The position numbers were made by a program, and so were the translations under genes. A model generated the notes under the pieces. It had not been told where the DNA came from and made no database searches. It saw only the letters and a list, made by a program, of their open reading frames with translations. Of a stretch of DNA of 64,000 bases, positions 1 to 64,000 are shown piece by piece (the first letter of the stretch is position 1; each line of letters opens with the position of its first letter). Source of the DNA: Bacteroidota bacterium (GTDB taxonomy: Bacteria > Bacteroidota > Bacteroidia > Chitinophagales > BACL12); the NCBI GenBank assembly GCA_029571985.1, contig JAKQVC010000160.1, positions 36,864 through 100,863 on the forward strand, written 5' to 3'.

Positions 1-264
1 GCCATCGCTATTGAGCACTGTTTCACATGTTTCCGATGCCTGTTAAGGGTATGGCGGTACCTGTTTTTGGATATGGGAACTGGCCACGTGTGGGATGAAA
101 TCACAAGACTTTTGGTAAAAACGGGTGTTTTGCCGCATGATTTCGCTTTCAGCGAAGGGCTTGTAAATCATGGCTTTCAGCCGATGCCCCTGCTAAAAAA
201 AGTGCTCAAATTGCATGAGTTACCCGTACTGGCACGATGTTGGCATATACATGGGTATAAATGA
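1..264 (+). CDS. 3' end of an unidentified CDS entering from upstream of the window (hypothetical, partial)
   Basis: Frame 1 is open from base 1 to the TGA at 262-264. The ORF track reports it only from an internal TTG at 67. No family recognised from the 87 visible residues. Confidence 0.25.
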   Translation, partial: AIAIEHCFTCFRCLLRVWRYLFLDMGTGHVWDEITRLLVKTGVLPHDFAFSEGLVNHGFQPMPLLKKVLKLHELPVLARCWHIHGYK

Positions 265-270
265 ATGCAT

Positions 271-699
271 ATGAAAACTTTATTACTCTCAGGATTATGT
301 AGCATACTTATACTGGCTTCTTGCGATAGAAACGAAATTCCTGAATATGATGTGCGTGATGAATATGTAGGTCAATATACTGTTTCTGATGCCTGCGACG
401 CGATGATGAATGACTATGCATTAGAAATTTATTATGGCGGCGATTATGACGAAGTTGTATTCGGCTGGCCTGGATTATATGAGGCGGGTTTTGAAGTTGC
501 CGGTATATGCACCGGTATGAAAATGATTATTCCTATTCAACAGTTTTATGTGTCAAGCTATCCGGAAATCTTTTATGAATTCAGTGGAAGTGCTTCTTTA
601 GAAGATGGCGTTTTAACTGTTGATTATACCGTACTCGTTGTGCAGAATGGACTCATTATTGATGAGAACAACTGTATCGCAACCCTGATCAGAAATTAA
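271..699 (+). CDS. hypothetical lipoprotein
   Basis: Abuts the upstream stop. The N-terminus MKTLLLSGLCSILILASC is a lipoprotein-type signal. No family recognised. Confidence 0.5.
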   Translation: MKTLLLSGLCSILILASCDRNEIPEYDVRDEYVGQYTVSDACDAMMNDYALEIYYGGDYDEVVFGWPGLYEAGFEVAGICTGMKMIIPIQQFYVSSYPEIFYEFSGSASLEDGVLTVDYTVLVVQNGLIIDENNCIATLIRN

Positions 700-1916
700 T
701 GCACAACCTGTAATAATCCGGTACGTGTAAATCCGTTTTCTTCAACAGACAGGTAATAGGTGCCTTGCGGCCAATCACTTACGGATAACCAGATGAATCC
801 CTCTGGCACTATTTGCGATTCAAGCATGGTACCTGTAATACTGTAAACTGATAATACAGAACCGGCATGCACACCATTTACTAATACACGCTCAGAGGTT
901 GGATTTGGAAATACGGCAATCCCCTCGCCGGTCAGATTCTGAACAGAAACAAAATCTTTATCAAAAACAGCAACGCCCGCTGATTCTGTTCCAATCCAGA
1001 TATGATTAGATGCATCAATTGTGAGTGCATTGATAAAATCATCCGGCAAATCGCTGTTTAAGGTTGTGTAATGTTCCCAATTGGTATTATCAAAAATATG
1101 GAGTCCAAAAGTCGACATGCCGATAATACCTTCCTGCGTATGATCGATACGCACTGCATCAACCGACCAGTCAACAATATCGCTGGTAAGCGGTGTGAAA
1201 CGTAAAAATTCATAATCTTCCGTCATCACTGTTAATCCGCCAAAAGAAGTAGCCAGCCATTTGTTATTATAAGCATCTTCGTCAATACTCAATACTGTAT
1301 TATCTCCGATATTGGCATTACCTGTCCAATAAATGGAAAACACACCTTCCTGATACACGGCAAGGCCTCCATTTAAAGTGCCTGCATAAACAATATTATT
1401 TGAATCAATGTATAAACTGTTTACGTGAGGCACGAGTATATCTGAATTCTCATCCGTATAGGCTGTCCACGCTTCATCGCCATCCCATTTTGCTAATCCC
1501 CATGAAGTGCCAATCCACATGGTATCATTTTGGTCTTTTGCAATAGCTTTCACATGGTAATCCGGTAAACCTGAATTTGTTGGATCATAAACCGTCCATT
1601 CAGTTCCGTTGTACGATACTAAACCACTTAAATAAGTGCCGGCCCAAATAGTGCCATCCTCATCAACAAAAATGGAACGAATTGAATTATCCGGCAACCC
1701 GTCAGCAGTGGTGTAAACCGTCCACACGCCACCGGGTGTTACTTGTACAAGGCCCCCATCGGTGCCTATCCAAATGTTTTCTGCTGCATCGGTATACAGA
1801 CAATTTACCTTATTATCGGGCAAATCAGAATTATCTGTGTTATACAGCGTAAAAGCTGATTGTGCAAAAGCACTGGTCGCGCAACAGGCAAACAGCGCAG
1901 CAAACAACATTCTCAT
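696..1916 (-). CDS. T9SS-secreted beta-propeller protein (two-component-regulator propeller-type repeats)
   Basis: Signal peptide MRMLFAALFACCATSAFAQ. Repeated units carry W.GT..GL cores (IWIGTDGGL, IWAGTYLSGL, MWIGTSWGL, VYAGTLNGGL, WLATSFGGL, IWIGTESAGV). The C-terminus VFPNPTSERVLV...GTYYLSV...LLQVVH is a Por/T9SS sorting domain. Confidence 0.7.
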   Translation of the reverse strand: MRMLFAALFACCATSAFAQSAFTLYNTDNSDLPDNKVNCLYTDAAENIWIGTDGGLVQVTPGGVWTVYTTADGLPDNSIRSIFVDEDGTIWAGTYLSGLVSYNGTEWTVYDPTNSGLPDYHVKAIAKDQNDTMWIGTSWGLAKWDGDEAWTAYTDENSDILVPHVNSLYIDSNNIVYAGTLNGGLAVYQEGVFSIYWTGNANIGDNTVLSIDEDAYNNKWLATSFGGLTVMTEDYEFLRFTPLTSDIVDWSVDAVRIDHTQEGIIGMSTFGLHIFDNTNWEHYTTLNSDLPDDFINALTIDASNHIWIGTESAGVAVFDKDFVSVQNLTGEGIAVFPNPTSERVLVNGVHAGSVLSVYSITGTMLESQIVPEGFIWLSVSDWPQGTYYLSVEENGFTRTGLLQVVH

Positions 1917-2058
1917 GAGGTAAAAATACGCTCAACCGGCGAGTTTTGCCTGTTTCAAACAAGTGACTTTTATCAATATCATACAATATGAGGTAAAAAT
2001 TACGTTTTTCTGCTGCCGGCGACAATTTTGTTGCACCGGATTTGAATTGATTTCTGCG

Positions 2059-3069
2059 ATGAAAACGTCCTTTTACCTAATTATCCTGCTGGTTGCAATG
2101 GCTGTCAGCAGCTGTAAAGACCCAAATGCGGGTTGCCCTGCGGATGCCGATATATTGACTTCCTTTGTTTTAGAAACCGGAGAATCGGCCACTATCACCA
2201 AAAGTGGCGAAGCATATAGTCAGGATGATGCTGGTTGTACCTTTCTGGTGCAATACTTTACACCGGGATGGGAAGAAGTATATGTAAATACCGATACGGG
2301 AAGATATGTATTAACGGATGATGGTGATTTATTTCCGGTAACAAATACATTTTTTGATGATGTAGAGGCTTATGCCGGATTCACCGATATGATGCTGACT
2401 GATATTACCCAGTTGGATAAAAATTGGAATTCGTTTACGCTTCAAAGTCCAATGGCACCTACGGTTGAGGCGTATGTCGATTTGCGGGCATGTATCATGG
2501 ATAATACATGCACATTTATGGATAATCGATTTGATTTGGTGGCAGACCCATTAAACGCAACTAATCAGGTGTTGCAATGTACTGCAGTCCCGCCTTCTGC
2601 TGATATGGTCACCTCTAAAGCCAGTATTGAACGCTCCTTTAATTACTTTACCGAAGGTGATGATCTTTGGTATGAAGCGCGTTATTATATCGTAAGCGGC
2701 ATGCCTTATAGTTTGGCTGATTTTGAAAATCGTTTTTTTGACCAGAGTCCGGGCCCCAGAATTGTAATTGAGGGAAACAAACTGGCTATTGAAAATAAAT
2801 TTGAGGAAAAACTCACCTACTATCCGGATGCAGCACCTGATATTCCGGTTGGAGAATGGTTTACGGTAAAAGTACATTTCAGGTTTAGCACATCTGATGC
2901 GGGATTAATTGAATTATGGCAGAACAATGTATTGCTGATGTCGGTAAACGGAAAAAATTTGCCAAATGGTAATTCCATTCAAACAAGCCTCGAAGTTGGC
3001 GCAACCGCAACCAGCGATGGATGTGTTTTACTGATCGATGACATTAAACTTTCTCCTACCTCTTTTTAA
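2059..3069 (+). CDS. hypothetical lipoprotein, possibly a polysaccharide-lyase-like jelly-roll protein
   Basis: The track ORF starts at 1963, but the in-frame ATG at 2059 gives MKTSFYLIILLVAMAVSSC, a lipoprotein signal. The C-terminal GEWFTVKVHF...GLIELWQNNVLL...LLIDDIKL resembles concanavalin-like lyase domains, but this is a weak recollection only. Confidence 0.45.
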   Translation: MKTSFYLIILLVAMAVSSCKDPNAGCPADADILTSFVLETGESATITKSGEAYSQDDAGCTFLVQYFTPGWEEVYVNTDTGRYVLTDDGDLFPVTNTFFDDVEAYAGFTDMMLTDITQLDKNWNSFTLQSPMAPTVEAYVDLRACIMDNTCTFMDNRFDLVADPLNATNQVLQCTAVPPSADMVTSKASIERSFNYFTEGDDLWYEARYYIVSGMPYSLADFENRFFDQSPGPRIVIEGNKLAIENKFEEKLTYYPDAAPDIPVGEWFTVKVHFRFSTSDAGLIELWQNNVLLMSVNGKNLPNGNSIQTSLEVGATATSDGCVLLIDDIKLSPTSF

Positions 3070-3079
3070 GGCAAAAGTG

Positions 3080-3087
3080 TACATTTG
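3080..3087 (+). promoter_or_regulatory. candidate Bacteroidota -7 promoter box (TACATTTG)
   Basis: Matches the TAnnTTTG consensus, 17 nt upstream of the ATG at 3104. Confidence 0.35.
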
Positions 3088-3103
3088 AGGAAATTAATTC
3101 TCT

Positions 3104-4747
3104 ATGAAAAAGTTTCCCCTACTCCTGGGTCTGCTCCTGACCCTCGCCAGTACGCATGCTCAATTCGTTGCTGAATATGCCTCAGAAGGCCACAACATGC
3201 GGTACACAGCTATTGCAAAGCGCAATGGTAATTATATAGCTGCAGGTACAGAGGCTAAGCATATTGTGATTTCTGAAATCAGACCCAATGGAGTGCTTGT
3301 GCGGTCTACCTATTTATATGTTGAGGATGATGCCGTAGAACAGCCGGTAAAATCTTTAATTGTTGACAGCGATGGTTTTATTGTTATAGCGGGTTACCGC
3401 GATCCGGTTAATTTAACTGCTACTAAAGCCTATGTGCTGAAGTATGACTGGGTGATGGATACAGTAGTTTGGTCGCAGGTTTTTGATGATGCCGGTACAA
3501 ACTTTTTCAAAATTTTAGAAAAAAGCCCCGGCGGAAATTATCTGGTGAGCGGAATGGTGCGAACTGTCGGACTAGAAATTCACTCGGTTTTAATTGAAGT
3601 TGATCGCAATTTGGGTTCCTGGTCCTTTTTGGATGTGAGTTCACACGATCCATTTAATGATACCTATTATGCAATGGGTAAATCCGGAAGTAATATTTAT
3701 TTGGCAGGTCGTCAGCAATTCAGTGGTGGCTCTGCGGATAAAATGCGTAACACCGTTACTAAATTGGACAATACAGGTAATGTTTTGTTTAATTATGCCT
3801 ATTTAAGAGATACTGCCGATTATGCCCGGCTTTATGGAGCAGACATAATTGTGCAGGCAAAAAAGTTTATTACATTGGCCTGTGGCGGTGGAAATACACT
3901 ATCTACTGCCCGCGATTTATACGCAGTATGTGCCGGCATAAACGGCAAAGTTAAATGGTCGAATTATTACGATATCACCAGCACAACCTTAGATGGTATG
4001 TGGTTATCCATTAAGCCGTATGGTTCAAATTATCTGATTGCCGGTAGTATGTATAATCCAAATGATCCTTTAGGTTATGGTCAGGGTGGCAAAATGTTTG
4101 TGCTGTATGTTGACACATACGGCCAAATTATATGGGCGAATACCTATGAAATTTATAGTGACCATTATTACTACCTCGGTCATACCGACATGCTTATAGT
4201 GGATGGTGATCATTTTGTGCTGGCCGGCAACGTGCGCAATCCGGTAACAAATAAATTTCATGCAGTTGTTTTGAAAGCACCTGTTATTGACGGTGTGTTG
4301 CCTGATGGATGCAGTGAACCGCTCGATGTGAATGTAATTCCCGATAATATTTTCAGACAGTATGCCAATTTATATGATGCTGCCGAAACATTTGGCGCCG
4401 TTACAGTTGATGCACCCATTTTAGATGCGGATGCTTATAATTACGAAACCTATTGTGTGCCTCCTGAATTGACGGATGCTGAATATGCCCGTACGGCATC
4501 AGCAGGCAACATGCAAATTATTTCACCGGTCCATCAACAGGTTACTTATTTGCTCCCTGTCGAAAAACAACAATCAGCTACAGTGGCTATTTATACTTTG
4601 CAAGGCGCTTGTGTGCAGATGCAATCGGTTGAAGTGGACCAAGTCAATGCCATTTCAATTGACGATCTGCCTACCGGCACATATATTATAGTGGTGCAAT
4701 TAGCAGACGGGTCGAAACGCTGGAATGAAACCTTTGTTGTGATGTAA
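3104..4747 (+). CDS. T9SS-secreted protein, function unknown
   Basis: Signal peptide MKKFPLLLGLLLTLASTHAQ. The C-terminal ~80 aa (ATVAIYTLQGACV...LPTGTYIIVVQLADGSKRWNETFVVM) has the Por/T9SS sorting-domain pattern. Confidence 0.7.
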   Translation: MKKFPLLLGLLLTLASTHAQFVAEYASEGHNMRYTAIAKRNGNYIAAGTEAKHIVISEIRPNGVLVRSTYLYVEDDAVEQPVKSLIVDSDGFIVIAGYRDPVNLTATKAYVLKYDWVMDTVVWSQVFDDAGTNFFKILEKSPGGNYLVSGMVRTVGLEIHSVLIEVDRNLGSWSFLDVSSHDPFNDTYYAMGKSGSNIYLAGRQQFSGGSADKMRNTVTKLDNTGNVLFNYAYLRDTADYARLYGADIIVQAKKFITLACGGGNTLSTARDLYAVCAGINGKVKWSNYYDITSTTLDGMWLSIKPYGSNYLIAGSMYNPNDPLGYGQGGKMFVLYVDTYGQIIWANTYEIYSDHYYYLGHTDMLIVDGDHFVLAGNVRNPVTNKFHAVVLKAPVIDGVLPDGCSEPLDVNVIPDNIFRQYANLYDAAETFGAVTVDAPILDADAYNYETYCVPPELTDAEYARTASAGNMQIISPVHQQVTYLLPVEKQQSATVAIYTLQGACVQMQSVEVDQVNAISIDDLPTGTYIIVVQLADGSKRWNETFVVM

Positions 4748-4785
4748 ATTTCACTTGATAACCCGACAACCTTTTATAAAAAAAG

Positions 4786-4814
4786 AAGAGCCGTTCCATT
4801 ACAGAACGGCTCTT
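4786..4814. terminator. bidirectional rho-independent terminator between convergent genes
   Basis: An 11-bp perfect stem (aagagccgttc / gaacggctctt) with a 7-nt loop, an A-run before and a T-run after. It lies between the stop at 4747 (+) and the stop at 4837 (-). Confidence 0.6.
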
Positions 4815-4836
4815 TTATTACGCCACAATTAATCAC

Positions 4837-7800
4837 TTAAATGTTATCCAGACTATTAGTCTGCTGAGGCACTGCTTTTGTATCGGCAACTGTATGCTTA
4901 TACGCAAATCCAAGCTTGCTAAATATCCAGGCTTTGAATCGCTCATTTAATAAATACATTACCGGAACTACTAACAAGGTTACAAATGTTGCAAAGCCCA
5001 ATCCAAATACAATCGTCCAGGCTAATGGGCCCCAGAACACAACGTTCTCACCACCTAACCAGATATCAGGACGACCTTCGGTAAATAATCCCACGAAATC
5101 GATATTGAAACCAATAGCCAGTGGAATCATACCCAAAATGGTTGCAGTTGCTGTTAACACTACAGGTGTCATACGAATACGTGCAGCTTCAACTACGGCT
5201 TCTCTGATTGGAACGCCTTCACCGATCAGAATATCGGTAAATTCTACCAGCAGGATACCATTCCGCACAACTATACCTAACAAGGCTATAATACCCACAC
5301 CGGTCATTACTGCTGAGAAATCCATTCCAAATAATCCATAGCCTAATAACACACCGATGATACTGAATACCACCTCAACGAAAATGATGAGTGGTTTTGA
5401 TACCGAGTTAAATTGTGCTACCAAAATAATAATGATCAGCACCAGTGAAATTACCCAGGCAATTGAAAGGAAGCTGATGGTTTCTTCCATGTCCTGACTG
5501 GCACCGGTATAACCAATGGTTACATTTTCCGGTGTTTCGAAATCTTCCAATGCAGCTTTTATCTGATTCATGATTACAGGTTGCTGACTTTCATATCCTG
5601 ATAACAGGTTGGAAGAAATAGTCACCACGCGTTTTTGGTTGATGCGTTTTACACCTGAATAGGTTGCGGAATATTGAATATCAGCAAAAGCACTCAAAGG
5701 AATCTGACGAATCTGACCTGTCGTCATATCGCGATAGGTGATTTTCAAATCCTTTAACTGATCAATACTTTTTCTTTGCGATTCATCGTAACGAACAATA
5801 ATCGGATAATCATCATTGCCTTCTTTGAATTTTGATATTTCCCATCCGTAAACGGCGTTACGAATTTCAGCACCTACAGTGAAAGTAGTTATACCTTCCC
5901 GGTTCATACGCTCGCGGTCGAGGTCGATAACGATTTCCGGTTTGTTGGCCTGTAAATCAGTTTTTAATTCTTCAACACCATCAAAATTTAAACTATCCAG
6001 ATAGCGCTTGATGCGCTCGCTTGTTCCAATTAATTCATCAAAGTCATCACCTGATACTTCGATATTAATTGGTTTACCGGCAGGAGGACCGTTTTGTTCG
6101 GCACCTACGGTTATTTCTGCGCCTGGAATATCTTTAACTGCTTCCCGTATTTTTTCCATATACGGTTCTGTCATTTGATGCCTGCGCTCAGTTGGTTCAA
6201 TAAAGGCGACACCCACTTTACCTTTGTTGGAGGCCGCACTCATGTCAAATGGATCTTCTGATGCCCCAATGGTTACATTCGATATCACGGATTTAACCAG
6301 TGGATTATTTTCTCCTAATACACCATAAATCCGCTTTTCAACCAGCTGGGTAACAGAGTCAGTTGTTTCCTGATCAGTTCCCACAGGCATCACGATATAG
6401 GTGAAAATAAAGTTTGGATCGCCGGTTGGAAATTGTTCCAAGCCGGGTTTTGTAATATTCATGGCAACAATTGCGATTACCAGTGAGCCTAAAATGCTCA
6501 GGAAAATTTTTCCCGGATTGCGCAATGTCCAACGCAATAAATTGGCGTAACCATTTTGAAATGCCGGCCATCCTTTTTTCTGGAACCAGTTCACGGCCTT
6601 GGTTAATACCAGATTGTATATCCAGAATAAGGCAACAAACGTAATAATGATATTGCCTAATAATGCAGCACCACTTAAGCTGAGTAATAAACCAAACATG
6701 GCAAACACCACACTCCAGATAATCTGGCGACGTCGGTTTGGTTTTTCGCCATGCACATGCGGCTTCATAAATGCGGCGGCAAATACCGGGTTAATTAAAT
6801 AAGCTACTATTAAAGAAGCAGTTAATGTGATAATTAAGGTGATAGGCAATCCCTTCATAAATGAACCAATCATACCCGGCCAGAAAATGAGCGGGAAGAA
6901 AGGCGCAAGGGTGGTCATCGTACCGGCTAATACCGGAAGGAATACCTCGCCAGCCGCATTTTTAGCAGCTGTTTTAATGGGCACTTTTCCGTTCGCAAAA
7001 ATCCGGTGCGTATTTTCTATCACCACAATGGCATCATCCACCACAATACCCAGTCCAAGCAGGAAGGCGAATAATACAATCAGGTTCATGCTCATGCCTA
7101 ATAAACTCAATACAATAAAGGCAATAAACATCGACAATGGCACAGATAATCCCACAAACATCGCATCCGTTGCACCCATGAAAAACATCAATACAATGGT
7201 TACTAAAATAAATCCAATGATAATGGTGTTAATCAAATCGGCAACCTGTGTACGGGTTAAGGATGAAGTGTCGCCGGTAATGGTAATGTTTACATCTGAC
7301 GGAATATCCTTTTCTTCTGCCTCAGCTAATAAAGCATTGATATTATCAGAAGCCTCAATCAGGTTTTCTCCACTCTTTTTAATGATATTGAGGGTAATAA
7401 CTTTCTTGCTGTCTAAGCGGGCAAAACTCTCCTGCTCTTTAAAATCATCCTGAATAACTGCGAGGTCTTTCAGATAAATAGGAAAATTATTCGCATTATT
7501 AATCGTCAGGTTTTTAATTTGCTCAATGTTGTCAAATTCACCACTTACGGTTATACTGCGGCGCATATCTTCTACCTTCATCGTACCACCTGAAATAATC
7601 CGGTTTTCATTGCTGATGGCCGAATAGATATCGTACATGGTAACTTGTGCCGACTGCATTTTATACATATCGACATTTATCTGAATTTCGCGTTCTGGTG
7701 CACCAATTAAATCGACGCGTGAAATTTCAGGAAGCTCTTCAATTTTATCCTGTAATAATTCGGCATAACGTTTAAGTGAACCCAGATCATAGTCGCCACT

Positions 7801-8259
7801 CACGTTTACCTGCATAATCGGAATTTCACTGAATTCCACTTTTTGTACGTTAGGTCCAAATGCAGGATCCAGGTCTGATGGTAAACGTGGCTTAGCCTTG
7901 TCAACCGCATCCTTCACCTTCTGATTGGCATCATCAATATCTGTTCCGGATACGAATTCTACCTGAATACTGCTGAAATCCTGAACTGAACTGCTGATGA
8001 TTTTATTCACGCCATTAATAGCGCCTAAATCTTTTTCTAATTCTTTTGTAATCAGGTTTTCCATATCTACCGGCGAGCTACCAGGATAGATGGTCGACAC
8101 ATATACCGTTGGCATGGTAATGTCGGGATATAACTCCTTGGGCAACGCATTATAGGTAGAGATACCTAAAATGGTGAGGATAACCGTAATCACGAATATA
8201 GTGGTCCGGTTGTCTATCGCCCAGCTCGAGGGTTTAAACTCTTTGAATATATCTTTCAT
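4837..8259 (-). CDS. RND efflux transporter permease (AcrB/AcrD/AcrF family)
   Basis: 1140 aa with the typical N-terminus (FKPSSWAIDNRTTIFVITVILTILG) and 12-TM, two-large-loop organisation. It is last in an operon with MFP and TolC genes. Confidence 0.95.
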   Translation of the reverse strand: MKDIFKEFKPSSWAIDNRTTIFVITVILTILGISTYNALPKELYPDITMPTVYVSTIYPGSSPVDMENLITKELEKDLGAINGVNKIISSSVQDFSSIQVEFVSGTDIDDANQKVKDAVDKAKPRLPSDLDPAFGPNVQKVEFSEIPIMQVNVSGDYDLGSLKRYAELLQDKIEELPEISRVDLIGAPEREIQINVDMYKMQSAQVTMYDIYSAISNENRIISGGTMKVEDMRRSITVSGEFDNIEQIKNLTINNANNFPIYLKDLAVIQDDFKEQESFARLDSKKVITLNIIKKSGENLIEASDNINALLAEAEEKDIPSDVNITITGDTSSLTRTQVADLINTIIIGFILVTIVLMFFMGATDAMFVGLSVPLSMFIAFIVLSLLGMSMNLIVLFAFLLGLGIVVDDAIVVIENTHRIFANGKVPIKTAAKNAAGEVFLPVLAGTMTTLAPFFPLIFWPGMIGSFMKGLPITLIITLTASLIVAYLINPVFAAAFMKPHVHGEKPNRRRQIIWSVVFAMFGLLLSLSGAALLGNIIITFVALFWIYNLVLTKAVNWFQKKGWPAFQNGYANLLRWTLRNPGKIFLSILGSLVIAIVAMNITKPGLEQFPTGDPNFIFTYIVMPVGTDQETTDSVTQLVEKRIYGVLGENNPLVKSVISNVTIGASEDPFDMSAASNKGKVGVAFIEPTERRHQMTEPYMEKIREAVKDIPGAEITVGAEQNGPPAGKPINIEVSGDDFDELIGTSERIKRYLDSLNFDGVEELKTDLQANKPEIVIDLDRERMNREGITTFTVGAEIRNAVYGWEISKFKEGNDDYPIIVRYDESQRKSIDQLKDLKITYRDMTTGQIRQIPLSAFADIQYSATYSGVKRINQKRVVTISSNLLSGYESQQPVIMNQIKAALEDFETPENVTIGYTGASQDMEETISFLSIAWVISLVLIIIILVAQFNSVSKPLIIFVEVVFSIIGVLLGYGLFGMDFSAVMTGVGIIALLGIVVRNGILLVEFTDILIGEGVPIREAVVEAARIRMTPVVLTATATILGMIPLAIGFNIDFVGLFTEGRPDIWLGGENVVFWGPLAWTIVFGLGFATFVTLLVVPVMYLLNERFKAWIFSKLGFAYKHTVADTKAVPQQTNSLDNI

Positions 8260-8356
8260 GTTTCTTGTTTATCGAGAATGAAGTGTTTGCATATGCACTG
8301 TCGGATGCAAAGGAGCGTGTGAGGCTTCCATGTATCCAATCAGGTAAACATGCCAA

Positions 8357-9469
8357 TTAAAACACAATGGCCTGTCCGTCTATCAGATTCTGATAACCCG
8401 CCGTAACCAGCTTATCGCCTTTCATTAAACCTGAGGTGATTTCTGCATTACCGCCATAAATCTGACCGATGGTTACAGTGCGACGAACGGCAACTGTTTT
8501 TCCGCCTTTATCTTCAGCCACATATACATAAGATGCATCTGCCGATCTTTGAATCATATTCAAATCAACCACCATAGCCTCGTTTGCCTGATAATCAGCA
8601 ATTTTAATTACAGCAATCATGTTCGGTTTTAAGGCAGCATCGCTTGGTAATTTCGCTTCAATGCTAAATGTGCGACTTGAAGGGTTGATTACCTTGCTTG
8701 CAAAAGTCAGTTTGGTGTCGATGGTTCTATCGATATCACTTAAGATAACTTTAGTATCATCACCTGCCGATACAATTGCACTGTGCGATTCAGATACTTC
8801 ACCTTTAGCTTTTAAGCTGCTCATATTCACAATGCGAATGCCCTGGAAACCCGGACTTCCAATTTGTCCTACTTTAATATCAACCGCATCAACCATACCG
8901 GTAATTGGTGAAACTAATTTGCTCATAGTGAGTTGCTCGCGCGCAGCAGCAATGCTTTTTTCTAATGTTTCTACATTGTTTTTAGCAGATAAATACTGCA
9001 CTTCACTGCCTATTTTTTGATCCCATAAAGCTTTTTGCTTTTTGTAGAGTTCGTTGGCAAAGCTTAATTGTGATTCCAATGTTTCAATGTTCTTACGCAT
9101 GGCATCATTATCCATTTCTGCCAGTAACTGACCTTTTGAAACGCTTTGTCCGGTTGTTACATACACTGCCTGGATAATACCCGGCATTTGTGGTGTTACC
9201 AGTACGTTTTCGTCTGCATCAATTTTACCCTGAATTTCAATGTAATGGGTAAATGTTGCAGGCTGAATTTCAGTAACAGCAACCAATTCAGGTGCTTTAC
9301 CTTTTGATGTGTCATTTTTGGCTATTTCTGCTTCGAGAGTTTTGATTTTCTCATCCAGCGCAGAACGCTCTTTTTTTAATTTCGCCAGTTCCGCTTTCGG
9401 ATCTTCACCTTTCGACCCGCAAGAAGCGAGTGTGATGAGGGCGAATACATATATTAATGCTTTTTTCAT
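8357..9469 (-). CDS. RND efflux periplasmic adaptor (membrane fusion protein, HlyD family)
   Basis: Lipoprotein signal (LITLASC), a coiled-coil segment and barrel-sandwich motifs. Located between the TolC-like and RND genes. Confidence 0.9.
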   Translation of the reverse strand: MKKALIYVFALITLASCGSKGEDPKAELAKLKKERSALDEKIKTLEAEIAKNDTSKGKAPELVAVTEIQPATFTHYIEIQGKIDADENVLVTPQMPGIIQAVYVTTGQSVSKGQLLAEMDNDAMRKNIETLESQLSFANELYKKQKALWDQKIGSEVQYLSAKNNVETLEKSIAAAREQLTMSKLVSPITGMVDAVDIKVGQIGSPGFQGIRIVNMSSLKAKGEVSESHSAIVSAGDDTKVILSDIDRTIDTKLTFASKVINPSSRTFSIEAKLPSDAALKPNMIAVIKIADYQANEAMVVDLNMIQRSADASYVYVAEDKGGKTVAVRRTVTIGQIYGGNAEITSGLMKGDKLVTAGYQNLIDGQAIVF

Positions 9470-9480
9470 ATACGGTGGTT

Positions 9481-10824
9481 TTAATAGTTGCCTAATGCTT
9501 TGTTCAATGAAGTTTTTGTATTCAATACATTATACAGTGCGCTGATGTAACCGCCCTGTGCCTGATATAAAGTGCTTTCTGCGCTGTTGAGCTCTAAACT
9601 GGAACCCACACCTTCGCGATATTTAATCAATGCAGTATCATAAATTTTTTGTGCAAGTGCTATATTTTTTTCTTGCACAGTTAAATCGTTAACGGCATTT
9701 TGATAATCTGTTTTTGCTTTTTCTATTTCTAATAAAATACCCTGAGTAGCTGAATATTGATCTACTTTGGCTTTCTCTAAGGCCACTTCAGCTAATTGCA
9801 CATTGCTACGGCGCTGGGTGCCTGAAAATATCGGAATGCTCATCGTTACACCAACTAAACCAATATCAAACCACTGCTCATCGCCGTCGAAAAAGTTGAA
9901 TTCGTTGCGCTGCGCATTTTGAGTATACGAGCCGTAAGCCACTAACGAAGGTAGGTATGCTGCTTTGTTCACCTTCACATTTAATTCATTCAATGTTACC
10001 ATTGTTTGTAATATGCCAAACTCAGGTCTGTTTAAATAATTGGCGGCAGCAATGTTTACCTCATCCACCGGACCTAATGTGTCGGTTAATTCAATAGTCG
10101 TATTTAAATCCATACCCATATTGAACTTTAAGAAGTTTAAAGCCAATGTTGTTTGACGCTGTGCATTGGTTAGTTGACCTTCTAAGGTTAATTTGCTCAT
10201 TGTTAAACGATCAACATCAATCGATTCAACAAATCCTTGTTGGTTTAAAGCACTCACCTCAAATAATACTTTGTTGAGGTTGCTGATGTTTTCCTGTAAA
10301 ATGTCTTCAAAACGTTTTGCCACTAAAACACCATAATACGCAGATTCGATGTTTTTGCGCACATCACTAGTGGCCAGTTTTGATTGCTGCTGTACAAGCT
10401 CTGCATATTGTTTTGCAGCACTAACACCAACCAACCAAGCTCCATTAAATAATAATTGCGATGCCGAAATACTGGCTGAAACGTTTTGCTCAGTTCCGAA
10501 CTGTACCGGTACGAATGTGCCGGGCTCGCCTCCGAAAAATTCACCCGGAATTAATGATGTTGGGAGTTTTAAAAAATTCTGATAATCAATTTTTGCGTCA
10601 ATCTGCGGTAAGCCTGTAGCAATGCGGTTGTCAACAGTAATCTCCGCCGTGCGCACATTCAAACCCGCTGTTTGTACCTGCGGACTGTTCTTGAGGCCAT
10701 AATCAACTGCTTCCTGAAGCGACAAACTCGTGGTTTGCGCTATCCCTGAAAGCGGTATCATAACTGCGGCAATGAAGAACATTTTGAGTTTATATGCCAT
10801 GTTGTTCTGATTTGAGTTTTTCAA
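9481..10824 (-). CDS. TolC-family outer membrane efflux protein
   Basis: ~440 aa with two tandem alpha-helical/beta-barrel repeats and a signal peptide (FFIAAVMIPLSGIAQ). Alternative starts at 10800 or 10782 would reduce or remove the overlap with the TetR stop at 10790. Confidence 0.85.
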   Translation of the reverse strand: MKNSNQNNMAYKLKMFFIAAVMIPLSGIAQTTSLSLQEAVDYGLKNSPQVQTAGLNVRTAEITVDNRIATGLPQIDAKIDYQNFLKLPTSLIPGEFFGGEPGTFVPVQFGTEQNVSASISASQLLFNGAWLVGVSAAKQYAELVQQQSKLATSDVRKNIESAYYGVLVAKRFEDILQENISNLNKVLFEVSALNQQGFVESIDVDRLTMSKLTLEGQLTNAQRQTTLALNFLKFNMGMDLNTTIELTDTLGPVDEVNIAAANYLNRPEFGILQTMVTLNELNVKVNKAAYLPSLVAYGSYTQNAQRNEFNFFDGDEQWFDIGLVGVTMSIPIFSGTQRRSNVQLAEVALEKAKVDQYSATQGILLEIEKAKTDYQNAVNDLTVQEKNIALAQKIYDTALIKYREGVGSSLELNSAESTLYQAQGGYISALYNVLNTKTSLNKALGNY

Positions 10825-11464
10825 GATATTTAATGCCTTTATTGGTTGCTATGCCACGGATATGATAATCCATGAACACGTTAAAAGTTTTTTGTGGTGG
10901 AAATTGTTCATAAGGGAATATTTCATTATCAATAAACATTTCTACCCGTGCAATATAAATGCGCGCAATAATTTCAACGTCTAACTCTTCGCGGTATAAC
11001 CCCTCCGAAATACCTCTGCGTAAATTGTGCTTAATGCTGTTAATCACCTCATTGTTGCGGTGATCTACAAATACCTGCCAACTTTCGGGATGGTATTTCC
11101 GCAAATCATATACTAATGCCGGATTAATGTTTTTCGACATAGCATTCATCCAGGCAGCAATCGCAAACATTTCGTCGATGGCGGTTTTTGAATGTCTTAT
11201 GACCTGCTCTACCATATGGTTCTGACAGGCAAAATGGTTAGAAGTTACCTTGTGTATGAGCTGCTCCTTGTTTTCAAAATATTGATACAGGGTTTTTTTA
11301 CTCATACCTAACTCGCGGGCAACATCGTCCATGGTGACGCTCTTAATGCCATAGCGCATGAAAAGCTTCTCACAACGTTCTAATATTTTAGCTTCTTCGC
11401 TCATTTCGGGTGCAAAATTCTCTGAGGAAACCGAGGAAACCAAGAATTGTTTGAAAGTTTCCAT
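10790..11464 (-). CDS. TetR/AcrR-family transcriptional regulator
   Basis: N-terminal HTH GIKSVTMDDVARELGMSKKTLYQYFENKEQLI. It is the first gene of the efflux operon. Confidence 0.85.
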   Translation of the reverse strand: METFKQFLVSSVSSENFAPEMSEEAKILERCEKLFMRYGIKSVTMDDVARELGMSKKTLYQYFENKEQLIHKVTSNHFACQNHMVEQVIRHSKTAIDEMFAIAAWMNAMSKNINPALVYDLRKYHPESWQVFVDHRNNEVINSIKHNLRRGISEGLYREELDVEIIARIYIARVEMFIDNEIFPYEQFPPQKTFNVFMDYHIRGIATNKGIKYLEKLKSEQHGI

Positions 11465-11669
11465 AGTTTTTTTAAAAATTTAACATTTGGCGACCCGAAG
11501 GTAGTGCCCGGTTTCGGCTGAATGCCCCTAACCACGCCGAATCCGGCCATTTTGTCGATGAACGGGTAAAATTTATAGACCAAGATAATGACCAGGTGTG
11601 CGACTACTCAAATAGTCGAAATTGGGCAATAAGTTGCTAAACAAGGGCTAAAAGTGGGGTGTGGTAGGG

Positions 11670-12455
11670 CTAAAATTGCACCGTAAATCCGATGCTCGGC
11701 AGCACGAAGAACCCAAGTTGATACAGTGGCACAGCATTGCTGGTCCAAAATCCATAATCAATAGCAAGATGGTTGTAGGTAGTTCTACCAGTTAATTGTA
11801 TTGCATAATAATTTACCCCAAAGGCATAAACGTTTTCGTTCGATATATAAAACCGTTTGCCTAAACGTATTTGCTCTGCAATCGTCAACACCGGTAAAAA
11901 GGTAGGCGTTGATTCAATATATCCGGCACCAAGCCCAATAGTGCCATGAACATCCGGTGTGCCAAGCGTTATTAATCCGACCGCATAAGCTAAATCATCC
12001 TCAACTACATCATCCTCGCTGCCAAAAGCATGCACATAATTGACAGAAGCACCCGCATGCAAAAAAATGCTTCGTATCGGCGCTTGTGCTTTTATACGAA
12101 ATGAGGCATATGTTGGTCCATTAAACGTAAAATTAAAGGGTGTTATGCCGGATGAAATAGTGATGTAATCAGTTACAGCATAATTTAACCTGAAGTAACC
12201 GAGGTAATAATTATCTACCGATAAAGTATTCTTCTCCTGCATAAATGCGCTCGATGTAAACATATACTGATGCGCATATTTATTGGCCTCTCTCAAAAAA
12301 ATACTATCAAAGGCAACCGTCTTTCCATTTTCTGGAATGATATGGAAGCGAATATTTGTCGTGTCGTTGGTAATTGGGTGTGCGAAAGTGTCAGGTGCCG
12401 TAAGCATGTACAAACAAACCACACAAATTTGTAATAGGATGTTCTTGGAATTCAT
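11670..12455 (-). CDS. hypothetical outer-membrane beta-barrel protein
   Basis: Signal peptide, alternating hydrophobic strands and a C-terminal ...GFTVQF with terminal Phe. Confidence 0.5.
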   Translation of the reverse strand: MNSKNILLQICVVCLYMLTAPDTFAHPITNDTTNIRFHIIPENGKTVAFDSIFLREANKYAHQYMFTSSAFMQEKNTLSVDNYYLGYFRLNYAVTDYITISSGITPFNFTFNGPTYASFRIKAQAPIRSIFLHAGASVNYVHAFGSEDDVVEDDLAYAVGLITLGTPDVHGTIGLGAGYIESTPTFLPVLTIAEQIRLGKRFYISNENVYAFGVNYYAIQLTGRTTYNHLAIDYGFWTSNAVPLYQLGFFVLPSIGFTVQF

Positions 12456-12660
12456 GTCGTGTAGGGTTATATATAAAGATATGCATAATTGCGACCATCA
12501 TACTGGCAAAAAGTGCAAGTCATAAACCGGTGAGTTGCAATTTTCCGTAAATGCCTGAATTCAGGTTACGCTAGCGCGGATGATAAGCGTGTGGGCGCAT
12601 CAGTTCACCTTCGAGTCCCCATCCTCATTGCTAGAGCAGGGGCAAGCTTCGCACAGCTTT

Positions 12661-13836
12661 TCATGTGTGTCTGCTAATACGGGTAACCTTCCATGAACCA
12701 TCAGGTGTATCCGTTTCCAAGGCGACTACGCCCGGGCGCTTGCCTGCTTCAAAGCTGCCGAATCGATCTTGCATACCCAATGCTTTGGCGCCATAAAAGG
12801 TTGCCCATCGCAATAGGTCCTGTAATGCAATTTCAGGAAAAGCCCGGCGTATCGTTTGCAATTCTGCTGCTATGGATAATTGATGATTTGAGGCTAAACT
12901 ATCGGTGCCGATGGTGATATATTGCACTTCTTTTTGCAACATCGGAATATCCGGCAAACGATCTTCAATAAAGCGATTGGCATTCGGACACATGCACCAG
13001 AATAAATTTGGATGTATTTCTTCTGCCCATTCTGCATCCCATGATGTAGCAATTGTATTGTGCACTAACAGCGTGGGCACTTCCTTATGAAACCAGGGTA
13101 AAGTGGATGCTAAGGATGTTTTGCCTGTTGGTGTGAAAAATTGATCAAACGCAAGTCCCATCTCGCGATATAATTTTCGGAATAATCCGGTTGATTGCAC
13201 ATACAATTCATTTTCATCATTGCTTTCGAGCATGTGCACCGAAGTGGGTAAGCCATGTGTTGCGCAATAAGTTGTAATGGCTTCAACCAACGGTTCATTA
13301 ATACTATATGGAGCATGCGGTGCAAGACTTGCTTTCAGATTAAAACCATTTGCCTGGGCGAGCAATGCTTTTCCCTTTTCCATTAAGGAGGCAACGCGCG
13401 CCGGATCAAAAGCAAATAATTCAATAAAAGTGTGGTATGCAATTTTACTCTGAGCTTTTATCTGAAATGAATCGGCCACATTCGAAATATCACCTACCGC
13501 AACAATACCTTGTTGCCACATATAGGCATCGGCATCGCGCATAGCTTGTTGCACTTGCTCTGCCTCTGCATTGCGCTGTTGAATGACTAAAGATAAAAAT
13601 CCGGGCAACCCTGTTTTTTCAGGAAATACGTTTAGCAAATGCGATAATTCCAGATGACAATGCGCATTTACAAATCCTGGTAAAATATAACCGGCATGAT
13701 GCTCAATCAGCGCAGGATCAATTGCTGATGCCGGTAAAATGGCTTCAATGCGTTCATCATCCTGTAGAACCAATACATGGTCATCTACCGGTGAGGTATG
13801 CATTGGAAAAATACGATTGCCCTGCAAATAGCGCAT
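12661..13836 (-). CDS. amidohydrolase-superfamily deaminase/chlorohydrolase-like enzyme
   Basis: Metal-binding HxH motif in PGFVNAHCHLELSHL, plus later HAPYS and HMLES-type motifs typical of the cytosine/guanine-deaminase-like clade. Confidence 0.75.
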   Translation of the reverse strand: MRYLQGNRIFPMHTSPVDDHVLVLQDDERIEAILPASAIDPALIEHHAGYILPGFVNAHCHLELSHLLNVFPEKTGLPGFLSLVIQQRNAEAEQVQQAMRDADAYMWQQGIVAVGDISNVADSFQIKAQSKIAYHTFIELFAFDPARVASLMEKGKALLAQANGFNLKASLAPHAPYSINEPLVEAITTYCATHGLPTSVHMLESNDENELYVQSTGLFRKLYREMGLAFDQFFTPTGKTSLASTLPWFHKEVPTLLVHNTIATSWDAEWAEEIHPNLFWCMCPNANRFIEDRLPDIPMLQKEVQYITIGTDSLASNHQLSIAAELQTIRRAFPEIALQDLLRWATFYGAKALGMQDRFGSFEAGKRPGVVALETDTPDGSWKVTRISRHT

Positions 13837-13850
13837 GGCACAAATGTACT

Positions 13851-14501
13851 TTAATTTAGATGAAAGGTGATGCCGGCGCGAACGCCCACACCTTTTGTGT
13901 CGAGTGTTTGTGCAATATTAGAAAGGTCTTGCTGCGCACCATCAAGTGTGAGTTCCTTTAATTCAAAACCGTGATTGCTGTAATCCACCTGAAAAAATAA
14001 ACCGGCCACATCCAGGAAATACCAGTTAATACCGGTAAATAAACCGAGGTGCGGACTTGAATATTTATAACTTGCCTGTAATGTTGTAACCGGATCAATT
14101 CTGTTAATTAATAAATTGGTTAGTCCGGCCTGCGCACCAAAGTACCAGTTGATATGGTCTTTATTTAACGGATATAATCTGGCATCGAATGCAATGGTAT
14201 TAAAATTATTGCCATCAGCGCCAGTATCTGTGGTATCTTCTAAATAGGCTCCATAATTAAATTCAACGCCTGCGCTAAACCAGGAAGCAAAACTGTATTG
14301 CAAGCCAATATTAAACATATTGGTAACGGCACCACCTGTATCTGTATCGGTAGTAATACCAAATAGTTGTGTTTTTGTTAAGGTGCCATGGGCGGCAAAA
14401 TCGTATCCGATTTGAAAACCTAAAGTGCCATTGGTTAAAGATTGCGCGTGTAATTGCACACTGCACCAAAGTACCAGCACACTTATCCAGATCTTTTTCA
14501 T
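13851..14501 (-). CDS. outer-membrane beta-barrel (porin-family/OmpW-like) protein
   Basis: Signal peptide MKKIWISVLVLWCSVQLHAQ, then a Gly/aromatic-rich alternating strand pattern over 216 aa. Confidence 0.6.
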   Translation of the reverse strand: MKKIWISVLVLWCSVQLHAQSLTNGTLGFQIGYDFAAHGTLTKTQLFGITTDTDTGGAVTNMFNIGLQYSFASWFSAGVEFNYGAYLEDTTDTGADGNNFNTIAFDARLYPLNKDHINWYFGAQAGLTNLLINRIDPVTTLQASYKYSSPHLGLFTGINWYFLDVAGLFFQVDYSNHGFELKELTLDGAQQDLSNIAQTLDTKGVGVRAGITFHLN

Positions 14502-14606
14502 AACTGCTTGATTTGTTTGTAAAGGTACAACGACCCGTAAACAGGAATTCGTATTAGTCTACACGGCAGATTGTGGTTGCCGTAAAAATTGGACATGTGT
14601 GTCTGT

Positions 14607-15872
14607 TCAAAAAACGGAATACAATCCCCAATAAACAAAAGCCAGACAGGCGGTTAACCATAAAAGCATATTAAAACTATACAGGATGCGCCCACCGGGT
14701 CCAAAGGGCAATTTTTTTCTGATAATGAGCCAGCTGAAAAACAAGCCACTCAGGGCAATAACAAAAGGCATGTACGAAAGCGCGTTGAGCCAGCCTCTGT
14801 CGGCACGATAATAGGGCGCCGGAAAATAATAAGCTTCCTGTTCATTCATCAACACCATAACATAAATGCCTAAAAGTATATTCAGCGCTGCCAAGCTGAT
14901 TCTGAAATATTGTAAACGCGGCGCTGCGAGGTGCAATTGTCGAAACCATTGCGAAGCGATACCGGCACCTAATACAATAAATAAAACGAGTGCCGCTAAC
15001 AAGACAGGCAACAAAATCATGTGCGTGCGAGGTGTTACATAAGATTGCAAAACGGCAAATTCCGCATTCGGTGGAAATAATTCGGCCATCATTAAGGTGT
15101 GTTCACCTTTGGATAATTCGGCAATTAAATTAAATGTGTAGGCCTTGGTGAAATTATGATAAAAATAGACCTGCACATCCTTCGACTGCACATCATATAA
15201 CGTTGTATATAAAGTGCCATCACCTTTTCGCTCGCGGTGTTCGGACATAGCCTGCATTAAATCGCGGCTAAAGTCAAAACCAAATCCGCTGTGATTTTGC
15301 AAGAATTGATTTCCTCTGATATATGTTTCAGGAAAAGTTGTTTCGGGTTGTGTGCGACGTGCGTAAGAAAAATTCGACAGAATAAAATTTGGGTCGTCAC
15401 CCATCATCATGGTGTCGGCTTCCATCACCAGATATTTGCCTGTGGAATCGACAAATAACATCATGGACTGATCAAAAATATGTCGGTCGAATTGGATGGC
15501 ATAATCATACACCTGTTGCACGGAAGAACAGGTGTACATAATTTTTTTCAAAAAAGCAGTAAGGTCATGAGCAACCGGCTTGCCATTAGCAGGAGGGTTT
15601 GTTGGATACATAGTACATGCATCAAACACTAATCCGGCAGTATTCATACCACCCTGAGGAACCCGACTGCCATATCCAACAAAGCAGGCACCTAATTGAT
15701 TTGCTTTAGCGGGTTCAAACCAAATTTGTGGTGTGGTTTCCCAACTATCTTCATTATTGCCAACTATTGTATGTCCATCTTGTGTGATTTTACTCATGCT
15801 TGAAGCGAATACATCGCACAGGCTACCTAATAAAAGGAGTATGGCAAAATAATATCGTAGGAGGGAATGCAC
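14607..15872 (-). CDS. membrane-anchored protein with an N-terminal Ntn-hydrolase-like (C45/choloylglycine-hydrolase-like) domain
   Basis: Signal peptide ending ...GSLC, followed by ...QDGHTIVGNNEDSW, which resembles the C...DG....GRN.DW signature of Ntn hydrolases. The C-terminal ~150 aa contain about 4 hydrophobic helices. Confidence 0.45.
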   Translation of the reverse strand: MHSLLRYYFAILLLLGSLCDVFASSMSKITQDGHTIVGNNEDSWETTPQIWFEPAKANQLGACFVGYGSRVPQGGMNTAGLVFDACTMYPTNPPANGKPVAHDLTAFLKKIMYTCSSVQQVYDYAIQFDRHIFDQSMMLFVDSTGKYLVMEADTMMMGDDPNFILSNFSYARRTQPETTFPETYIRGNQFLQNHSGFGFDFSRDLMQAMSEHRERKGDGTLYTTLYDVQSKDVQVYFYHNFTKAYTFNLIAELSKGEHTLMMAELFPPNAEFAVLQSYVTPRTHMILLPVLLAALVLFIVLGAGIASQWFRQLHLAAPRLQYFRISLAALNILLGIYVMVLMNEQEAYYFPAPYYRADRGWLNALSYMPFVIALSGLFFSWLIIRKKLPFGPGGRILYSFNMLLWLTACLAFVYWGLYSVF

Positions 15873-15890
15873 GCGTTGTTTGTTTGGTAT

Positions 15891-16751
15891 TTAGTGGACA
15901 AATTTTAAATTGGCTGAAACCGGAAAATGATCCGACAACCATGCTAACCCACCTTCACGTATTGCCAGGATATGTGATTGTGCTATCGTTTTAAAATGAT
16001 AGACAAAAATATAATCTATTCGTGGGCTTTCCAGTGCTTCGAGCATGGCAAATCCATTAAAGGTGATTTCCGGTCCTGTTGGATCATAATAGGAAATTAA
16101 TCGGGTGTCCTCAAAAACCTTCGATTCTGTCATCATCTGATAGGGTTTATCATCCGGTGTGCTATTGAAATCGCCCATAATAATCATCGGATAATTAAAT
16201 TCCGGATTTAATTCCGATGCATAATAAACAATTATTCGTGTCGACCATTCTCTTGCCAATGCGCCTACATGGTCGAAATGTGTATTAAACACCCAAAACG
16301 TATCTTGTTGACCAAGAGTAAAAAATTGAGCCGCTGTGCAAATTCTGGGTAGTGCTGCATCCCATCCGGTTGAAGGTTTTTCAGGTGTCATCGACAACCA
16401 GAACGTGGTGTCCTGAATTAAAGTGACTTTAGAGGTGTCATAAAAGATGGCGCTATATTCACCGGCTTGCTTCCCATCATCGCGACCAACACCCACATAT
16501 GCATATTGTGTAAGTGCGCTGTCCAGAAATTGCACCTGATGAAATAATCCTTCCTGTATACCTAATACGGCGGGTTGCCACATGTTGATTGAAGCTACCA
16601 TATCCGCTTTGCGCAGATGCCAGTTATTTTCTCCATCTGCCGGATTATCGTAGCGTATATTAAACGTCATTACCTGCAGTGTAGAATCCTGTGCCTGAAG
16701 TGTACATGCCAATGCGAAGCAAAATAAACCGGTGAGTGTTTGCCGGAGCAT
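15891..16751 (-). CDS. endonuclease/exonuclease/phosphatase (EEP) family protein, secreted
   Basis: VMTFNIRYDNPADGENNW, GIQEG, GDFNS and SDHFPV motifs. The start at 16751 (MLRQTLTGLFCFALACTLQAQ) gives a signal peptide, whereas the track start is 16790. Confidence 0.8.
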   Translation of the reverse strand: MLRQTLTGLFCFALACTLQAQDSTLQVMTFNIRYDNPADGENNWHLRKADMVASINMWQPAVLGIQEGLFHQVQFLDSALTQYAYVGVGRDDGKQAGEYSAIFYDTSKVTLIQDTTFWLSMTPEKPSTGWDAALPRICTAAQFFTLGQQDTFWVFNTHFDHVGALAREWSTRIIVYYASELNPEFNYPMIIMGDFNSTPDDKPYQMMTESKVFEDTRLISYYDPTGPEITFNGFAMLEALESPRIDYIFVYHFKTIAQSHILAIREGGLAWLSDHFPVSANLKFVH

Positions 16752-16790
16752 GGGTAAATTTACAAAATAGGTAACAGCCGCCAACACCAT

Positions 16791-17951
16791 TTAATAAGCA
16801 ATAACCTGCTCTTCTATATTGGCGGGAATTTCGCGGTCTTCATATTGTTGATTGCGCAGTTGCGGCGTAAATCCGGCTTCACGAATGGCATCCTGCATCG
16901 ATTTATAGGTAAAACGATGCGGAGCACCGGCAGCACTCACAACATTTTCTTCAATCATGATACTGCCAAAATCATTCGCACCTGCATGTAAACACATTTG
17001 AGCAACTTTTTTACCTACAGTAAGCCAACTCGCCTGAATGTTTTCAATGTTCGGTAAAAAGATTCTGCTCATGGCAATGATGCGGATATATTCATCCGGC
17101 GTGGTATCATTTTTGGCCCTGCGAATTTTACGTAGGGTAGTGCCTTCATCCTGGAAGGTCCACGGAATAAAAGCAATAAATCCTTTTGCATCAGCAGGTT
17201 TTTCACTTTGTACCTGACGAATCTTTTCCAGATGTAAAAAACGCTCTTCAATGGTTTCGATATGACCAAACATCATCGTTGCACTTGTGGTAAGTCCGAG
17301 CTGATGTGCGGCGCGCATGACATTGAGCCATTCATCGCTCAAACATTTACCGGTGCTGATAATTTTACGCACGCGGTCAATTAATATTTCAGCACCTGCG
17401 CCAGGTAAACTATCTAAACCGGCTTTCATTAATTCAGATAATACATACGTATAACTATAGCCACCCAATGTGGCAATATGATGAATTTCAGGAGGACCGA
17501 GTGCATGTAATTTTACATTGGGAAACATTTCTTTTATACCGCGGAAAATACCGGTATAAAAATCAAGTCCAAGTTCAGGGTGATGTCCGCCTTGCAATAG
17601 AAGTTGTTCGCCACCATACCGGATGGTTTCTGCAATTTTCACCTTATATGTTTCCATATCAGTGATATATCCTTCCGGATGACCGGGCACCCGATAAAAA
17701 TTGCAAAACTTACAATTAGCTACACAAATATTGGTCGTATTCAGATTGCGATCAATAATCCAGGTTACTTTATTACCTGGCTTTTTGCGTTTGCGTAAGG
17801 TATCGGCCACTTGCATAAGCGCCGCTGTCGGGGCATGTTCGAACAGGAACATACCTTCTTCAACCGTTAAAAATTCTTCGCGAAGCGCCTTTTCATATAA
17901 TGCGGCAAGTTGCATGTAAGCAGAACACGGTTTTGACCGTTTCGTTCGCAA
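16791..17951 (-). CDS. radical SAM menaquinone (futalosine-pathway) enzyme, MqnC/MqnE (CofH-like) family
   Basis: CxxxCxxC cluster CVANCKFCNF, followed by LLLQGGHHP and GFIAFIPWTFQ motifs typical of the MqnC/MqnE/CofH clade. I cannot separate MqnC from MqnE by eye. Confidence 0.8.
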   Translation of the reverse strand: MRTKRSKPCSAYMQLAALYEKALREEFLTVEEGMFLFEHAPTAALMQVADTLRKRKKPGNKVTWIIDRNLNTTNICVANCKFCNFYRVPGHPEGYITDMETYKVKIAETIRYGGEQLLLQGGHHPELGLDFYTGIFRGIKEMFPNVKLHALGPPEIHHIATLGGYSYTYVLSELMKAGLDSLPGAGAEILIDRVRKIISTGKCLSDEWLNVMRAAHQLGLTTSATMMFGHIETIEERFLHLEKIRQVQSEKPADAKGFIAFIPWTFQDEGTTLRKIRRAKNDTTPDEYIRIIAMSRIFLPNIENIQASWLTVGKKVAQMCLHAGANDFGSIMIEENVVSAAGAPHRFTYKSMQDAIREAGFTPQLRNQQYEDREIPANIEEQVIAY

Positions 17952-17993
17952 AGATACACCTGTTGTTTGATTTACGGTGCAATAAATATATCC

Positions 17994-18944
17994 TCAGATA
18001 TCCCAACGCATAACCACTTTACCTCGGGTGCGCATGGCTTCCAGACCGGCTACGGCGGCGGGTATTTCGGTATAGCTGTAGGTTTTTTGTATATGTGGGG
18101 CTATTTTGCCGGAAGCTACCAGCTCAGCCAGTGTGTTCAGGTCTTGTGTGTTTGCAGCGGCAGTGAATTGGGCTAAAGGGTATCCCTTCATCATACGCAT
18201 GATTAAAACACGCATCATATGTCCCATGGTGGTAAATCCGGTCATAACACCTCGTTTACCCATACGCATATAATCACTGAGATTTAAATTGCCATGTGTA
18301 TCTATGACCAAATCGAAAGAACCCTTGTATTGATGAATATCGGTGGTGTCATACGTGATAACCACATCGGCACCTAAAGATTTGACAAAATCAGCATTGT
18401 TTTGCGAACATATACCCGTTACATGTGCACCATATGCTTTTGCAATTTGAACTGCAAAATGCCCAACGCCACCGCTTGCGCCATTGATACAAACCTGTTC
18501 TCCAGACTGTAATTTTCCATGTGTAAGCAAAGCCTGATAAGCAGTTAATGCTGCAACGGGTAATGCAGCCATAATTTCAGGTGCAATGCCGGTTGGAATA
18601 TGGGCGCAGGCACTTTCCGGAATGAGAATATATTCGGCAAAGGCACCTCCAACCAGCGATTCTCCAAAAACTGCATCACCGGGTTTTATGTTGTGCACCT
18701 GCTGTCCAACAGCTTCCACCACTCCTGAAAAATCAACGCCTACTATTGGATTTTTGGGTTTAAATAAACCTAACACGAATCTGGAAAAAATAGGTGCACC
18801 TCTGCAAATATGCCAGTCGGCAGGATTCGCCGAATTAGCCAGCACTTTCACCAATACAAAACCATCCTGCACATCAGGTTTTTCTATTTCCGTTAATTGC
18901 ATCTTATCCGGAGCGCAATATTGTTTGCGGGTGAAAGCTTTCAT
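17994..18944 (-). CDS. NAD(P)H:quinone oxidoreductase / zinc-type alcohol dehydrogenase-like (MDR family)
   Basis: GESLVGGAFAEY and INGASGGVGHFAVQIAK (Rossmann) motifs. The start at 18944 (MKAFTRKQY) is preferred over the track start at 19067, which would overlap the upstream gene. Confidence 0.85.
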   Translation of the reverse strand: MKAFTRKQYCAPDKMQLTEIEKPDVQDGFVLVKVLANSANPADWHICRGAPIFSRFVLGLFKPKNPIVGVDFSGVVEAVGQQVHNIKPGDAVFGESLVGGAFAEYILIPESACAHIPTGIAPEIMAALPVAALTAYQALLTHGKLQSGEQVCINGASGGVGHFAVQIAKAYGAHVTGICSQNNADFVKSLGADVVITYDTTDIHQYKGSFDLVIDTHGNLNLSDYMRMGKRGVMTGFTTMGHMMRVLIMRMMKGYPLAQFTAAANTQDLNTLAELVASGKIAPHIQKTYSYTEIPAAVAGLEAMRTRGKVVMRWDI

Positions 18945-19033
18945 TTTATTATTTTTTGCAAAATCAAATTGTATGTATCTGCGCACATCTGCGAAAATCT
19001 GCGGGACAAAAAAACACGAACAAGTTTCTGAAA

Positions 19034-20047
19034 TTATACAAACAACTTCTTCTCCAATCCCAACCATTCTAAAGCAGTGCCATGCAGCAACCTGGATTTA
19101 ATAACATCATCGTAAGGCATACTTTCGATGAGTTTACCTGGATGATGTTCACCGAGTGGGAAAGGATAATCACTGCCAAGTGCTAATTGACGTGCGCCAA
19201 ATAAATCCAGCAAATAATTCAGCATCATATCATCATGCACCAAAGTGTCGAGATAAAATTTATTGAGATAGGTGCGTGGATTTACGGCGTTATCCACCGC
19301 AACTAAATCCGGTCGCACATTAAAACCGTGTTCGATTCGTCCGATGGTTGAAGGAAAACTACCTCCGCCATGTGCAAATGCCACACGTAAATTTGGCAGT
19401 CGTTCAAACACACCTCCGAATATCATGGAACAAATAGCCAGAGAAGTTTCTGCCGGCATACCCACTAACCACGGAAGCCAGTATTTATTCATTTTATCTT
19501 TGCCCATCATATCCCAGGGATGCACAAAGATGGCTGCACCAAGCTTTTCAGCCGCTTCAAAAAAAGGAAATAATTCCTCGGCATTTAAATTCCAGTCGTT
19601 TACATGCGACCCGATTTCTATACCCGCCAATCCGAGTTCCTTCACGCAGCGTTCCATTTCCTGAATACTCAATTCGGGATCCTGCAGCGGAACGGTGCCT
19701 AAACCAACAAAGCGTTTTGGGTGACGGGAAACAACCTCTGCAATAAAATCATTTTGAAATCGGGAAGTTTCGAGTGCGTATGCGGCATTTTTTTCCCAAT
19801 AATGAAACATTACGGGAATGGCACTGAGTACCTGCACCTGTACACCGGTTGCATCGCAATCTTCGATACGCACATCGCCATCCCAGCAGTTACTTTTTAT
19901 TTCCCGAAAAAATTTATCGCCCTGCATCATTTTTGCGCAGCCCGGACAATGATGATCGAGATGAATATATCGGTTATCTAAAAATTTCTCACTCCACTTT
20001 GGTAAATGTTCAGGAATGATATGGGTATGAATATCTATTTTCAGCAT
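19034..20047 (-). CDS. 2-amino-3-carboxymuconate-6-semialdehyde decarboxylase (ACMSD)
   Basis: MLKIDIHTHIIP (HxH), MERCVKELG, FVHPWDM, KYWLPWLVGMPAETSLAICSMIFGGVFE, AHGGGSFP and GSDYPFPLGE. From memory these stretches are near-identical to the animal ACMSD sequence. Confidence 0.8.
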   Translation of the reverse strand: MLKIDIHTHIIPEHLPKWSEKFLDNRYIHLDHHCPGCAKMMQGDKFFREIKSNCWDGDVRIEDCDATGVQVQVLSAIPVMFHYWEKNAAYALETSRFQNDFIAEVVSRHPKRFVGLGTVPLQDPELSIQEMERCVKELGLAGIEIGSHVNDWNLNAEELFPFFEAAEKLGAAIFVHPWDMMGKDKMNKYWLPWLVGMPAETSLAICSMIFGGVFERLPNLRVAFAHGGGSFPSTIGRIEHGFNVRPDLVAVDNAVNPRTYLNKFYLDTLVHDDMMLNYLLDLFGARQLALGSDYPFPLGEHHPGKLIESMPYDDVIKSRLLHGTALEWLGLEKKLFV

Positions 20048-20140
20048 AAATACAATACAGAAAAGTCATCGCTGTAAGATGCAGCACAACTCATGAAGAA
20101 AACAACAGCACAAATGCAGGTAACTTTTTAAAACAAACAA

Positions 20141-20659
20141 TTATTTAGGCGGTTCCATCACATGACCACAACTTTTGCAGGTGCGGAGGTCGAGGTTAGC
20201 ATAAAAACTGTTCATAATTACCGGCAATTGACCAACGATATCTTTTAATGGAAAAGTTTCTTCATGTAATTTATTGTTGCATTGTTCGCAAAACCACATA
20301 CATGAATCAAATTCTTTTTCCGTGCGATATCGTTCTATTACCAGTCCAACCGTATTTGCCGGACGTTTAGGGCTATGCGGCACACGTGGAGGCAATAAAA
20401 ACATGTCGCCCTCTTTTATTTCAATATCTCTGCGTTTGCCATCTTCCTGAATCGATACCGTGATATCGCCCTCAACCTGGTAAAATAATTCCTCACCATC
20501 TTCAAAATGAAAATCTTTGCGCGAATTTGGTCCGCCTACTACCATCACAATAAAATCATCATTCAATTTATATACCTGTTGGTTGCCCACCGGTGGTTTA
20601 AGGAGGTGTCGGTTTTCATCAATCCAATTCTTTAAATTAATAGGAGCAGCTATTGCCAT
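20141..20659 (-). CDS. 3-hydroxyanthranilate 3,4-dioxygenase
   Basis: WIDENRHLLKPPVGNQQV, VVGGPN, cupin FHFEDGEELFYQVEGD, FLLPPRVPHSP and VIER motifs, plus the C-terminal CxxC...CxxC (CEQC...CKSC) rubredoxin-like site. Colinear with bacterial NbaC as recalled. Confidence 0.85.
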   Translation of the reverse strand: MAIAAPINLKNWIDENRHLLKPPVGNQQVYKLNDDFIVMVVGGPNSRKDFHFEDGEELFYQVEGDITVSIQEDGKRRDIEIKEGDMFLLPPRVPHSPKRPANTVGLVIERYRTEKEFDSCMWFCEQCNNKLHEETFPLKDIVGQLPVIMNSFYANLDLRTCKSCGHVMEPPK

Positions 20660-20709
20660 GGCTATACATTTTTATTATGTGACGAATGGAGGTAAATTTA
20701 CGCAGAATC

Positions 20710-21501
20710 ATGCATATCAACCTACATCCATACACAGCATTGGTATGCGGCAGTACTCAGGGTATTGGTCGCGCAACCGCACATGCTTTTGCAGAAGCAG
20801 GAGCCCGTGTAATTTTAGCAGCACGCAATCGAGAAAAACTGGAATCAGTATTATCGACTCTGCCCCGGCCGCAACAACAGGCGCATGGTATACTGGTTGC
20901 CGACTTCAGTGAGCCTGAGTCAGTGCGGGCAGCCATCACGGCATTGGTGTCTGATTCTGACAACAGGGTGCATATTTTGGTAAACAATACCGGCGGACCG
21001 GCGGCTGGAAAAATTGCGGAGGCAAAGGAAGAGCAGTTTTTGGCCACCTTTAACCAGCATCTTATCTGCAATCATATATTAGTTAAAGCCCTCCTTCCGG
21101 GAATGCGGGAGAGTGGTTACGGGCGCATTATTAATATTATCAGCACTTCCGTAAAAGTGCCGCTTCCCAATTTGGGTGTTTCCAATACCATACGGGGGGC
21201 AGTGGCCAGTTGGGCAAAAACCTTGGCGAATGAGCTCGGTCAGTACGGTATTACCGTAAATAATGTACTGCCCGGCGCAACTAAAACGGAGCGACTGGCT
21301 GGAATCATCACAGCAAACGCCTCAAAAGCGGCCCAGACTGAGGCGCAGATTGAATCTAAGATGTTGGAGGAAATACCCCTGCGTCGTTTCGCCGAACCCA
21401 CTGAAATAGCCGCTGCAGCTGCCTTTTTGGCCAGTCCGTTAGCAGCCTATATTAATGGTATCAATTTACCGGTTGACGGTGGCAGAACACCTTCTCTCTG
21501 A
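20710..21501 (+). CDS. short-chain dehydrogenase/reductase (SDR, FabG-like)
   Basis: VCGSTQGIGRA cofactor motif, NNTG, and the S...Y-type catalytic region. The start could also be 20686. Confidence 0.85.
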   Translation: MHINLHPYTALVCGSTQGIGRATAHAFAEAGARVILAARNREKLESVLSTLPRPQQQAHGILVADFSEPESVRAAITALVSDSDNRVHILVNNTGGPAAGKIAEAKEEQFLATFNQHLICNHILVKALLPGMRESGYGRIINIISTSVKVPLPNLGVSNTIRGAVASWAKTLANELGQYGITVNNVLPGATKTERLAGIITANASKAAQTEAQIESKMLEEIPLRRFAEPTEIAAAAAFLASPLAAYINGINLPVDGGRTPSL

Positions 21502-21528
21502 GAAAACTTATACGTTGGCGACTACCAA

Positions 21529-22035
21529 TCAATGTTGATGTCCACCGGGTCCATGCACATGACCGTGCTCGAGTTCTTCAGCAGAAGCATCGCGGATATC
21601 AAGGATTTCACCGGAAAAATGCAGGTTTACACCGGCTAAAGGATGATTGAAGTCTAACAACACTTCAGCTTCACCCACTTCGGCAACACGTGCTCTAACG
21701 AGGTGACCATCCTGATCGCGGAGGTTTACCAAACGATCGGGCTGGAGCATATCTTCTGCCAGTTTACCGTCGATAACGAAGATTTCTTTTGGTACATATT
21801 CAAGTGCACCTTCGTCAAATTCGCCATAGGCATTAGCTGCCAATATCTGGAAAGCGAATTTTGACCCGATAACCTTACCTTCAAGGTTGCTTTCAAATTC
21901 TGGTAATAAACCACCGGCACCAAACAGGAATACAAAAGGCTGATCGGCCTTTACTACCTCAATCAAATCGCCGGTTTCGTTGTCCTGACGGAGTTCGTAG
22001 GTCAGGGAGACAACCTTGTTTTTTGCAATAGACAT
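21529..22035 (-). CDS. slyD: FKBP-type peptidyl-prolyl isomerase SlyD with a His-rich C-terminal tail
   Basis: N-terminus KVVSLTYELR, an IF-domain insertion, HPLAG, and the tail EHGHVHGPGGHQH. Confidence 0.85.
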   Translation of the reverse strand: MSIAKNKVVSLTYELRQDNETGDLIEVVKADQPFVFLFGAGGLLPEFESNLEGKVIGSKFAFQILAANAYGEFDEGALEYVPKEIFVIDGKLAEDMLQPDRLVNLRDQDGHLVRARVAEVGEAEVLLDFNHPLAGVNLHFSGEILDIRDASAEELEHGHVHGPGGHQH

Positions 22036-22143
22036 GCTTTAAAATTTGTTAAGTTCGCAAAGATAGGTATAAAAACGACCTAATCCCGCACGATTTTTGC
22101 TGCATACTGGCCGGTAGCAAGCACTGTGATTGCCCAAAATCAT

Positions 22144-22151
22144 TAGTTTTG
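22144..22151 (+). promoter_or_regulatory. candidate -7 promoter box (TAGTTTTG)
   Basis: TAnnTTTG match 45 nt upstream of the ATG at 22196. Confidence 0.3.
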
Positions 22152-22195
22152 CATCCCTTACTGACAAAACCAGACTTAAATCTATACTTCCACAT

Positions 22196-24157
22196 ATGAA
22201 ACTGAACATGGTTAAAACATGCATTCTGCTTGTAGCCGGCTTTACCATGGCAACGGCTCAGGCACAATCTACCGGAAATGATCCTGTATTATTCACTGTT
22301 GCAGGTCAGCCTGTAACGAAGGAGGAATTCCTGTATGTATACAAGAAAAACAACCCGGATAAACAAAACGATTACAGTCGCGAGAGTCTTCAGGAATATC
22401 TCGACTTGTACGTTAATTTCAAATTAAAGGTTACGGAAGCCCGTGCTGAAAAAATTGACACCACTGAAAAAGTGCGTGAAGAATTGCAAAAGTATGGCGA
22501 CCAGTTAATCAAATCGAACTTTGATAAAGAAGTGTTGGATCAGGCGGCGCAGAAAATGTATGCCGACATGCAAACTGAACGCCTTGTTTATCATATTATG
22601 ATTGCGGTTGATTTCAAAGCAACCGGCGTGGATACAATGGCTGCCATTACTAAATTAAAGCAGGCAAGAGAGCGACTCGCAAAAGGTGAATCATTTGCAA
22701 AAGTTGCTAAAGAAGTGAGCACAGATAAATCGAATCCGAATGACCCCGGTTTAATTGGCTGGTTTCTAAAGGGTCAGATTAATAATGAGGTTTTTGACAA
22801 AACGATTTTCAGCACACCTGTTGGAGGTTATTCTGATGTAATTAAAACCAGTATTGGTTACCATATTGTTTATGTGCCTAAATCGCGTCCTAATCAGGGC
22901 ACGACCACCGTTGAGCATATTTTAATTCGCACACCAAAAGAGGCTAAACCGGAAGATATCAATAAGGCGAAGAAAAAGGCTGACAGCTTATATGCTGTAA
23001 TCACAGCCGGTGGCGCCACATTTGAAGAAATCGCCACAAAATATTCTGACGATAAAACCTCTGCAGCAAAAGGCGGTTTACTGGATGCATTCGGAACCGG
23101 TAAAATGGTTTATACTTTCCAGGAAGCAGCTTACGCACTGAAAAATCCGAACGATATCAGTGCTCCGGTGCAATCTTCTTATGGCTGGCATATTATCAAA
23201 TTGATTGAGCATAAGCCTTTAGCCAGCTTTGAGGAAATGAAAGCAGAATTAAAATCCAGCGTCGAAAAAAGCCCTGAATACAAAACAATTCGTACCGACT
23301 TTGTAAACAACGCAAAAGCACGCTATACGTTTACTGAATATCCGGATGCTAAAAAAGAATTGTTGGCAAAATTGGATTCAGCTTTTGTAAAAAGTACATG
23401 GAACATGCACCAGGCTGATGGTTTGAATAAAGTATTGTTTACCATCGGTAACAGAAATTATACCCAGACGGATATGGCTTCTTACCTCGAAATTAATCAG
23501 CGTGTTTACCGAGATAAGAGCATTGAAGAAAAATACAACAAACTGTATACACTGGCAGTTGAGCAAGTGGTGATTGAGTATGATTTAAGCGAACGCAACG
23601 TTGACTTCCGCAGATTGCTGCAGGAATACCGCGACGGATTGCCTCTGTTTGCCATGTTAGAGCGTAAAATTTGGAGTAGAGGTTCTACAGATTCTGTTGG
23701 TTTACGCAACTATTATGAGATGCATAAAACAGAATATATGTGGCAGGAACGTGTAGAGGCTACTACTTATATCTGTAAGGATACCAAAACAGCTAAAGCT
23801 GTTCGCAAAATGGCCGGTAAAAATGCCAGCGATAAAGAAATTATGTCCAAGTTCAATAAAGACAGTCTTGAATTGGTAACTGTAAAAACGGCTTTATATA
23901 TGCCGGGACAAGACAGCAACGTAGATAACCTGAACAAAACGCCAGGTATAGGTGCTGATATTTTGAATGCAGATGGTTCTATCACTTTTGTGAAATTGAA
24001 TAAGGTAATTCCTCCAACACCAAAATCATTGGATGAGGCACGCGGCTATGTGATTTCTGCTTATCAGGATCAGTTAGAAAAAGAATGGATTGAAGAGTTA
24101 CATAAAAAATATACGGTAACGATCGACCAGAAGGTATTTAATTCAATGGTACATTAA
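22196..24157 (+). CDS. periplasmic peptidyl-prolyl isomerase/chaperone (PpiD/SurA-like, two parvulin domains)
   Basis: The ATG at 22196 gives the signal peptide MKLNMVKTCILLVAGFTMATAQA. Parvulin signatures IGYHIVYV and YGWHIIKLIE. Confidence 0.8.
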   Translation: MKLNMVKTCILLVAGFTMATAQAQSTGNDPVLFTVAGQPVTKEEFLYVYKKNNPDKQNDYSRESLQEYLDLYVNFKLKVTEARAEKIDTTEKVREELQKYGDQLIKSNFDKEVLDQAAQKMYADMQTERLVYHIMIAVDFKATGVDTMAAITKLKQARERLAKGESFAKVAKEVSTDKSNPNDPGLIGWFLKGQINNEVFDKTIFSTPVGGYSDVIKTSIGYHIVYVPKSRPNQGTTTVEHILIRTPKEAKPEDINKAKKKADSLYAVITAGGATFEEIATKYSDDKTSAAKGGLLDAFGTGKMVYTFQEAAYALKNPNDISAPVQSSYGWHIIKLIEHKPLASFEEMKAELKSSVEKSPEYKTIRTDFVNNAKARYTFTEYPDAKKELLAKLDSAFVKSTWNMHQADGLNKVLFTIGNRNYTQTDMASYLEINQRVYRDKSIEEKYNKLYTLAVEQVVIEYDLSERNVDFRRLLQEYRDGLPLFAMLERKIWSRGSTDSVGLRNYYEMHKTEYMWQERVEATTYICKDTKTAKAVRKMAGKNASDKEIMSKFNKDSLELVTVKTALYMPGQDSNVDNLNKTPGIGADILNADGSITFVKLNKVIPPTPKSLDEARGYVISAYQDQLEKEWIEELHKKYTVTIDQKVFNSMVH

Positions 24158-24161
24158 TACA

Positions 24162-25022
24162 TTGATTCTAAGAAATGTTTCCATAGCGCTGTTATCGGCA
24201 CTTTCGTTACTCTCCTGTAAGAATCCAAAGCCGGAGAAAAACGAAGAGCCGATAGCACGCGTATATGATACATTTTTATATGCATCTGATGTGGCGGCGC
24301 TGGTAGCAGAAGGTACCAAGCCGGAGGATAGTGCGGCGATAGTAGATGCCTTTATTGAAGGCTGGATCAGACAACAACTCATTTTGCGTGTTGCAGAGGA
24401 TAATCTGCAAACCGCCATGGCCAAAATTGATCGCCAGGCTGAAGAATACCGCCAGAGTCTGATTATGTATGCTTATGAACGACAGTTCCTGGCAGAAAAC
24501 TTGGATACAGTAGTGGTAGATGACAGTATTCAGGCCTATTTCAATACGCATCAGCAGGATTTTATTTTATCCTCAGACATTTACAAGGTAAATTATGTGG
24601 TAGTGCCTAAGGCTGATAAAACAGCTGATTCGGTATTGTATTGGTTCTCAAGAGGCGTTGAAAAATACCGTTTGCCATTTGAGCGTTATTGTGCGGCACA
24701 TGCCGATCGGTTTTCGCTGAACGCGGATGTATGGCTCAATACCAACGACCTGTTTAGCCTGTTGCCATACGATATGTATGCAGGAGGCCGGTTTCGTTCA
24801 AAGGCTCCGGTGAGTTACAGCGATACTTCAAATCGGTATTTTGCGTTAGTACAGGATTATTATACCGAAGGAAGTATGGGCCCATTTGATTATTTTGCTG
24901 AGGATATTCGGGATATTATCATTAATAAACGGAAAAAGGAATTATTGACTGCAACCTACCAACGTATTTATACGGAAGGCATGAAACGTGAAAATGCAGA
25001 AATTTTAAAAGAAGACGAATGA
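24162..25022 (+). CDS. hypothetical lipoprotein in the PPIase operon (SurA-N-like chaperone module?)
   Basis: Lipoprotein-like signal (LSALSLLSC). Begins 4 nt after the upstream stop and overlaps the next start by ATGA, so it is in the operon. No parvulin motif seen. Confidence 0.55.
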   Translation: MILRNVSIALLSALSLLSCKNPKPEKNEEPIARVYDTFLYASDVAALVAEGTKPEDSAAIVDAFIEGWIRQQLILRVAEDNLQTAMAKIDRQAEEYRQSLIMYAYERQFLAENLDTVVVDDSIQAYFNTHQQDFILSSDIYKVNYVVVPKADKTADSVLYWFSRGVEKYRLPFERYCAAHADRFSLNADVWLNTNDLFSLLPYDMYAGGRFRSKAPVSYSDTSNRYFALVQDYYTEGSMGPFDYFAEDIRDIIINKRKKELLTATYQRIYTEGMKRENAEILKEDE

Positions 25023-26350
25023 AAAAGTGTATTATGACCTGTTTGTTGCTGATGCCTTTAATTATGCAGGCACAGACAGTTGACAAAATCGTAGCTCAGG
25101 TAGGCGACAAAATTATTTTGATGAGTGAGGTAGAGTCTTACTATTATGAGGCTTTGCAGCAGGGCGAAGTGCCTGAAGACTATCGTTGTTATATTCTGCA
25201 GGAGTTGATTTCGCAAAAGTTGATGTTGATTCAGGCGCAGAAAGATAGTGTTGAAGTTACCGATGGTGAGGTGGAGGATAATATTAATAATCGTATCCGC
25301 TATTTTGAAAGTTTGTTTGGATCGCAGGAGAAGATGGAGGAGTTTTATGGAAAGTCTATTCAGGAAATCAAGGAAGAGTTTCAGGATGATGTGCGCAATA
25401 TGTTGTTGGTAGAAAAAATGCGTGGCAACATTCTAGGCACCATGTCTGTTTCACCAAATGAGGTTAAGTCATTCTACAACACCATTCCTCAGGATTCATT
25501 ACCCTACATTAATGCCGAAGTAGAATACGCGCAGCTGCTGCTCATACCTAAGGCAAATGCGGAGCAGAAAAAAATAGCTTACGATAAAGCGGTGGATATT
25601 TTAAAGCGTTTGCGTGCGGGAGAAGATTTTTGCTTGCTGGCTGAATTATATTCTAAAGATGGTTCTAAAGATAATTGTGGTGATTTAGGCTGTCAGACAC
25701 GTGAAACGTTTGTTACTGAATTTTCAGCTGCTGCATTTAAATTGCAACCGGGTGAAATCAGCGAAATCGTTGAAACCCAGTTTGGATATCACATTATTAA
25801 AATGGAAAGCCGCCAGGGGGATAAAGCCTGTTTGCGACATATTCTCATTATGCCTCCTGTTACCAATTTAAATTTGGTGGCTGCAGGGAAACAAATGGAT
25901 AGCATACGCGCAGAAATCATGGCCGGTAATATCAGTTTTTGTGATGCGGCAAAAAAATTCTCCGATGACGCAGAAACCGCGAAAACGTGCGGCATCGTGC
26001 TGAACCCGCAAACTGGTGGAAGTCGTTTTGAAATTTCAGAACTTGCACCGGACGATTATTATTCAATTGAGAACCTGAAAGAAGGTGAAATTTCACAGGT
26101 ATTGCCCTATACCAGTGCTGATGGGAAAAAAGGTGTGCGAATTATTATGTTGAATGACCAGTCGCAACCACACGTCATGAACCTGAAAGATGATTATGCC
26201 CGCCTGCAGCAATTTACGCAAAATAAAAAAGAACAGGAGGCCATGATTGAATGGATAAAATCAAAGGCAGAGCGTGAGTATATTCGCATCGACGAAAGTT
26301 ATACCGGCTGCTCAACCCTGGAAGAAATGATGAATAAGGCAGGCAATTAA
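25019..26350 (+). CDS. surA: peptidyl-prolyl isomerase SurA-like
   Basis: Signal peptide, then a SurA N-terminal-type region (VDKIVAQVGDKIILMSEV) and the parvulin signature FGYHIIKMES. Confidence 0.8.
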   Translation: MKKCIMTCLLLMPLIMQAQTVDKIVAQVGDKIILMSEVESYYYEALQQGEVPEDYRCYILQELISQKLMLIQAQKDSVEVTDGEVEDNINNRIRYFESLFGSQEKMEEFYGKSIQEIKEEFQDDVRNMLLVEKMRGNILGTMSVSPNEVKSFYNTIPQDSLPYINAEVEYAQLLLIPKANAEQKKIAYDKAVDILKRLRAGEDFCLLAELYSKDGSKDNCGDLGCQTRETFVTEFSAAAFKLQPGEISEIVETQFGYHIIKMESRQGDKACLRHILIMPPVTNLNLVAAGKQMDSIRAEIMAGNISFCDAAKKFSDDAETAKTCGIVLNPQTGGSRFEISELAPDDYYSIENLKEGEISQVLPYTSADGKKGVRIIMLNDQSQPHVMNLKDDYARLQQFTQNKKEQEAMIEWIKSKAEREYIRIDESYTGCSTLEEMMNKAGN

Positions 26351-26367
26351 ATTGAAAAGATAACGCC

Positions 26368-27333
26368 ATGACAACTTTTAAAAGTGATGTAGAAGCTATT
26401 GATGCATTATCGGCTGATTTTAAGAAGCTGAATGCAGAGATTGGGAAAGTGATTATCGGACAGGACGAGGTGGTGCAACACGTGCTCATGAGCATCTTCA
26501 GCGATGGTCATAGCTTGTTGGTAGGCGTACCGGGTTTGGCAAAAACACTTTTGATTAAAACCATTGCTGATGCCTTACACTTATCCTTTAAACGTATACA
26601 ATTTACTCCGGATCTGATGCCAAGCGATATCACCGGCGCTGAAATTCTGGATGAGCATCGCAATTTTAAATTTATCAGGGGTCCTATTTTCGCCAATATC
26701 ATTCTGGCAGATGAAATTAACCGTACCCCGCCTAAAACACAGGCGGCGCTGTTAGAGGCCATGCAGGAAAAAAATGTGACCATTGGTGGCCACTTACATA
26801 TTTTAGATAAACCATTTTTCGTACTGGCTACGCAGAACCCTATCGAGCAGGAAGGTACTTATCCATTGCCTGAAGCGCAGCTTGATCGCTTTATGTTTAA
26901 TATCGTTTTAGATTATCCTGCTTTTGAGGCTGAATTACAAATTGTACGCAGCACAACCAGTGATACGAAAACCGAATTGAATAAAGTTATCGGTGCGGAA
27001 GAAATTACAGCCTATCAGCATGTTATCAGACGGATTCCGGTAACAGATACCGTTTTGCAGTATGCAGTAGGTCTCGTCAGTAAAACCAGGCCTAATACAG
27101 CCATGGCACATGCGAAAACTAACCAATACCTCAGTTGGGGTGCAGGGCCTCGTGCTTCGCAATACCTGATTCTTGGTGCAAAATGTCATGCCGCAACGCA
27201 TGGTAAGTATGCTCCGGATATAGAAGATGTTAAGGCAGTGGCTATGCCCGTTTTACGTCACCGCATCGTTCGCAACTACAAGGCTGAGGCTGATGGCGTA
27301 GGTGTTGAAGATATTATTCGCGAATTGATGTGA
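26368..27333 (+). CDS. MoxR-family AAA+ ATPase
   Basis: Walker A LLVGVPGLAKT, Walker B ILADEINR, FFVLATQNPIEQEGTYPLPEAQLDRF. Confidence 0.9.
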   Translation: MTTFKSDVEAIDALSADFKKLNAEIGKVIIGQDEVVQHVLMSIFSDGHSLLVGVPGLAKTLLIKTIADALHLSFKRIQFTPDLMPSDITGAEILDEHRNFKFIRGPIFANIILADEINRTPPKTQAALLEAMQEKNVTIGGHLHILDKPFFVLATQNPIEQEGTYPLPEAQLDRFMFNIVLDYPAFEAELQIVRSTTSDTKTELNKVIGAEEITAYQHVIRRIPVTDTVLQYAVGLVSKTRPNTAMAHAKTNQYLSWGAGPRASQYLILGAKCHAATHGKYAPDIEDVKAVAMPVLRHRIVRNYKAEADGVGVEDIIRELM

Positions 27334-27365
27334 TGTTTCTCTCCGGGTTTTATAAGGGGATTTGG

Positions 27366-27373
27366 TAACTTTG
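27366..27373 (+). promoter_or_regulatory. candidate -7 promoter box (TAACTTTG)
   Basis: TAnnTTTG match 25 nt upstream of the GTG start at 27399. Confidence 0.3.
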
Positions 27374-27398
27374 CCCTTATTCATCCAATTCTTAACGC

Positions 27399-29297
27399 GT
27401 GAGTGACCAAATCAAGCATGAATGTGGCATTGCCCTCATTCGATTGCTCAAACCGCTATCCTATTATCATGAAAAATATGGCACTCCACTGTATGGCCTG
27501 AATAAGCTGTACCTGCTCATGGAGAAAGAGCACAACCGCGGTCAGGATGGCGCTGGTATCGCAGCAATAAAAATCGATCAAAAACCCGGATTTAAATATT
27601 ACGATCGTAAACGCAGTATTTCCCCATCTGCCATCAAGGACATCTTTTTTGAGGTGTTCAGAAAAGCAGCTAAGCTTGAACGTAAAAATCCGGATTTATA
27701 TCATGATGCTGACTGGGCTAAACAAAATGTACCCTTTGCCGGTGAAGTTTTATTAGGCCACCTGCGTTATGGCACTTATGGCAGAAATGATATCGACTCT
27801 TGTCACCCGTTTGTACGTGAGAATAACTGGATTACCCGCACCTTATTAGTGGCAGGTAATTTTAATATGGTAAACAATGATCAATTGTTTCAGCAATTAA
27901 CCGAATTGGGACAACATCCTACACAATTTGTGGATACCGTAACGGTTATGGAAAAAATTGGTCACTTTTTGGATGATGAAGTGCAGCGGTTGTTTGATGA
28001 AAAGAAAGAATATCACGACAATAAAACACTCAGCAATATCATCGGAAACGATTTGGATATTCAACGTGTGTTAACCCGCGCTGCAAAGGATTTTGAAGGG
28101 GGCTATGCCATGACCGGACTATTTGGCCACGGCGATGCTTTTGTTTTGCGCGATCCGAATGGTATTCGTCCGGTTTATTTTTATCACGATGATGAAGTGG
28201 TGGTTGCCGCGAGCGAACGACCTGCTATCATGACTACATTTAATGTTCCGTTTGAAAAAGTTAAAGAACTTACACCGGGACATGCCCTTATCATCAAAAA
28301 GAAGGGAACGGTAAAAGAAGCACAGTGCCTGATGCCGCGCGAACGAAAAAGTTGCAGTTTTGAACGTATTTATTTTAGTCGCGGAAACGACAAAGAGATT
28401 TACGCAGAGCGCAAAGAGTTAGGTCGTCTGTTGACACAAAAAGTATTGCAAACTGTAAATTACGATTACGAGCATACCATTTTTTCCTTCATTCCAAATA
28501 CAGCTGAAACAGCCTTTTATGGTATGATGAAGGGTTTGGAACAGCATTTAAATGATTGGAAAATTGCTGAAATCAAACGCCTCAACGGTAATCAAACCGA
28601 TGCAGAATTACATCGTATCCTCAATATGCGTCCCCGTGTAGAAAAACTGGCACATAAGGATGTGAAAATGCGCACGTTTATCACAAATGATAGCGACAGG
28701 GGTGAATTAGTAAGTCACGTATATGATATTACCTACGGACAAATTAATGACCGGGTAGATTCTATCGTGCTGATAGACGACAGTATCGTGCGCGGTACCA
28801 CGCTTAAGCAGAGTATTATTGCCATCTTGGATCGTTTAAGCCCTAAAAAAATTGTCATTGTTTCATCGGCACCTCAAATCAGATACCCGGATTGTTACGG
28901 CATCGACATGAGTAAAATGGGCGATTTTGTGGCCTTCAGGGCGATGATTGATTTATTGGAAGAATCGGGTAAGTCGCATATGATTCAGGAGGTGTATGAC
29001 GAGTGTAAGCATATCGACACACTTCCGAATGAGAAGACATATAATGCTGTAAAAAAATTATACGAGCAATTTACCTATGAGGAAATCTCAGCCCGCATAG
29101 CCAAAATTGTTAAAGCCAGTCATATCCGTGCTGAAGTTGAAGTGGTTTATCAATCAGTCGACGATCTGCATAAAGCTTGTCCAAGGAATCTGGGCGACTG
29201 GTACTTCACCGGCGATTATCCTACGCCGGGAGGAAACAAAGTAGCCAACAGAGCCTTTATGAATTGGGTTGAAAAGAAGGATGTGCGCGCTTATTGA
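27399..29297 (+). CDS. purF: amidophosphoribosyltransferase (long Bacteroidota-type, class II glutamine amidotransferase)
   Basis: GTG start. Ntn Cys in ...KHECGIALIRL, NRGQDGAGIA, and the PRPP-binding loop VLIDDSIVRGTT. Confidence 0.85.
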   Translation: MSDQIKHECGIALIRLLKPLSYYHEKYGTPLYGLNKLYLLMEKEHNRGQDGAGIAAIKIDQKPGFKYYDRKRSISPSAIKDIFFEVFRKAAKLERKNPDLYHDADWAKQNVPFAGEVLLGHLRYGTYGRNDIDSCHPFVRENNWITRTLLVAGNFNMVNNDQLFQQLTELGQHPTQFVDTVTVMEKIGHFLDDEVQRLFDEKKEYHDNKTLSNIIGNDLDIQRVLTRAAKDFEGGYAMTGLFGHGDAFVLRDPNGIRPVYFYHDDEVVVAASERPAIMTTFNVPFEKVKELTPGHALIIKKKGTVKEAQCLMPRERKSCSFERIYFSRGNDKEIYAERKELGRLLTQKVLQTVNYDYEHTIFSFIPNTAETAFYGMMKGLEQHLNDWKIAEIKRLNGNQTDAELHRILNMRPRVEKLAHKDVKMRTFITNDSDRGELVSHVYDITYGQINDRVDSIVLIDDSIVRGTTLKQSIIAILDRLSPKKIVIVSSAPQIRYPDCYGIDMSKMGDFVAFRAMIDLLEESGKSHMIQEVYDECKHIDTLPNEKTYNAVKKLYEQFTYEEISARIAKIVKASHIRAEVEVVYQSVDDLHKACPRNLGDWYFTGDYPTPGGNKVANRAFMNWVEKKDVRAY

Positions 29298-29370
29298 TTT
29301 TTGTCACCCGACTATATAATTGTTATTACAGGCACTGAAATTGCTGTAACTTTCTATGTAATTCTACTCT

Positions 29371-30609
29371 ATGTTCCGCACACTCTTATTTGCTGTAGGT
29401 ATGTTGCTGGCTATGCCAGTGTTTAGTCAGATTTCTTTTACCGGCGCAGGTGTTGTAATCGCACCTGAATTGCGCGACCATTATCCGGTCATTCAACAGG
29501 TTTTAAAAAATTCACCGGCTGAAGAAATGGGTATTTCTCCGGGTGAAATCCTCTGGTCGGTAGATGGAAAATCTACACAGGATTTGACCACGAAAGAAGT
29601 AACACTTCTGATAAAGGGAGAGGCCGGCGCACAGCGCGTTTTGGTTGTGGGCAGTAATCAGCGAACAGTTACGATTACCCTCAGATTAATTTCCGGTAAG
29701 TGCACCACCGGCGATTGCCGGAATGGTGAAGGTCGTATAGAAGAACCAAACGGTGATATTTACGTCGGCAATTTCACGAATGGAAAATTTGATGGTTATG
29801 GCATGTACTATTATTACAAGGGTGAACATATGTATGCCCGTTATGATGGTCACTTTGCTGCAGGTAAACGCGATGGTGAAGGTGTCTTAGATAATTATGA
29901 CGGTGGTTATAAACTAAAAGGTACTTTTAAAGCAGATAAAGTAGAGGGAAAAGCTACACTCACCTTTTATGATGTGCAAGGTTCATATACCGGAAATTTC
30001 GCATCGAATTTGCCATCAGGTTCCGGCACAATTACTTATGCGGATGGTAGCACTAAAAATATTTCGCCCGCTACAATTGATGCAATATTAATCGAAGCCG
30101 GTGCACGCAAAGAAACGGTTGTTGCAGAACCTGCTGCCAATACCGGTACGCAATCATCCGCAAGCACGAATGCAGAAAAAGTAATTTCTGATTATGATTT
30201 TACGGCAATAAAGAATGAAATGCTCAAGGTTGAAAATAGTTTGCTTTATGCCTTAGATAAGTATGCCGAATTCCACAGTAAGTACATGGAAGTATTGCGC
30301 GAGAACAGTGCCTCAACAGCCGAACAACAATCCGGAAAAATCCTGGATGCATGTGTTGGTTATATAGAGCAGGCTTATAACGGTATTGATATCGTTACCA
30401 AAATGGGAGATAATGCCGGAGAAGTTACGGAGGCAGAATTTGACAGTTTTCAGGATTGGAGTCAGGCAATTGCTAAAGTATACAATGCTTTTAATGGCGG
30501 ATTAAACGACACGGCAACCATTTCTACCTGGTATTGGTTAAATGTAAATGTGGATAGTATGCGGGGTTATCTGGAGGAAGCTGCTGCAGCGCGACATAGT
30601 TTATTTTGA
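29371..30609 (+). CDS. secreted PDZ-domain / MORN-repeat protein
   Basis: Signal peptide, PDZ-like PAEEMGISPGEILWSVDG, then MORN-like repeats (YVGNFTNGKFDGYG, YDGHFAAGKRDGEG, YTGNFASNLPSGSG). Confidence 0.65.
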   Translation: MFRTLLFAVGMLLAMPVFSQISFTGAGVVIAPELRDHYPVIQQVLKNSPAEEMGISPGEILWSVDGKSTQDLTTKEVTLLIKGEAGAQRVLVVGSNQRTVTITLRLISGKCTTGDCRNGEGRIEEPNGDIYVGNFTNGKFDGYGMYYYYKGEHMYARYDGHFAAGKRDGEGVLDNYDGGYKLKGTFKADKVEGKATLTFYDVQGSYTGNFASNLPSGSGTITYADGSTKNISPATIDAILIEAGARKETVVAEPAANTGTQSSASTNAEKVISDYDFTAIKNEMLKVENSLLYALDKYAEFHSKYMEVLRENSASTAEQQSGKILDACVGYIEQAYNGIDIVTKMGDNAGEVTEAEFDSFQDWSQAIAKVYNAFNGGLNDTATISTWYWLNVNVDSMRGYLEEAAAARHSLF

Positions 30610-30632
30610 ATCAGACACTACATGTAAAATAG

Positions 30633-30657
30633 AAAAGGGGACTGCTGGTCCCCTTTT
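30633..30657. terminator. bidirectional terminator hairpin between convergent genes
   Basis: aaaaggggac / gtcccctttt, a 10-bp perfect stem with a 5-nt loop, flanked by an A-run and a T-run. Confidence 0.55.
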
Positions 30658-30676
30658 CTGTTTGTTGAGTTTCCTG

Positions 30677-31054
30677 TTAAAATCTTCCGTAGGCGACAAA
30701 AATACACAGCACCAACAAAAACAGATTCACCGGAATCATTTTATTCTCCTTGAATTTTGCATGTTCCATGGCGGCAAGTATCATAATGAGACCTAATGCG
30801 CAGGCTGCAATCGGTGTAAGGATGGGTAAAATATCCAATAGCATGGGAAGTATGAGTCCTAATGCGCCGCTTATTTCTGCAACACCAATCGTCCGAACCA
30901 GTGATGCCGGTTTACGCGCAGCCCATGGACCTGATTGTGCAATTTTTTCAATTGGTTGGAAGAGTTTCATCATACCGCCCATCAGAAACATGGCGGCTAA
31001 AATACCCTGTGCAATCCATAATACTGTATTCATGTTTATTTGTTTTGTTAGCAC
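30677..31054 (-). CDS. DoxX-family membrane protein
   Basis: MNTVLWIAQGILAAMFLMGGMMKL and about 4 TM helices. The likely start is 31033. Divergent from an HxlR regulator, a common pairing. Confidence 0.75.
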   Translation of the reverse strand: MLTKQINMNTVLWIAQGILAAMFLMGGMMKLFQPIEKIAQSGPWAARKPASLVRTIGVAEISGALGLILPMLLDILPILTPIAACALGLIMILAAMEHAKFKENKMIPVNLFLLVLCIFVAYGRF

Positions 31055-31135
31055 AAAGTTATATACCTTTGCTATATAAAAGATACCAGTTACCTAAAGT
31101 ATAGCAGTATCATTTAGTATACCAAATTACCTTTT

Positions 31136-31483
31136 ATGGAAAAACGTAGTTTAGCCTTTTGCGTATCAGCATTAGTTCCGGTTAGAGATACGCTGGATGT
31201 TATTAGTGGTAAATGGAAGCTCCTGATTCTGATATCTGTTGGTTCAGGGAATAAGCGGTTTAGAGAGATTCAGCGGAGTATACCGAATATCACCGCTAAG
31301 GTCTTATCAAAGGAGCTCAAAGAGCTTGAGCAGAATAATCTGATTGAAAGAGCTGTATATGATACTTCGCCGGTATTAGTTGAATATACGACAACATCGC
31401 ATGGTAAATCACTGGAAAATGTGGTAAATGCTTTATACGAATGGGGCGTGCATCATCGTAAAAAGATATTCGGTAAGAAGTAA
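31136..31483 (+). CDS. HxlR-family transcriptional regulator
   Basis: CPVRDTLDVISGKWKLLIL-type motif (VPVRDTLDVISGKWKLLILISV), FREIQRSIPNITAKVLSKELKELEQNNLI. Confidence 0.85.
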   Translation: MEKRSLAFCVSALVPVRDTLDVISGKWKLLILISVGSGNKRFREIQRSIPNITAKVLSKELKELEQNNLIERAVYDTSPVLVEYTTTSHGKSLENVVNALYEWGVHHRKKIFGKK

Positions 31484-31614
31484 GTACATGCCTAAGCATA
31501 CGCCTATACCTCTAGGTATCAAATTAAGTTACGATTAATTTAATTTAGTGCTCCGGGTCAGCTGAATCCGATACATGTTTAGTTAATAAATGCACCGTTT
31601 CTTCCGGTTAATCA

Positions 31615-32340
31615 TCATTCGGATGTAATATTGGATAATGTGATGGCCGGAACCTGTGTGCCTTTAGGTAAATTGACGAAATCTGATGCTTTCAAAACAT
31701 AAGATGATGCAGCATTATCTAAAAAATTCACTTCATATATCGCTATAAAGTAAAACATTTTATTACTTCCGGATGATTCTGACCTGCGGAACGAAAACGA
31801 TACAGTCGGATTTTCAGCTTGTGTTCTTAATCCCACAAAACCGGTGTTCTGTGCAAAGTCGGAAAAAGGGTTATCCTCATTTTTTTCCTTCTTCGATGCT
31901 TTGTCCAGATCATCTTCACTGATATGTTGCTCCAGAATGACAACTTGTTTATTGTTGATGGTTGATGCGCGAACCCAGACACCTTCACCTGCCGGTAAAG
32001 GATCTATTACATGCACCTGTATGGGCGAAGTTGTATAATTAACACCGTTTAATGAAAAATTGAATGGACCAATCTGATACATGCCGGTATCCATAATGGT
32101 AAGATTTACTTTCGCCGACTGGGCATCCAAAGAGAGTTGACTTTTTTGGGTATTTAAGCTGTCTAATTGTGTATGCAGCATATCCACCAGATAAGTATTG
32201 TCCATACTGAAGATAATTTCTTCTCCAGCTCTTGGTTCGGGATTTGTTACTTCAGTTTTTAAAATAACTTGTCCAAAACAAGACATTGGGAGCCAACCAT
32301 ACACAAGTGCTGCACCTAGAAGTAAGAGGGGGTTTTTCAT
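31615..32340 (-). CDS. hypothetical secreted protein
   Basis: Signal peptide MKNPLLLLGAALVYGWLPMSCFGQ. No family recognised. Confidence 0.5.
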   Translation of the reverse strand: MKNPLLLLGAALVYGWLPMSCFGQVILKTEVTNPEPRAGEEIIFSMDNTYLVDMLHTQLDSLNTQKSQLSLDAQSAKVNLTIMDTGMYQIGPFNFSLNGVNYTTSPIQVHVIDPLPAGEGVWVRASTINNKQVVILEQHISEDDLDKASKKEKNEDNPFSDFAQNTGFVGLRTQAENPTVSFSFRRSESSGSNKMFYFIAIYEVNFLDNAASSYVLKASDFVNLPKGTQVPAITLSNITSE

Positions 32341-32428
32341 AAATGGTTTTCTTCAAATATAATTAATCCCGCTCGAACGAGCAAAGCACTTTCCAGTATG
32401 GTATTCTGGAGATAACATGCTGTCTGCA

Positions 32429-33100
32429 TTAAAAGAGCAAATGCACCTGTAGTTCTCCATAGAAAGGTAACATAGGCCCGGCATAAAAGTTTTCGTTCAG
32501 AATTTTCCCTGCACGCATGCCTATTGTGTAATGATAAAAGGTTGCACCGGCTCCTAATCCATAATAGAAATTACCTCCTGACGCAGGCTCGTACCAGCCA
32601 TTAACTACCTCAGGATAAATACTTTGGTAAACAGGGGTATGCTCATATTTGGTGGCAATAGCTTTATCGAAGCCAACCTGTCCTGCGAAAAACCAATGCG
32701 ATGCATAATAGCCAACAGTAGCCGAAAGATCGCTTCCGAAATTATCCAAATGCACGTAAGTGTTTTCGTAACTCCGATATACACCATGTATGTCGGTACT
32801 TACAGTAAATCCTTTGTACGAATACCATTTTATCGTGGCCCCCAGCTTTGTTTTTTTATCATCAAAAGGTGTTTCCCCAACAGGAAGTGAAATGGATGCG
32901 TTCAATAAAATGGGAAAGCCAAGCAGTTGGGTGAGGTATCCGCCACCTAAGCTGTAGCAAACACCATATTCAACGCCGAATTTGCCAAAAATAAGCACGG
33001 GGCGACTTGTATCTGCATCATTCCAGTTTATTGATTGTGCATGGGATTGTTGAACAATTAGCAATATAAAAAGACTTGCAATATATTTTTGAATTGACAT
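32429..33100 (-). CDS. hypothetical outer-membrane beta-barrel protein
   Basis: The ATG at 33100 gives the signal peptide MSIQKYIASLFILLIVQQSHAQ. Gly/Tyr-rich strands and a terminal ...LQVHLLF. Confidence 0.5.
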   Translation of the reverse strand: MSIQKYIASLFILLIVQQSHAQSINWNDADTSRPVLIFGKFGVEYGVCYSLGGGYLTQLLGFPILLNASISLPVGETPFDDKKTKLGATIKWYSYKGFTVSTDIHGVYRSYENTYVHLDNFGSDLSATVGYYASHWFFAGQVGFDKAIATKYEHTPVYQSIYPEVVNGWYEPASGGNFYYGLGAGATFYHYTIGMRAGKILNENFYAGPMLPFYGELQVHLLF

Positions 33101-33111
33101 ATACTTAAGTA

Positions 33112-34116
33112 TTAAAGTGATTGAAAATATTCGAGAATGCGTGGTTGTGTAATGGTATTCCAAATAACCGGATCTTGAATAATGCCTGAATGACCGGCAT
33201 TTGGTACATAGAAAAGAGATGCATTCACAAAAGCCGATGAAACATGTTCTGCCCAGGAAAGCGGGTAGGCTTCATTTAATTCGCTATACATAAATAAAAC
33301 CGGGATAGTGAAATTTTCGAGACCAATGGTTAAATCAACCTCGTACTCCATACCAATTTCGAAAAGTCCTGCATTTACTACCGCTCCACTTCTCCATACC
33401 CCGCCATCAACATTGTATTCATTTGTGATGGTGTTTTCTGATGCAAGTAAGGCGAGTTTATAATCTAAGGTTTCATGATCATTTTCATCTCCTGTTATAA
33501 ACTGATCCAGGTAGGTGGCGTCATTTAACGTTTCACTCCAGAGACTAAAGGCGCGGGAAGTAGAAACGTAAGTAACGATATCCTCCCAGATTAAGCCACC
33601 CGGTTCGCAGGCGACTAAACCCTGCACCATGTCGGGATGATACCCAGCAAATCCGGCAGCCAGCATCCCACCCCAGGAATGACCTAACAAATACACTTTT
33701 TGCTCCGGAGATGTACGGTAATGTTCAATTACGCCTGCAAGTTCATCATACATGAGTGTGAGTGCGTCAGCGCCTTTATCCGTGTAATAGGATTTGTCGA
33801 ATCGCTCTGATAGTCCTGATCCAATCTGATCATAGAATATTACCCGATACCCTGATTCGGCCAGCGACATGCAATTCAGCATATACTTATAATCAGCTCC
33901 CGGACCGCCATGGATACAGATAATCATCGTGCTGTCTTCCGGACCAAAGGCTTCGCTATGTAAGCGGGCGCCATTCACTTCAATGGCGGGAATAGATGGG
34001 TCTTGATCAGCGGTTAATGGTACCAGATTGCCGGGGGCATCCGGAATAGTTGTGCAAGCACTGAGTAGCATCGTAATGAGTGCAAATGCACCTTGTAATG
34101 TCATTTTACTATACAT
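33112..34116 (-). CDS. alpha/beta hydrolase (proline iminopeptidase-like), lipoprotein
   Basis: Lipoprotein signal (LLSAC), oxyanion HGGPG, and the nucleophile elbow GHSWGG. Confidence 0.8.
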   Translation of the reverse strand: MYSKMTLQGAFALITMLLSACTTIPDAPGNLVPLTADQDPSIPAIEVNGARLHSEAFGPEDSTMIICIHGGPGADYKYMLNCMSLAESGYRVIFYDQIGSGLSERFDKSYYTDKGADALTLMYDELAGVIEHYRTSPEQKVYLLGHSWGGMLAAGFAGYHPDMVQGLVACEPGGLIWEDIVTYVSTSRAFSLWSETLNDATYLDQFITGDENDHETLDYKLALLASENTITNEYNVDGGVWRSGAVVNAGLFEIGMEYEVDLTIGLENFTIPVLFMYSELNEAYPLSWAEHVSSAFVNASLFYVPNAGHSGIIQDPVIWNTITQPRILEYFQSL

Positions 34117-34278
34117 GTGATAATTTTTTACAGGGCAAAGGTGCTACGATGCGCTATACAAAGCGCCGCAAAGTGAGGGATGATACCTATTAGGCATGCA
34201 TTACCTGAAATCGGTTGGAATCCTTTATTGGCAAGGGTTTGATGAGGTGTTAGTCGACGTTCCCTGAGATATGATACC

Positions 34279-35430
34279 TTATTTTGACGGAATGGGATTC
34301 GATTTCAGATATTCAGAAGGTGTTTGACCGGTAAATTTTTTGAAATTTCGGTTGAAGGAAGCTTTAGAGTTAAACCCGCAGGAAAAAGCAAGCGCAAGGA
34401 AAGTATATTGCTGGTTTTCAGGTTTATTTACTGCCTCTAGAAATGCTTGAATCCGTCTTTCATTTATTAGGTCGTAGAATGATTTTTGTTCAATGGAATT
34501 GATAACCTGCGACAGGTGGTTGGGATGCACATCCAGTACTTCGGCCAGGTCGCTTAAGGTGAGTTCGGGATCTTTGAAGGATTCGTTTTCGGTGAAAAGT
34601 TGGAGTAAGCGGGTATGAATGCGTTTGGCTTCCTCCTCCGTTAAAGAAGAATTTTGGTATTTGGGCGACTCAGGCAGGACTTCGGATGTAATAACCTCCT
34701 CGATGCTATGATGCTCTGAGGCATTCCGGTAAATCGATTTGGCCACAGATTGGTGCAAAGGAATATGTTGGTGAAATACACTAACCTGTCGAATGCCATA
34801 ATATCCAATCCACACCACAAACATAACCGCCGAACCGAAAATGAAGATATCTTCCTGAATGATCAGGATCACAATCCAGATACAGGCCAGCCAGATAATT
34901 AAATAGAGGAGCCAGTTAAAAGAAATTTTTTCGGTATTCGAAAAGGTATGCACAAGAGATTTTCGAAAACGGATTAGTACCCGCAAAGCAAGCGGTATAT
35001 AAATAATTCCAGATAAATAGATGGCAATAATATTTATGGTGCTTTCCGTTTGATATCGAACACCATTGTCTTTGAATACCTGAATTTTTTCTTCAGACGA
35101 TAACAGATAATAACTGCCAAATAATAGTATCGAAGCCAGCACAGGAATAAAATGCAGGAGCATCGGTTTTCTAAAGCCCCTTTCAGATGTTTGCACTTTT
35201 GTATAGATATACAAAAACGGGCCTTGTATTAATGGGAGTGAAAAACCGATTCCGGCAAGACCGGGTAAGTAGATATAATTTTCGGAGTAGAATAAATAAA
35301 AGGAAAATAAATGTAATCCGGTTAAGGATAGCCAGGCAGCCAATACGTAATCAGCAGCATTTTTCCCTTTTTTGCTGAGGAGGATAAATACCAGAAAAAA
35401 ATCAATAATGACGCCTGACAGATAAAACAT
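34279..35430 (-). CDS. membrane-bound AraC-family transcriptional regulator
   Basis: The N-terminal ~210 aa hold about 6 TM helices. C-terminal HTH LSDLAEVLDVHPNHLSQVIN ... FSCGFNSKASFNRNFKKFTGQTPSEY. Confidence 0.8.
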   Translation of the reverse strand: MFYLSGVIIDFFLVFILLSKKGKNAADYVLAAWLSLTGLHLFSFYLFYSENYIYLPGLAGIGFSLPLIQGPFLYIYTKVQTSERGFRKPMLLHFIPVLASILLFGSYYLLSSEEKIQVFKDNGVRYQTESTINIIAIYLSGIIYIPLALRVLIRFRKSLVHTFSNTEKISFNWLLYLIIWLACIWIVILIIQEDIFIFGSAVMFVVWIGYYGIRQVSVFHQHIPLHQSVAKSIYRNASEHHSIEEVITSEVLPESPKYQNSSLTEEEAKRIHTRLLQLFTENESFKDPELTLSDLAEVLDVHPNHLSQVINSIEQKSFYDLINERRIQAFLEAVNKPENQQYTFLALAFSCGFNSKASFNRNFKKFTGQTPSEYLKSNPIPSK

Positions 35431-35471
35431 GCCTCTGCAAATTAACGGGATTTTAAGGACTGAGGACTGAT

Positions 35472-36965
35472 TTATTTTTCCTTGCGCTCATCAGGTATGG
35501 TATCCACCAGACTCCTCAACACATTGTCATCCCCATTTATAAAATCAGTGATGTTCCTGGAAAGGGGCATATCGGGCATAACACCTCTGTTTGGCAAGGC
35601 GTTTTGTACCTTATGATCAACTTTGTGCGTAGGTATGAAAATGCGGATGCCGCTTAAGGGCATGGTATACGTATAAGAAAGTGCAGCCTGACTGCCGTTT
35701 GCCCCGCCACCGGTTTCCGTGCCAACAATTGTTGCCTGGGTATGTTCATTGAGCATCGCAGCCACATAGCTGCTCATACTGAAGGTGCCGCCATCTGTCA
35801 TGCAATAAATCTGCCCGTCATAATGATTCTTCTTTTTGACTGAATAAGGTACCCAGGTGTTTTTATCCGGATCTGCTTTGTCTCTATCAGGGATTGTATT
35901 GAATAATACCATTGTCATCTTCGAAACAAAGTTCATACTCAGATTATCGTCCTTCAATTTTTCTTTTTTGGGATTGCTGATATAAAAGTAAAAATCATCA
36001 GCTAGCAAATAGGTTAAGAGCCGATTGCCATTTGGAAAATAACCACCACCATTGCCACGAATATCAATAATTAAATGTTGTATGGAATCTTGTTCTATGG
36101 TTTTGAAAACATCTTTATAAAATCGTTTATAATCCGGAAACCCAAATGAGTGAATGGATAAAATGGCGGTAGTGGGCTTCTCCTTCAGGTAAAGCAGATT
36201 GGCTATACCGTCAACGGTTTGAATAGTATCAGTTCCGGGTAGTGGATTAAGCTTTAGCGGTGTTACTTTTAAACCACCCAATATAGCTTGTTTTACGATA
36301 TTTCCATCCGGACCTTTACATTGAATGTCATATTGCGAGCAGTTGCCATAAAGAAATATTAAATATGTTCTGAACAATGCTTCGACATAGAAGTCTGTCC
36401 CGGTTTTATTTATCCCGTCATTGGTTTGTATCCCACGCATGTCGCGTAATATCTCCGACGCCGGGATGTCATTAATAGACAGTATTTCCATTCCGGCTTG
36501 TAACGTTTGTGTTGAATCTGCTACGGCGCGTATCCACAATTTATTCTGACTGATAAAAACATCAAGAGGAATAATTTGCTTTGCTTCCTTTTGATATGTA
36601 TACCATGCTAAAGAGGGAGCTGATGTGGTGTGCCCGCAACCAATACCAACAAGCCAGTTACGCACATATTGATGATAGTGCTCCAGGTCCATGCTGTCTG
36701 TAAACATGTGTGTATAGGATTCTGCAGCTTGCCTTAAAGCATTGCTGTCTGCCAATATGGTTACCTTCGGATGCAGATACATTACCACATTCGTCATCTG
36801 AATAAATTCTTCAACTAATTGCTCGCGTGTTGCATTTAGAGGGAAAGAGTTGCAATTATGTGCAGATTGTTCGTCAACAGGTTGTAATTCAGCAGGTGTT
36901 TGTGCCTGTATGCATGGAATAAATAAACACAGTATCGCCTGAAAGGCAAAAATCTTCAATGACAT
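35472..36965 (-). CDS. S41-family (tail-specific protease-like) peptidase
   Basis: Signal peptide. IIDIRGNGGG and TDGGTFSMSSYVA motifs characteristic of S41 Ser/Lys peptidases. Confidence 0.75.
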   Translation of the reverse strand: MSLKIFAFQAILCLFIPCIQAQTPAELQPVDEQSAHNCNSFPLNATREQLVEEFIQMTNVVMYLHPKVTILADSNALRQAAESYTHMFTDSMDLEHYHQYVRNWLVGIGCGHTTSAPSLAWYTYQKEAKQIIPLDVFISQNKLWIRAVADSTQTLQAGMEILSINDIPASEILRDMRGIQTNDGINKTGTDFYVEALFRTYLIFLYGNCSQYDIQCKGPDGNIVKQAILGGLKVTPLKLNPLPGTDTIQTVDGIANLLYLKEKPTTAILSIHSFGFPDYKRFYKDVFKTIEQDSIQHLIIDIRGNGGGYFPNGNRLLTYLLADDFYFYISNPKKEKLKDDNLSMNFVSKMTMVLFNTIPDRDKADPDKNTWVPYSVKKKNHYDGQIYCMTDGGTFSMSSYVAAMLNEHTQATIVGTETGGGANGSQAALSYTYTMPLSGIRIFIPTHKVDHKVQNALPNRGVMPDMPLSRNITDFINGDDNVLRSLVDTIPDERKEK

Positions 36966-36987
36966 TTTGGATATCGGAATTCTCGTA

Positions 36988-37320
36988 TTAAAATTTAATT
37001 ACTTTGCCGTTCTGCAGGTGTTGCCTGGCTGTGGTCCAATCAGGTAAGGTGTCTGCCGTAATGGTAATTGTTCTGATTTCAGTGGCAATTTTTTTACTAT
37101 TACGCATTGCTTCCAAATGGGCACCGCTTCGGGCAAAGCTATGCATAGTTTCCGTATCAGGCCAAAGTGACATAGTGTAATGGTGTACACCTACACCTGA
37201 TTTTTTAAAATCGAGATGGCCACTGCTTTTCATTTGCTTTAAAATGCGCATGGCATACATCGACAGTGGGAAAAATGCGAAATAAGACTTAAGTTTTATA
37301 TAGGTGATTGTAGCAAGCAT
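36988..37320 (-). CDS. small hypothetical protein (DUF3291/ABM-like?)
   Basis: HHYTMSLWPDTETMHSFARSGAHLEAM resembles the DUF3291 signature as recalled. This is a weak assignment. Confidence 0.4.
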   Translation of the reverse strand: MLATITYIKLKSYFAFFPLSMYAMRILKQMKSSGHLDFKKSGVGVHHYTMSLWPDTETMHSFARSGAHLEAMRNSKKIATEIRTITITADTLPDWTTARQHLQNGKVIKF

Positions 37321-37389
37321 ACGGGTGAATTTAATTGAATAAGTTTTTATGTGATGCTTGGAGATATTGACATAGCACCTGTCATATTG

Positions 37390-37764
37390 TTATCCGGCAC
37401 AAGAGCTTATCACTGCTAATAGGGCGCCGAGCGCCGGAAGTGCTTGTGTATAGAGTATTTTTCGACTGGCTGTTGCCGCACCAAATACACCTGCGCATAC
37501 CACACAGGATAAAAAGAAAATGGCAACATAGTGACTCCAATTGTTGTCTTGGATAAAAAGCGACCAAATTAACCCTGCAGCTAAAAATCCGTTATACAAT
37601 CCCTGATTTGCGGCTAACGTTTTTGTCGGAGTAAACATGGCATCGGGTAATGCGCCTTTAAATGTTTTGCGGCCAAGCGTTTCCCAGGCAAACATTTCCA
37701 TGTATACAATGTATAAATGCTCAAAGGCAATGAGTCCGGTCAATAATTGAGCTAGTAGGTTCAT
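37390..37764 (-). CDS. DUF1304-family membrane protein
   Basis: N-terminus LIAFEHLYIVYMEMFAWE, NQGLYNGFLAAGL, and 4 TM helices in 124 aa. Confidence 0.7.
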   Translation of the reverse strand: MNLLAQLLTGLIAFEHLYIVYMEMFAWETLGRKTFKGALPDAMFTPTKTLAANQGLYNGFLAAGLIWSLFIQDNNWSHYVAIFFLSCVVCAGVFGAATASRKILYTQALPALGALLAVISSCAG

Positions 37765-37858
37765 GAAGTAAATCTAAAGGATTTACACATAATATCATGT
37801 TAAAATTAACGCCACACATAAAATCAGGCTTGCTGAATATGAACGCAGGATGCAGAGA

Positions 37859-38929
37859 TTATTTTTTATATACCCCTAAACCAGGTTTACCATTCAAACG
37901 CATATGTCCGTTTTCCAATATAAATCCACCGCTAAACACATGCTCAAGAACATCAAAACTGCCATCTAAATCGAGGTATTTTGTATTCGGACAAGCATAA
38001 GCAAGGTGTAAAGCTGCAGTGATACTTACCAGGCTCTCATCATTACAGCCCCAAAATATGGATATGCCTTTTGATGCTGCCGTATCTGCGATGTGCTTAC
38101 CTGCTAAGATGCCTCCGGCTTTCATTAATTTGATATTGAAAACACCAAAGGGATGTGGATGTTGCAATAGTTTTTCTGCACTGGAAATAGAGGTGAGAGA
38201 TTCATCTGCAACAAATTTCATACGCACCGGTTCTGCAAATTGTACTAGAGCTTGATTTTCTGAAACCGGAAGTGGTTGTTCAATGAGCTCGATGGGCAGA
38301 TGAGCTGTTTCATGGATAAACTTATTCAGCGATGCAAAATTGTATCCTAAATTGGCATCAACCCGATATCTGAACTGGTCGCCAAAATGTTCGTATAATT
38401 TAATGCACCGCTCAATATCCTCATCCACGGAAATGCCGGTTTTTAATTTGAGTATCCTGAAACCCTGATGATAATAATGTGTGGCATCTTCAATCATTTC
38501 CGGTAGCGTCTTGATGCCAATGGTAATGCTGGTTGGCAATGACGCTATCACCTGACCGTAAAGAGCGGCTATCGGTTGTTGCATCACTTTGCCATAAGCA
38601 TCATGCAGTGCAATGTCGAGAGCGGCCTGCGTGCCCGGATAATCGGGTAAATCGCGACAACAATCTGAAATTATTTCGCGATAGGCATCAATGCTTTTTC
38701 CTATATGTTTCTGAATGCTTTCTGACTGTAGTAACCCGAGTGTTTGTTCCGGAGTTTCGCCAATAACTTCAGGGAAAGGATTTGATGCGCCATAACCTAT
38801 TATACCATTACTGAGTGCAATTTCCAGAAATACGATTTCAGTTTCATAAATAGTTTGGTATGCAATCGCATAAGGTTGCTTCAACGGAAGTCGCTGTAGG
38901 TATGCATGAATTGATGTAATGTGCACCAT
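37859..38929 (-). CDS. enolase-superfamily dipeptide epimerase-like racemase (MR/MLE subgroup)
   Basis: Catalytic set KxK (ILKLKTG), D (RVDANLGY), E (LIEQPLP), D (VADESL) and K (FNIKLMKAGG). The start at 38929 (MVHITS) avoids overlap with the upstream stop at 38934. Confidence 0.8.
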   Translation of the reverse strand: MVHITSIHAYLQRLPLKQPYAIAYQTIYETEIVFLEIALSNGIIGYGASNPFPEVIGETPEQTLGLLQSESIQKHIGKSIDAYREIISDCCRDLPDYPGTQAALDIALHDAYGKVMQQPIAALYGQVIASLPTSITIGIKTLPEMIEDATHYYHQGFRILKLKTGISVDEDIERCIKLYEHFGDQFRYRVDANLGYNFASLNKFIHETAHLPIELIEQPLPVSENQALVQFAEPVRMKFVADESLTSISSAEKLLQHPHPFGVFNIKLMKAGGILAGKHIADTAASKGISIFWGCNDESLVSITAALHLAYACPNTKYLDLDGSFDVLEHVFSGGFILENGHMRLNGKPGLGVYKK

Positions 38930-38933
38930 TGTA

Positions 38934-39983
38934 TTAAAGTAAGGCCTGAATAACCGGAATGATCTGATCAACACCCTGCTGAATAGGCAGTAATACCGGA
39001 ATACCTAATGTTTGCTGATACTGAGTTTGAAAAGCGCTTGCTTCTGCATCTGTGCAATCTTCTGTATTCAACGCTAGTGCTATTACCTGCGCACCATACA
39101 TCTGTATAAGTTGAATTTCAGACGCCACATCATGAATAGCCCCCCACAAAGGAGTGTGTTCGTAGTATGTGCGTTTTGGTGCATGTACTAAAACAACATG
39201 CTTTGCATTGCCGGAAATGAGCATTTCTGCACCGCATGGTCCGCTTGGATTGCGCAAAGCTGATTGTCCTTCAATCAATATAACCTGCGGATGTGTTTCC
39301 TCCCAACACTGTACAATCGCATGTTCTAATTCACCGGAAATAAAATCATTCAATGTGGAGTCAAAAATAAATCCGTAAACACCTCCCTGCATCCATCCGG
39401 TTTGTCCGGTGTAAATCATCTCCGTTGAAATACCATTCGACAAACAGGCCTGTTTAATAAATCTGCAGGTAGTGCGTTTGCCTAGCGCACAATCTGTACC
39501 TATCACAGCGATAGTTAATGCTTTAACAGAGAATATACTACCGTTCCAGAAATGTAAATCCTTTTTCGCTTTGGGGCGTCTTACATCTATCAGTTCAACC
39601 TGATGCTTTTTTGCAAGAGCGGCAATTTCAACATGGTCATTCAGAAATTCGTGCAATCCGTTTACAATTGACATGCCCTTTGATATACACAATTGGATAA
39701 CGGGTATAAACCGCTTCGGTAATACACCCCCAACTGTCGCTATGCCGATTATACAATAAGCAATAGAAGGCTGTTGGCTGATAGCTTCTTCAACAGTGGC
39801 ATAAACGGGTATATTTCTGTGTTTTCCATCCACCACTTCACCGGCATCTTTTCCGGCATGCATGTGGTCGATAACACCAACTATCGAAAATCTTTCTGTT
39901 CCACGTATTAATCCGTGTGCTGTTTTTGCATCTGATTCATGGAGTATTCCATCGGTCAGAATTATGGCATTCGGTTTTTGCAT
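38934..39983 (-). CDS. DUF1611-family protein (P-loop-like; DgcN-type N-acetyltransferase family)
   Basis: VIGTDCALGKRTTCRFIKQAC carries the GTDCxxGK signature of DUF1611. The length (~350 aa) and linkage to an epimerase gene are typical of the family. Confidence 0.75.
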   Translation of the reverse strand: MQKPNAIILTDGILHESDAKTAHGLIRGTERFSIVGVIDHMHAGKDAGEVVDGKHRNIPVYATVEEAISQQPSIAYCIIGIATVGGVLPKRFIPVIQLCISKGMSIVNGLHEFLNDHVEIAALAKKHQVELIDVRRPKAKKDLHFWNGSIFSVKALTIAVIGTDCALGKRTTCRFIKQACLSNGISTEMIYTGQTGWMQGGVYGFIFDSTLNDFISGELEHAIVQCWEETHPQVILIEGQSALRNPSGPCGAEMLISGNAKHVVLVHAPKRTYYEHTPLWGAIHDVASEIQLIQMYGAQVIALALNTEDCTDAEASAFQTQYQQTLGIPVLLPIQQGVDQIIPVIQALL

Positions 39984-39990
39984 GTGTCTT

Positions 39991-41553
39991 TTATCGACTC
40001 AAAAATACGCCCGGAAATTGATTTGTGGCGCCACCATGCTCAAAAACAATCTGACCATTTACCCACACGGTAATTATGCCGTCAGAAATTGCTTTTGCAT
40101 TATCGGTGTTGGCATTGTCCTGAACAGTGTCCGGGTCAAACAATACTAAATCTGCATAATAACCGGTCGCTATTAATCCGCGACCCTGTATGCCAACATG
40201 ATCGGCACTTAATGCAGTCATTTTATTGATAGCTGTTTCGAGCAATAAAATTTTTTCTTCTCGCACATATTCCGCTAATACTCGAGTAAAGGCACCATAA
40301 CCTCTTGGATGCCCACCGTTTGCACCATCTGAGCAAATATTACTATGTGTCCAGGTAATAAAAGGAATCAGGTCAGCATCTGACATACTTTTACCCATGA
40401 TAGATTCGATATAAGTTTCATCAGGATGCTCAAGTCCATAGTTTTCCGCCGCTTTAACCAGATATAATAAGGTTTCTTCTGGGGTTTCTTTGCGCAATAC
40501 TGCTATTTCTGAAACTGTTTTTCCCGCGTATTCCGGGTTTGGCAAATATCGTACGAGTATGGAACCTGCAGGGTCAAATAAATGTGTGGTTGCAAATGTA
40601 GCTGCTTCAAGACTTGTAAAATCTTTATTGGGAAACAAAACGCGTATCGTGGAATGCCAATATTCATACGGATATACATCTGCCGTAATATTAATGCCTT
40701 CAGCACGTGCAGCTTCTAATTTTGCTAAAATCTGATTGGCTGTACCCCAATCATCGCGTAAAGCAATTTTAATATGTGACACCTGCACCGGAATATGGGC
40801 CTCCCTGCCGATGGTAATAATTTCATCAATGGCTTCATCGAGGTAAATGTCCTCACTACGTAAATGACTAATATACTTTCCATCGTATTCGGCGGCGGTT
40901 TTTGCTAATTGCAAAACTTCATCTGTGCTGGCGTAAAATCCTTCCTCATATTCAAGTCCTGTAGATAAGCCGAAAGAACCTTTTGTCATTTCACTGCGCA
41001 GAATTTTCTGCATGTTAAGTATTTCAGTCGTTGTTGCCGTACGGTGCAACTGATCACTTCCCATTACCTGTATCCGTAAACTGGCATGCCCGGTATAGGT
41101 GGCGATATTGACAGACTTTGGTCGGGTGATACACCATTTTTTTAAACTGTCGATAGGATCGCTTTCTCCATCCTGTCCGATTACAATCGTAGTGATGCCC
41201 TGACTAATTGCACCTAATGCAGTAGGAAAGTCATTTAAATTTCGGTCGTGATGGCTGTGTGAATCAATAAACCCGGGCGCCAATACTTTGCCTTTTCCAT
41301 CCAATATTTGTTCATCTGGCAATGGCAATAACTGACCAACACCAATAATTTTATCTCCGGCAATGCGCACCGAACCCATTTTGCCCGGAGTGCCTGTGCC
41401 GTCAATAATGAAAACGTTTGTAATCAGCAGGGTGCGAGCATCTGTTTGCAAAGCAGAGATGCTCACCGGAGTATCCTCTGCATCCACTTGTGTAAACGCA
41501 TTTGTCATGCAACAAAGCCAAAGCAGCGAAAAAATAAACTTCATAGGGCGCAT
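39991..41553 (-). CDS. N-acyl-D-amino-acid deacylase (D-aminoacylase) family amidohydrolase, secreted
   Basis: Signal peptide (MKFIFSLLWLCCMTNAFTQ), PGFIDSHSHHD, and the C-terminal YADLVLFDPDTVQDNA typical of D-aminoacylases. Confidence 0.8.
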   Translation of the reverse strand: MRPMKFIFSLLWLCCMTNAFTQVDAEDTPVSISALQTDARTLLITNVFIIDGTGTPGKMGSVRIAGDKIIGVGQLLPLPDEQILDGKGKVLAPGFIDSHSHHDRNLNDFPTALGAISQGITTIVIGQDGESDPIDSLKKWCITRPKSVNIATYTGHASLRIQVMGSDQLHRTATTTEILNMQKILRSEMTKGSFGLSTGLEYEEGFYASTDEVLQLAKTAAEYDGKYISHLRSEDIYLDEAIDEIITIGREAHIPVQVSHIKIALRDDWGTANQILAKLEAARAEGINITADVYPYEYWHSTIRVLFPNKDFTSLEAATFATTHLFDPAGSILVRYLPNPEYAGKTVSEIAVLRKETPEETLLYLVKAAENYGLEHPDETYIESIMGKSMSDADLIPFITWTHSNICSDGANGGHPRGYGAFTRVLAEYVREEKILLLETAINKMTALSADHVGIQGRGLIATGYYADLVLFDPDTVQDNANTDNAKAISDGIITVWVNGQIVFEHGGATNQFPGVFLSR

Positions 41554-41629
41554 TTAAGCTATAAAGATAACAGAATGTGTGATTGAAAATGTATTGAGTT
41601 GTATCCGACACCTATACGACTGAAATTAT

Positions 41630-42157
41630 TCAGTTACTTTTTTTGGTAAATGTTATATCGCCAAATGAAACCCATTGTTTTTCTGCAGTTTGAAATGTGC
41701 TCACGGAAGTCCAGGTGTCAGAAGTACTGTGATAGGTAAAGGTGTTGAGAAAGGCACCATCCGGATAGTTAAAGTATAGAGGCAGTGCATTTCCCGTTAA
41801 GTGTCCGTAACCTAAGGTTTGTGAAAATGCAGGACCGAAATTATCTATCCAATGCACAATAAATTGATGTGCATTGCAGTCAAAACCAAAATAGATATTT
41901 GCCTCATACGCAGGAACGGCAGCAGTATCAACAAGATGTAATGCAATAAATTGACTATCTAACACCCAGTGTGCATTAACCGCATAAACAACTGGTTCTC
42001 CGGTAATATTACCCACGCCGACCCATTCACCAACCCATTTTTGCAGGAATTGAAATTCGATGTTCGTGCGGTTGCAACTATCTGATGTCTGACTATAACC
42101 CGTTACACATGCGAAGCATAACCATACATAAACGATCAGGTGCTTTCTTGCCGACAT
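41630..42157 (-). CDS. hypothetical secreted protein
   Basis: Signal peptide. No family recognised. Confidence 0.5.
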   Translation of the reverse strand: MSARKHLIVYVWLCFACVTGYSQTSDSCNRTNIEFQFLQKWVGEWVGVGNITGEPVVYAVNAHWVLDSQFIALHLVDTAAVPAYEANIYFGFDCNAHQFIVHWIDNFGPAFSQTLGYGHLTGNALPLYFNYPDGAFLNTFTYHSTSDTWTSVSTFQTAEKQWVSFGDITFTKKSN

Positions 42158-42188
42158 ACAATATAATTGAAGTTAATCAGGATTATGG

Positions 42189-42584
42189 TTAATTTAATCT
42201 CTCGAGCTGCCCCTTTCTTTTCACAATATTCTTATAATCCCATTGAATATCTCTTGCCTTGGCTAACCAACGTTCAAGATCAGCAACCACAATTTGATCT
42301 GCACTGGTGTATCGGAATTGTGCTGCTTTAAATTTTCCTTCAACTTGCAGGAGAGGCTCATCAAAAGACTGACCGCTCCAAAACAATAATTGAATACAGT
42401 CTTTTAATTTATTATACCCAACAATCGGATTTCCATCTAAAAACCAAACCGGATGTCGATGCCAGATTTTATTTTCTGCTTCAGGTAGTTTTTGAGCAAT
42501 CACATGCGCCAGTGAACCGCAAATTAAATGATTGTTGAGGTCGAGTTTTGCATTATAGGCTTCTATGTCGGGATGAATGGGCAT
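42189..42584 (-). CDS. DUF1801 (YdhG-like) domain protein
   Basis: Size plus the ...KIWHRHPVWFLDGNPIVGY... and KFKAAQFRY pattern resemble the YdhG-like family as recalled. Confidence 0.55.
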   Translation of the reverse strand: MPIHPDIEAYNAKLDLNNHLICGSLAHVIAQKLPEAENKIWHRHPVWFLDGNPIVGYNKLKDCIQLLFWSGQSFDEPLLQVEGKFKAAQFRYTSADQIVVADLERWLAKARDIQWDYKNIVKRKGQLERLN

Positions 42585-42645
42585 TTCAGTTTATTTGTAA
42601 ATAGGTGAATTTTTTCAAAATAGTGAATATATCAATTTAAAAAGA

Positions 42646-43152
42646 CTAACTATACATATATGGCGTTTGCGCATAAGCGAGTTTCCGCACATTTTCCATC
42701 GCATGACGCATATAGGATTTCCAAAACAAGTGCACAAAAAGCCATTGGAACGGATACAATATAGGCAGTGTTGCGTATAAAGTATAGGTGTAATTAATTT
42801 TGGTTTGCTGTTCACTAATAGGCAGAGTTTCCCACTCGCCTACAAAGCGATTGAAACCTAACATCCACGATTGAAAATCATCAACCTGAATTTTCCATAA
42901 AGCATTTTCTTTACGATCTAAAACGGTATCTCGAGATACATAGCCACCCTTGAAATTCATATTTTTTTCAGCATATACACGTTTTGTTCCGCCTATTTTG
43001 CCCCAGTTTTCATCATCGGTTACATGCGATAATTTAGGCATAAAACCATAACCTGTATGCACAAGTGTTACATCGCACAGCATAGGGGTTTTAAAGGCAT
43101 TTTCTAAAGGGCAATTGAAGGTGGTTGAGATGGTGATTTTGAATATGGGCAT
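42646..43152 (-). CDS. hypothetical protein (possibly SRPBCC-fold)
   Basis: 168-aa ORF with a good coding look. The family assignment is uncertain. Confidence 0.45.
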   Translation of the reverse strand: MPIFKITISTTFNCPLENAFKTPMLCDVTLVHTGYGFMPKLSHVTDDENWGKIGGTKRVYAEKNMNFKGGYVSRDTVLDRKENALWKIQVDDFQSWMLGFNRFVGEWETLPISEQQTKINYTYTLYATLPILYPFQWLFVHLFWKSYMRHAMENVRKLAYAQTPYMYS

Positions 43153-43498
43153 GATAGGATACTTTCAACAAGTTTTTAATAAATTATTATGCATTCATAT
43201 TTGAGGCACTTGATACGAATAAATTGTAGGCGTTACAAAATTAAAGATTTTGGCTTAACTGGCATTAGCTATTACCTTCAGGATACCAGCTTTTATGCTG
43301 CGTTAAAGTAATGCCCTGATGCACATCTGCAGCCATGTATGCCAATTTTACCGGCTATAAATAGTCTCCCATGTCGGTATTGAATGCTTGGTATGAATGG
43401 CTAATGGGGCCTATTATTGGGATTCATGTGTATTGATTTGGTTTGATTATAGCAAATCAGAAGAATTATATTTATTTTTAACAAATAAAACTTATTTT

Positions 43499-44755
43499 AT
43501 GAAACACTACTCTACACTTGTTGCCCTGATTTGTATTACGCAATTGGCACATGCACAGTCAACTTTACAGGCTGTCGACTTGCCTGCAGTTGTTCAGCCA
43601 ACTCAATCTGAAGAAAGAATTCAGGTCATGCAATATCGGCTCAGCGCATTTACTGTTGAGGAATTGGACTTGGGTATTTGGGTGAAAACGGATAGTATTT
43701 ACTATGTGTATAATCCGGACTTCCCGCATTATCATAATAATATGGACTTCGTAGAGTTTACCAACTTTATGTACGAACCTGATTTTTACCTTATGGAATG
43801 GCTGGAACATGATGGTGTAGATTGGATTGGATATTATAAGAATTATGGAAATTATACCGCTGAAGGTGTGCGAACTTCTATAAATGTTGATACGTGGGAG
43901 GCAGGCGGTTATGTCGGTAACAGCCGTGTTGAATACGCCTATACACCCGAAGGTGATATTGATACCATACTTTTTCTGGAATACCTGGGTGGATCATATG
44001 ATCCATACTCCAGACATTTGTATACCTATAGCGACGGGGCACTTGCCAATATTATTCAGCAATCATATGGTGCTGACTGGGAAAATAGTCTTTTGATTAT
44101 TTATACCTATAATGATGAAGGACAGATTGATAATTTAGTATATCGTGGATGGGATGGTATAGGTTGGTACGACCAAAACCGACAGATTTACACTTATGAT
44201 GGTTCCGGCAATTTGATTGAAAAATTATATCAGTACTATGATTTCGGATGGGTAACGTATGGCCGATATGTATATACGTATGACGGCACCGGATTCAATA
44301 ATCTGTTAGAGACACAATCCTATGATGGCGTCGATTTTAGTCCGTATGAGCAATTCGAGTTTACGGAATATGCCGACGGTTTACCACAATCAAACACCAG
44401 AAGTTTGTGGGATGGATTCATCTACGAAGATTATTTCCGCGCACAATTTTATTATGAGGAATACGATGACGGCACTGTAGATGTGCAGGACATCGCTTCT
44501 ACGGTAAATGTGCAGCTATTTCCAAATCCGGCTACTGATGCCTTCATGCTGAGTTTTCATGCTTCCGGTAATGAAAAAGTATCCTTGCGCATTACACAAC
44601 CCACAGGCCAAACTGTTCAACGACAAACATGGGAAGCGGCTCCAGGTGAAAATCGGGTGCAGATAAACATTGATGATACATGGGCTGCAGGGCAATACTT
44701 TGTAACCTTACAATTAGGTGCTGAATTAATCAATACCAGTTTGATTATCAAATAA
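43499..44755 (+). CDS. T9SS-secreted protein with YD-like repeats
   Basis: The ATG at 43499 gives the signal peptide MKHYSTLVALICITQLAHAQ. Repeated Y.YD..G.L-type units (IYTYDGSGNLIEKL, YVYTYDGTGFNNLLE, IIYTYNDEGQIDNLV). C-terminal FPNPATDAFMLSF...GQYFVTLQL...SLIIK sorting domain. Confidence 0.7.
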   Translation: MKHYSTLVALICITQLAHAQSTLQAVDLPAVVQPTQSEERIQVMQYRLSAFTVEELDLGIWVKTDSIYYVYNPDFPHYHNNMDFVEFTNFMYEPDFYLMEWLEHDGVDWIGYYKNYGNYTAEGVRTSINVDTWEAGGYVGNSRVEYAYTPEGDIDTILFLEYLGGSYDPYSRHLYTYSDGALANIIQQSYGADWENSLLIIYTYNDEGQIDNLVYRGWDGIGWYDQNRQIYTYDGSGNLIEKLYQYYDFGWVTYGRYVYTYDGTGFNNLLETQSYDGVDFSPYEQFEFTEYADGLPQSNTRSLWDGFIYEDYFRAQFYYEEYDDGTVDVQDIASTVNVQLFPNPATDAFMLSFHASGNEKVSLRITQPTGQTVQRQTWEAAPGENRVQINIDDTWAAGQYFVTLQLGAELINTSLIIK

Positions 44756-44847
44756 GTTATTTGCACCTATATTGTAAGTGCTTGTGGTATTCAAACGAGT
44801 TGATTTATTAAGCTCGGTAAACTTTTAATTAATCTTTTCCAATGAAG

Positions 44848-44876
44848 GAAAGGCATGCTCATGAGTGCATGCCTTT
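44848..44876 (+). terminator. rho-independent terminator
   Basis: gaaaggcatgc / gcatgcctttc-type stem with an 8-nt loop, followed by a 7-T run. Confidence 0.6.
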
Positions 44877-44903
44877 TTTTATGCTTCTTAAGGCGTAATA
44901 AGA

Positions 44904-45206
44904 TTATATGAACATAGTTACTTTTATTGCCTTGCCAATTTGAATACCTTCGGCCATTCTGATTTCATTTTTTAAGGGTAGTAAATACGTTTCTTGCTTT
45001 GAATCATACCAGATAGCCGTTTTCCATTCAGTTGTCCCAATTTTAGCTACAGCCGACAACCGGCCCCATCCTTGTTCTTCCTTTTTAAAAAGTTGTCGGA
45101 TTTCTTTGGATGTTTTTTTCGGCAAGGCAATAAATACCCAGGCGCCTTTACCATCATATACATATGGGCGGCCTGAAAATGTAAAGGGAATATAAGCGCT
45201 GGCCAT
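44904..45206 (-). CDS. DUF1905-domain protein
   Basis: 100 aa. GAWVFIALPKKTSKEI...GWGRLSAVAKIGTTEWKTAIW matches the DUF1905 pattern as recalled. Confidence 0.6.
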   Translation of the reverse strand: MASAYIPFTFSGRPYVYDGKGAWVFIALPKKTSKEIRQLFKKEEQGWGRLSAVAKIGTTEWKTAIWYDSKQETYLLPLKNEIRMAEGIQIGKAIKVTMFI

Positions 45207-45250
45207 GGAAGCTCAATTTTAAACGTAAACCTAAGAAATAGGAATTAATG

Positions 45251-45298
45251 TGCGGAGGTGCGGATGTGCGGATGTGCGGATGTGCGGAGGTGCGGACG
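45251..45298. repeat. tandem octamer array (TGCGGAKG x6)
   Basis: Read directly: tgcggagg tgcggatg tgcggatg tgcggatg tgcggagg tgcggacg. It lies in a 509-bp non-coding gap. Confidence 0.9.
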
Positions 45299-45661
45299 TG
45301 AAATGCAAGTGTGAAAAGGATTAGCCAATTAGCCGATGTGCCGATTAGCCGATGTGGCGAAGCGGAGTCCTGAGTACTCGCGATGGAATGCAAATGTGAA
45401 AGTGATGTTCGCCGTACGGCGGATTTGTGTGTGAGCGTGTGCGAGTTTGGGGTTGCGTATGATTTTACCTGTACTGCTCTTAAAAAGTATCGCCCTCTCT
45501 GCTAAGTTGGGATTCTTGATGCACCGAGGAAGGAGGTGTGGGAAGAGAGAGTGGTGTAGTAAGTAATTGTGCAAAAGCGCCAACGTGTTGTTGTGCGAAA
45601 GGTGTGTCTGATGCATAGAGGGTGCTTCCGATTGGCTTAAGAAAAAATGGCTTTATATAAT

Positions 45662-45695
45662 AAAGAGGCTGCCATAATAAAGTGACAGCCTCTTT
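45662..45695 (-). terminator. candidate terminator of the RCC1-repeat gene
   Basis: aaagaggctg / cagcctcttt, a 10-bp perfect stem with a 14-nt loop, 20 nt downstream of the stop at 45716. The U-tract on the minus strand is interrupted (ttattatat). Confidence 0.45.
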
Positions 45696-45715
45696 ACTGT
45701 TTGAAATCATATAAA

Positions 45716-47134
45716 TTACTCTACAATAATTTTTGTCGAAGTTAAATCTGTACTGTCGCGCAATACATAAATGCCGGCAGGTAAATTACTTACATCAATG
45801 GAACTAATCGGGTTATTTACAAGAAGTGTAGAAATCAATGTTCCGTTGATATCAAAAAGGTTCATGGTGTGATTCAATAAGCCGTCGGTTTCTACAAACA
45901 CATAATGACTGCCTGGATTGGGAAATGCTACCAAGCTGTTTTGTGCATGCGCAAAGTGATTGGTTTCCAGAAGCATAGAACATGCAGAGGCAACATAAGT
46001 TGGTGTCCATTTGTCGGATAATGTGCCATCTCCAATTTGACCAACTATATTATCTCCCCATGCAAATAAATTTCCATCATTATCCATCACGAGGGCGGTT
46101 TTTCCACCGGCTGAAATTTCGGCAATGCTACTTAAACCTGGAACGGGATCAGCAATCGATCTGTCTTCAACAGTGCCGTCACCTAACTGACCATCACTAT
46201 TGTTGCCACATGTAAAAATGCCACCTTCATTATTCAGTATCACAACAAAATGTTGTCCTGCTGCAACAGCTACTGCACTTTCTACTCCAAGCATTTGTAC
46301 GGGCGTTGAATAAGTAAAGTCTAATGTACCCGCACCTAATTTGCCGTAATCGTTTCCACCCCAACCCCAAACTGTGCCGTCACTTTTGATAGCGTATGCA
46401 CAAGAGGTGCCTGCAGTAATATGAACGACATCAGTTAATTCCGGAATTTGAATTGGTGCAAAGCGATTAATGGTTGTTCCGTCACCTAACTGAGCATCCA
46501 TATTTTCTCCCCAGGCCCAAACAGTACCGTCTGATTTTAACGCATATGCAGAGTAGTCGGATACTTCAATTTCAATGATGTCCTCCAAAAAACCAATTCC
46601 GTCGGTACCTGTTACCTGAACCGGATAAAGATGGTGTAGTCCATTTGGATCATTCACACCCGCTACGCCACGATAGCCAGAACCCCAGCTCCAAACAGTG
46701 CCATCATTCTTTAAGGCTAAGGCCACCTGATTGCCGGCAGCAATATCCTGCACATTATCTAAAAAGCTAACAGAATCTGGACCATATACCTGCACAGGTG
46801 CAAAACGAGTCTCATAGGTACCATCGCCACAAGCGCCATTGGTGTTATCGCCCCAAGCCCAAACGGAGCCATCATTTTTTAAAGCTAAAGAAAAGGTTGT
46901 GCCGGCATCTATGGAAACCAGATTGTTAATGTCATACACATCGACAGGAATGGGTGAATCCTCACCTGTGCCATTGTCGCCTAATTGTCCTACATAGTTA
47001 GACCCCCAGGCCTGTGCACTGCCATCTGCGCACAACACCAGGGTAAACCCCGGACCTTCTGAAATGCGCTGCGCAAAAGTTTTGGTTGAAAATAACAGGC
47101 ATGCGACGATGACTGCAAGGAGTAATTTTTTCAT
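45716..47134 (-). CDS. T9SS-secreted RCC1-repeat (beta-propeller) protein
   Basis: The ATG at 47134 gives the signal peptide MKKLLLAVIVACLLFSTKTFAQ. About 7 repeats of the type GTVW.WG.N..GQLGDGT. C-terminal FPNPGSHYVFVE...LPAGIYVLR...KIIVE. Confidence 0.8.
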   Translation of the reverse strand: MKKLLLAVIVACLLFSTKTFAQRISEGPGFTLVLCADGSAQAWGSNYVGQLGDNGTGEDSPIPVDVYDINNLVSIDAGTTFSLALKNDGSVWAWGDNTNGACGDGTYETRFAPVQVYGPDSVSFLDNVQDIAAGNQVALALKNDGTVWSWGSGYRGVAGVNDPNGLHHLYPVQVTGTDGIGFLEDIIEIEVSDYSAYALKSDGTVWAWGENMDAQLGDGTTINRFAPIQIPELTDVVHITAGTSCAYAIKSDGTVWGWGGNDYGKLGAGTLDFTYSTPVQMLGVESAVAVAAGQHFVVILNNEGGIFTCGNNSDGQLGDGTVEDRSIADPVPGLSSIAEISAGGKTALVMDNDGNLFAWGDNIVGQIGDGTLSDKWTPTYVASACSMLLETNHFAHAQNSLVAFPNPGSHYVFVETDGLLNHTMNLFDINGTLISTLLVNNPISSIDVSNLPAGIYVLRDSTDLTSTKIIVE

Positions 47135-47242
47135 AAGGGTAATTTCAACTAAAGGTAAAAAAAAACAGTAAACGGAGGCTATCTGTTTCAAGAAGTTTTT
47201 CTCCGATGTGCGCCGAAAAACTTCACTTTGGGGCAGGCACAC

Positions 47243-47542
47243 TCACTCTATTTTCACTATTGAACCCGACTGAATGAAGTGTTCTTTGTCGTTTATGTAA
47301 AAGGTGTAAACGCCTGGTGGCAGATGCTTTAGGTGAACAGGTTGATTACTGACAACATTTGGATTGTTATAAACAGGGACGCCGGCTGAATTAATAATCT
47401 GGAGATTAAAAGTATTCATGTTTTGAAATGCATTTTGAAAATATACCAGATCAACTACCGGGTTAGGGAAAACGGTAAACAAATCTTTAGGAGAAGGATC
47501 TGCAATGACAACAATCATTAGCCAGAGGTGGTTGCAGAGCAA
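47243..47542 (-). pseudogene. stand-alone T9SS C-terminal sorting domain ORF (likely remnant of a truncated cargo gene)
   Basis: The 99-codon ORF has only a TTG start and consists almost entirely of a sorting domain (FTVFPNPVVDLVYFQ...LPPGVYTFYINDK...GSIVKIE). It has no signal peptide or cargo domain and ends 1 nt before the extended RCC1 ORF. Confidence 0.45.
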
Positions 47543-47567
47543 CCACGTATGTTCATCACTTACTCGT

Positions 47568-47603
47568 CATTGCGAGCCGCGACCCAAGGAGCGGCGAAGC
47601 AAT
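47568..47603. repeat. GC-rich imperfect hairpin (cattgcgagccgc ... gcggcgaagcaat)
   Basis: Stems attgc/gcaat and ccgc/gcgg with an internal loop. The ...cattgcgag...cgaagcaatc... motif is a dispersed repeat type I recall from Bacteroidota genomes. It shares GGCGAAGC and TAGCCGAT with the 45320-45365 region. Confidence 0.5.
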
Positions 47604-47633
47604 CTAGCCGATACGCAAGAGCGTAATGCTATT

Positions 47634-47668
47634 ATTCCTCATTCCTCATTCCTCATTCATTATTCCTC
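47634..47668. repeat. tandem heptamer array (ATTCCTC-type, 5 units)
   Basis: attcctc attcctc attcctc attcatt attcctc, read directly. Confidence 0.9.
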
Positions 47669-47676
47669 CATTAAAA

Positions 47677-47692
47677 GGTAGTGAGCAGTGGG
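47677..47692. repeat. left arm of an imperfect inverted repeat (ggtagtgagcagtggg)
   Basis: Matches 15 of 16 positions of the reverse complement of part of 47799-47822 (gggtagtgagtagtgagtagtggg). Confidence 0.7.
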
Positions 47693-47798
47693 ACAATGCA
47701 GGGATTTTGGTGGAGCAGGAGATTATACTTTCGGTTTTTATTATCATAAGAAAAAGCTGCATTCTATGGCCGTAGGCCTTATTGTATTTGTCTCAATA

Positions 47799-47822
47799 CC
47801 CACTACTCACTACTCACTACCC
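47799..47822. repeat. right arm of the inverted repeat; CACTACT heptamer mini-array
   Basis: cc cactact cactact cactac cc, read directly. Complementary to 47677-47692. Confidence 0.8.
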
Positions 47823-47840
47823 GCCATTTCAAGACAAAAC

Positions 47841-47887
47841 TCCTCATTCCTCATTCCTTATTCCTCTTTCCTAATTCCTCTTTCCCC
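47841..47887. repeat. tandem heptamer array (ATTCCTY-type, ~6.5 degenerate units)
   Basis: tcctc attcctc attcctt attcctc tttccta attcctc tttcccc. Same unit and same strand orientation as 47634-47668. Confidence 0.85.
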
Positions 47888-47950
47888 AATTCACCTAAAG
47901 GCCAGTCAATCCCGCTCAACAAAATCCCTTAATCCTTAAACGGCATTCCT

Positions 47951-47958
47951 TATCTTTG
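47951..47958 (+). promoter_or_regulatory. candidate -7 promoter box of korAB (TATCTTTG)
   Basis: TAnnTTTG match 24 nt upstream of the ATG at 47982. Confidence 0.45.
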
Positions 47959-47981
47959 CACAAATTTTACTTCTCCTGAGT

Positions 47982-49811
47982 ATGAACATCCAGACTATTG
48001 AAGATGTCGTAATTAAGTTCGCAGGCGATTCCGGGGATGGAATGCAGCTTACAGGCGGACAATTTACCAACAACACAGCCCTTATGGGCGCCGATTTAGC
48101 AACGTTTCCTGACTTCCCGGCGGAAATTCGGGCACCTATAGGCACTTTGCCGGGTGTGTCGGGCTTTCAGCTCCATTTCGGCAGCCGCAAAATCTTTACC
48201 CCCGGCGATCATTGCGATGTGCTGGTGGCTATGAACGTTGCGGCCTTGAAGGTAAACCTGGGCAACCTGAGAAAGGGCGCCATTGTTATCGTGAATACCG
48301 ACGGGTTCGACCAAAAAAATATGCGACTGGCTAACGCCGAAACCAATCCGTTGGAAGATGGAACGCTGGATGGCTATGTGGTGATCAAAATTGATGTGAC
48401 GAAGCTGACACGCGAAGCCTTAAGCGAAATCCAAATGGGGGTTAAGGAAAAAGACCGTTGCAAAAACATGTTTGTATTGGGCTTCCTCTACTACATGTAT
48501 AGCCGCACCCTCGATTCAACTGAGCGCTTCCTCAACAGCAAATTCAGCAAAAAACCGGATGTATTGGAGGCTAACCTCCGTGCCTTGCGCGCCGGTTATA
48601 ATTATGCCGACACAACAGAGGTTTTTGCCTCTCGTTATAAAGTAGAAGCAGCCAAACTGGAGCCGGGTACCTACCGCTCTATCATGGGAAATGAAGCAGC
48701 TGCCATGGGCTTTGTGGCCGCTAGTCAGAAATGCGGATTGCCGCTGTTTTTGGGCTCTTATCCCATTACGCCGGCATCAGATATCCTGCACTACTTGTCT
48801 TATAACAAGAATTTTGGTGTGCGGACCTTCCAGGCGGAAGATGAAATTGCTGCTATCTGCTCTTCTATTGGTGCTTCATTTGGTGGTCATTTAGCGATTA
48901 CGACTACTTCCGGCCCTGGTGTTGCACTCAAAGGTGAAGCGATGGGTTTGGCCGTGATGCTGGAAATACCATTGGTTGTGGTGAATATTCAACGTGCCGG
49001 TCCATCAACCGGTATGCCTACCAAAACTGAGCAGGCCGACTTATTACAGGCATTATACGGTCGCAACGGAGAAAGCCCGATGGTGGTGATTTCTGCAGCG
49101 CGTCCGAGCGATGCATTTGATGTGGCTTTCGAATCTTGCCGCATTGCATTGAATCATATGACCCCGGTAATGATGTTAAGCGATGGATATATTGCCAATG
49201 GCGCCGAGCCTTGGAAATTCCCGCAAAGCAAAGACCTGCCTGAAATTCCGGTAAAATTTGCTGAGCCAATTACAGATGGTTCAGTTTACAAACCATACGA
49301 TCGGGATGAGAAATTGAGCCGTCCTTGGGCGATTCCGGGAACGAAAGGACTCGAACACCGTATTGGTGGTTTGGAGAAAGCGAACATCACCGGAAATATT
49401 TCCTACGACGCAGAAAACCATGAATTCATGGTGAAACTGCGTGATGAAAAAGTAGAGCGTATTGCCGATTATATTCCACTGCAAAAAATTGAAAGCGGTC
49501 CTGAAAAAGGTAAAGTATTGGTACTCGGATGGGGATCTACTTACGGCGCTATTCAAAGTGCAGTAAACCAATTGTTAGCGGATGGATATTCTGTTGCGCA
49601 TGCACATGTGCGTTATCTGAAACCATTCCCTAAAAACCTGGGCGAAATTCTCTTCAATTATGATAAAGTAATTGTACCTGAGATTAATAATGGTCAACTG
49701 GTTAAAGTAATTCGTGATAAATACATGATACCTGCCATTCCATTTAATAAAATCAAAGGCACGCCAATTACCAGTGCAGAATTGATTGATGTAATCATGA
49801 AAAATTATTAA
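47982..49811 (+). CDS. korA: 2-oxoglutarate/2-oxoacid:ferredoxin oxidoreductase subunit alpha (fused gamma-alpha)
   Basis: 609 aa. The N-terminus VIKFAGDSGDGMQLTG is gamma-domain-like, followed by the alpha domain (GSYPITPASDI). Directly followed by the TPP-binding beta subunit. Confidence 0.9.
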   Translation: MNIQTIEDVVIKFAGDSGDGMQLTGGQFTNNTALMGADLATFPDFPAEIRAPIGTLPGVSGFQLHFGSRKIFTPGDHCDVLVAMNVAALKVNLGNLRKGAIVIVNTDGFDQKNMRLANAETNPLEDGTLDGYVVIKIDVTKLTREALSEIQMGVKEKDRCKNMFVLGFLYYMYSRTLDSTERFLNSKFSKKPDVLEANLRALRAGYNYADTTEVFASRYKVEAAKLEPGTYRSIMGNEAAAMGFVAASQKCGLPLFLGSYPITPASDILHYLSYNKNFGVRTFQAEDEIAAICSSIGASFGGHLAITTTSGPGVALKGEAMGLAVMLEIPLVVVNIQRAGPSTGMPTKTEQADLLQALYGRNGESPMVVISAARPSDAFDVAFESCRIALNHMTPVMMLSDGYIANGAEPWKFPQSKDLPEIPVKFAEPITDGSVYKPYDRDEKLSRPWAIPGTKGLEHRIGGLEKANITGNISYDAENHEFMVKLRDEKVERIADYIPLQKIESGPEKGKVLVLGWGSTYGAIQSAVNQLLADGYSVAHAHVRYLKPFPKNLGEILFNYDKVIVPEINNGQLVKVIRDKYMIPAIPFNKIKGTPITSAELIDVIMKNY

Positions 49812-49880
49812 TCCCGAGCGATTTATAACACAAGCAACATTTTGTGACTATATAATTGCATTTAAGCATAAAGAAATACA

Positions 49881-50906
49881 ATGAGCGAAGTAGCACAACA
49901 ACTTACAGCAAAAGATTTCCAAACCGACCAGGAAGTGCGTTGGTGTCCGGGATGTGGTGATTATTCCATCCTGAAACAAGTGCATACCGTTTTACCACAA
50001 TTAGGTATTGCGCGCGAAGATATTGTAGTAGTGTCCGGAATCGGCTGTAGCAGCCGTTTTCCTTACTATACCAACACGTTTGGTATGCACAGTATTCACG
50101 GTCGCGCAACAGCTATCGCTTCCGGTTTAAAAGCCGCACGTCCTGATTTAAGCGTGTGGATTGTTACCGGTGATGGAGATGGATTATCCATCGGTGGTAA
50201 TCATATGATTCACCTGTTACGCCGCAACTTTAATGTGAATGTTTTGCTGTTTAACAATGAGATTTATGGCCTTACTAAAGGACAATATTCACCAACATCT
50301 CAATTAGGTAAAGTAACGAAATCTACACCTATGGGTTCTGTAGATCATCCGTTTAATCCTGCTGCTTTAGCATTGGGTGCGGATGCTACTTTTGTTGCCC
50401 GTAGTATGGATCGTGATCCTGCACATTTGCAGGAAGTACTCATTCGCGCAAATCAACATAAAGGAACTTCTTTCACAGAAATTTATCAGAACTGTAATAT
50501 CTTCAATGATGGCGCATTTGAAGTATTTACAGAAAAAGCTTCCAAGAAAGAGAATGACTTATTTGTAAAAAATGGTCAGCCGTTAGTATTTGGCGAATCA
50601 GATAATAAGGGTATCAAATTGGATGGCTTTACACCAATTGTGGTCGACTTAAACGATGGCCACTCTAAAGATGATTTATGGATACACAACGAAAATGATA
50701 TCTATAAGGCACAAATTCTGGTGCGCATTTTCGATGACCCAACTGTTGAAGGCCATATGCCAAGACCATTCGGGGTATTCTATGAAAATCCGAACAGGGC
50801 TACATACGAAGACTTAATGACCGCTCAGTTAGATGCCGCAAAAGCTAAGGGTGAAGGAAACCTGGATAAGCTGCTGCGTGGTAACGAAACCTGGGAGATT
50901 AAATAA
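49881..50906 (+). CDS. korB: 2-oxoglutarate/2-oxoacid:ferredoxin oxidoreductase subunit beta
   Basis: RWCPGCGDYSIL and the TPP motif GDGDGLSIGGNH...NNEIYGLTKGQ. Confidence 0.9.
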   Translation: MSEVAQQLTAKDFQTDQEVRWCPGCGDYSILKQVHTVLPQLGIAREDIVVVSGIGCSSRFPYYTNTFGMHSIHGRATAIASGLKAARPDLSVWIVTGDGDGLSIGGNHMIHLLRRNFNVNVLLFNNEIYGLTKGQYSPTSQLGKVTKSTPMGSVDHPFNPAALALGADATFVARSMDRDPAHLQEVLIRANQHKGTSFTEIYQNCNIFNDGAFEVFTEKASKKENDLFVKNGQPLVFGESDNKGIKLDGFTPIVVDLNDGHSKDDLWIHNENDIYKAQILVRIFDDPTVEGHMPRPFGVFYENPNRATYEDLMTAQLDAAKAKGEGNLDKLLRGNETWEIK

Positions 50907-50927
50907 TCGGTATTTGAATACTATTTG

Positions 50928-50955
50928 AAGACGCCCCTTGTGGCGTCTTTTTTTA
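50928..50955 (+). terminator. rho-independent terminator of korAB
   Basis: aagacgcc / ggcgtctt stem with a 6-nt loop, followed by a T-run (tttttttt). Confidence 0.7.
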
Positions 50956-51185
50956 TGTATACCGGCTGAATCTCCTGCTGGCAAAGGCTTTGCGCAACCT
51001 GGACAGGTCGTTTGCCAGGGTAGGAAGCCCCAAAACCTGTCAGGTTAACCTGTTTGACGTATGTCTTTTCGGTGTCATAAAACGCACGGAAATGTAATGG
51101 GTTGAAGGTTTTATCTATATATAATTTCAATCCTTTTCTTACCTTTATTATCCCTAAGGCATATTAGGAGCAATAAACCCGTATT

Positions 51186-53255
51186 ATGAAAAAGCTTTTA
51201 CTCTCTTTAATGATGGCTGCACCTGTATTGGTGTGGAGTCAGTGTACTACAACAAATGCCACGTCATGCGTGTGTTTAGACGGCAGTTCTGAATGTGATT
51301 TATTACCAGACATTACCGCTTCTTATGATTTATTAGAAGAAGCAGATGAAACGGTAGAAACACCCGGCGAATTGCGACTTTCTGTTGGAACGCCCAATAT
51401 TGGACACGGACCACTGCGCGTAACCGCTACAGATTACTTTGTTTGTGGTGGCGATACGATTTACAGTCCGGGCGGATTAGCCGTTTGTCCTGATGGAACT
51501 TCCCCTCGTCAGATTATTAACCAGCGCATCTATCATAAAAATGGTTCTGAAATGACCTGGTATGAAGTTGCAGCCGGTACAATGACTTACCATCCTGACC
51601 ATGGTCACTTTCATACAGATAACTGGGGTGTTTATACTTTGCGCAAGCCTATCGATGGCGTAACCGATCCAACCGAATGGACAATTGTTGGTTACGGAAC
51701 AAAAATGGGTTTCTGTTTGATGGATTTAGCAAACTGTGCTTCACCATCTAATTATGGCTATTGCCGTGAAGATGACGGCACTGTTGTTACCAATGATATT
51801 GATAATTATGGCTTAGGTGGCGGTGGATATAACTGCGTAGTAACCAACCAGGGTATTTCTGTTGGATACCTCGATATTTACGATTACTATTTAGATGGTA
51901 TGTCAATTACCATTCCGGAAGGCGTTTGTAATGGTGATTATTATATCGTTGCTGAAATCGATCCATTTAATAATTATCTGGAAGAAAGCGATAACAATAA
52001 CGTAATTGCCGTTCCTATTACCCTGACTGACCAGCCTGAAACAATTGAGTCTGTTTCTGTTGCACATTCAGCCGGTGCATTTTTAGGTGGTGATGTTTTG
52101 AAGATATGTGCTTCTGAGGTTGTTGAGTTAAGTGTTCCTCCAATTGGAACATCTTATTTATGGTCAAACGGAGCAATTTCAAATACAATTACCATTACAG
52201 AATCTGGCACTTATTCTTGCTTTATTACTCGCGAATGTGGTGATGTATACAGCGATACCATTGTAGTTGAAATGATTTCATCTGAGGTTCCGGTTATTAC
52301 TCCTGCACCTGTTGTTTGTATTGGTGAATCAACCACACTTACAGCAACCGGCGATGGTATTATCAATTGGTACACCGCTGAAGTTGGCGGAACCTATTTA
52401 GGTTCAGGTGAAACTTTAGAAACCGGTGAGTTGTTTGAGAACACTATGTTCTATGCAGATAATGAAACACAAATCTTATCTCCGATAGATGGAAATGTTG
52501 GTCAGGTTAACCACGCGGGCTCTGATTACAGCACAGGTACTCCATACAATGGTTATGAAGTGTTTGATGCTATCGAAGATTTAACCTTGAACAGTGTAAA
52601 AGTATATACAGATTATCCAGGTGAACGTGAAATTGAATTGCGTGATGCCAGCGGTGCTTTGGTTACATCAGCTGTAGTAAATATTCCAAGCGGAACAACC
52701 GTTATTGATTTAGGTTTCGATGTACCAGCAGGTTCGAATTATCGCCTCGGTACCAGCGATTCAAAAAATACAGATGTATTTGGTGATATCAGCCCAAGAT
52801 TAAAGCGCAGCTCATCAGGAACTGAGTATCCTTATACGATTGATGGATTAATCAGCATCACAAACTCCAGTTTTGATGAAACACGTTGGTATTATTTCTA
52901 TGATTGGAGTGTGAGTGGAGATGCGGTTTTTGTGTGTCCGAGCGATCGTACAGGAACTGAAGTGGAAGTTAAAGTGTGCAGTAGTATTGGCGACATATCT
53001 ACTTTAAATAGCCTTGATATCTATCCAAACCCAACTAACGGACAGTTTACGGTTAATCTGAATACATTGCCGGTAAGCGAAATGCAAATAACTGTTTGTA
53101 ATGTAACGGGTGCGCAGGTGTACAGCACAATTCTGCAAAATCCGAACGGCAGCGTTCAATTACCTGTAGATATCAGTGGCGTTGCTTCTGGTGTGTATCA
53201 GGTTAAACTTACTGCCAATGGCAAATCTATCAGCCGCAGTATTGTTGTTGAATAA
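51186..53255 (+). CDS. T9SS-secreted protein with an N-terminal lysyl-oxidase-like (copper amine oxidase, LTQ-type) domain
   Basis: Signal peptide. YHPDHGHFH (nt 51591 onward) aligns with the LOX copper site WHSCHQHYH. GTKMGFCLMD aligns with GHKASFCLED (LTQ Lys). NCVVTNQGISVGYLDIYDYYLDGMSITIPEGVCNGDYYIVAEIDPFNNYLEESDNNNV aligns with [57 protein letters not shown]. Ig-like middle region and a C-terminal YPNPTNGQFTVNL...GVYQVKL...SIVVE sorting domain. Confidence 0.7.
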   Translation: MKKLLLSLMMAAPVLVWSQCTTTNATSCVCLDGSSECDLLPDITASYDLLEEADETVETPGELRLSVGTPNIGHGPLRVTATDYFVCGGDTIYSPGGLAVCPDGTSPRQIINQRIYHKNGSEMTWYEVAAGTMTYHPDHGHFHTDNWGVYTLRKPIDGVTDPTEWTIVGYGTKMGFCLMDLANCASPSNYGYCREDDGTVVTNDIDNYGLGGGGYNCVVTNQGISVGYLDIYDYYLDGMSITIPEGVCNGDYYIVAEIDPFNNYLEESDNNNVIAVPITLTDQPETIESVSVAHSAGAFLGGDVLKICASEVVELSVPPIGTSYLWSNGAISNTITITESGTYSCFITRECGDVYSDTIVVEMISSEVPVITPAPVVCIGESTTLTATGDGIINWYTAEVGGTYLGSGETLETGELFENTMFYADNETQILSPIDGNVGQVNHAGSDYSTGTPYNGYEVFDAIEDLTLNSVKVYTDYPGEREIELRDASGALVTSAVVNIPSGTTVIDLGFDVPAGSNYRLGTSDSKNTDVFGDISPRLKRSSSGTEYPYTIDGLISITNSSFDETRWYYFYDWSVSGDAVFVCPSDRTGTEVEVKVCSSIGDISTLNSLDIYPNPTNGQFTVNLNTLPVSEMQITVCNVTGAQVYSTILQNPNGSVQLPVDISGVASGVYQVKLTANGKSISRSIVVE

Positions 53256-53278
53256 ATAAAATTGAAATAATAATTATG

Positions 53279-53308
53279 GCCTGTCATGTATATGACAGGC
53301 TTTTTTTT
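53279..53308 (+). terminator. rho-independent terminator
   Basis: gcctgtcat / atgacaggc stem with a 4-nt loop, followed by 8 T. Confidence 0.7.
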
Positions 53309-53392
53309 GCCTGTAACAAAAACAATTAGGGTTGATTACCCTTGCGTTTCCATTTGTTGGTATTCAAGTTGATTTTGCTGTGTAGATAGTCA

Positions 53393-53430
53393 TAAAAAAA
53401 AGAGGCTGCTCCTCAGTGAAGCAACCTCTT
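53393..53430 (-). terminator. rho-independent terminator of the 53454-54239 gene
   Basis: On the minus strand, an agaggttgc / gcagcctct stem (one G-U pair) is followed by 8 U. Confidence 0.55.
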
Positions 53431-53453
53431 TTAGAGTAGTGTTCGTTCAGCTA

Positions 53454-54239
53454 TTAAAACATATAACCAAGGCAAATGCCCATGAAACGTATTCCATAAA
53501 ATGCACCTTTTAATTCAGCATCAACATCACCCAGTCCGGTGGCAGGATTGTCTGTTACGGTTGCGTCAACATTCCAACCTGGAATACTGTTTCCAATATC
53601 TTCTATATCCTGCTCTAATTTAATTTTATCATTATCATCTACCGGGCGATTGTCATCTCCATAAGAGCTGCCACTTAAGTAACCGACATATGGTCCGGCA
53701 ATCCACCAGTCGAGGGCGAAATTTTTACCAAGATTCCATTGAACGCCAATCATACCGCCCGCACCAATGCCTGTAAACGTGGTGGTAATAAATGGATTAT
53801 GTTCACCATCGCTTAAATTAAACGAATAGGTGCCTTCGTGCTGCATATGCATATAGCGGATGAAAGTACTGCCATACACACCAAATGGTGCACCTTTAAT
53901 TTCCTGATAAAAACGGTATTCAGCCGTCACATTCACAGTATTAAAAATAGTTGAGTTAATGGCAGATTCGGCCTGTGCATTTCCTTCAAAAAGATTTAGT
54001 AAGGCACTTTTAAACGGCAATGGTTGATTGGGCGCATAGCCAAATGCTAAACCCACCGATTGCTTTCTGTTTAATACCCGCTCATACGCCATGGTGTAAT
54101 TGCCAAAGCCGGCTGCAGATAAGTTGAACTTTACAATGTTCATTTTTGGAGTGGCCAAAGGTGTGGTTACACCCTCTGTTTGTGCAAATGTACTTACTCC
54201 TGCAATGCATGCGATAATACCAAGAAGTATTTTTTTCAT
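53454..54239 (-). CDS. outer-membrane beta-barrel protein (function unknown)
   Basis: Signal peptide MKKILLGIIACIAGVSTFAQ, alternating strands, and a terminal ...CLGYMF. Confidence 0.6.
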   Translation of the reverse strand: MKKILLGIIACIAGVSTFAQTEGVTTPLATPKMNIVKFNLSAAGFGNYTMAYERVLNRKQSVGLAFGYAPNQPLPFKSALLNLFEGNAQAESAINSTIFNTVNVTAEYRFYQEIKGAPFGVYGSTFIRYMHMQHEGTYSFNLSDGEHNPFITTTFTGIGAGGMIGVQWNLGKNFALDWWIAGPYVGYLSGSSYGDDNRPVDDNDKIKLEQDIEDIGNSIPGWNVDATVTDNPATGLGDVDAELKGAFYGIRFMGICLGYMF

Positions 54240-54298
54240 GATGATTGACTTTTATGCAAGTTAAACAATTTCGGTTAGTATGAATAAAGTTGTAAGGT

Positions 54299-54844
54299 TT
54301 AGTTGGTTGAACTAAGCTTTCCTTCGCAATAAGCCTGCAACAGTTTTAAGGCGATTTCCATATCCTTTCCCATCATTTTGGGTAGCATACGTCCGAGGAT
54401 CTTCGCGAAACCGCCTCGTTTGGTTAATCCGCTTACCGTCCATTTAACTGCATAATGCTCTTCTTTTATTTCTTCCAGCGTAAAGGTGAATTCCATTTTA
54501 AATAAACCTTTATTAAAGGCAGATTGTATGTGTATTTCCCGATAAGGGTCAGTAGCAGATATTTCCATTTTTCCGGCACCCATTTTTTTACCTTTCCATT
54601 CCATCCAACTTTCCTTTCCTTGGGTTTCATCACTGTAGGTTAATACAATAGTCGGGTCTCTTTCCGGACTCCATTGGCTCCATATTTTCCAGGTGCTCAG
54701 GTTGTCGATGGTATTAAAAATATGTTTCTTATCCGCTTTTATCACGATTGTTTTATGGAAACGGTACGCACGCGGTATAAATATGCCAACAACAATAATG
54801 CACGCAAATAATCCGGCTATGACGATGAGTATATTGGTAATCAT
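54299..54844 (-). CDS. SRPBCC (START/polyketide-cyclase-like) family protein with an N-terminal TM anchor
   Basis: TM helix, then ...FNTIDNLSTWKIWSQWSP..., a pattern typical of the widespread Bacteroidota SRPBCC family. Confidence 0.65.
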   Translation of the reverse strand: MITNILIVIAGLFACIIVVGIFIPRAYRFHKTIVIKADKKHIFNTIDNLSTWKIWSQWSPERDPTIVLTYSDETQGKESWMEWKGKKMGAGKMEISATDPYREIHIQSAFNKGLFKMEFTFTLEEIKEEHYAVKWTVSGLTKRGGFAKILGRMLPKMMGKDMEIALKLLQAYCEGKLSSTN

Positions 54845-54873
54845 AAAGTATAAAAATCTGTATTACAGGTATC

Positions 54874-57702
54874 TTATTTTAATTTAGGCACCAGATACCT
54901 GCCGGTATAACTGTTTTTTTCTTTCTCAATGCCTTCCGGCGGTCCGGCATATAATAAATAGCCGCCTTTTTCGCCGCCTTCTGGTCCGAGGTCGATTAAA
55001 TAATCAGCGCATTTGATTACTTCAAGGTTGTGTTCAATCACCAGCACGGAATGTCCGATTTCAATCAGCGCATTAAACGCATCCATTAATTTATGGATAT
55101 CGTGAAAATGCAATCCGGTTGTTGGTTCATCGAAAATAAATAGGATATGCTCACGGCCTTTTCCTTTTCCCAGAAAACTGGCAAGTTTTACGCGTTGTGC
55201 TTCTCCGCCTGAAAGGGTGCTGCTGCTTTGGCCAAGTTTGATATACCCGAGACCAACATCGTAAAGCGGTTGCAGTTTTTGTACGATATCTTTTTCGTCC
55301 TGCAAGAAATGAATGGCTTCTTCAACACTCAGGGCAAGTAATTCGGAAATGTTTTTTCCCTTGTATTGCACTTCCAGAATTTCATCTTTAAACCTGTGCC
55401 CATTGCAATCTTCACACACCAGATGTACGTCAGCCAGAAATTGCATCTCAACAACAATTTCGCCTTCACCTTTGCAGGTTTCACAACGCCCGCCATCAAC
55501 ATTGAAGCTAAAGAATCCGGATTTATAACCACGCATTTTCGACAGTGGCTGATTGGCATACAATTCGCGAATTTCATCATATGCTTTCACATAAGTAACC
55601 GGATTGCTGCGCGATGATTTTCCGATGGGATCCTGATCTACTAATTCTACTTGTGTTATGCTGCGGACATCTCCTTCAATGGTTTTAGAAATAAATGCTG
55701 TATCGCTGCTGTCGTCCAGCATTTTAACCAGTTCGGGATAAAGGATGTGTTTTATCAAAGTTGTTTTCCCGCTGCCACTCACACCTGAAACTGCCACGAG
55801 ATTATTTAGCGGAATGGTTACATCAATATGTTTCAGATTATGCATAGACGCACCGTTTACCTGAATTTTCCTATAACTTTTCCGACGCGTTCGTGGAAGG
55901 GCAATTTGCTTTGTGGCATTCAGATAATTACCGGTCAGGCTTTTCGGGTCGTCGATGATTTCCTGAATATTACCTTCACTTACAACCTTGCCACCATGTA
56001 TCCCGGCAGCAGGTCCGATATCAATAATGTGATCTGCATTGCGAATAACTTCTTCTTCATGCTCAACAACAACAACCGTATTCCCTAAATTGCGCAAGCG
56101 CTTGAGTACAGTTACCAGTCTCTCTGTATCTCTTGGATGTAAACCTACACTTGGTTCATCCAAAATATATAATGAAGAGGTCAGGTTACTACCTAAGGTG
56201 CGGGTTAAATTAATGCGTTGTGTTTCACCACCGCTGAGCGTATTACTTCTTCGGTTAAGTGTGAGATAGCCTAATCCGAGATCAAGCATATAAGTAATAC
56301 GACTTCTAATTTCCAATAGAATACGCGCCGCAACTTTTGTTTCAAAAGCATTAAGCTGTATGCTATTGATATATAATTCCAGATCCTCAATTTGCATGTC
56401 CACTAATTCGGCAATGGATTGGTCATTTATTTTTACATATTGTGCATCCTGACGTATACGACTTCCATGACATTCGGGACAAGTAGTTTTTCCGCGATAG
56501 CGAGCCAGCATTACGCGGTATTGTATTTTATATGCATTTTCTTCCAGCATTTTAAAGAACTGGTCAAGTCCCCAAAAATGCTCGTTGCCTGTCCACAGTA
56601 ATTGATATTGTTCTTTTGTAAGTTGTTTAACCGGTTTATGAATTGGAAAATGAAATTTGCCGGCCACTTTAATCAGGTCTTCCTGCCACGCTTTCATTTT
56701 TTCTCCTTTCCAGCAGGCAACAGCGCCCTGATATACGGACAGTGATGTATCCGGAAAAACTAAATCCTGATCAATGCCAATTACAGTTCCAAAACCTTCG
56801 CAGCGTTTGCAGGCACCGTACGGATTATTTTGATTAAAAAAATGTGGAGAGGGTATTTCAAATATAATACCGTCGGCTTCAAAATTGTGACTAAAACTTC
56901 TGTCGTCCTGCACATCCGAGCGCACCAGACATTGTCCGTTGCCTTCAGAAAAAGCAATATCTACAGAATCGGCAATGCGCTGTCGTGTTTCTTCATCAAC
57001 CTCAGGCACTTCTGTTGTACCATCTGTTGTTTTTTGCATAACGATACGATCAATCAGCAACCATATCGGTGTTTTTGGGGAGATGGATTTGGGGTTTTCC
57101 AGCACATCATCAATTTTCACTACCCCGGTATCTGTATAAAAACGTGTAAATCCTTTTTGCTGATAGATGCGGGCCAGCTCCTCGGGTTTTCTTTTCTGAT
57201 CGCCGGAAAGGGGCACCAGTAGGAACACCTTGGCATTTCCGGGGAGGCTACATATGTAATCAACCACATCGTTCACCTCATCTTTTTTTACCTCCCGGCC
57301 AGAAACGGGGCTATAGGTGCGGCCAATTCGAGCAAACAGCAGGCGGAGGTAGTCGTAAATTTCTGTCAGGGTGCCAACCGTGCTTCGGGTGGTGCGTGTT
57401 GTTACCTTTTGATCGAGCGCTATGGCGGGGGCAATACCTTTGATATAATCGACATCCGGCTTATCTAAACGATTCATAAACTGCCTGGCATAGGCACTGA
57501 GGCTTTCGACATAGCGGCGCTGACCTTCGGCATACAGGGTGTCGAATGTCAGGCTTGATTTGCCCGATCCACTTACGCCGGTAACCACTACAAGCCGGTT
57601 GCGGGGAATGGCCACATCGATATTTTTTAGGTTATGTTCGCGGGCCCCTTTTATAAATATGGCGTCAGTATGACCGTTCTGATGGTTTTTTTTTGCTTTC
57701 AA
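54874..57702 (-). CDS. uvrA: excinuclease ABC subunit A
   Basis: 942 aa. Two ABC modules (GVSGSGKSSL, GVSGSGKTTL; LSGGETQR, LSGGEAQR) and zinc-finger cysteines (CKRCEGFG, CPECHG, CETCKGEG, CEDCNG). Confidence 0.97.
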   Translation of the reverse strand: MKAKKNHQNGHTDAIFIKGAREHNLKNIDVAIPRNRLVVVTGVSGSGKSSLTFDTLYAEGQRRYVESLSAYARQFMNRLDKPDVDYIKGIAPAIALDQKVTTRTTRSTVGTLTEIYDYLRLLFARIGRTYSPVSGREVKKDEVNDVVDYICSLPGNAKVFLLVPLSGDQKRKPEELARIYQQKGFTRFYTDTGVVKIDDVLENPKSISPKTPIWLLIDRIVMQKTTDGTTEVPEVDEETRQRIADSVDIAFSEGNGQCLVRSDVQDDRSFSHNFEADGIIFEIPSPHFFNQNNPYGACKRCEGFGTVIGIDQDLVFPDTSLSVYQGAVACWKGEKMKAWQEDLIKVAGKFHFPIHKPVKQLTKEQYQLLWTGNEHFWGLDQFFKMLEENAYKIQYRVMLARYRGKTTCPECHGSRIRQDAQYVKINDQSIAELVDMQIEDLELYINSIQLNAFETKVAARILLEIRSRITYMLDLGLGYLTLNRRSNTLSGGETQRINLTRTLGSNLTSSLYILDEPSVGLHPRDTERLVTVLKRLRNLGNTVVVVEHEEEVIRNADHIIDIGPAAGIHGGKVVSEGNIQEIIDDPKSLTGNYLNATKQIALPRTRRKSYRKIQVNGASMHNLKHIDVTIPLNNLVAVSGVSGSGKTTLIKHILYPELVKMLDDSSDTAFISKTIEGDVRSITQVELVDQDPIGKSSRSNPVTYVKAYDEIRELYANQPLSKMRGYKSGFFSFNVDGGRCETCKGEGEIVVEMQFLADVHLVCEDCNGHRFKDEILEVQYKGKNISELLALSVEEAIHFLQDEKDIVQKLQPLYDVGLGYIKLGQSSSTLSGGEAQRVKLASFLGKGKGREHILFIFDEPTTGLHFHDIHKLMDAFNALIEIGHSVLVIEHNLEVIKCADYLIDLGPEGGEKGGYLLYAGPPEGIEKEKNSYTGRYLVPKLK

Positions 57703-57755
57703 TGCGCTTTTCTTGAAACTTTTTTAACAAAATGACGTAAAAATTAACCAAACCG

Positions 57756-57786
57756 TTTGCAAATTTCAGAATCCTCTGTATATTTG
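57756..57786 (+). promoter_or_regulatory. candidate Bacteroidota promoter (-33 TTTG, -7 TATATTTG) of the ECF sigma gene
   Basis: TTTG at 57756-57759 and TAnnTTTG at 57779-57786, with 19-bp spacing, ~90 nt upstream of the ATG at 57876. Confidence 0.4.
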
Positions 57787-57875
57787 TCTACAATAACTCA
57801 CCAAAACTACTGCCTATCAGGTTCAACTTTACGCGAAACGAATAGTATTTTTTTATTCACGCACAACCTAATAGT

Positions 57876-58454
57876 ATGCAGTCCAGAACCCTTTCTGATG
57901 ACAAGCTGGTAGAATTATATCTGGCCGGCGAAGAATCTGCCCTTGGCGAACTCCTCAACCGCCACAAAGATAGGATATACACGTACATCTATCTCTTTTG
58001 TCGCGATACCCATACCGCCGAGGATCTCTTGCAGGAAACCTTTATTAAGGTGATTGACAAGTTGAGGAGTGGGAAATATCAGGAGCAAAATAAATTCCTG
58101 CCCTGGATCAGCCGCGTAGCCTACAACTTATGCATCGACTATTATCGTCGTGAGAAGCGCATGCCTAAGGTGGTAACCCGCGATGGCTTTGATATTTTCA
58201 GTGTTCTGAAATTTTCTGAGCCGGGTGCAGAGGGCAAGGTGATGGACCATGAGTTCTCCTCCCGGGTGCGCAAACTGCTGGAATATTTGCCGGAAGAGCA
58301 GCGCGAAGTAGTGGTTTTACGCCACTATATGGACCTCAATTTCCGCGAAATAGCTGAAATGACGGGCGTAAACATCAATACCGCACTGGGTCGGATGCGT
58401 TATGCCTTAATCAACCTGAGAAAGTTGATGGAAACAAAAAATATTACCATTTGA
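57876..58454 (+). CDS. ECF-type RNA polymerase sigma-70 family factor
   Basis: Region 2 (RIYTYIYLFCRDTHTAEDLLQETFIKV...WISRVAYNLCIDYYR) and region 4 HTH (FREIAEMTGVNINTALGRMRYA). Confidence 0.9.
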   Translation: MQSRTLSDDKLVELYLAGEESALGELLNRHKDRIYTYIYLFCRDTHTAEDLLQETFIKVIDKLRSGKYQEQNKFLPWISRVAYNLCIDYYRREKRMPKVVTRDGFDIFSVLKFSEPGAEGKVMDHEFSSRVRKLLEYLPEEQREVVVLRHYMDLNFREIAEMTGVNINTALGRMRYALINLRKLMETKNITI

Positions 58455-58495
58455 TATACTAAGTGGCTGATGCTGTCCGTTTTAGGTGCATATTT

Positions 58496-58759
58496 ATGGT
58501 TAAACCTAAAACATACCGCATGATCAAAACCGTTACGCAAGACAATCTTGTTCGGTTCATCTACGGTGAGATTTCTGCAGAGGAGGCCAGCCTCATTCAA
58601 GAGGCGCTAACCAGCGATCTGGAGCTTAAAGAGCTATATGATCAGTTGGTAGAAAGCAAGGCCGAACTCGATAAAATCCGCCTGCAGCCCTCACAAAAGG
58701 TGATCGACAACATTCTGAACTACAGCAGAAACTCTGCTCCAATGGAGCACCTGCAGTAA
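58496..58759 (+). CDS. small hypothetical protein co-transcribed with the ECF sigma factor (possible regulatory partner)
   Basis: Starts within 10-70 nt of the sigma stop; candidate starts are 58463 GTG, 58496 ATG and 58520 ATG. The motif LVRFIYGEISAEEASLIQEAL resembles a conserved Bacteroidota protein found after sigma genes. No TM helix. Confidence 0.5.
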   Translation: MVKPKTYRMIKTVTQDNLVRFIYGEISAEEASLIQEALTSDLELKELYDQLVESKAELDKIRLQPSQKVIDNILNYSRNSAPMEHLQ

Positions 58760-58770
58760 AGAAAAAAAAA

Positions 58771-58795
58771 CCCGGCTCAAGGCCGGGTTTTTTTT
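58771..58795 (+). terminator. rho-independent (potentially bidirectional) terminator
   Basis: 9-A run, cccggc / gccggg stem with a 5-nt loop, then an 8-T run. It begins 12 nt after the stop at 58759. Confidence 0.75.
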
Positions 58796-58851
58796 GGTGA
58801 GTGGTGAATGGTGAGTGGTGAACGGTGAATGGTGAACAATGAGTGGTGAGT
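58796..58851. repeat. tandem heptamer array (GGTGARY, 8 units)
   Basis: ggtgagt ggtgaat ggtgagt ggtgaac ggtgaat ggtgaac aatgagt ggtgagt, read directly. Confidence 0.9.
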
Positions 58852-58867
58852 GGATTGGTATGAGGAT

Positions 58868-58898
58868 AAATTTTTCAATGCAGCGCATTGAAAAATTT
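58868..58898. other. perfect 14-bp inverted repeat / hairpin with a 3-nt loop
   Basis: aaatttttcaatgc agc gcattgaaaaattt, read directly. AT-rich, not followed by a U-tract, and located between the two terminators. Confidence 0.8.
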
Positions 58899-58940
58899 CT
58901 ATTTCAAGGTTAAATGGCGAATTGAATAATCGAAAAATCA

Positions 58941-58974
58941 TTAAAATAAAAAAGGGATACATAGTATCCCTTTT
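58941..58974 (-). terminator. rho-independent terminator of dnaN
   Basis: On the minus strand, an aaaagggatac / gtatccctttt stem with a 3-nt loop is followed by UUUUUUAUUUU. Confidence 0.65.
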
Positions 58975-58998
58975 CAGTTATAATAGAATTTAAAATTT

Positions 58999-59019
58999 CA
59001 CTACTCACCACTTACCCAC
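58999..59019. repeat. CACTACT/CACCACT heptamer-like block, inverse complement of the GGTGARY array
   Basis: The reverse complement of cactactcaccacttacccac is gtgggtaagtggtgagtagtg, which resembles units of 58796-58851. Confidence 0.7.
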
Positions 59020-59024
59020 AACTT

Positions 59025-59094
59025 ATTCCTTATTCCTTATTCCTTATTCCTTATTCCTTATTCCTTATTCCTCATTCCTCATTCCTCATTCCTC
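59025..59094. repeat. tandem heptamer array (ATTCCTT x6 then ATTCCTC x4)
   Basis: Ten perfect units read directly. The array ends 2 nt from the dnaN stop codon (59097-59099). Confidence 0.95.
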
Positions 59095-59096
59095 CC

Positions 59097-60215
59097 CTAA
59101 ACGTTCATCATCACCGGCATCACCAGCATCAATAAATCTTCTGCTTCATCAGCTTCTGTAGGTAATAATAAGCCTGCGCGATTTGGTGTCGATAGTTCAA
59201 AACGAACTTCCTCGTTATCCATGGCATTGAGCATTTCTAACAGGAATTTAGCGTTGAAACCAATTTCCATATTTTCTCCGTCATATGCACAGTCAATGCG
59301 CTCATTCGCTTCATTACTGAAATCTAAATCCTGGGCACTTACTGCTATCTCGTTTCCTTTTATTTTGAGGATAACCTGATGCGTTGTTTTATTTGAGAAG
59401 ATAATGACACGACGTAATGTATTCAGAAAATCAGCGCGGTTAATGGTGAGGCGGTTCGGATTTTCCTGCGGGATAACCGCGTTGTAATCCGGATAGCGAC
59501 CTTCAATTAAACGACAAATGAGTTTCACATTGTTGTAGCTGAAGAAAGCAAACGAGCTGTTATAGCTTAAAGTAACCTGAGTTTGCTCACTCGGTAAATT
59601 AGATTTCAGCAGGTTTAAAGCTTTTTTAGGCATAATTAAGGATGAGCCTTTATCCGCTTTAATATCTGTGCGACGATATTTTACAAGTTTGTGTGCATCA
59701 GTAGCCACAAAATTTACACCATCTTTATTTAATTGGAACAATACACCTGTCATAGGTGGACGTAACTCATCATTACTGGTGGCAAAAGCTGTTTTATTGA
59801 TAACCTTTTGCAATACACCTGAAGGCAAATTAATTTCTGATAATTTATCATCGCTGGATACGCGTGGGAAATCATCGCCATTTTCGCCATTTAATTTATA
59901 CTTACCGCGATCGGTAGTAATTTCTACCTGACTGCCATCATCAGATACGCTGAAAGTTAGCGGCTGCTCAGGAAGTGTTTTCAGATAATCAACTAAAATA
60001 CGTGCAGAAATGGCAACCTTGCCTTCTGATTTCGATTCTATTTCCATCCAGGTGGTAATAGATGTCTCGAGGTCGGTTCCTGAAATTGTGAGTTTATTTT
60101 TTTCGACAACAAACAGAAAATTCTCCAGAATAGGCAACACGGTATTCGGGCTCACAACGCCATTCACTGTTTGCAGGTTGCGCAATAACGCGGTCGTGCT
60201 TACGATAAACTTCAT
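59097..60215 (-). CDS. dnaN: DNA polymerase III subunit beta (sliding clamp)
   Basis: MKFIVSTTALLRNLQTVNGVV..., LPILENFLF, three-domain length of 372 aa, and a C-terminal ...LLMLVMPVMMN-type ending. Confidence 0.95.
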   Translation of the reverse strand: MKFIVSTTALLRNLQTVNGVVSPNTVLPILENFLFVVEKNKLTISGTDLETSITTWMEIESKSEGKVAISARILVDYLKTLPEQPLTFSVSDDGSQVEITTDRGKYKLNGENGDDFPRVSSDDKLSEINLPSGVLQKVINKTAFATSNDELRPPMTGVLFQLNKDGVNFVATDAHKLVKYRRTDIKADKGSSLIMPKKALNLLKSNLPSEQTQVTLSYNSSFAFFSYNNVKLICRLIEGRYPDYNAVIPQENPNRLTINRADFLNTLRRVIIFSNKTTHQVILKIKGNEIAVSAQDLDFSNEANERIDCAYDGENMEIGFNAKFLLEMLNAMDNEEVRFELSTPNRAGLLLPTEADEAEDLLMLVMPVMMNV

Positions 60216-60237
60216 GTAGTGTTTTTTTTGAACCCGA

Positions 60238-60245
60238 CAAAGGTA
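60238..60245 (-). promoter_or_regulatory. candidate -7 promoter box of dnaN (TACCTTTG on the minus strand)
   Basis: TAnnTTTG match 23-30 nt upstream of the dnaN ATG (60215). Confidence 0.35.
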
Positions 60246-60337
60246 ACCAATACACCCTAATGTTTTTCAACAGATGTGGATACTGTTAGGGGGTTTTTTC
60301 AAAGATTTAGGTCACCCAACCGCCGCCAACAACACCT

Positions 60338-60345
60338 TATCTTTG
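60338..60345 (+). promoter_or_regulatory. candidate -7 promoter box (TATCTTTG)
   Basis: TAnnTTTG match only 5 nt upstream of the ATG at 60351, which implies a leaderless or near-leaderless mRNA if it is used. Confidence 0.3.
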
Positions 60346-60350
60346 CCTGT

Positions 60351-61925
60351 ATGAAGCTTACCCATGCCCTCATGATTGGAGCCAGCGTACTGGGACTGAT
60401 ACGTACAACCGCTTACACACAGTCATCTCCCCCCTTTACCTTATCCTTAGAGGAGGTAACTTATCCTGACTGGCCGGGACTGCACTCTTTCGTGAGCGGG
60501 GAGTGGGAAGGCCGCCGTTTGGTGATGTGTGGCCGTACGGGAGGGTTACATGGCTTTTTGCCGCCCAATCCGTTCACGCCACTGGAAGCAAATAAAGAGG
60601 TGTGGATGTTTGAACCGGAAACCGGGGCTATGTGGGAGGCCTCAACTGATGGATTGCCTAGTGAGGTGCAGGCGCAGTTGCAGAGTACGAATCCCCAGGC
60701 TTTTCAGCGGGGGCAATACCTGTATATTATTGGTGGATACGGTCGCGAACCACTCGGAACCGATATGGTTACTTTTCCAACGCTGACGGCCGTCGATTTA
60801 CAGGCGCTGGCGGAGGCCTTGGAGGCGGGTACCGAAATTGCAGGTGCTTTTAGAAGTATTTCTGACCCGATGCTGGAAATTACGGGCGGTGAGGTAGGTA
60901 TGATTGGAGATACGATTTATGTGTTTGGCGGACATTCGTTTACCGGCGAGTATAGTAAACCGGCAGGACCTCAGTTTACGCAAGTGTATACCAATCAACT
61001 CACTTCTTTTACGTTGACGGATGATGGTGAAATGTTGAGTATTGACAACATACATATTCGCACCGACACAATTGCTTTTCATCGTCGTGATTTAAATTTT
61101 GAACCCATGATGCAGGCGGATGGATCACCTGCTTTAATTGCACTGAGTGGTGTTTTTCAATATGAATCAGACGCGGTTTGGTACGAGCCTGTTATTGTTA
61201 CAGATACCGGATATGTAGTAGATGAAGCCTTTATGCAAAAAATGAATAATTATACATGTCCCGTTATATCCATGTATGACGCTCCTGACGGAACAAATTA
61301 CCATACTCTTTTAGGTGGCATTAGTCAAAACTGGTACGATGAATCTGATGGCACTTTAATAGAAGATTTAAATGTGCCTTTTGTCAATGATATTACAACA
61401 ATTATTCGCGCTGCGGATGGTTCTATGGAGCAATTTATTCAGCCTGTTACATTATCCGGATTGTTGGGAAGTAATGCTGAATTTTGGGTTTCAGCGGATG
61501 TACCTGTTTATGAAAACGGCGTAATTAAATTGCATGAAATTACTACTGAAACATGCATTGGGTATATGTTTGGCGGTATAGATGCACTTATTCCGAATTT
61601 CACGCCTTCAACTGCTTCTAATGTATTATTAAAAGTGTGCATAGTGCCAGATGAAGAAATCAGTATTGCCCAGCAGGAAATGGCAGGCGTTCGCGTTTTT
61701 CCAAATCCGGCACAAAATCAGATTTCATTCCGTAATCAAACCGGCAAGGTGATTAACACCTGGCAAATAACAGATGCCGTAGGAAACATCGTAATGTCAG
61801 GTACTGAATACCTGTTACCCGGCTATCAAAAAACCGTGCAAATTGCCGATTTGTCGACAGGCATTTATTTCATTCAGTTTCGTGGTGATGATGAGGTGTT
61901 TTTGGGGGTTTGTGTGAAGATGTGA
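60351..61925 (+). CDS. T9SS-secreted protein, probably a Kelch/galactose-oxidase-like beta-propeller
   Basis: The ATG at 60351 gives the signal peptide MKLTHALMIGASVLGLIRTTAYTQ; the track start at 60276 lacks one. YIIGGYG and YVFGGHS Kelch-like cores. C-terminal VFPNPAQNQISFRN...GIYFIQF...VCVKM sorting domain. Confidence 0.65.
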   Translation: MKLTHALMIGASVLGLIRTTAYTQSSPPFTLSLEEVTYPDWPGLHSFVSGEWEGRRLVMCGRTGGLHGFLPPNPFTPLEANKEVWMFEPETGAMWEASTDGLPSEVQAQLQSTNPQAFQRGQYLYIIGGYGREPLGTDMVTFPTLTAVDLQALAEALEAGTEIAGAFRSISDPMLEITGGEVGMIGDTIYVFGGHSFTGEYSKPAGPQFTQVYTNQLTSFTLTDDGEMLSIDNIHIRTDTIAFHRRDLNFEPMMQADGSPALIALSGVFQYESDAVWYEPVIVTDTGYVVDEAFMQKMNNYTCPVISMYDAPDGTNYHTLLGGISQNWYDESDGTLIEDLNVPFVNDITTIIRAADGSMEQFIQPVTLSGLLGSNAEFWVSADVPVYENGVIKLHEITTETCIGYMFGGIDALIPNFTPSTASNVLLKVCIVPDEEISIAQQEMAGVRVFPNPAQNQISFRNQTGKVINTWQITDAVGNIVMSGTEYLLPGYQKTVQIADLSTGIYFIQFRGDDEVFLGVCVKM

Positions 61926-61971
61926 ATGGTGTATTTATTGATAGGCAGTATGCAATGCAAATAGCTTGTTT

Positions 61972-62021
61972 ACCCCACCCCCGACCCCTCCCCGTCTCCT
62001 TACAGTCGGCGGAGAGGGGGG
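61972..62021. repeat. left GC-rich inverted repeat flanking the DUF559 gene (itself an imperfect hairpin)
   Basis: ...ccccgtctccttacagtcggcggagagggggg. Its partner at 62627-62672 reverse-complements to ...ccccatctcctttcagtcggcggagagggggtg, with about 30 of 32 core positions identical. Confidence 0.75.
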
Positions 62022-62113
62022 ATTCGATATGATTTATCTTGAGAGTTTAAGTTGTTGCAGCTAAATTGGTTTTTGTGTTGAATTTGGTAATTTGGGTCTG
62101 CATCTAATTAATT

Positions 62114-62503
62114 CTATTTTTTATTTTTCAAGTAATTTTTTCTTAATTCAAGTGCATTTAATATTGTCACTAAAGTTTCGGGCAAGTTGCGTTCAATTTT
62201 GCCATTTTCGAACCTGATGATTTGAATGTCATATGAACTAATCACCAAATCTCTCGCCACATCATAATCTTTATTTCCATTGTGCGAGCTGCCATCCAAC
62301 TCAATACCCAAACGCGCTTCTTTACAATAAAAATCCAGGACAAAAAAAGTTCTCGATTGCGGTGTATAACAAATGCCAACAGGGTATTGCCTACGAAATT
62401 CCCAACCATTTAATTTATGGTGTCGCAAAGCCTCCCACATGATGCGCTCAGCGGGAGTGCTTTTTCGGCGTAATTTTCTAACGGTTCGTTTTATATATCC
62501 CAT
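62114..62503 (-). CDS. DUF559 endonuclease-fold protein (Vsr/restriction-endonuclease-like)
   Basis: STPAERIMWEALRHHKLNGWEFRRQYPVG...VLDFYCKEARLGIELDGSSH...D..R...L...G..IIRF is the DUF559 signature. The start at 62503 (MGYIK) or 62512 is possible. Confidence 0.8.
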   Translation of the reverse strand: MGYIKRTVRKLRRKSTPAERIMWEALRHHKLNGWEFRRQYPVGICYTPQSRTFFVLDFYCKEARLGIELDGSSHNGNKDYDVARDLVISSYDIQIIRFENGKIERNLPETLVTILNALELRKNYLKNKK

Positions 62504-62626
62504 GTTAATCACTAAAATATTTGTTGATTTACAATTTGCAGTTTATTATTTCCACACTAACCGCTTATTGTCTTCCTATTAATTATATATGCCTGTGGAT
62601 TACAAATGCAAAATTCACTTCCAGAT

Positions 62627-62672
62627 CACCCCCTCTCCGCCGACTGAAAGGAGATGGGGATGGGCAGGGTTG
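62627..62672. repeat. right GC-rich inverted repeat flanking the DUF559 gene
   Basis: caccccctctccgccgactgaaaggagatggggatgggcagggttg, the inverse complement of the 61972-62021 repeat. Confidence 0.75.
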
Positions 62673-62763
62673 AAAAATCTGCTATGAGAAAAAAGCAAAC
62701 TAAAACCTAAAGATAAACTCGCACCCAATTCGCAAACTGCAAGGAGTCGGCAAAGTAAATTTT

Positions 62764-63813
62764 CTACTTCCCTATAGCACCATCAACCAGCACATTCTTA
62801 CCTCCGGGACGTTGGCGGTAGAAATATTGTGGGCCGATGAGTAGTTTGCCAAACACAAAGTTTTGAATAATCGCTAAATCTTGGTCCTGATTAAAAACAC
62901 CATAATATTTATCTAAATCAAATTCAACAGGCTTGTCTTCATACGTAAATTGCATTTTAGACCGGTAGGTCAGAGGCCTGTAGTAAATTTTCAATGTGGT
63001 GTTTTTATTTTGCATATCTGTTACCGACATGATGCAGGCAGGCTGAACGCCCAGCAGTGAATCGCGTTTATCGTCTTCGTTGATATAATATTCGGCATTC
63101 AGGAATTGAAACTGCTTGATATAATACTGAACGATTTCCTGGTTCAGGGTTTTCTGACTAACCTGATTGCAGATGAGTATAAAAGAATTATTTGCCTGGC
63201 GAACTAAAGAAAAAGTGGAGTCTTTTACTGCGGGATAGGTAATGTCTATCTGCCGCACATCTGCTGATTTAATGCTGAAAATTTCTTTACTCCTCCAGTC
63301 TCGTTCATCTGTAAAGAACACCGTGGAAGCATATCCGGCGAAACCGGGAATATTTACAACAAATGGTTTTTCAGAGGTTTCCATCAGCATAAAGGTGCCG
63401 TTCAGTTTATCTGTGTTTTCACCGATGAAGAATCCTTTTATTTTTTCACCCTCTTTATTGTAAATACGTACGAGTGTTCTTTTACCTGCAATATTCTTTA
63501 CAACAGTATTGTGCATGCTTTTAGCTACAGGCACTTTTATTTCCAGCTGATGCAGGGTGTTCATCAAATTGTGTACGGCATCAGGACGTGGTGTCTGACC
63601 ATTGTTGTATGTCCAGGTGTTATTACTAAACTTCAAGTCGATGGTGTCGCCGGTCAGGGTGGTCATAATAACTCTGCCAATATCAGTGGTGTCCTCTATG
63701 GCAAAATCGGCATCTTTTTTACTGTAGGAGGAGCCAGAATCGCGAATCAGGGTAAAGTAAGCAACAACGCATAAAATAATTAATATGCCGAGATACAACA
63801 GGTTACGTTTCAT
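62764..63813 (-). CDS. DUF4340-like membrane-anchored protein (partner of GldG-type ABC auxiliary proteins)
   Basis: An N-terminal TM anchor (LLYLGILIILCVVAYFTLI) followed by a ~320-aa extracytoplasmic domain. It lies immediately downstream of a GldG-like C-terminus. The family call is from memory of this architecture. Confidence 0.5.
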   Translation of the reverse strand: MKRNLLYLGILIILCVVAYFTLIRDSGSSYSKKDADFAIEDTTDIGRVIMTTLTGDTIDLKFSNNTWTYNNGQTPRPDAVHNLMNTLHQLEIKVPVAKSMHNTVVKNIAGKRTLVRIYNKEGEKIKGFFIGENTDKLNGTFMLMETSEKPFVVNIPGFAGYASTVFFTDERDWRSKEIFSIKSADVRQIDITYPAVKDSTFSLVRQANNSFILICNQVSQKTLNQEIVQYYIKQFQFLNAEYYINEDDKRDSLLGVQPACIMSVTDMQNKNTTLKIYYRPLTYRSKMQFTYEDKPVEFDLDKYYGVFNQDQDLAIIQNFVFGKLLIGPQYFYRQRPGGKNVLVDGAIGK

Positions 63814-63835
63814 AATCAGTTGATGTTAGCCCGCA

Positions 63836-64000
63836 TATTTGCGGTTACGAATAAAGAAATAAATACCGCTGAAAATATACAAGAGTAATAGAGGTGCCAG
63901 CAGGTTAATCACTTGCCATTGTGTGCGATTTTCTTTTACCTTTTGTTCATCTAATGGTCTGAGCTTCACTTCTTTGGCGCGTGTTTCAATCAGGCCATTT
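63836..64000 (-). CDS. 3' end of an upstream CDS (partial), possibly a GldG-like ABC-transporter auxiliary protein
   Basis: My hand translation of the minus strand gives ...NGLIETRAKEVKLRPLDEQKVKENRTQWQVINLLAPLLLLYIFSGIYFFIRNRKYAG*. This is a C-terminal TM helix plus a basic tail, open to the window edge. It is not in the ORF track because it is truncated. Confidence 0.35.

Follow-up and report, generated by a model that had tools for sequence, protein, structure and literature searches.

Does the strongly repetitive spacer upstream of korA in this Bacteroidota genome carry one composite, possibly mobile element, or an assembly of repeats that evolve independently of each other? The spacer is part of a stretch of 64,000 nucleotides, called the window throughout, and the earlier note had described it as a single composite element in which two direct arrays of the heptamer ATTCCTY bracket an inverted pair of blocks and a core. 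The reading preferred here, to which a probability of roughly 60% is assigned, sees the region not as one element but as clustered heptanucleotide microsatellites, hypervariable and of the STRR or 'long simple sequence repeat' type, a class already described in Xanthomonas and cyanobacteria, of which an uncultured genome of the Bacteroidota now provides an example. In many bacteria, no long simple repeat is as over-represented as the tandem heptamer. To our knowledge, the origin of the heptamers, their dispersal to multiple loci and their strict orientation have been without explanation since the cyanobacterial STRRs. New in this analysis are several natural Bacteroidota strains that are 2-5% diverged, a type of material lacking in most earlier descriptions, which capture the gain and loss of units, the swap of the unit type at a stop codon and the gain or loss of a 205-bp block. 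The locus is thus concrete material on slippage versus mobility, and its arrays equally offer hypervariable markers by which strains of this organism can be followed in metagenomes.

Composition of the three repeat loci

The blocks upstream of korA (locus 1) are located, to the base, where the earlier note had placed them. Coordinates are those of the window.

47566-47604, no strand: REP-like GC-rich imperfect hairpin GTCATTGCGAGCC...GGCGAAGCAATC, separate from the heptamer arrays
47634-47668, minus strand: left (ATTCCTY) array of 5 units (ATTCCTC x3, ATTCATT, ATTCCTC), the G-rich strand, RAGGAAT, being on the minus strand
47636-47653, plus strand: left copy of the 18-nt perfect direct repeat TCCTCATTCCTCATTCCT, which bounds a strain-specific indel
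47677-47692, plus strand: left inverted arm GGTAGTGAGCAGTGGG, about 2.3 units of the RGTGAGY family, G-rich strand on plus
47693-47798, no strand: core 1, 106 bp of unique sequence including a small GGCC-GTA-GGCC hairpin
47799-47822, minus strand: right inverted arm CCCACTACTCACTACTCACTACCC, about 3.3 units laid out as CCCACT ACTCACT ACTCACT ACC(C), the reverse complement of the unit family of the left arm
47841-47887, minus strand: right (ATTCCTY/TTTCCTN) array of about 6.4-7 units, its first 18 nt being the right copy of the direct repeat
47951-47958, plus strand: candidate -7 promoter box TATCTTTG, matching the Bacteroidota-type TAnnTTTG, 24 nt before the korA ATG

The window arrays consist of three or more head-to-tail 7-nt units, far beyond chance, and are recovered independently by Tandem Repeats Finder. 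With at most one mismatch, ATTCCTYATTCCTY occurs 16 times in the window, all within two loci, against 0.09 occurrences expected from shuffles, and the GGTGART dimer 12 times against 1.6 expected. The inner blocks are inverted, as had been claimed: over 16 nt the arms match at 15 of 16 positions and form a 15-bp stem in the predicted fold. All arrays of the window are situated between ORFs with family matches, while the ORFs that cross them are without such a match; these rotating-frame ORFs, already suspected to be spurious, are annotation artefacts. The arrays themselves are real and not an assembly artefact, because the korA-upstream sequence is identical in independent assemblies from NCBI, JGI and ENA samples. 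The REP-like hairpin is present in a single copy within the 64-kb window and has a second, inverted copy just upstream in sibling strains. Judging from its motif, TATCTTTG would be the promoter element of korA; relative L136 has this stretch as TACCTTTG, and in the window the array ends 63 nt upstream of the candidate box. The gene upstream of locus 1, divergent from korA, encodes a secreted T9SS CTD protein.

A very similar layout had been reported for 58796-59094 (locus 2). Unit families and orientation are indeed common to both loci; the layout, however, differs. The features of locus 2 and of a third, octamer locus are as follows.

58763-58795, no strand: bidirectional terminator-like hairpin (A-tract, stem, T-tract) directly 3' of a sigma/anti-sigma operon
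58796-58851, plus strand: (GGTGART)8 array, with 7 or 22 units in sibling strains
58854-58993, no strand: core 2, 140 bp, conserved among strains, unrelated to core 1
58994-59016, minus strand: about three ACTCACY-like units, the reverse complement of the GGTGART array family
59022-59094, minus strand: (ATTCCTT)6-7(ATTCCTC)4 array, 10.3 units, ending 2 nt from the dnaN stop
45248-45360, plus strand: octamer locus, (AKGTGCGG)6 followed by about four GATTAGCC/GATGTGCC-type units, between a DUF1905 and an RCC1-repeat gene

Locus 2 therefore runs from (GGTGART)8 over the 140-bp core and three ACTCACY-like units to about 10 ATTCCTY units; it is without the left ATTCCTY array, and its core is dissimilar to core 1. 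Core 2 contains a hairpin (58868-58898) and the intrinsic terminator of dnaN (58975-58949, minus strand). As the last array ends 2 nt from the dnaN stop codon (TAG, 59097-59099, minus strand), it sits in the dnaN 3' UTR as (RAGGAAU)n. With dispersal counted within the 64 kb and in related loci, the two unit families RAGGAAT (ATTCCTY on the plus strand) and RGTGAGY (complement ACTCACY) are both found at 47.6 kb and at 58.8-59.1 kb.

Variation between strains and the nature of the central block

Near-identical siblings from other metagenomes, in which the flanking DNA is 2-5% diverged, permit the history of the arrays to be followed. The earlier note had recommended a comparison of related strains for unit number and for presence or absence, with invariance as the sign of neutral simple-sequence expansion; unit number and the central block both vary. 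Arrays differ between strains by whole units, as the suggestion of slippage-prone repeats had anticipated. The array upstream of korA has 8 units in L001, L003, L004 and L006 and 7 in L005, against 5 units, an insert and 7 units in the window; the right array (47841-47887) is the only one kept in the sibling strains, there with 7 or 8 units. The left array of locus 2 counts 8, 7 or 22 units across strains, the 22-unit version including GGGGAAT and GGGGAGT variants, and the AKGTGCGG array, the first of the octamer locus, 6 units in the window against 3 in sibling strains. On the right side of locus 2, the window type has 3 ACTCACY and about 10 ATTCCTY units and L005 fewer ATTCCTY units (about 7), while L001, L003 and L004 have about 16.7 ACTCACY units up to the dnaN stop codon and zero ATTCCTY units: one array has been replaced by the other unit family exactly at the stop codon. 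Variant units are homogenised within an array.

Such variation in unit number, together with the secretion of the upstream gene product by way of its T9SS CTD, could suit a contingency (phase-variation) locus that switches korAB or the divergent T9SS-cargo gene through the gain and loss of units. While slippage-proneness stands, a classical contingency locus is not supported, as the arrays are neither in frame nor beside the candidate -7 box: they are located outside reading frames and the nearest ends the above 63 nt upstream of that box. Identical unit families also occur in a 3' UTR and between terminators, where switching is impossible, and the neighbours (korAB, dnaN) are housekeeping genes. 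Furthermore, in the window-type lineage the korA-upstream region is identical wherever contigs cover it in several samples, and mutation is therefore too slow to vary it within that lineage. A switch of this kind is considered very unlikely.

About 205 bp, the middle of the supposed composite element, are absent from the sibling strains and lie in the window lineage between ATTCCTY arrays of the same orientation. The junctions of this indel are the 18-nt perfect direct repeat within the outer arrays, 24-40 nt outside the inverted arms. A direct repeat of this kind at an indel boundary is typical of repeat-mediated deletion, and a simulated deletion between the 18-nt repeats yields the L005 array except for one base. 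In relatives whose KorA is 78-90% identical, entirely different DNA precedes korA and an array is absent from it; since these outgroups are without the locus, they favour neither insertion nor deletion as the polarity of the indel. The same relatives carry related octamer and heptamer arrays at other, non-orthologous spacers.

Terminal inverted repeats and filled and empty sites among related genomes are both found here and are both expected of a MITE. GGTAGTGAGCAGTGGG, core and CCCACTACTCACTACTCACTACC might accordingly be a non-autonomous MITE-like or hairpin cassette with heptamer-array ends that was inserted into an existing ATTCCTY array, with modules of the type 'G-arm, core, C-arm' being mobile in general. 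The block is present or absent between lineages, is small and without an ORF with a family match, and its inverted ends (15/16) pair in a fold with z = -2.5; pairs from across the phyla are all of one handedness (41 to 0) and their arms typically measure about 31 nt (among the matches listed), both of which defined transposon ends would give, and some pairs, for example at L122, have mirrored variant units. We nevertheless regard such a cassette as unlikely. The empty site is explained equally well by repeat-mediated deletion, as the junctions are the direct repeat in the outer arrays and not the inverted arms. No target-site duplication is found around these arms, which are flanked by ...CATTAAAA and CGCCATTT..., and neither the insert nor either of the two cores has a second copy in the window or in the fetched loci L001-L124. 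Cores vary between loci even inside one genus, paired arms are often systematically unlike in the type or number of their units (GGTGART x8 versus ATTCCTY x10 in the window, AGTTAGG versus AATGAGG in L048), and no transposase or other recurrent neighbour gene accompanies the 118 array-bearing loci listed. With a core that is single-copy in the DNA compared, flanks free of a target-site duplication and a direct repeat at the indel, the proposal of a MITE is consequently not supported; nor is that of a single composite element, whose supposed parts vary each on their own, core 1 and core 2 being unrelated.

Core 1 with its inverted arms had also been suggested to be a structured small RNA, and the pairing of the arms into the 15-bp stem and a fold modestly better than that of shuffles (the above z of -2.5) would agree with that. 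However, Rfam 15, applied to the whole window at gathering thresholds and to both loci at permissive ones, gave only sub-threshold matches to terminator hairpins, the core is without homologue in any fetched DNA, and the block is missing from sibling strains and relatives alike, so that nothing is conserved in the latter. A scan found no promoter-like or terminator-like site inside the element, the one promoter-like match being outside (47370-47398). A small RNA is thus extremely improbable.

Under the preferred reading of a microsatellite cluster, the arrays would be driven by slippage during replication, by deletion mediated by repeats and by unequal or ectopic recombination of one array with another. 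The DNA in which they reside would be dispensable: some arrays precede the candidate korA -7 box, and others separate the dnaN stop codon from the terminator of that gene or are enclosed by two terminators. They would probably have no regulatory job specific to korA.

Orientation of arrays across phyla

A scan of genome contigs provided a cross-phylum sample of at least 118 array-bearing stretches, all from genomes other than that of the window. Within the GGAAT family, convergent pairs outnumber divergent ones by 32 to 0, and all reverse-complement-related pairs, about 14 unrelated unit families included, are convergent and G-first by 41 to 0 (both among the matches listed). Arrays abut stop and start codons within 0-30 nt, and 72 of the 82 arrays that abut an ORF point away from it, the ratio being 51 to 3 beside 3' ends and 21 to 7 beside 5' ends (again among the matches listed). 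The window obeys both rules, G-first convergent pairing and a G-rich strand that leads away from the adjacent gene, at locus 1 (inner arms), locus 2 and locus 3. Array length has its mode at 31 nt in other genomes (among the matches listed); the arrays of this lineage have 5-22 units. All-against-all clustering of the ORFs in the 118 loci listed revealed no recurrent neighbour protein and no associated transposase or binding protein, the only clusters being generic ones (response regulators, histidine kinases, ABC ATPases) and repeat-derived pseudo-ORFs.

With each G-rich strand leading, in its 5' to 3' direction, away from the gene closest to it, the two arrays of a spacer would converge around whatever lies between them, at locus 2 the terminators. 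The look of a bracketed core would then arise because of this convergent geometry, rather than from the inverted ends of a transposon. Several candidate regularities were dismissed. Maintenance of arm complementarity for a hairpin function was rejected by inspection, arms being homogenised internally and often unlike each other at corresponding units; the expectation that the core of a cross-phylum pair is always a strong hairpin fails, as only about one-third have z below -2 (among the matches listed); and stop codons in three frames are not the cause of the orientation rule, as GGGAATC and GGGGAAT are stop-free on both strands and yet obey it (PMC4692102).

The same regularity in orientation can be taken as the signature of functional cis elements, either cooperative heptad sites for a protein in the style of the ribbon-helix-helix family or RNA elements (G-rich 3'-UTR tracts, stem extensions) with an influence on mRNA stability, termination or the loading of Rho. 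Binding to arrays of heptad operators is well established, as for the omega repressor of inc18 plasmids, and ribbon-helix-helix repressors read heptad operators. The non-random orientation to genes at 3' and 5' ends, the closeness to stop and start codons and the recurrence of identical units at several loci are consistent with a function, and the dnaN array, located between stop codon and terminator, is therefore transcribed as (RAGGAAU)n. Other genomes, moreover, prefer a length of about four units (among the matches listed; PMC4692102). However, depending on the strain, one site has from 7 to 22 units and another an entirely different unit type, the orthologous korA spacers of relatives are without arrays, paired arms are not kept complementary, only the above one-third of cross-phylum cores is unusually structured, no candidate binding protein is encoded nearby, and the Xanthomonas repeats are without regulatory effect according to Rehm et al. 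(PMC4692102). Functional cis elements are on balance improbable, to much the same degree as a mobile cassette.

Several observations run counter to a microsatellite cluster. One is that the same two unit families occur at two unlinked spacers 11 kb apart, and that relatives have related units in spacers that are not orthologous; such recurrence is not expected from slippage acting locally and independently, and needs some dispersal, conversion or a sequence-specific process. Another is the MITE-like combination of inner inverted repeats (15/16) with presence/absence polymorphism. A third is the above identity of the korA-upstream region in all covering contigs of the window-type lineage. Equally, the strict orientation rule argues against pure neutrality. 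Arrays flush with gene boundaries, the 72 of 82 that point away from the ORF, the 41 to 0 order of G-arm, core and C-arm and the length peak at about 31 nt (among the matches listed) could be combined into the tentative and rather unlikely proposal that the arrays are not passive products of slippage but the footprint of one orientation-locked process common to bacterial phyla. If true, this would imply either active building or insertion, such as hairpin-associated cassettes or repeats added to the ends of DNA, or else selection that universally filters out the other orientation, which could act through Rho loading on C-rich nascent RNA or spurious starts from SD plus AUG on the G-rich strand. 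With an active mechanism, the korA block would be such a cassette caught as an insertion polymorphism.

Comparison with known repeat systems

The claim that this architecture is uncharacterised in Bacteroidota holds within the literature searched, although heptamer arrays in spacers of Bacteroidetes (PMC4679880) and converging heptamer pairs in Xanthomonas (PMC4692102) have been published; searches with the repeat strings and the string of the REP-like hairpin found nothing relevant. With MITEs such as the Correia elements and with REP/BIME sequences, the locus has in common that it is small, non-coding and intergenic, with inverted termini around a core and presence/absence among strains, and with REPs a preference for operon spacers and the 3' ends of genes over divergent promoter regions. 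In contrast to these systems, it is without target-site duplication and multi-copy core and its arms are variable tandem arrays; a transposase or RAYT gene associated with arrays was not seen in the array-bearing loci examined. The hypermutability of unit number by slippage is shared with the contingency simple sequence repeats of Haemophilus and Neisseria, which, however, are situated in reading frames or between promoter elements and have units of mostly 1-5 nt, whereas the arrays described here are outside coding and core-promoter sequence.

A closer likeness exists to the TAACTGA heptamers of Beggiatoaceae, cyanobacteria and five Bacteroidetes (MacGregor, 2015; PMC4679880). In Gramella forsetii and Aequorivita sublithincola, long heptamer arrays are found beside other heptamer arrays in one spacer, and the spacers of close relatives are shorter and array-free (PMC4679880). 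Several heptamer arrays per spacer that are missing from relatives are equally observed here, while the unit is different and, unlike the present arrays, the repeats of Beggiatoaceae closely precede start codons, at a distance of a few nucleotides and in forward orientation. The pointer in the earlier note to the cyanobacterial STRR repeats was correct, as the arrays fit that class. As cited in two later papers, STRRs and the heptanucleotide LSSRs of Mrazek et al. (2007) are dispersed, lineage-specific intergenic tandem heptamers that are over-represented among simple repeats and for which polymerase slippage has been proposed as the origin (PMC4679880; PMC4692102). The arrays of the window are likewise dispersed intergenic tandem heptamers; their unit sequences are different.

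The heptamer SSRs described by Rehm et al. (2015), GGGAATC in Xanthomonas and GGGGA(C/T)T in Nostoc PCC 7120, have a mode of four units, 70-75 convergent pairs, a non-coding bias with divergent spacers under-represented, a G-rich strand that leads away from the nearest gene and extensive variation in length and sequence between close relatives in the same spacer (PMC4692102). Tandem 7-nt units at many non-coding sites, convergent inverted pairs and variation in the same spacer recur in the present arrays, and the unit sequences are similar, as rotation turns RAGGAAT into AGGAATR and the GGGGAAT of sibling strains into GGGAATG, as against GGGAATC in Xanthomonas. Unlike those repeats, the arrays belong to another phylum and comprise 5-22 units instead of a mode of four. 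They have mostly GG runs, which give a weak potential for G-quadruplexes, the focus of the study of Rehm et al. (PMC4692102), except in the GGGGART variants, and they juxtapose two unit families in one arm.

Repeat arrays and their gene context

The repeats are probably, at roughly 60%, a hypervariable heptanucleotide simple-repeat cluster of the STRR or Xanthomonas GGGAATC kind, shaped by slippage and inter-array recombination and without demonstrable locus-specific function. All blocks described in the earlier note were found in place when 47300-48200 and 58600-59300 were read directly; array units and copy numbers were taken from Tandem Repeats Finder.

Arrays, genes and hairpins in the window
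45248-45300, ATGTGCGG octamer array, 6.6 copies
45319-45360, GATTAGCC-type octamer array, ~4 copies
47243-47518/47542, - strand, orphan T9SS C-terminal domain ORF, 91/99 aa
47634-47668, ATTCCTC array, 5.0 copies
47792-47820, CTCACTA array, 4.1 copies
47841-47885, TCCTCAT array, 6.4 copies
47982-49811, korA (korB also flanks locus 1)
58763-58795, bidirectional terminator-like hairpin directly after the + strand operon, locus 2
58795-58836/53, TGGTGAA array, 6 to 8 copies
58975-58949, terminator-like hairpin, dnaN terminator, locus 2
59022-59093, CTTATTC array, 10.3 copies
59097-60215, - strand, dnaN, flanking locus 2

A two-unit ATTCCTY probe with at most one mismatch gave 16 matches in the window versus 0.09 expected, all 16 in locus 1 (upstream of korA) and locus 2 (beside dnaN), and a GGTGART probe gave 12 versus 1.6 expected. 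Locus 2 had been called very similar in layout; unit families and orientation are common to both loci, but the full layout differs. Locus 2 has no left ATTCCTY array, and sequence comparison found no similarity between its 140-bp core and the 106-bp core of locus 1.

At locus 2, a + strand sigma factor gene and the small ORF downstream of it converge on dnaN, and the GGTGART array is placed between the two terminator-like hairpins; the ATTCCTY array starts 2 nt past the dnaN stop codon, and the dnaN 3' UTR therefore carries (RAGGAAU)n. The korA ATG is preceded, at 24 nt, by a TAnnTTTG box that is inferred from its motif to be a candidate promoter; this box and the T9SS sorting domains indicate Bacteroidota. 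The octamer cluster (45248-45360), which neighbours the heptanucleotide cluster in this uncultured Bacteroidota lineage, consists of (AKGTGCGG)6 followed by GATTAGCC/GATGTGCC-type units between DUF1905 and RCC1-repeat genes. Elsewhere in the window, a 132-aa DUF559 gene (Vsr-like endonuclease fold; 62114-62512, - strand) lies between 41-nt inverted repeats with 88% complementarity (61980-62020 and 62629-62669) and may with these form a small mobile cassette.

Variation among siblings and relatives

The sibling-strain contigs L001 and L003-L006 have 95-98% identity to the window in flanking DNA. Upstream of korA, the window carries 5 units, a 172-bp unique block and 7 units, the siblings 8 units (7 in L005). 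The left array of locus 2 comprises 8 units in the window, 7 in L001 and L005 and 22 in L003 and L004, the last seven being GGGGAAT/GGGGAGT; the right array holds 3 ACTCACY and ~10 ATTCCTY units in the window, 3 ACTCACY and fewer ATTCCTY (~7) in L005, and ~16.7 ACTCACY with ATTCCTY absent in L001, L003 and L004 (the L006 contig covers neither array). This unit-type switch on the right side starts within the dnaN stop codon, at its third base (TAG-GGGAGGAAT... versus TAA-GTGAGTG...). The octamer array has 6 units in the window versus 3 in every sibling. At locus 1 L005 has the form of the siblings and at locus 2 that of the window, so the loci vary independently. Array lengths among window and siblings differ by whole units in every case, and phase variation as the meaning of such differences is decidedly improbable; variant units are grouped together inside arrays, as would be expected of slippage with local homogenisation.

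Two further differences were observed. The hairpin AAATTTTTCAATGC-AGC-GCATTGAAAAATTT (58879-58885) has its loop inverted to GCT in L001, L003 and L004 (~20890) with the stem kept, a small hairpin-loop inversion polymorphism. Compared with window 43121-43463, siblings (L001 2486-4262) have ~1.8 kb with two additional genes, of 218 aa and, encoding a cNMP-binding protein, 199 aa, which the window lineage lacks.

An 18-nt perfect direct repeat, TCCTCATTCCTCATTCCT, with copies at 47636 and 47841, borders the block that siblings lack, and in silico deletion between the copies yields the L005 array with one base different. The block's inner arms GGTAGTGAGCAGTGGG and CCCACTACTCACTACTCACTACC match at 15/16 positions and are paired in the predicted fold (z = -2.5); no target-site duplication was found in the flanks read beside them, and a MITE-like cassette is considered unlikely, a small RNA highly improbable. 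The pattern would fit either repeat-mediated deletion in siblings or insertion in the window lineage. A KorA protein identical to that of the window is encoded on NCBI contig JAMHLF010000186.1 (GCA_035904245.1), where the gene arrangement is also that of the window, and on contigs of several ENA metagenome assemblies; the window-type haplotype is identical across NCBI, JGI and ENA sample assemblies wherever contigs cover, and is linked to the 1.43-kb deletion that produced the orphan ORF. This ORF (47243-47518) is a remnant of a 482-aa gene (versus L001 8019-9718); the 1432 bp missing versus siblings comprise the gene body and ~250 bp upstream of it, and a REP-like ...CTCGCAATGAC element ends at the right breakpoint.

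Relatives with 78-90% KorA identity (L133-L138) have upstream of korA no array, unrelated DNA and different neighbours. In L133, L135 and L136 the korA stop codon is followed immediately by octamer arrays (ATGTGCTG, AATTAGCW and others), in a korA-korB spacer of 128-164 nt versus 69 nt in the window (49812-49880); the window spacer contains no octamer arrays, and the related octamers ATGTGCGG and GATTAGCC are placed in another spacer. Upstream of one gene, L135 and L136 have, in matching positions, (ATGARKG)4.6 and (GAGTAAT) with 12.6 units or more. Related units at differing spacers in window and relatives thus point to a lineage-specific unit repertoire recurring across spacers, a pattern not expected from local slippage acting independently at each site. 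The array class persists in relatives while individual arrays do not, and the heptamer arrays are probably shaped by slippage together with array-to-array recombination.

Array orientation across phyla

Species-representative genomes scanned for (ATTCCTY)3 gave at least 118 stretches (more exist), those listed coming from Bacteroidota, Firmicutes, Acidobacteriota, Planctomycetota, Verrucomicrobiota, Campylobacterota, Cyanobacteria and other phyla. Among the matches listed, the locus usually also holds several heptamer arrays built from different units, and the mode of array length is 31 nt (~4.4 units). Of the adjacent pairs of GGAAT-family arrays <400 nt apart in these matches, 32 were convergent with the G-rich arm leading, 15 tandem and 0 divergent; all adjacent pairs with reverse-complement units, ~14 clearly different unit families among them, were G-first in 41 cases versus 0 C-first. 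Long ORFs flanking the listed arrays were convergent (16), tandem (18) or divergent (6); the arrays lie 0-30 nt from them, flush with stop and start codons. The G-rich strand runs away from the abutting ORF in 72/82 listed arrays (at 3' ends 51 away versus 3 toward, at 5' ends 21 versus 7), a rule obeyed by every window array. All these cross-phylum counts are indicative, as the sample was drawn from matches to a single unit and ORF calls follow a simple long-ORF heuristic. No protein family recurs beside the arrays among the matches listed, and a functional cis element appears doubtful.

Paired arms in the listed matches are often uniform internally yet unlike each other, and only ~1/3 of the cores are unusually structured. 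From orientation, arms and cores, the "bracketed core" is therefore read as the outcome of two outward-pointing gene-anchored arrays in one spacer and not as a selected hairpin.

Example arrays are L122 3070-3314, L069 7535-7688 and L025 3002-3078. In Hymenobacter (L122 3060-3330, L092 3550-3665, L025 2990-3085), 31-nt arms (AATGAGG)4.4 / (CCTCATT)4.4 are bordered on both sides by TTAA, with GCGCTTAA on the left in all three and on the right in L122 only. The L122 arms enclose a long palindrome of a GCAAGGAC...GGCAATC motif resembling the window hairpin 47566-47604, and a similar GATTGCCACG...CGTGGCAATC palindrome lies between the arms of L105 (Clostridiales).

Comparison with published heptamer repeats

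The window arrays add a further example to an already known repeat class; how its unit families come to be dispersed, why the arrays are strictly G-first and why about four units is the mode lie beyond the present account. Heptanucleotides are, as summarised in PMC4679880, the most abundant long simple repeats, with polymerase slippage proposed (Mrazek et al., 2007). TAACTGA arrays have been described, also in five Bacteroidetes; there the long ones occur alongside other heptamers in one spacer, and close relatives lack them (MacGregor, 2015, PMC4679880). In Xanthomonas campestris, 186 GGGAATC arrays, and in Nostoc, GGGGA(C/T)T arrays have been reported, the majority with four units and with 70-75 convergent inverted pairs, biased to non-coding DNA with spacers between divergent genes under-represented, and differing in length and sequence between close species; no regulatory role was found for them (Rehm et al., 2015, PMC4692102). 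The cross-phylum regularities generalise this Xanthomonas and Nostoc pattern, and the Xanthomonas GGGAATC unit is close to the window RAGGAAT, which rotates to AGGAATR, and to the sibling variant GGGGAAT, which rotates to GGGAATG.

Follow-up and report, generated by a model that had tools for sequence, protein, structure and literature searches.

The convergent gap between a sigma-factor operon and dnaN in an uncultured Chitinophagales (Bacteroidota), a host common in activated-sludge and digester metagenomes, is filled with tandem heptamers on both sides of a short unique core, which raises the question of what these repeats are, how they came about and whether they do anything for the essential gene beside them. 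The first-pass annotation of the window (the whole 64-kb stretch of DNA that was analysed) had proposed that they form the second copy of one heptamer-array architecture, fused to the dnaN stop codon, and that in the transcript they might serve as SD-like purine tracts at the head of the dnaN 3' UTR. By comparing the locus with its counterparts in close strains and other species and with published repeat families, we arrived at another reading, to which we give a probability of roughly 0.72: the locus would be a hypervariable heptanucleotide SSR (VNTR) of the long SSR/STRR-like kind, driven by slippage, non-coding and free of any sequence-specific signal.

Organization of the gap downstream of dnaN

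The coordinates of the features at the dnaN locus, and of a related locus elsewhere in the window, are given in Table 1.

Table 1. Features of the dnaN gap, its flanking genes and the first copy of the arrays in the window
Feature	Position	Strand	Remarks
First copy: ATTCCTC x5, inverted ends GGTAGTGAGCAGTGGG ... CCCACTACTCACTACTCACTACC around unique core, ATTCCTY-like x6-7	47634-47885	plus	
ECF-type sigma factor gene	57876-58454	plus	Pfam; heads toward dnaN
86-aa ORF 3' of the sigma gene, same operon	58499-58759	plus	between sigma gene and gap; converges on dnaN
Convergent gap, sigma-factor operon versus dnaN	58760-59096		contains the whole array locus
Bidirectional intrinsic terminator, AAAAAAAACCCGGC-tcaag-GCCGGGTTTTTTTT	58763-58795		perfect 14-nt arms
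Far array, eight heptamers of the GGTGARY family	58796-58851	plus	flanked by two terminators
AT-rich unique core, 146-147 bp	58852-58998		
Core hairpin, perfect 14-nt arms and 3-nt loop	58868-58898		
dnaN intrinsic terminator, GAAAAGGGATAC-tat-GTATCCCTTTTT then T-run	58975-58949	minus	12-pair stem
Three CACTACT/CACCACT-type units, cactactcaccacttacccac	58999-59019	plus	inverted partner of far array
Near array, ATTCCTT x6 and ATTCCTC x4	59025-59094	plus	dnaN sense (GAGGAAT)4(AAGGAAT)6
dnaN stop codon, cta = TAG	59097-59099	minus	
dnaN, DNA polymerase III beta clamp, 372 aa	59097-60215	minus	three Pfam DNA_pol3_beta domains

The repeats are present in tandem copies above chance, as is expected of a heptanucleotide long SSR or VNTR. 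TRF reported 10.3 copies at 98% match and 6-8 copies in the two arrays, ATTCCTYATTCCTY (with at most one mismatch) matched the window 16 times against 0.09 expected, and GGTGARYGGTGARY matched it six times against 0.24 expected. The identical gap allele was also recovered from GCA_035904245.1 (contig JAMHLF010000186.1), GCA_035355245.1 and JGI 3300010357, and because the same gap recurs in independent assemblies the window allele is not an assembly artefact.

The structure that had been described from the letters of the window proved largely accurate. The ten perfect ATTCCTY units, six ATTCCTT followed by four ATTCCTC, were recovered exactly, as were the inverse-complement block, the dnaN terminator hairpin inside the core with its stem and T-run, and the spacing of the array from the dnaN TAG, where only cc (59095-59096) intervenes. 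A 5-base junction separates the CACTACT-type block from the ATTCCTT units. Two details needed amendment. The far array does hold eight heptamers (GGTGAGT GGTGAAT GGTGAGT GGTGAAC GGTGAAT GGTGAAC AATGAGT GGTGAGT), but only seven of them fit GGTGARY, the seventh unit being AATGAGT. The core, given as about 145 bp with a perfect 14-bp palindrome, is indeed AT-rich (147 bp) and its 14-nt arms are perfect, but they form a hairpin with a loop of 3 nt. On the side of the neighbouring operon, the terminator at 58763-58795 closes the sigma factor and 86-aa ORF transcription unit and bounds the far array; a Pfam search of the 86-aa ORF returned no family.

Placed after dnaN's stop codon and ahead of its terminator, the near array should belong to the dnaN 3' UTR, and this position fits the earlier proposal of an array heading that UTR ahead of the terminator; its transcription is presumed from the position. 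Metatranscriptome contigs span dnaN and the sigma operon yet break at the arrays, and no 3' end could be read from them. The location is non-coding, as the arrays are confined between the dnaN stop and the terminator of the neighbour, and the 7-nt unit steps, not being a multiple of three, keep no reading frame. The ORFs of 61 and 65 aa lying over the arrays in the window and a 144-aa gene call on one strain contig (L081) were dismissed as artefacts. A phase-variable contingency locus was likewise rejected, as the arrays stand 3' of both convergent genes. The GC skew over the window, which was looked at for the replication-strand orientation of the arrays, was too noisy for that purpose.

Allelic variation among close strains

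Alleles were gathered from contigs whose DnaN protein or sigma factor is identical to that of the window, which gave 15 complete gap sequences, several of them from the same contigs, and several more that end in the gap. Contigs of short-read assemblies often end inside the arrays. Further alleles were sought in JGI metagenome contigs by an exact-pattern scan for the core, which returned 0 matches.

Contigs whose DnaN proteins are identical show at least six allele combinations. Their near arrays (with the GTGAGT-type units included) measure 77, 98, 115, 122 or at least 118 nt, their far arrays 50, 57, 64 or 155 nt. The near allele of the window, consisting in dnaN sense of (GAGGAAT)4(AAGGAAT)6 and three GTGAGT-type units (98 nt), is identical in three independent assemblies. 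A shorter allele carries (GAGGAAT)3(AAGGAAT)4 and three units (77 nt), and the longest of the ATTCCTY type has (GAGGAAT)4 followed by at least 13 copies of AAGGAAT, its contig ending within the array. The suggestion that the clean split into sub-blocks reflects recent expansion is thereby supported, since strains with identical DnaN carry three or four GAGGAAT units and four, six or at least 13 AAGGAAT units. The type-B strains have no GAGGAAT units at all; 16-17 GTGAGTR units, an expansion of the CACTACT-type block of the window as read in dnaN sense, extend instead up to the TAA stop codon (115 or 122 nt), and this replacement is seen in strains with 0-2 nt differences in dnaN.

Whole-unit differences in copy number also separate the closest strains. 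Five contigs (L081, L082, L084, L086 and L090) show 0/1119 differences in dnaN, yet they stand one near unit and 15 far units apart; over the downstream stretch, covered by four of the five, 0-1 of 950 nt differ. A variant with a 7-nt deletion in the far array was found in Logan contigs of a sludge run. Sub-blocks of identical variant units within the far arrays, for example (CACTCCC)4(CATTCCC)3 and (CACTCAC)5, point to local expansions. The near and far arrays assort independently, near type A' occurring with far arrays of 64 or 50 nt and type B with 155 or 50 nt, and in contig L088 a type-A' array accompanies a dnaN that is type-B-like, so that recombination between alleles also contributes.

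The core keeps a constant length of 146 bp across the alleles, with one exception of 148 bp, and strain types differ at 4-9 of its positions (3-6% divergence), which by our own estimate is comparable in magnitude to the synonymous divergence of dnaN; the comparison of allele divergence gave no sign of a hidden gene in the core. In other strains the core hairpin has its loop reverse-complemented (AGC/GCT) and a mismatch in one arm. The dnaN terminator is invariant in sequence across all alleles, and the terminator of the sigma operon is the same in every one. The arrays evolve much faster than point substitution.

One heptamer family in two orientations

A chain of single substitutions, read in dnaN sense as AGGAATA - AGGAATG - GGGAATG - GTGAATG - GTGAGTG - GTGAGTA, has each of its members present in some allele, and it shows the units of all three blocks, ATTCCTY, CACTACT and GGTGARY, to be variants of one heptamer. 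Arms of this family lie close together on opposite strands, as in the inverted heptamer-repeat pairs of the Xanthomonas type. The arms of type-B alleles are 80% identical over 88 nt once one arm is reverse-complemented, and those of the window are 79-93% complementary over 14-24 nt. The GGTGARY and CACTAC blocks are able to pair across the core, as had been suggested, with 20-24 nt at 79-85% and 14 nt at 93% complementarity; the ATTCCTY array has no true inverted partner in the window allele. The arms share the unit family only and not the order of units, as a mirrored order noticed by eye between the type-B arms was equalled or bettered by 261 of 500 unit-order shuffles. The in-phase continuity of the GAGGAAT and GTGAGT blocks (98 nt = 14 x 7) was also discarded, being a 1-in-7 coincidence with the blocks offset by 1 nt.

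The first copy and its core

The claim that the dnaN locus is the second copy of one architecture stood in part: a copy at 47634-47885 does exist, upstream of a korA-like promoter, but its layout differs. ATTCCTY arrays stand on both of its sides in direct orientation, and inverted GTAGTGAG.../...CTCACTAC ends lie just inside them. Two loci in the 64 kb have both the ATTCCTY and the CACTACT families, and the first copy shares its unit families with the dnaN locus while their cores are unrelated. On blastn of the first-copy core (core 1) and the dnaN core (core 2) against the window and all loci collected by then, only orthologous copies were found; the two cores are therefore not copies of one mobile element, as homology does not extend beyond the heptamer blocks.

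The window strain and a divergent contig (L097) have core 1 (170 bp and inner arms); six other strain contigs lack it and carry one 8-unit ATTCCTY array at that place. Relative to this 8-unit array, the first copy of the window differs in that four units (28 bp) are duplicated to flank an insert of 170 bp with inverted GTAGTGAG-type ends, and the polymorphism could stem from an insertion or, more simply, from a deletion in which the two direct arrays recombined. None of the korA loci of related species, used as outgroups, contains core 1, but this region has too many arrays and too much divergence to give the event a direction. The outer ends of the dnaN locus carry no duplication.

Heptamer arrays at other loci of Bacteroidota

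We surveyed 754 kb of Bacteroidota loci, fetched by DnaN alone and including orthologous, hence non-independent, loci. They contain 53 arrays of period 5-11, of which 37 have period 7. In a wider parse (period 6-11), 54 of 67 arrays are intergenic, intergenic DNA making up 11.7% of the total, and an inverted partner lies within 300 nt of 37 of the 67 while a direct partner accompanies only six. Arrays occupy 1 of 86 divergent gaps against 36 of 420 gaps with a gene 3' end, counts in which orthologous, non-independent loci are included. In Hymenobacter species the dnaN stop is immediately followed by long palindromes whose arms consist of 8-9-mers, and in Pontibacter species a common hairpin with heptamer arms fills one intercistronic gap, its units differing from species to species. 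The region upstream of korA in related Chitinophagales always holds arrays, with varying units.

Particular units recur as well. The window has GATTAGCC and ATGTGCC octamers in common with L354, which represents another locus in another species; GGTGAAT, GTATCAG and the motif GGTAGTGAGYAGTGGG are likewise shared between loci and between species, and GTGAGT-type arms flank three unrelated cores in two species. One locus (L349) packs seven arrays into 3.7 kb, and 8-mers are as common as 7-mers in the lineage. Sludge contigs at organism-like depth hold further ATTCCTY arrays, the depth summed over the array being 60-300 times that of the flanks. Arrays of ATTCCTY and AATTGAY occur at at least 118 and at least 120 loci, respectively, against about two expected by our own estimate; among the matches listed they belong to many phyla, with many Bacteroidota and, for AATTGAY, also Cyanobacteria, and no lineage-specific signal was seen among these loci.

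Comparison with known repeat families

Heptanucleotide arrays have reportedly been noted since 1990, when Mazel and co-workers are said to have described the STRR sequences of cyanobacteria. The class is already described; the Chitinophagales lineage has not been described for such repeats before, and these particular unit strings were not found in the literature searched. The 7-bp repeats of cyanobacterial STRRs are frequently arranged as hairpins, such as the one that separates hupS from hupL; a contribution to transcript stability was proposed for them, their function being unknown (PMC2670836). The arrays described here resemble them in their 7-nt tandem units, their intergenic or intercistronic location, the small number of unit families, which are apparently dispersed, and their hairpin-capable arrangement. 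They are not STRR1-3 in the strict sense, as their units are ATTCCTY, GGTGARY and CACTACT in place of CCCCAGT, TTGGTCA and CAACAGT and their host is an uncultured Chitinophagales and not a filamentous heterocystous cyanobacterium; a further difference is that strain-level hypervariability is documented directly at the dnaN locus.

A likeness in placement is offered by the GGGAATC heptamer arrays of Xanthomonas, which are 89-93% intergenic, lie near the end of the upstream ORF, form 70-75 inverted pairs and differ in length between relatives while position and type are kept (Rehm et al. 2015, PMC4692102), and by the GGGGAYT heptamer SSRs of Nostoc, about 90% intergenic and again near the upstream ORF end (PMC4692102). 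Shared with our arrays are the roughly 90% intergenic location near the end of the upstream ORF, in co-oriented or convergent and rarely in divergent gaps, the frequent inverted pairs in convergent orientation, and variation of length and sequence between relatives at a kept position. The GGGAATG unit (as CATTCCC) present in some alleles is one base away from GGGAATC. The phylum is different, however, and here whole arrays are swapped for another variant unit within one species. Nor does the quadruplex proposal, which rests on tracts of three G, apply, as GGTGARY and GAGGAAT/AAGGAAT fall short of three G per unit and the window arrays contain only GG doublets; GGG is confined to GGGAATG/GGGAGTG (CATTCCC/CACTCCC) of other alleles and one degenerate junction unit of the window, GTGGGTA.

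Heptanucleotides are the commonest unit among long SSRs, for which polymerase slippage was proposed (Mrazek et al. 2007, as related in PMC4679880 and PMC4692102). TAACTGA repeats are known from Beggiatoaceae, Cyanobacteria and five Bacteroidetes, mostly in sets of 2-6 copies directly upstream of start codons (MacGregor 2015, PMC4679880), and in some intergenic regions of Bacteroidetes arrays of several different heptamers lie next to one another (PMC4679880). The preference for a heptanucleotide unit, the intergenic location and the apparent recurrence of one unit at many loci are common to these repeats and ours, which differ in lying downstream of genes and in being far more variable in unit sequence. 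The REP/BIME elements of enterobacteria are likewise inverted repeats situated outside genes, at their 3' ends and where two genes converge, a likeness that would extend to function only if the arms of the dnaN locus act as a structured palindrome. The arms here are tandem arrays with neither a conserved palindromic unit nor a linked transposase. A REP, by comparison, is a single imperfect palindrome that belongs to a conserved family and owes its spread to RAYT transposases.

Weighing of alternative explanations

The proposal that (GAGGAAU)4(AAGGAAU)6 in the dnaN 3' UTR tunes the stability or translation of dnaN mRNA by binding 30S subunits or the 16S 3' end draws on the position of the array between stop codon and terminator, on its predicted accessibility, as the near array folds no better than shuffles (z = -0.8), and on the resemblance of GAGG and AGGA to SD sequences. 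Bacteroidota, however, initiate translation largely without SD pairing, and of 46 long ORFs of this organism three have an SD-like 4-mer at -20 to -4, compared with four of 46 for control positions within genes. The tract is not conserved either: its copy number spans 7 to at least 17, GUGAGUR units take its place at identical DnaN, and in the nearest species representatives, with DnaN 90-91% identical, the same position holds (AATTGAY)4-6 arrays (L001, L002) or no array, the dnaN stop being followed by a terminator-like hairpin (L003) or by plain sequence (L005). Absence from close relatives had been named beforehand as half of what would speak against the proposal, and the array is indeed replaced or missing in strains and relatives. 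As the tract is replaced or missing and the organism shows no use of SD pairing, a sequence-specific RNA function is unlikely, and the ribosome-binding version of it we regard as extremely improbable. Hardly more promising is a foldback or MITE-like element, or a repeat 'writer' seeding many loci, with the heptamer arms as terminal inverted repeats. Such an element would account for the unit families shared between loci, for the GTGAGT-/ACTCAC-type inverted arms around three unrelated cores (the two window copies and L349 3450-3600), for the presence or absence of core 1 between 28-bp direct duplications of the ATTCCTY array and for the 60-300 times over-representation of ATTCCTY arrays relative to flank depth in sludge metagenome contigs. 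Yet both cores are unique in the window and the loci collected, core 2, found in every strain, contains the resident dnaN terminator, and no transposase is linked; the polymorphism of the first copy is explained equally well by deletion through the flanking direct arrays. With no repeated internal sequence and no target-site duplication at the dnaN locus, the definition of a MITE or foldback element does not apply, and we consider this origin very unlikely.

A palindrome with a generic role deserves more attention, although we still hold it to be unlikely. The arms would pair, in read-through RNA or as a DNA cruciform, and act as a 3' end stabiliser or insulator, drift of the arm sequence being tolerated provided that complementarity is kept, by analogy with REP/BIME and STRR hairpins, for the latter of which transcript stability was proposed (PMC2670836). 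Consistent with this, the read-through RNA of the 345-nt gap is predicted to form a long imperfect stem (-105.3 against -70.8 kcal/mol for shuffles, z = -6.7) and the DNA of the whole gap also folds well (z = -5.4); inverted partners by far outnumber direct ones in the survey, orthologous array-armed hairpins persist with unit turnover in Pontibacter gaps and after Hymenobacter dnaN, and arrays are rare in divergent gaps. Three local hairpins, however, supply part of the z-score, the gap-type counts include non-independent loci, the ATTCCTY array is without its partner in the window allele, and the dnaN terminator lies between the arms, so that the far arm is transcribed only on read-through. 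The near/far arm lengths (98/57, 77/64, 77/50, 115/155, 115/50 and 122/155 nt) are unbalanced and uncorrelated, which argues against strong selection for arm pairing at the dnaN locus. Passive slippage has difficulties of its own. Arrays persist at orthologous positions (korA, Pontibacter, Hymenobacter) while their units change, which could reflect selection for some array or hairpin at these places; independent random slippage does not readily explain why unit families recur across loci and species, and the inverted-pair design is unexplained by simple slippage. GTGAGT-type arms on three cores, the recurrence of GATTAGCC/ATGTGCC and this orthologous persistence with unit turnover might be accommodated if the arrays were not passive debris of slippage and a directed process wrote few unit families, inverted, around hairpins and terminators, by hairpin-primed template switching together with slippage or through an unrecognised repeat-propagating enzyme or foldback-type element. 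We rate such a process as quite improbable on present evidence; if it operates, the palindromes would be evolvable insulators or 3' end stabilisers.

Origin and significance of the arrays

The reading as a slippage-driven VNTR is favoured because of the polymorphism, the sub-blocks, the unconserved units, the lack of a reading frame, the generality of this kind of repeat and its published precedents, and also because the near array alone folds like shuffles and Rfam is empty: an E-value scan of 44500-60500 returned no family, only sub-threshold matches on a terminator hairpin. What is seen here are the expected products of slippage rather than the process itself. According to this reading, two arrays of one heptamer family would lie inverted around a stable core with the dnaN terminator and the 14-bp hairpin, occupying those stretches of the gap that appear to carry no essential signal, namely from the stop codon to the terminator and from the hairpin to the terminator of the neighbour. 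The fusion of the array to the stop codon is true, yet it looks like a by-product of arrays filling this non-essential space. The arrays would grow, shrink and turn over in 7-nt steps, faster than point substitution, through slipped-strand mispairing, occasional expansions of variant units and recombination between alleles. The near array would be co-transcribed as the start of the dnaN 3' UTR, its sequence probably free of selection, and any effect may be generic, through the length or spacing of the 3' UTR, through a tail that is purine-rich and unstructured or, on read-through of the terminator, by pairing with the far arm.

For those who annotate MAGs the arrays are a practical matter, as they break short-read assemblies and spawn false gene calls, such as the 144-aa 'gene', and masking is advised. 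The locus has no special implication for dnaN itself. This activated-sludge Chitinophagales lineage is unusually rich in heptamer arrays, and public metagenomes provide a natural allelic series at one locus beside an essential gene, through which the mutation rate, the symmetry of the arms and effects on neighbouring genes become approachable.

Strain-level variation at the heptamer loci, and two octamer families

The convergent gap between the sigma-factor operon and dnaN holds, in its core, a hairpin with a 14-bp stem whose 3-nt loop is reverse-complemented between strains. Read in the dnaN sense, the loop is GCT in the window versus AGC in L085 and in the type-B alleles, which lack the ATTCCTY array and instead carry 16-17 GTGAGTR units up to the dnaN stop, and the arms, perfect in the window, have a C/T mismatch in one arm of these same alleles. 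A single template switch inside the hairpin (quasi-palindrome correction) would produce the loop flip and the arm change simultaneously.

At copy 1, the direct ATTCCTY arrays upstream of the korA-like promoter, some strains have and others lack a 170-bp core whose ends are inverted GTAGTGAG-type blocks (comparison of the window and L091-L100), and four units (28 bp) of the ATTCCTY array are directly duplicated on its flanks. The upstream gene is also strain-variable, most strains encoding an additional 482-aa T9SS-tail protein. The same region holds a palindromic, REP-like element ('GTCATTGCGAGC...GCGAAGCAATC' / 'GTCATGCTGAGC...GAAGCATC' type), of which the L091-type strains carry an additional, inverted copy; it was found repeatedly, in many intergenic regions of Bacteroidota, including the 3' side of dnaN. 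Two octamer families occupy the gap between the DUF1905 gene and the RCC1/T9SS gene, and both co-occur upstream of korA in one other species (L354), where they sit inside a higher-order repeat, roughly 80-95 nt long, having a conserved spacer with GCTTCGGCGG at its end.

Features identified in the window and in comparison loci (L-numbers, from strains or other species)
Locus	Position	Feature
Window	58868-58898	dnaN-gap hairpin (loop 58882-58884)
Window	47669-47838	170-bp core, copy 1
Window	about 47560-47605	REP-like element
L040, L041, L054, L057, L064, L071, L073/74	3' of dnaN	REP-like element
Window	within 45248-45353	octamer array (ATGTGCGG) x6.6
Window	within 45248-45353	octamer array (GATTAGCC/GATGTGCC) x4.4
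L354	976-1260	both octamer families
L349	112-303, 3315-3592	array-dense stretches
L386	4490-4828	array-dense stretch
L022, L023, L027, L030, L049, L050, L056, L058, L061	about 1400-1475	Pontibacter hairpin gap
L031, L033, L039, L046, L059, L063, L067, L068, L070	0-60 nt past dnaN stop	long palindromes
L119, L121, L138, L186, L198, L200, L203, L212, L213, L217		ATTCCTY loci, many phyla
Window	58691-58888, 58777-58962	61- and 65-aa ORFs
L081	4271-4705	144-aa ORF
L084	4278-4712	144-aa ORF
L339/L345	2551-2985	144-aa ORF

Array hairpins in other taxa

Arrays were extremely dense around korA/korB in related Chitinophagales MAGs, with 7 packed into 3.7 kb and 5 into 4.8 kb. L349 shares the window's design and unit family, a GTGAGT-type block being followed by an unrelated core some 100 nt long and by CCATTCA/CCACTCA units, and its first unit contains the TAA stop of the upstream gene. 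In Pontibacter species a hairpin with arms built from heptamer arrays fills one intercistronic gap, which has a gene ending ...QQLTK on one side and one beginning MLAILKKEFNGF on the other. The units are species-specific (GAATGAA, ATTCATA, ATTCAGA, ATTCATC, TCATTAA), and in some of these species the stop codon is overlapped by the first unit.

Hymenobacter and Cytophagales species carry long palindromes just after dnaN with arms of 17-63 nt and loops of 16-160 nt, and many of the arms visibly consist of tandem 8-9-mers (for example GCAGATNNN or GATGTGCT); those of L046 mirror each other perfectly, an irregular 10-nt unit included. In several phyla, (ATTCCTC)3-5 arrays lie 15-60 nt downstream of an inverted GAGGAAT/AAGAAT-type array, the pair constituting a hairpin with heptamer-repeat stems, and the outer motif TTAATGAGG...CCTCATTAA is common to several of these.

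Gene calls and assembly breaks at the arrays

ENA assemblies include a 144-aa 'protein' called over the arrays, and two shorter ORFs occur at those of the window. These dnaN-gap ORFs are repeat artefacts, because the 7-nt length variation keeps no reading frame. Short contigs often terminate within arrays (L089, L090, L098, L099), and short-read assemblies are therefore fragmented by them.
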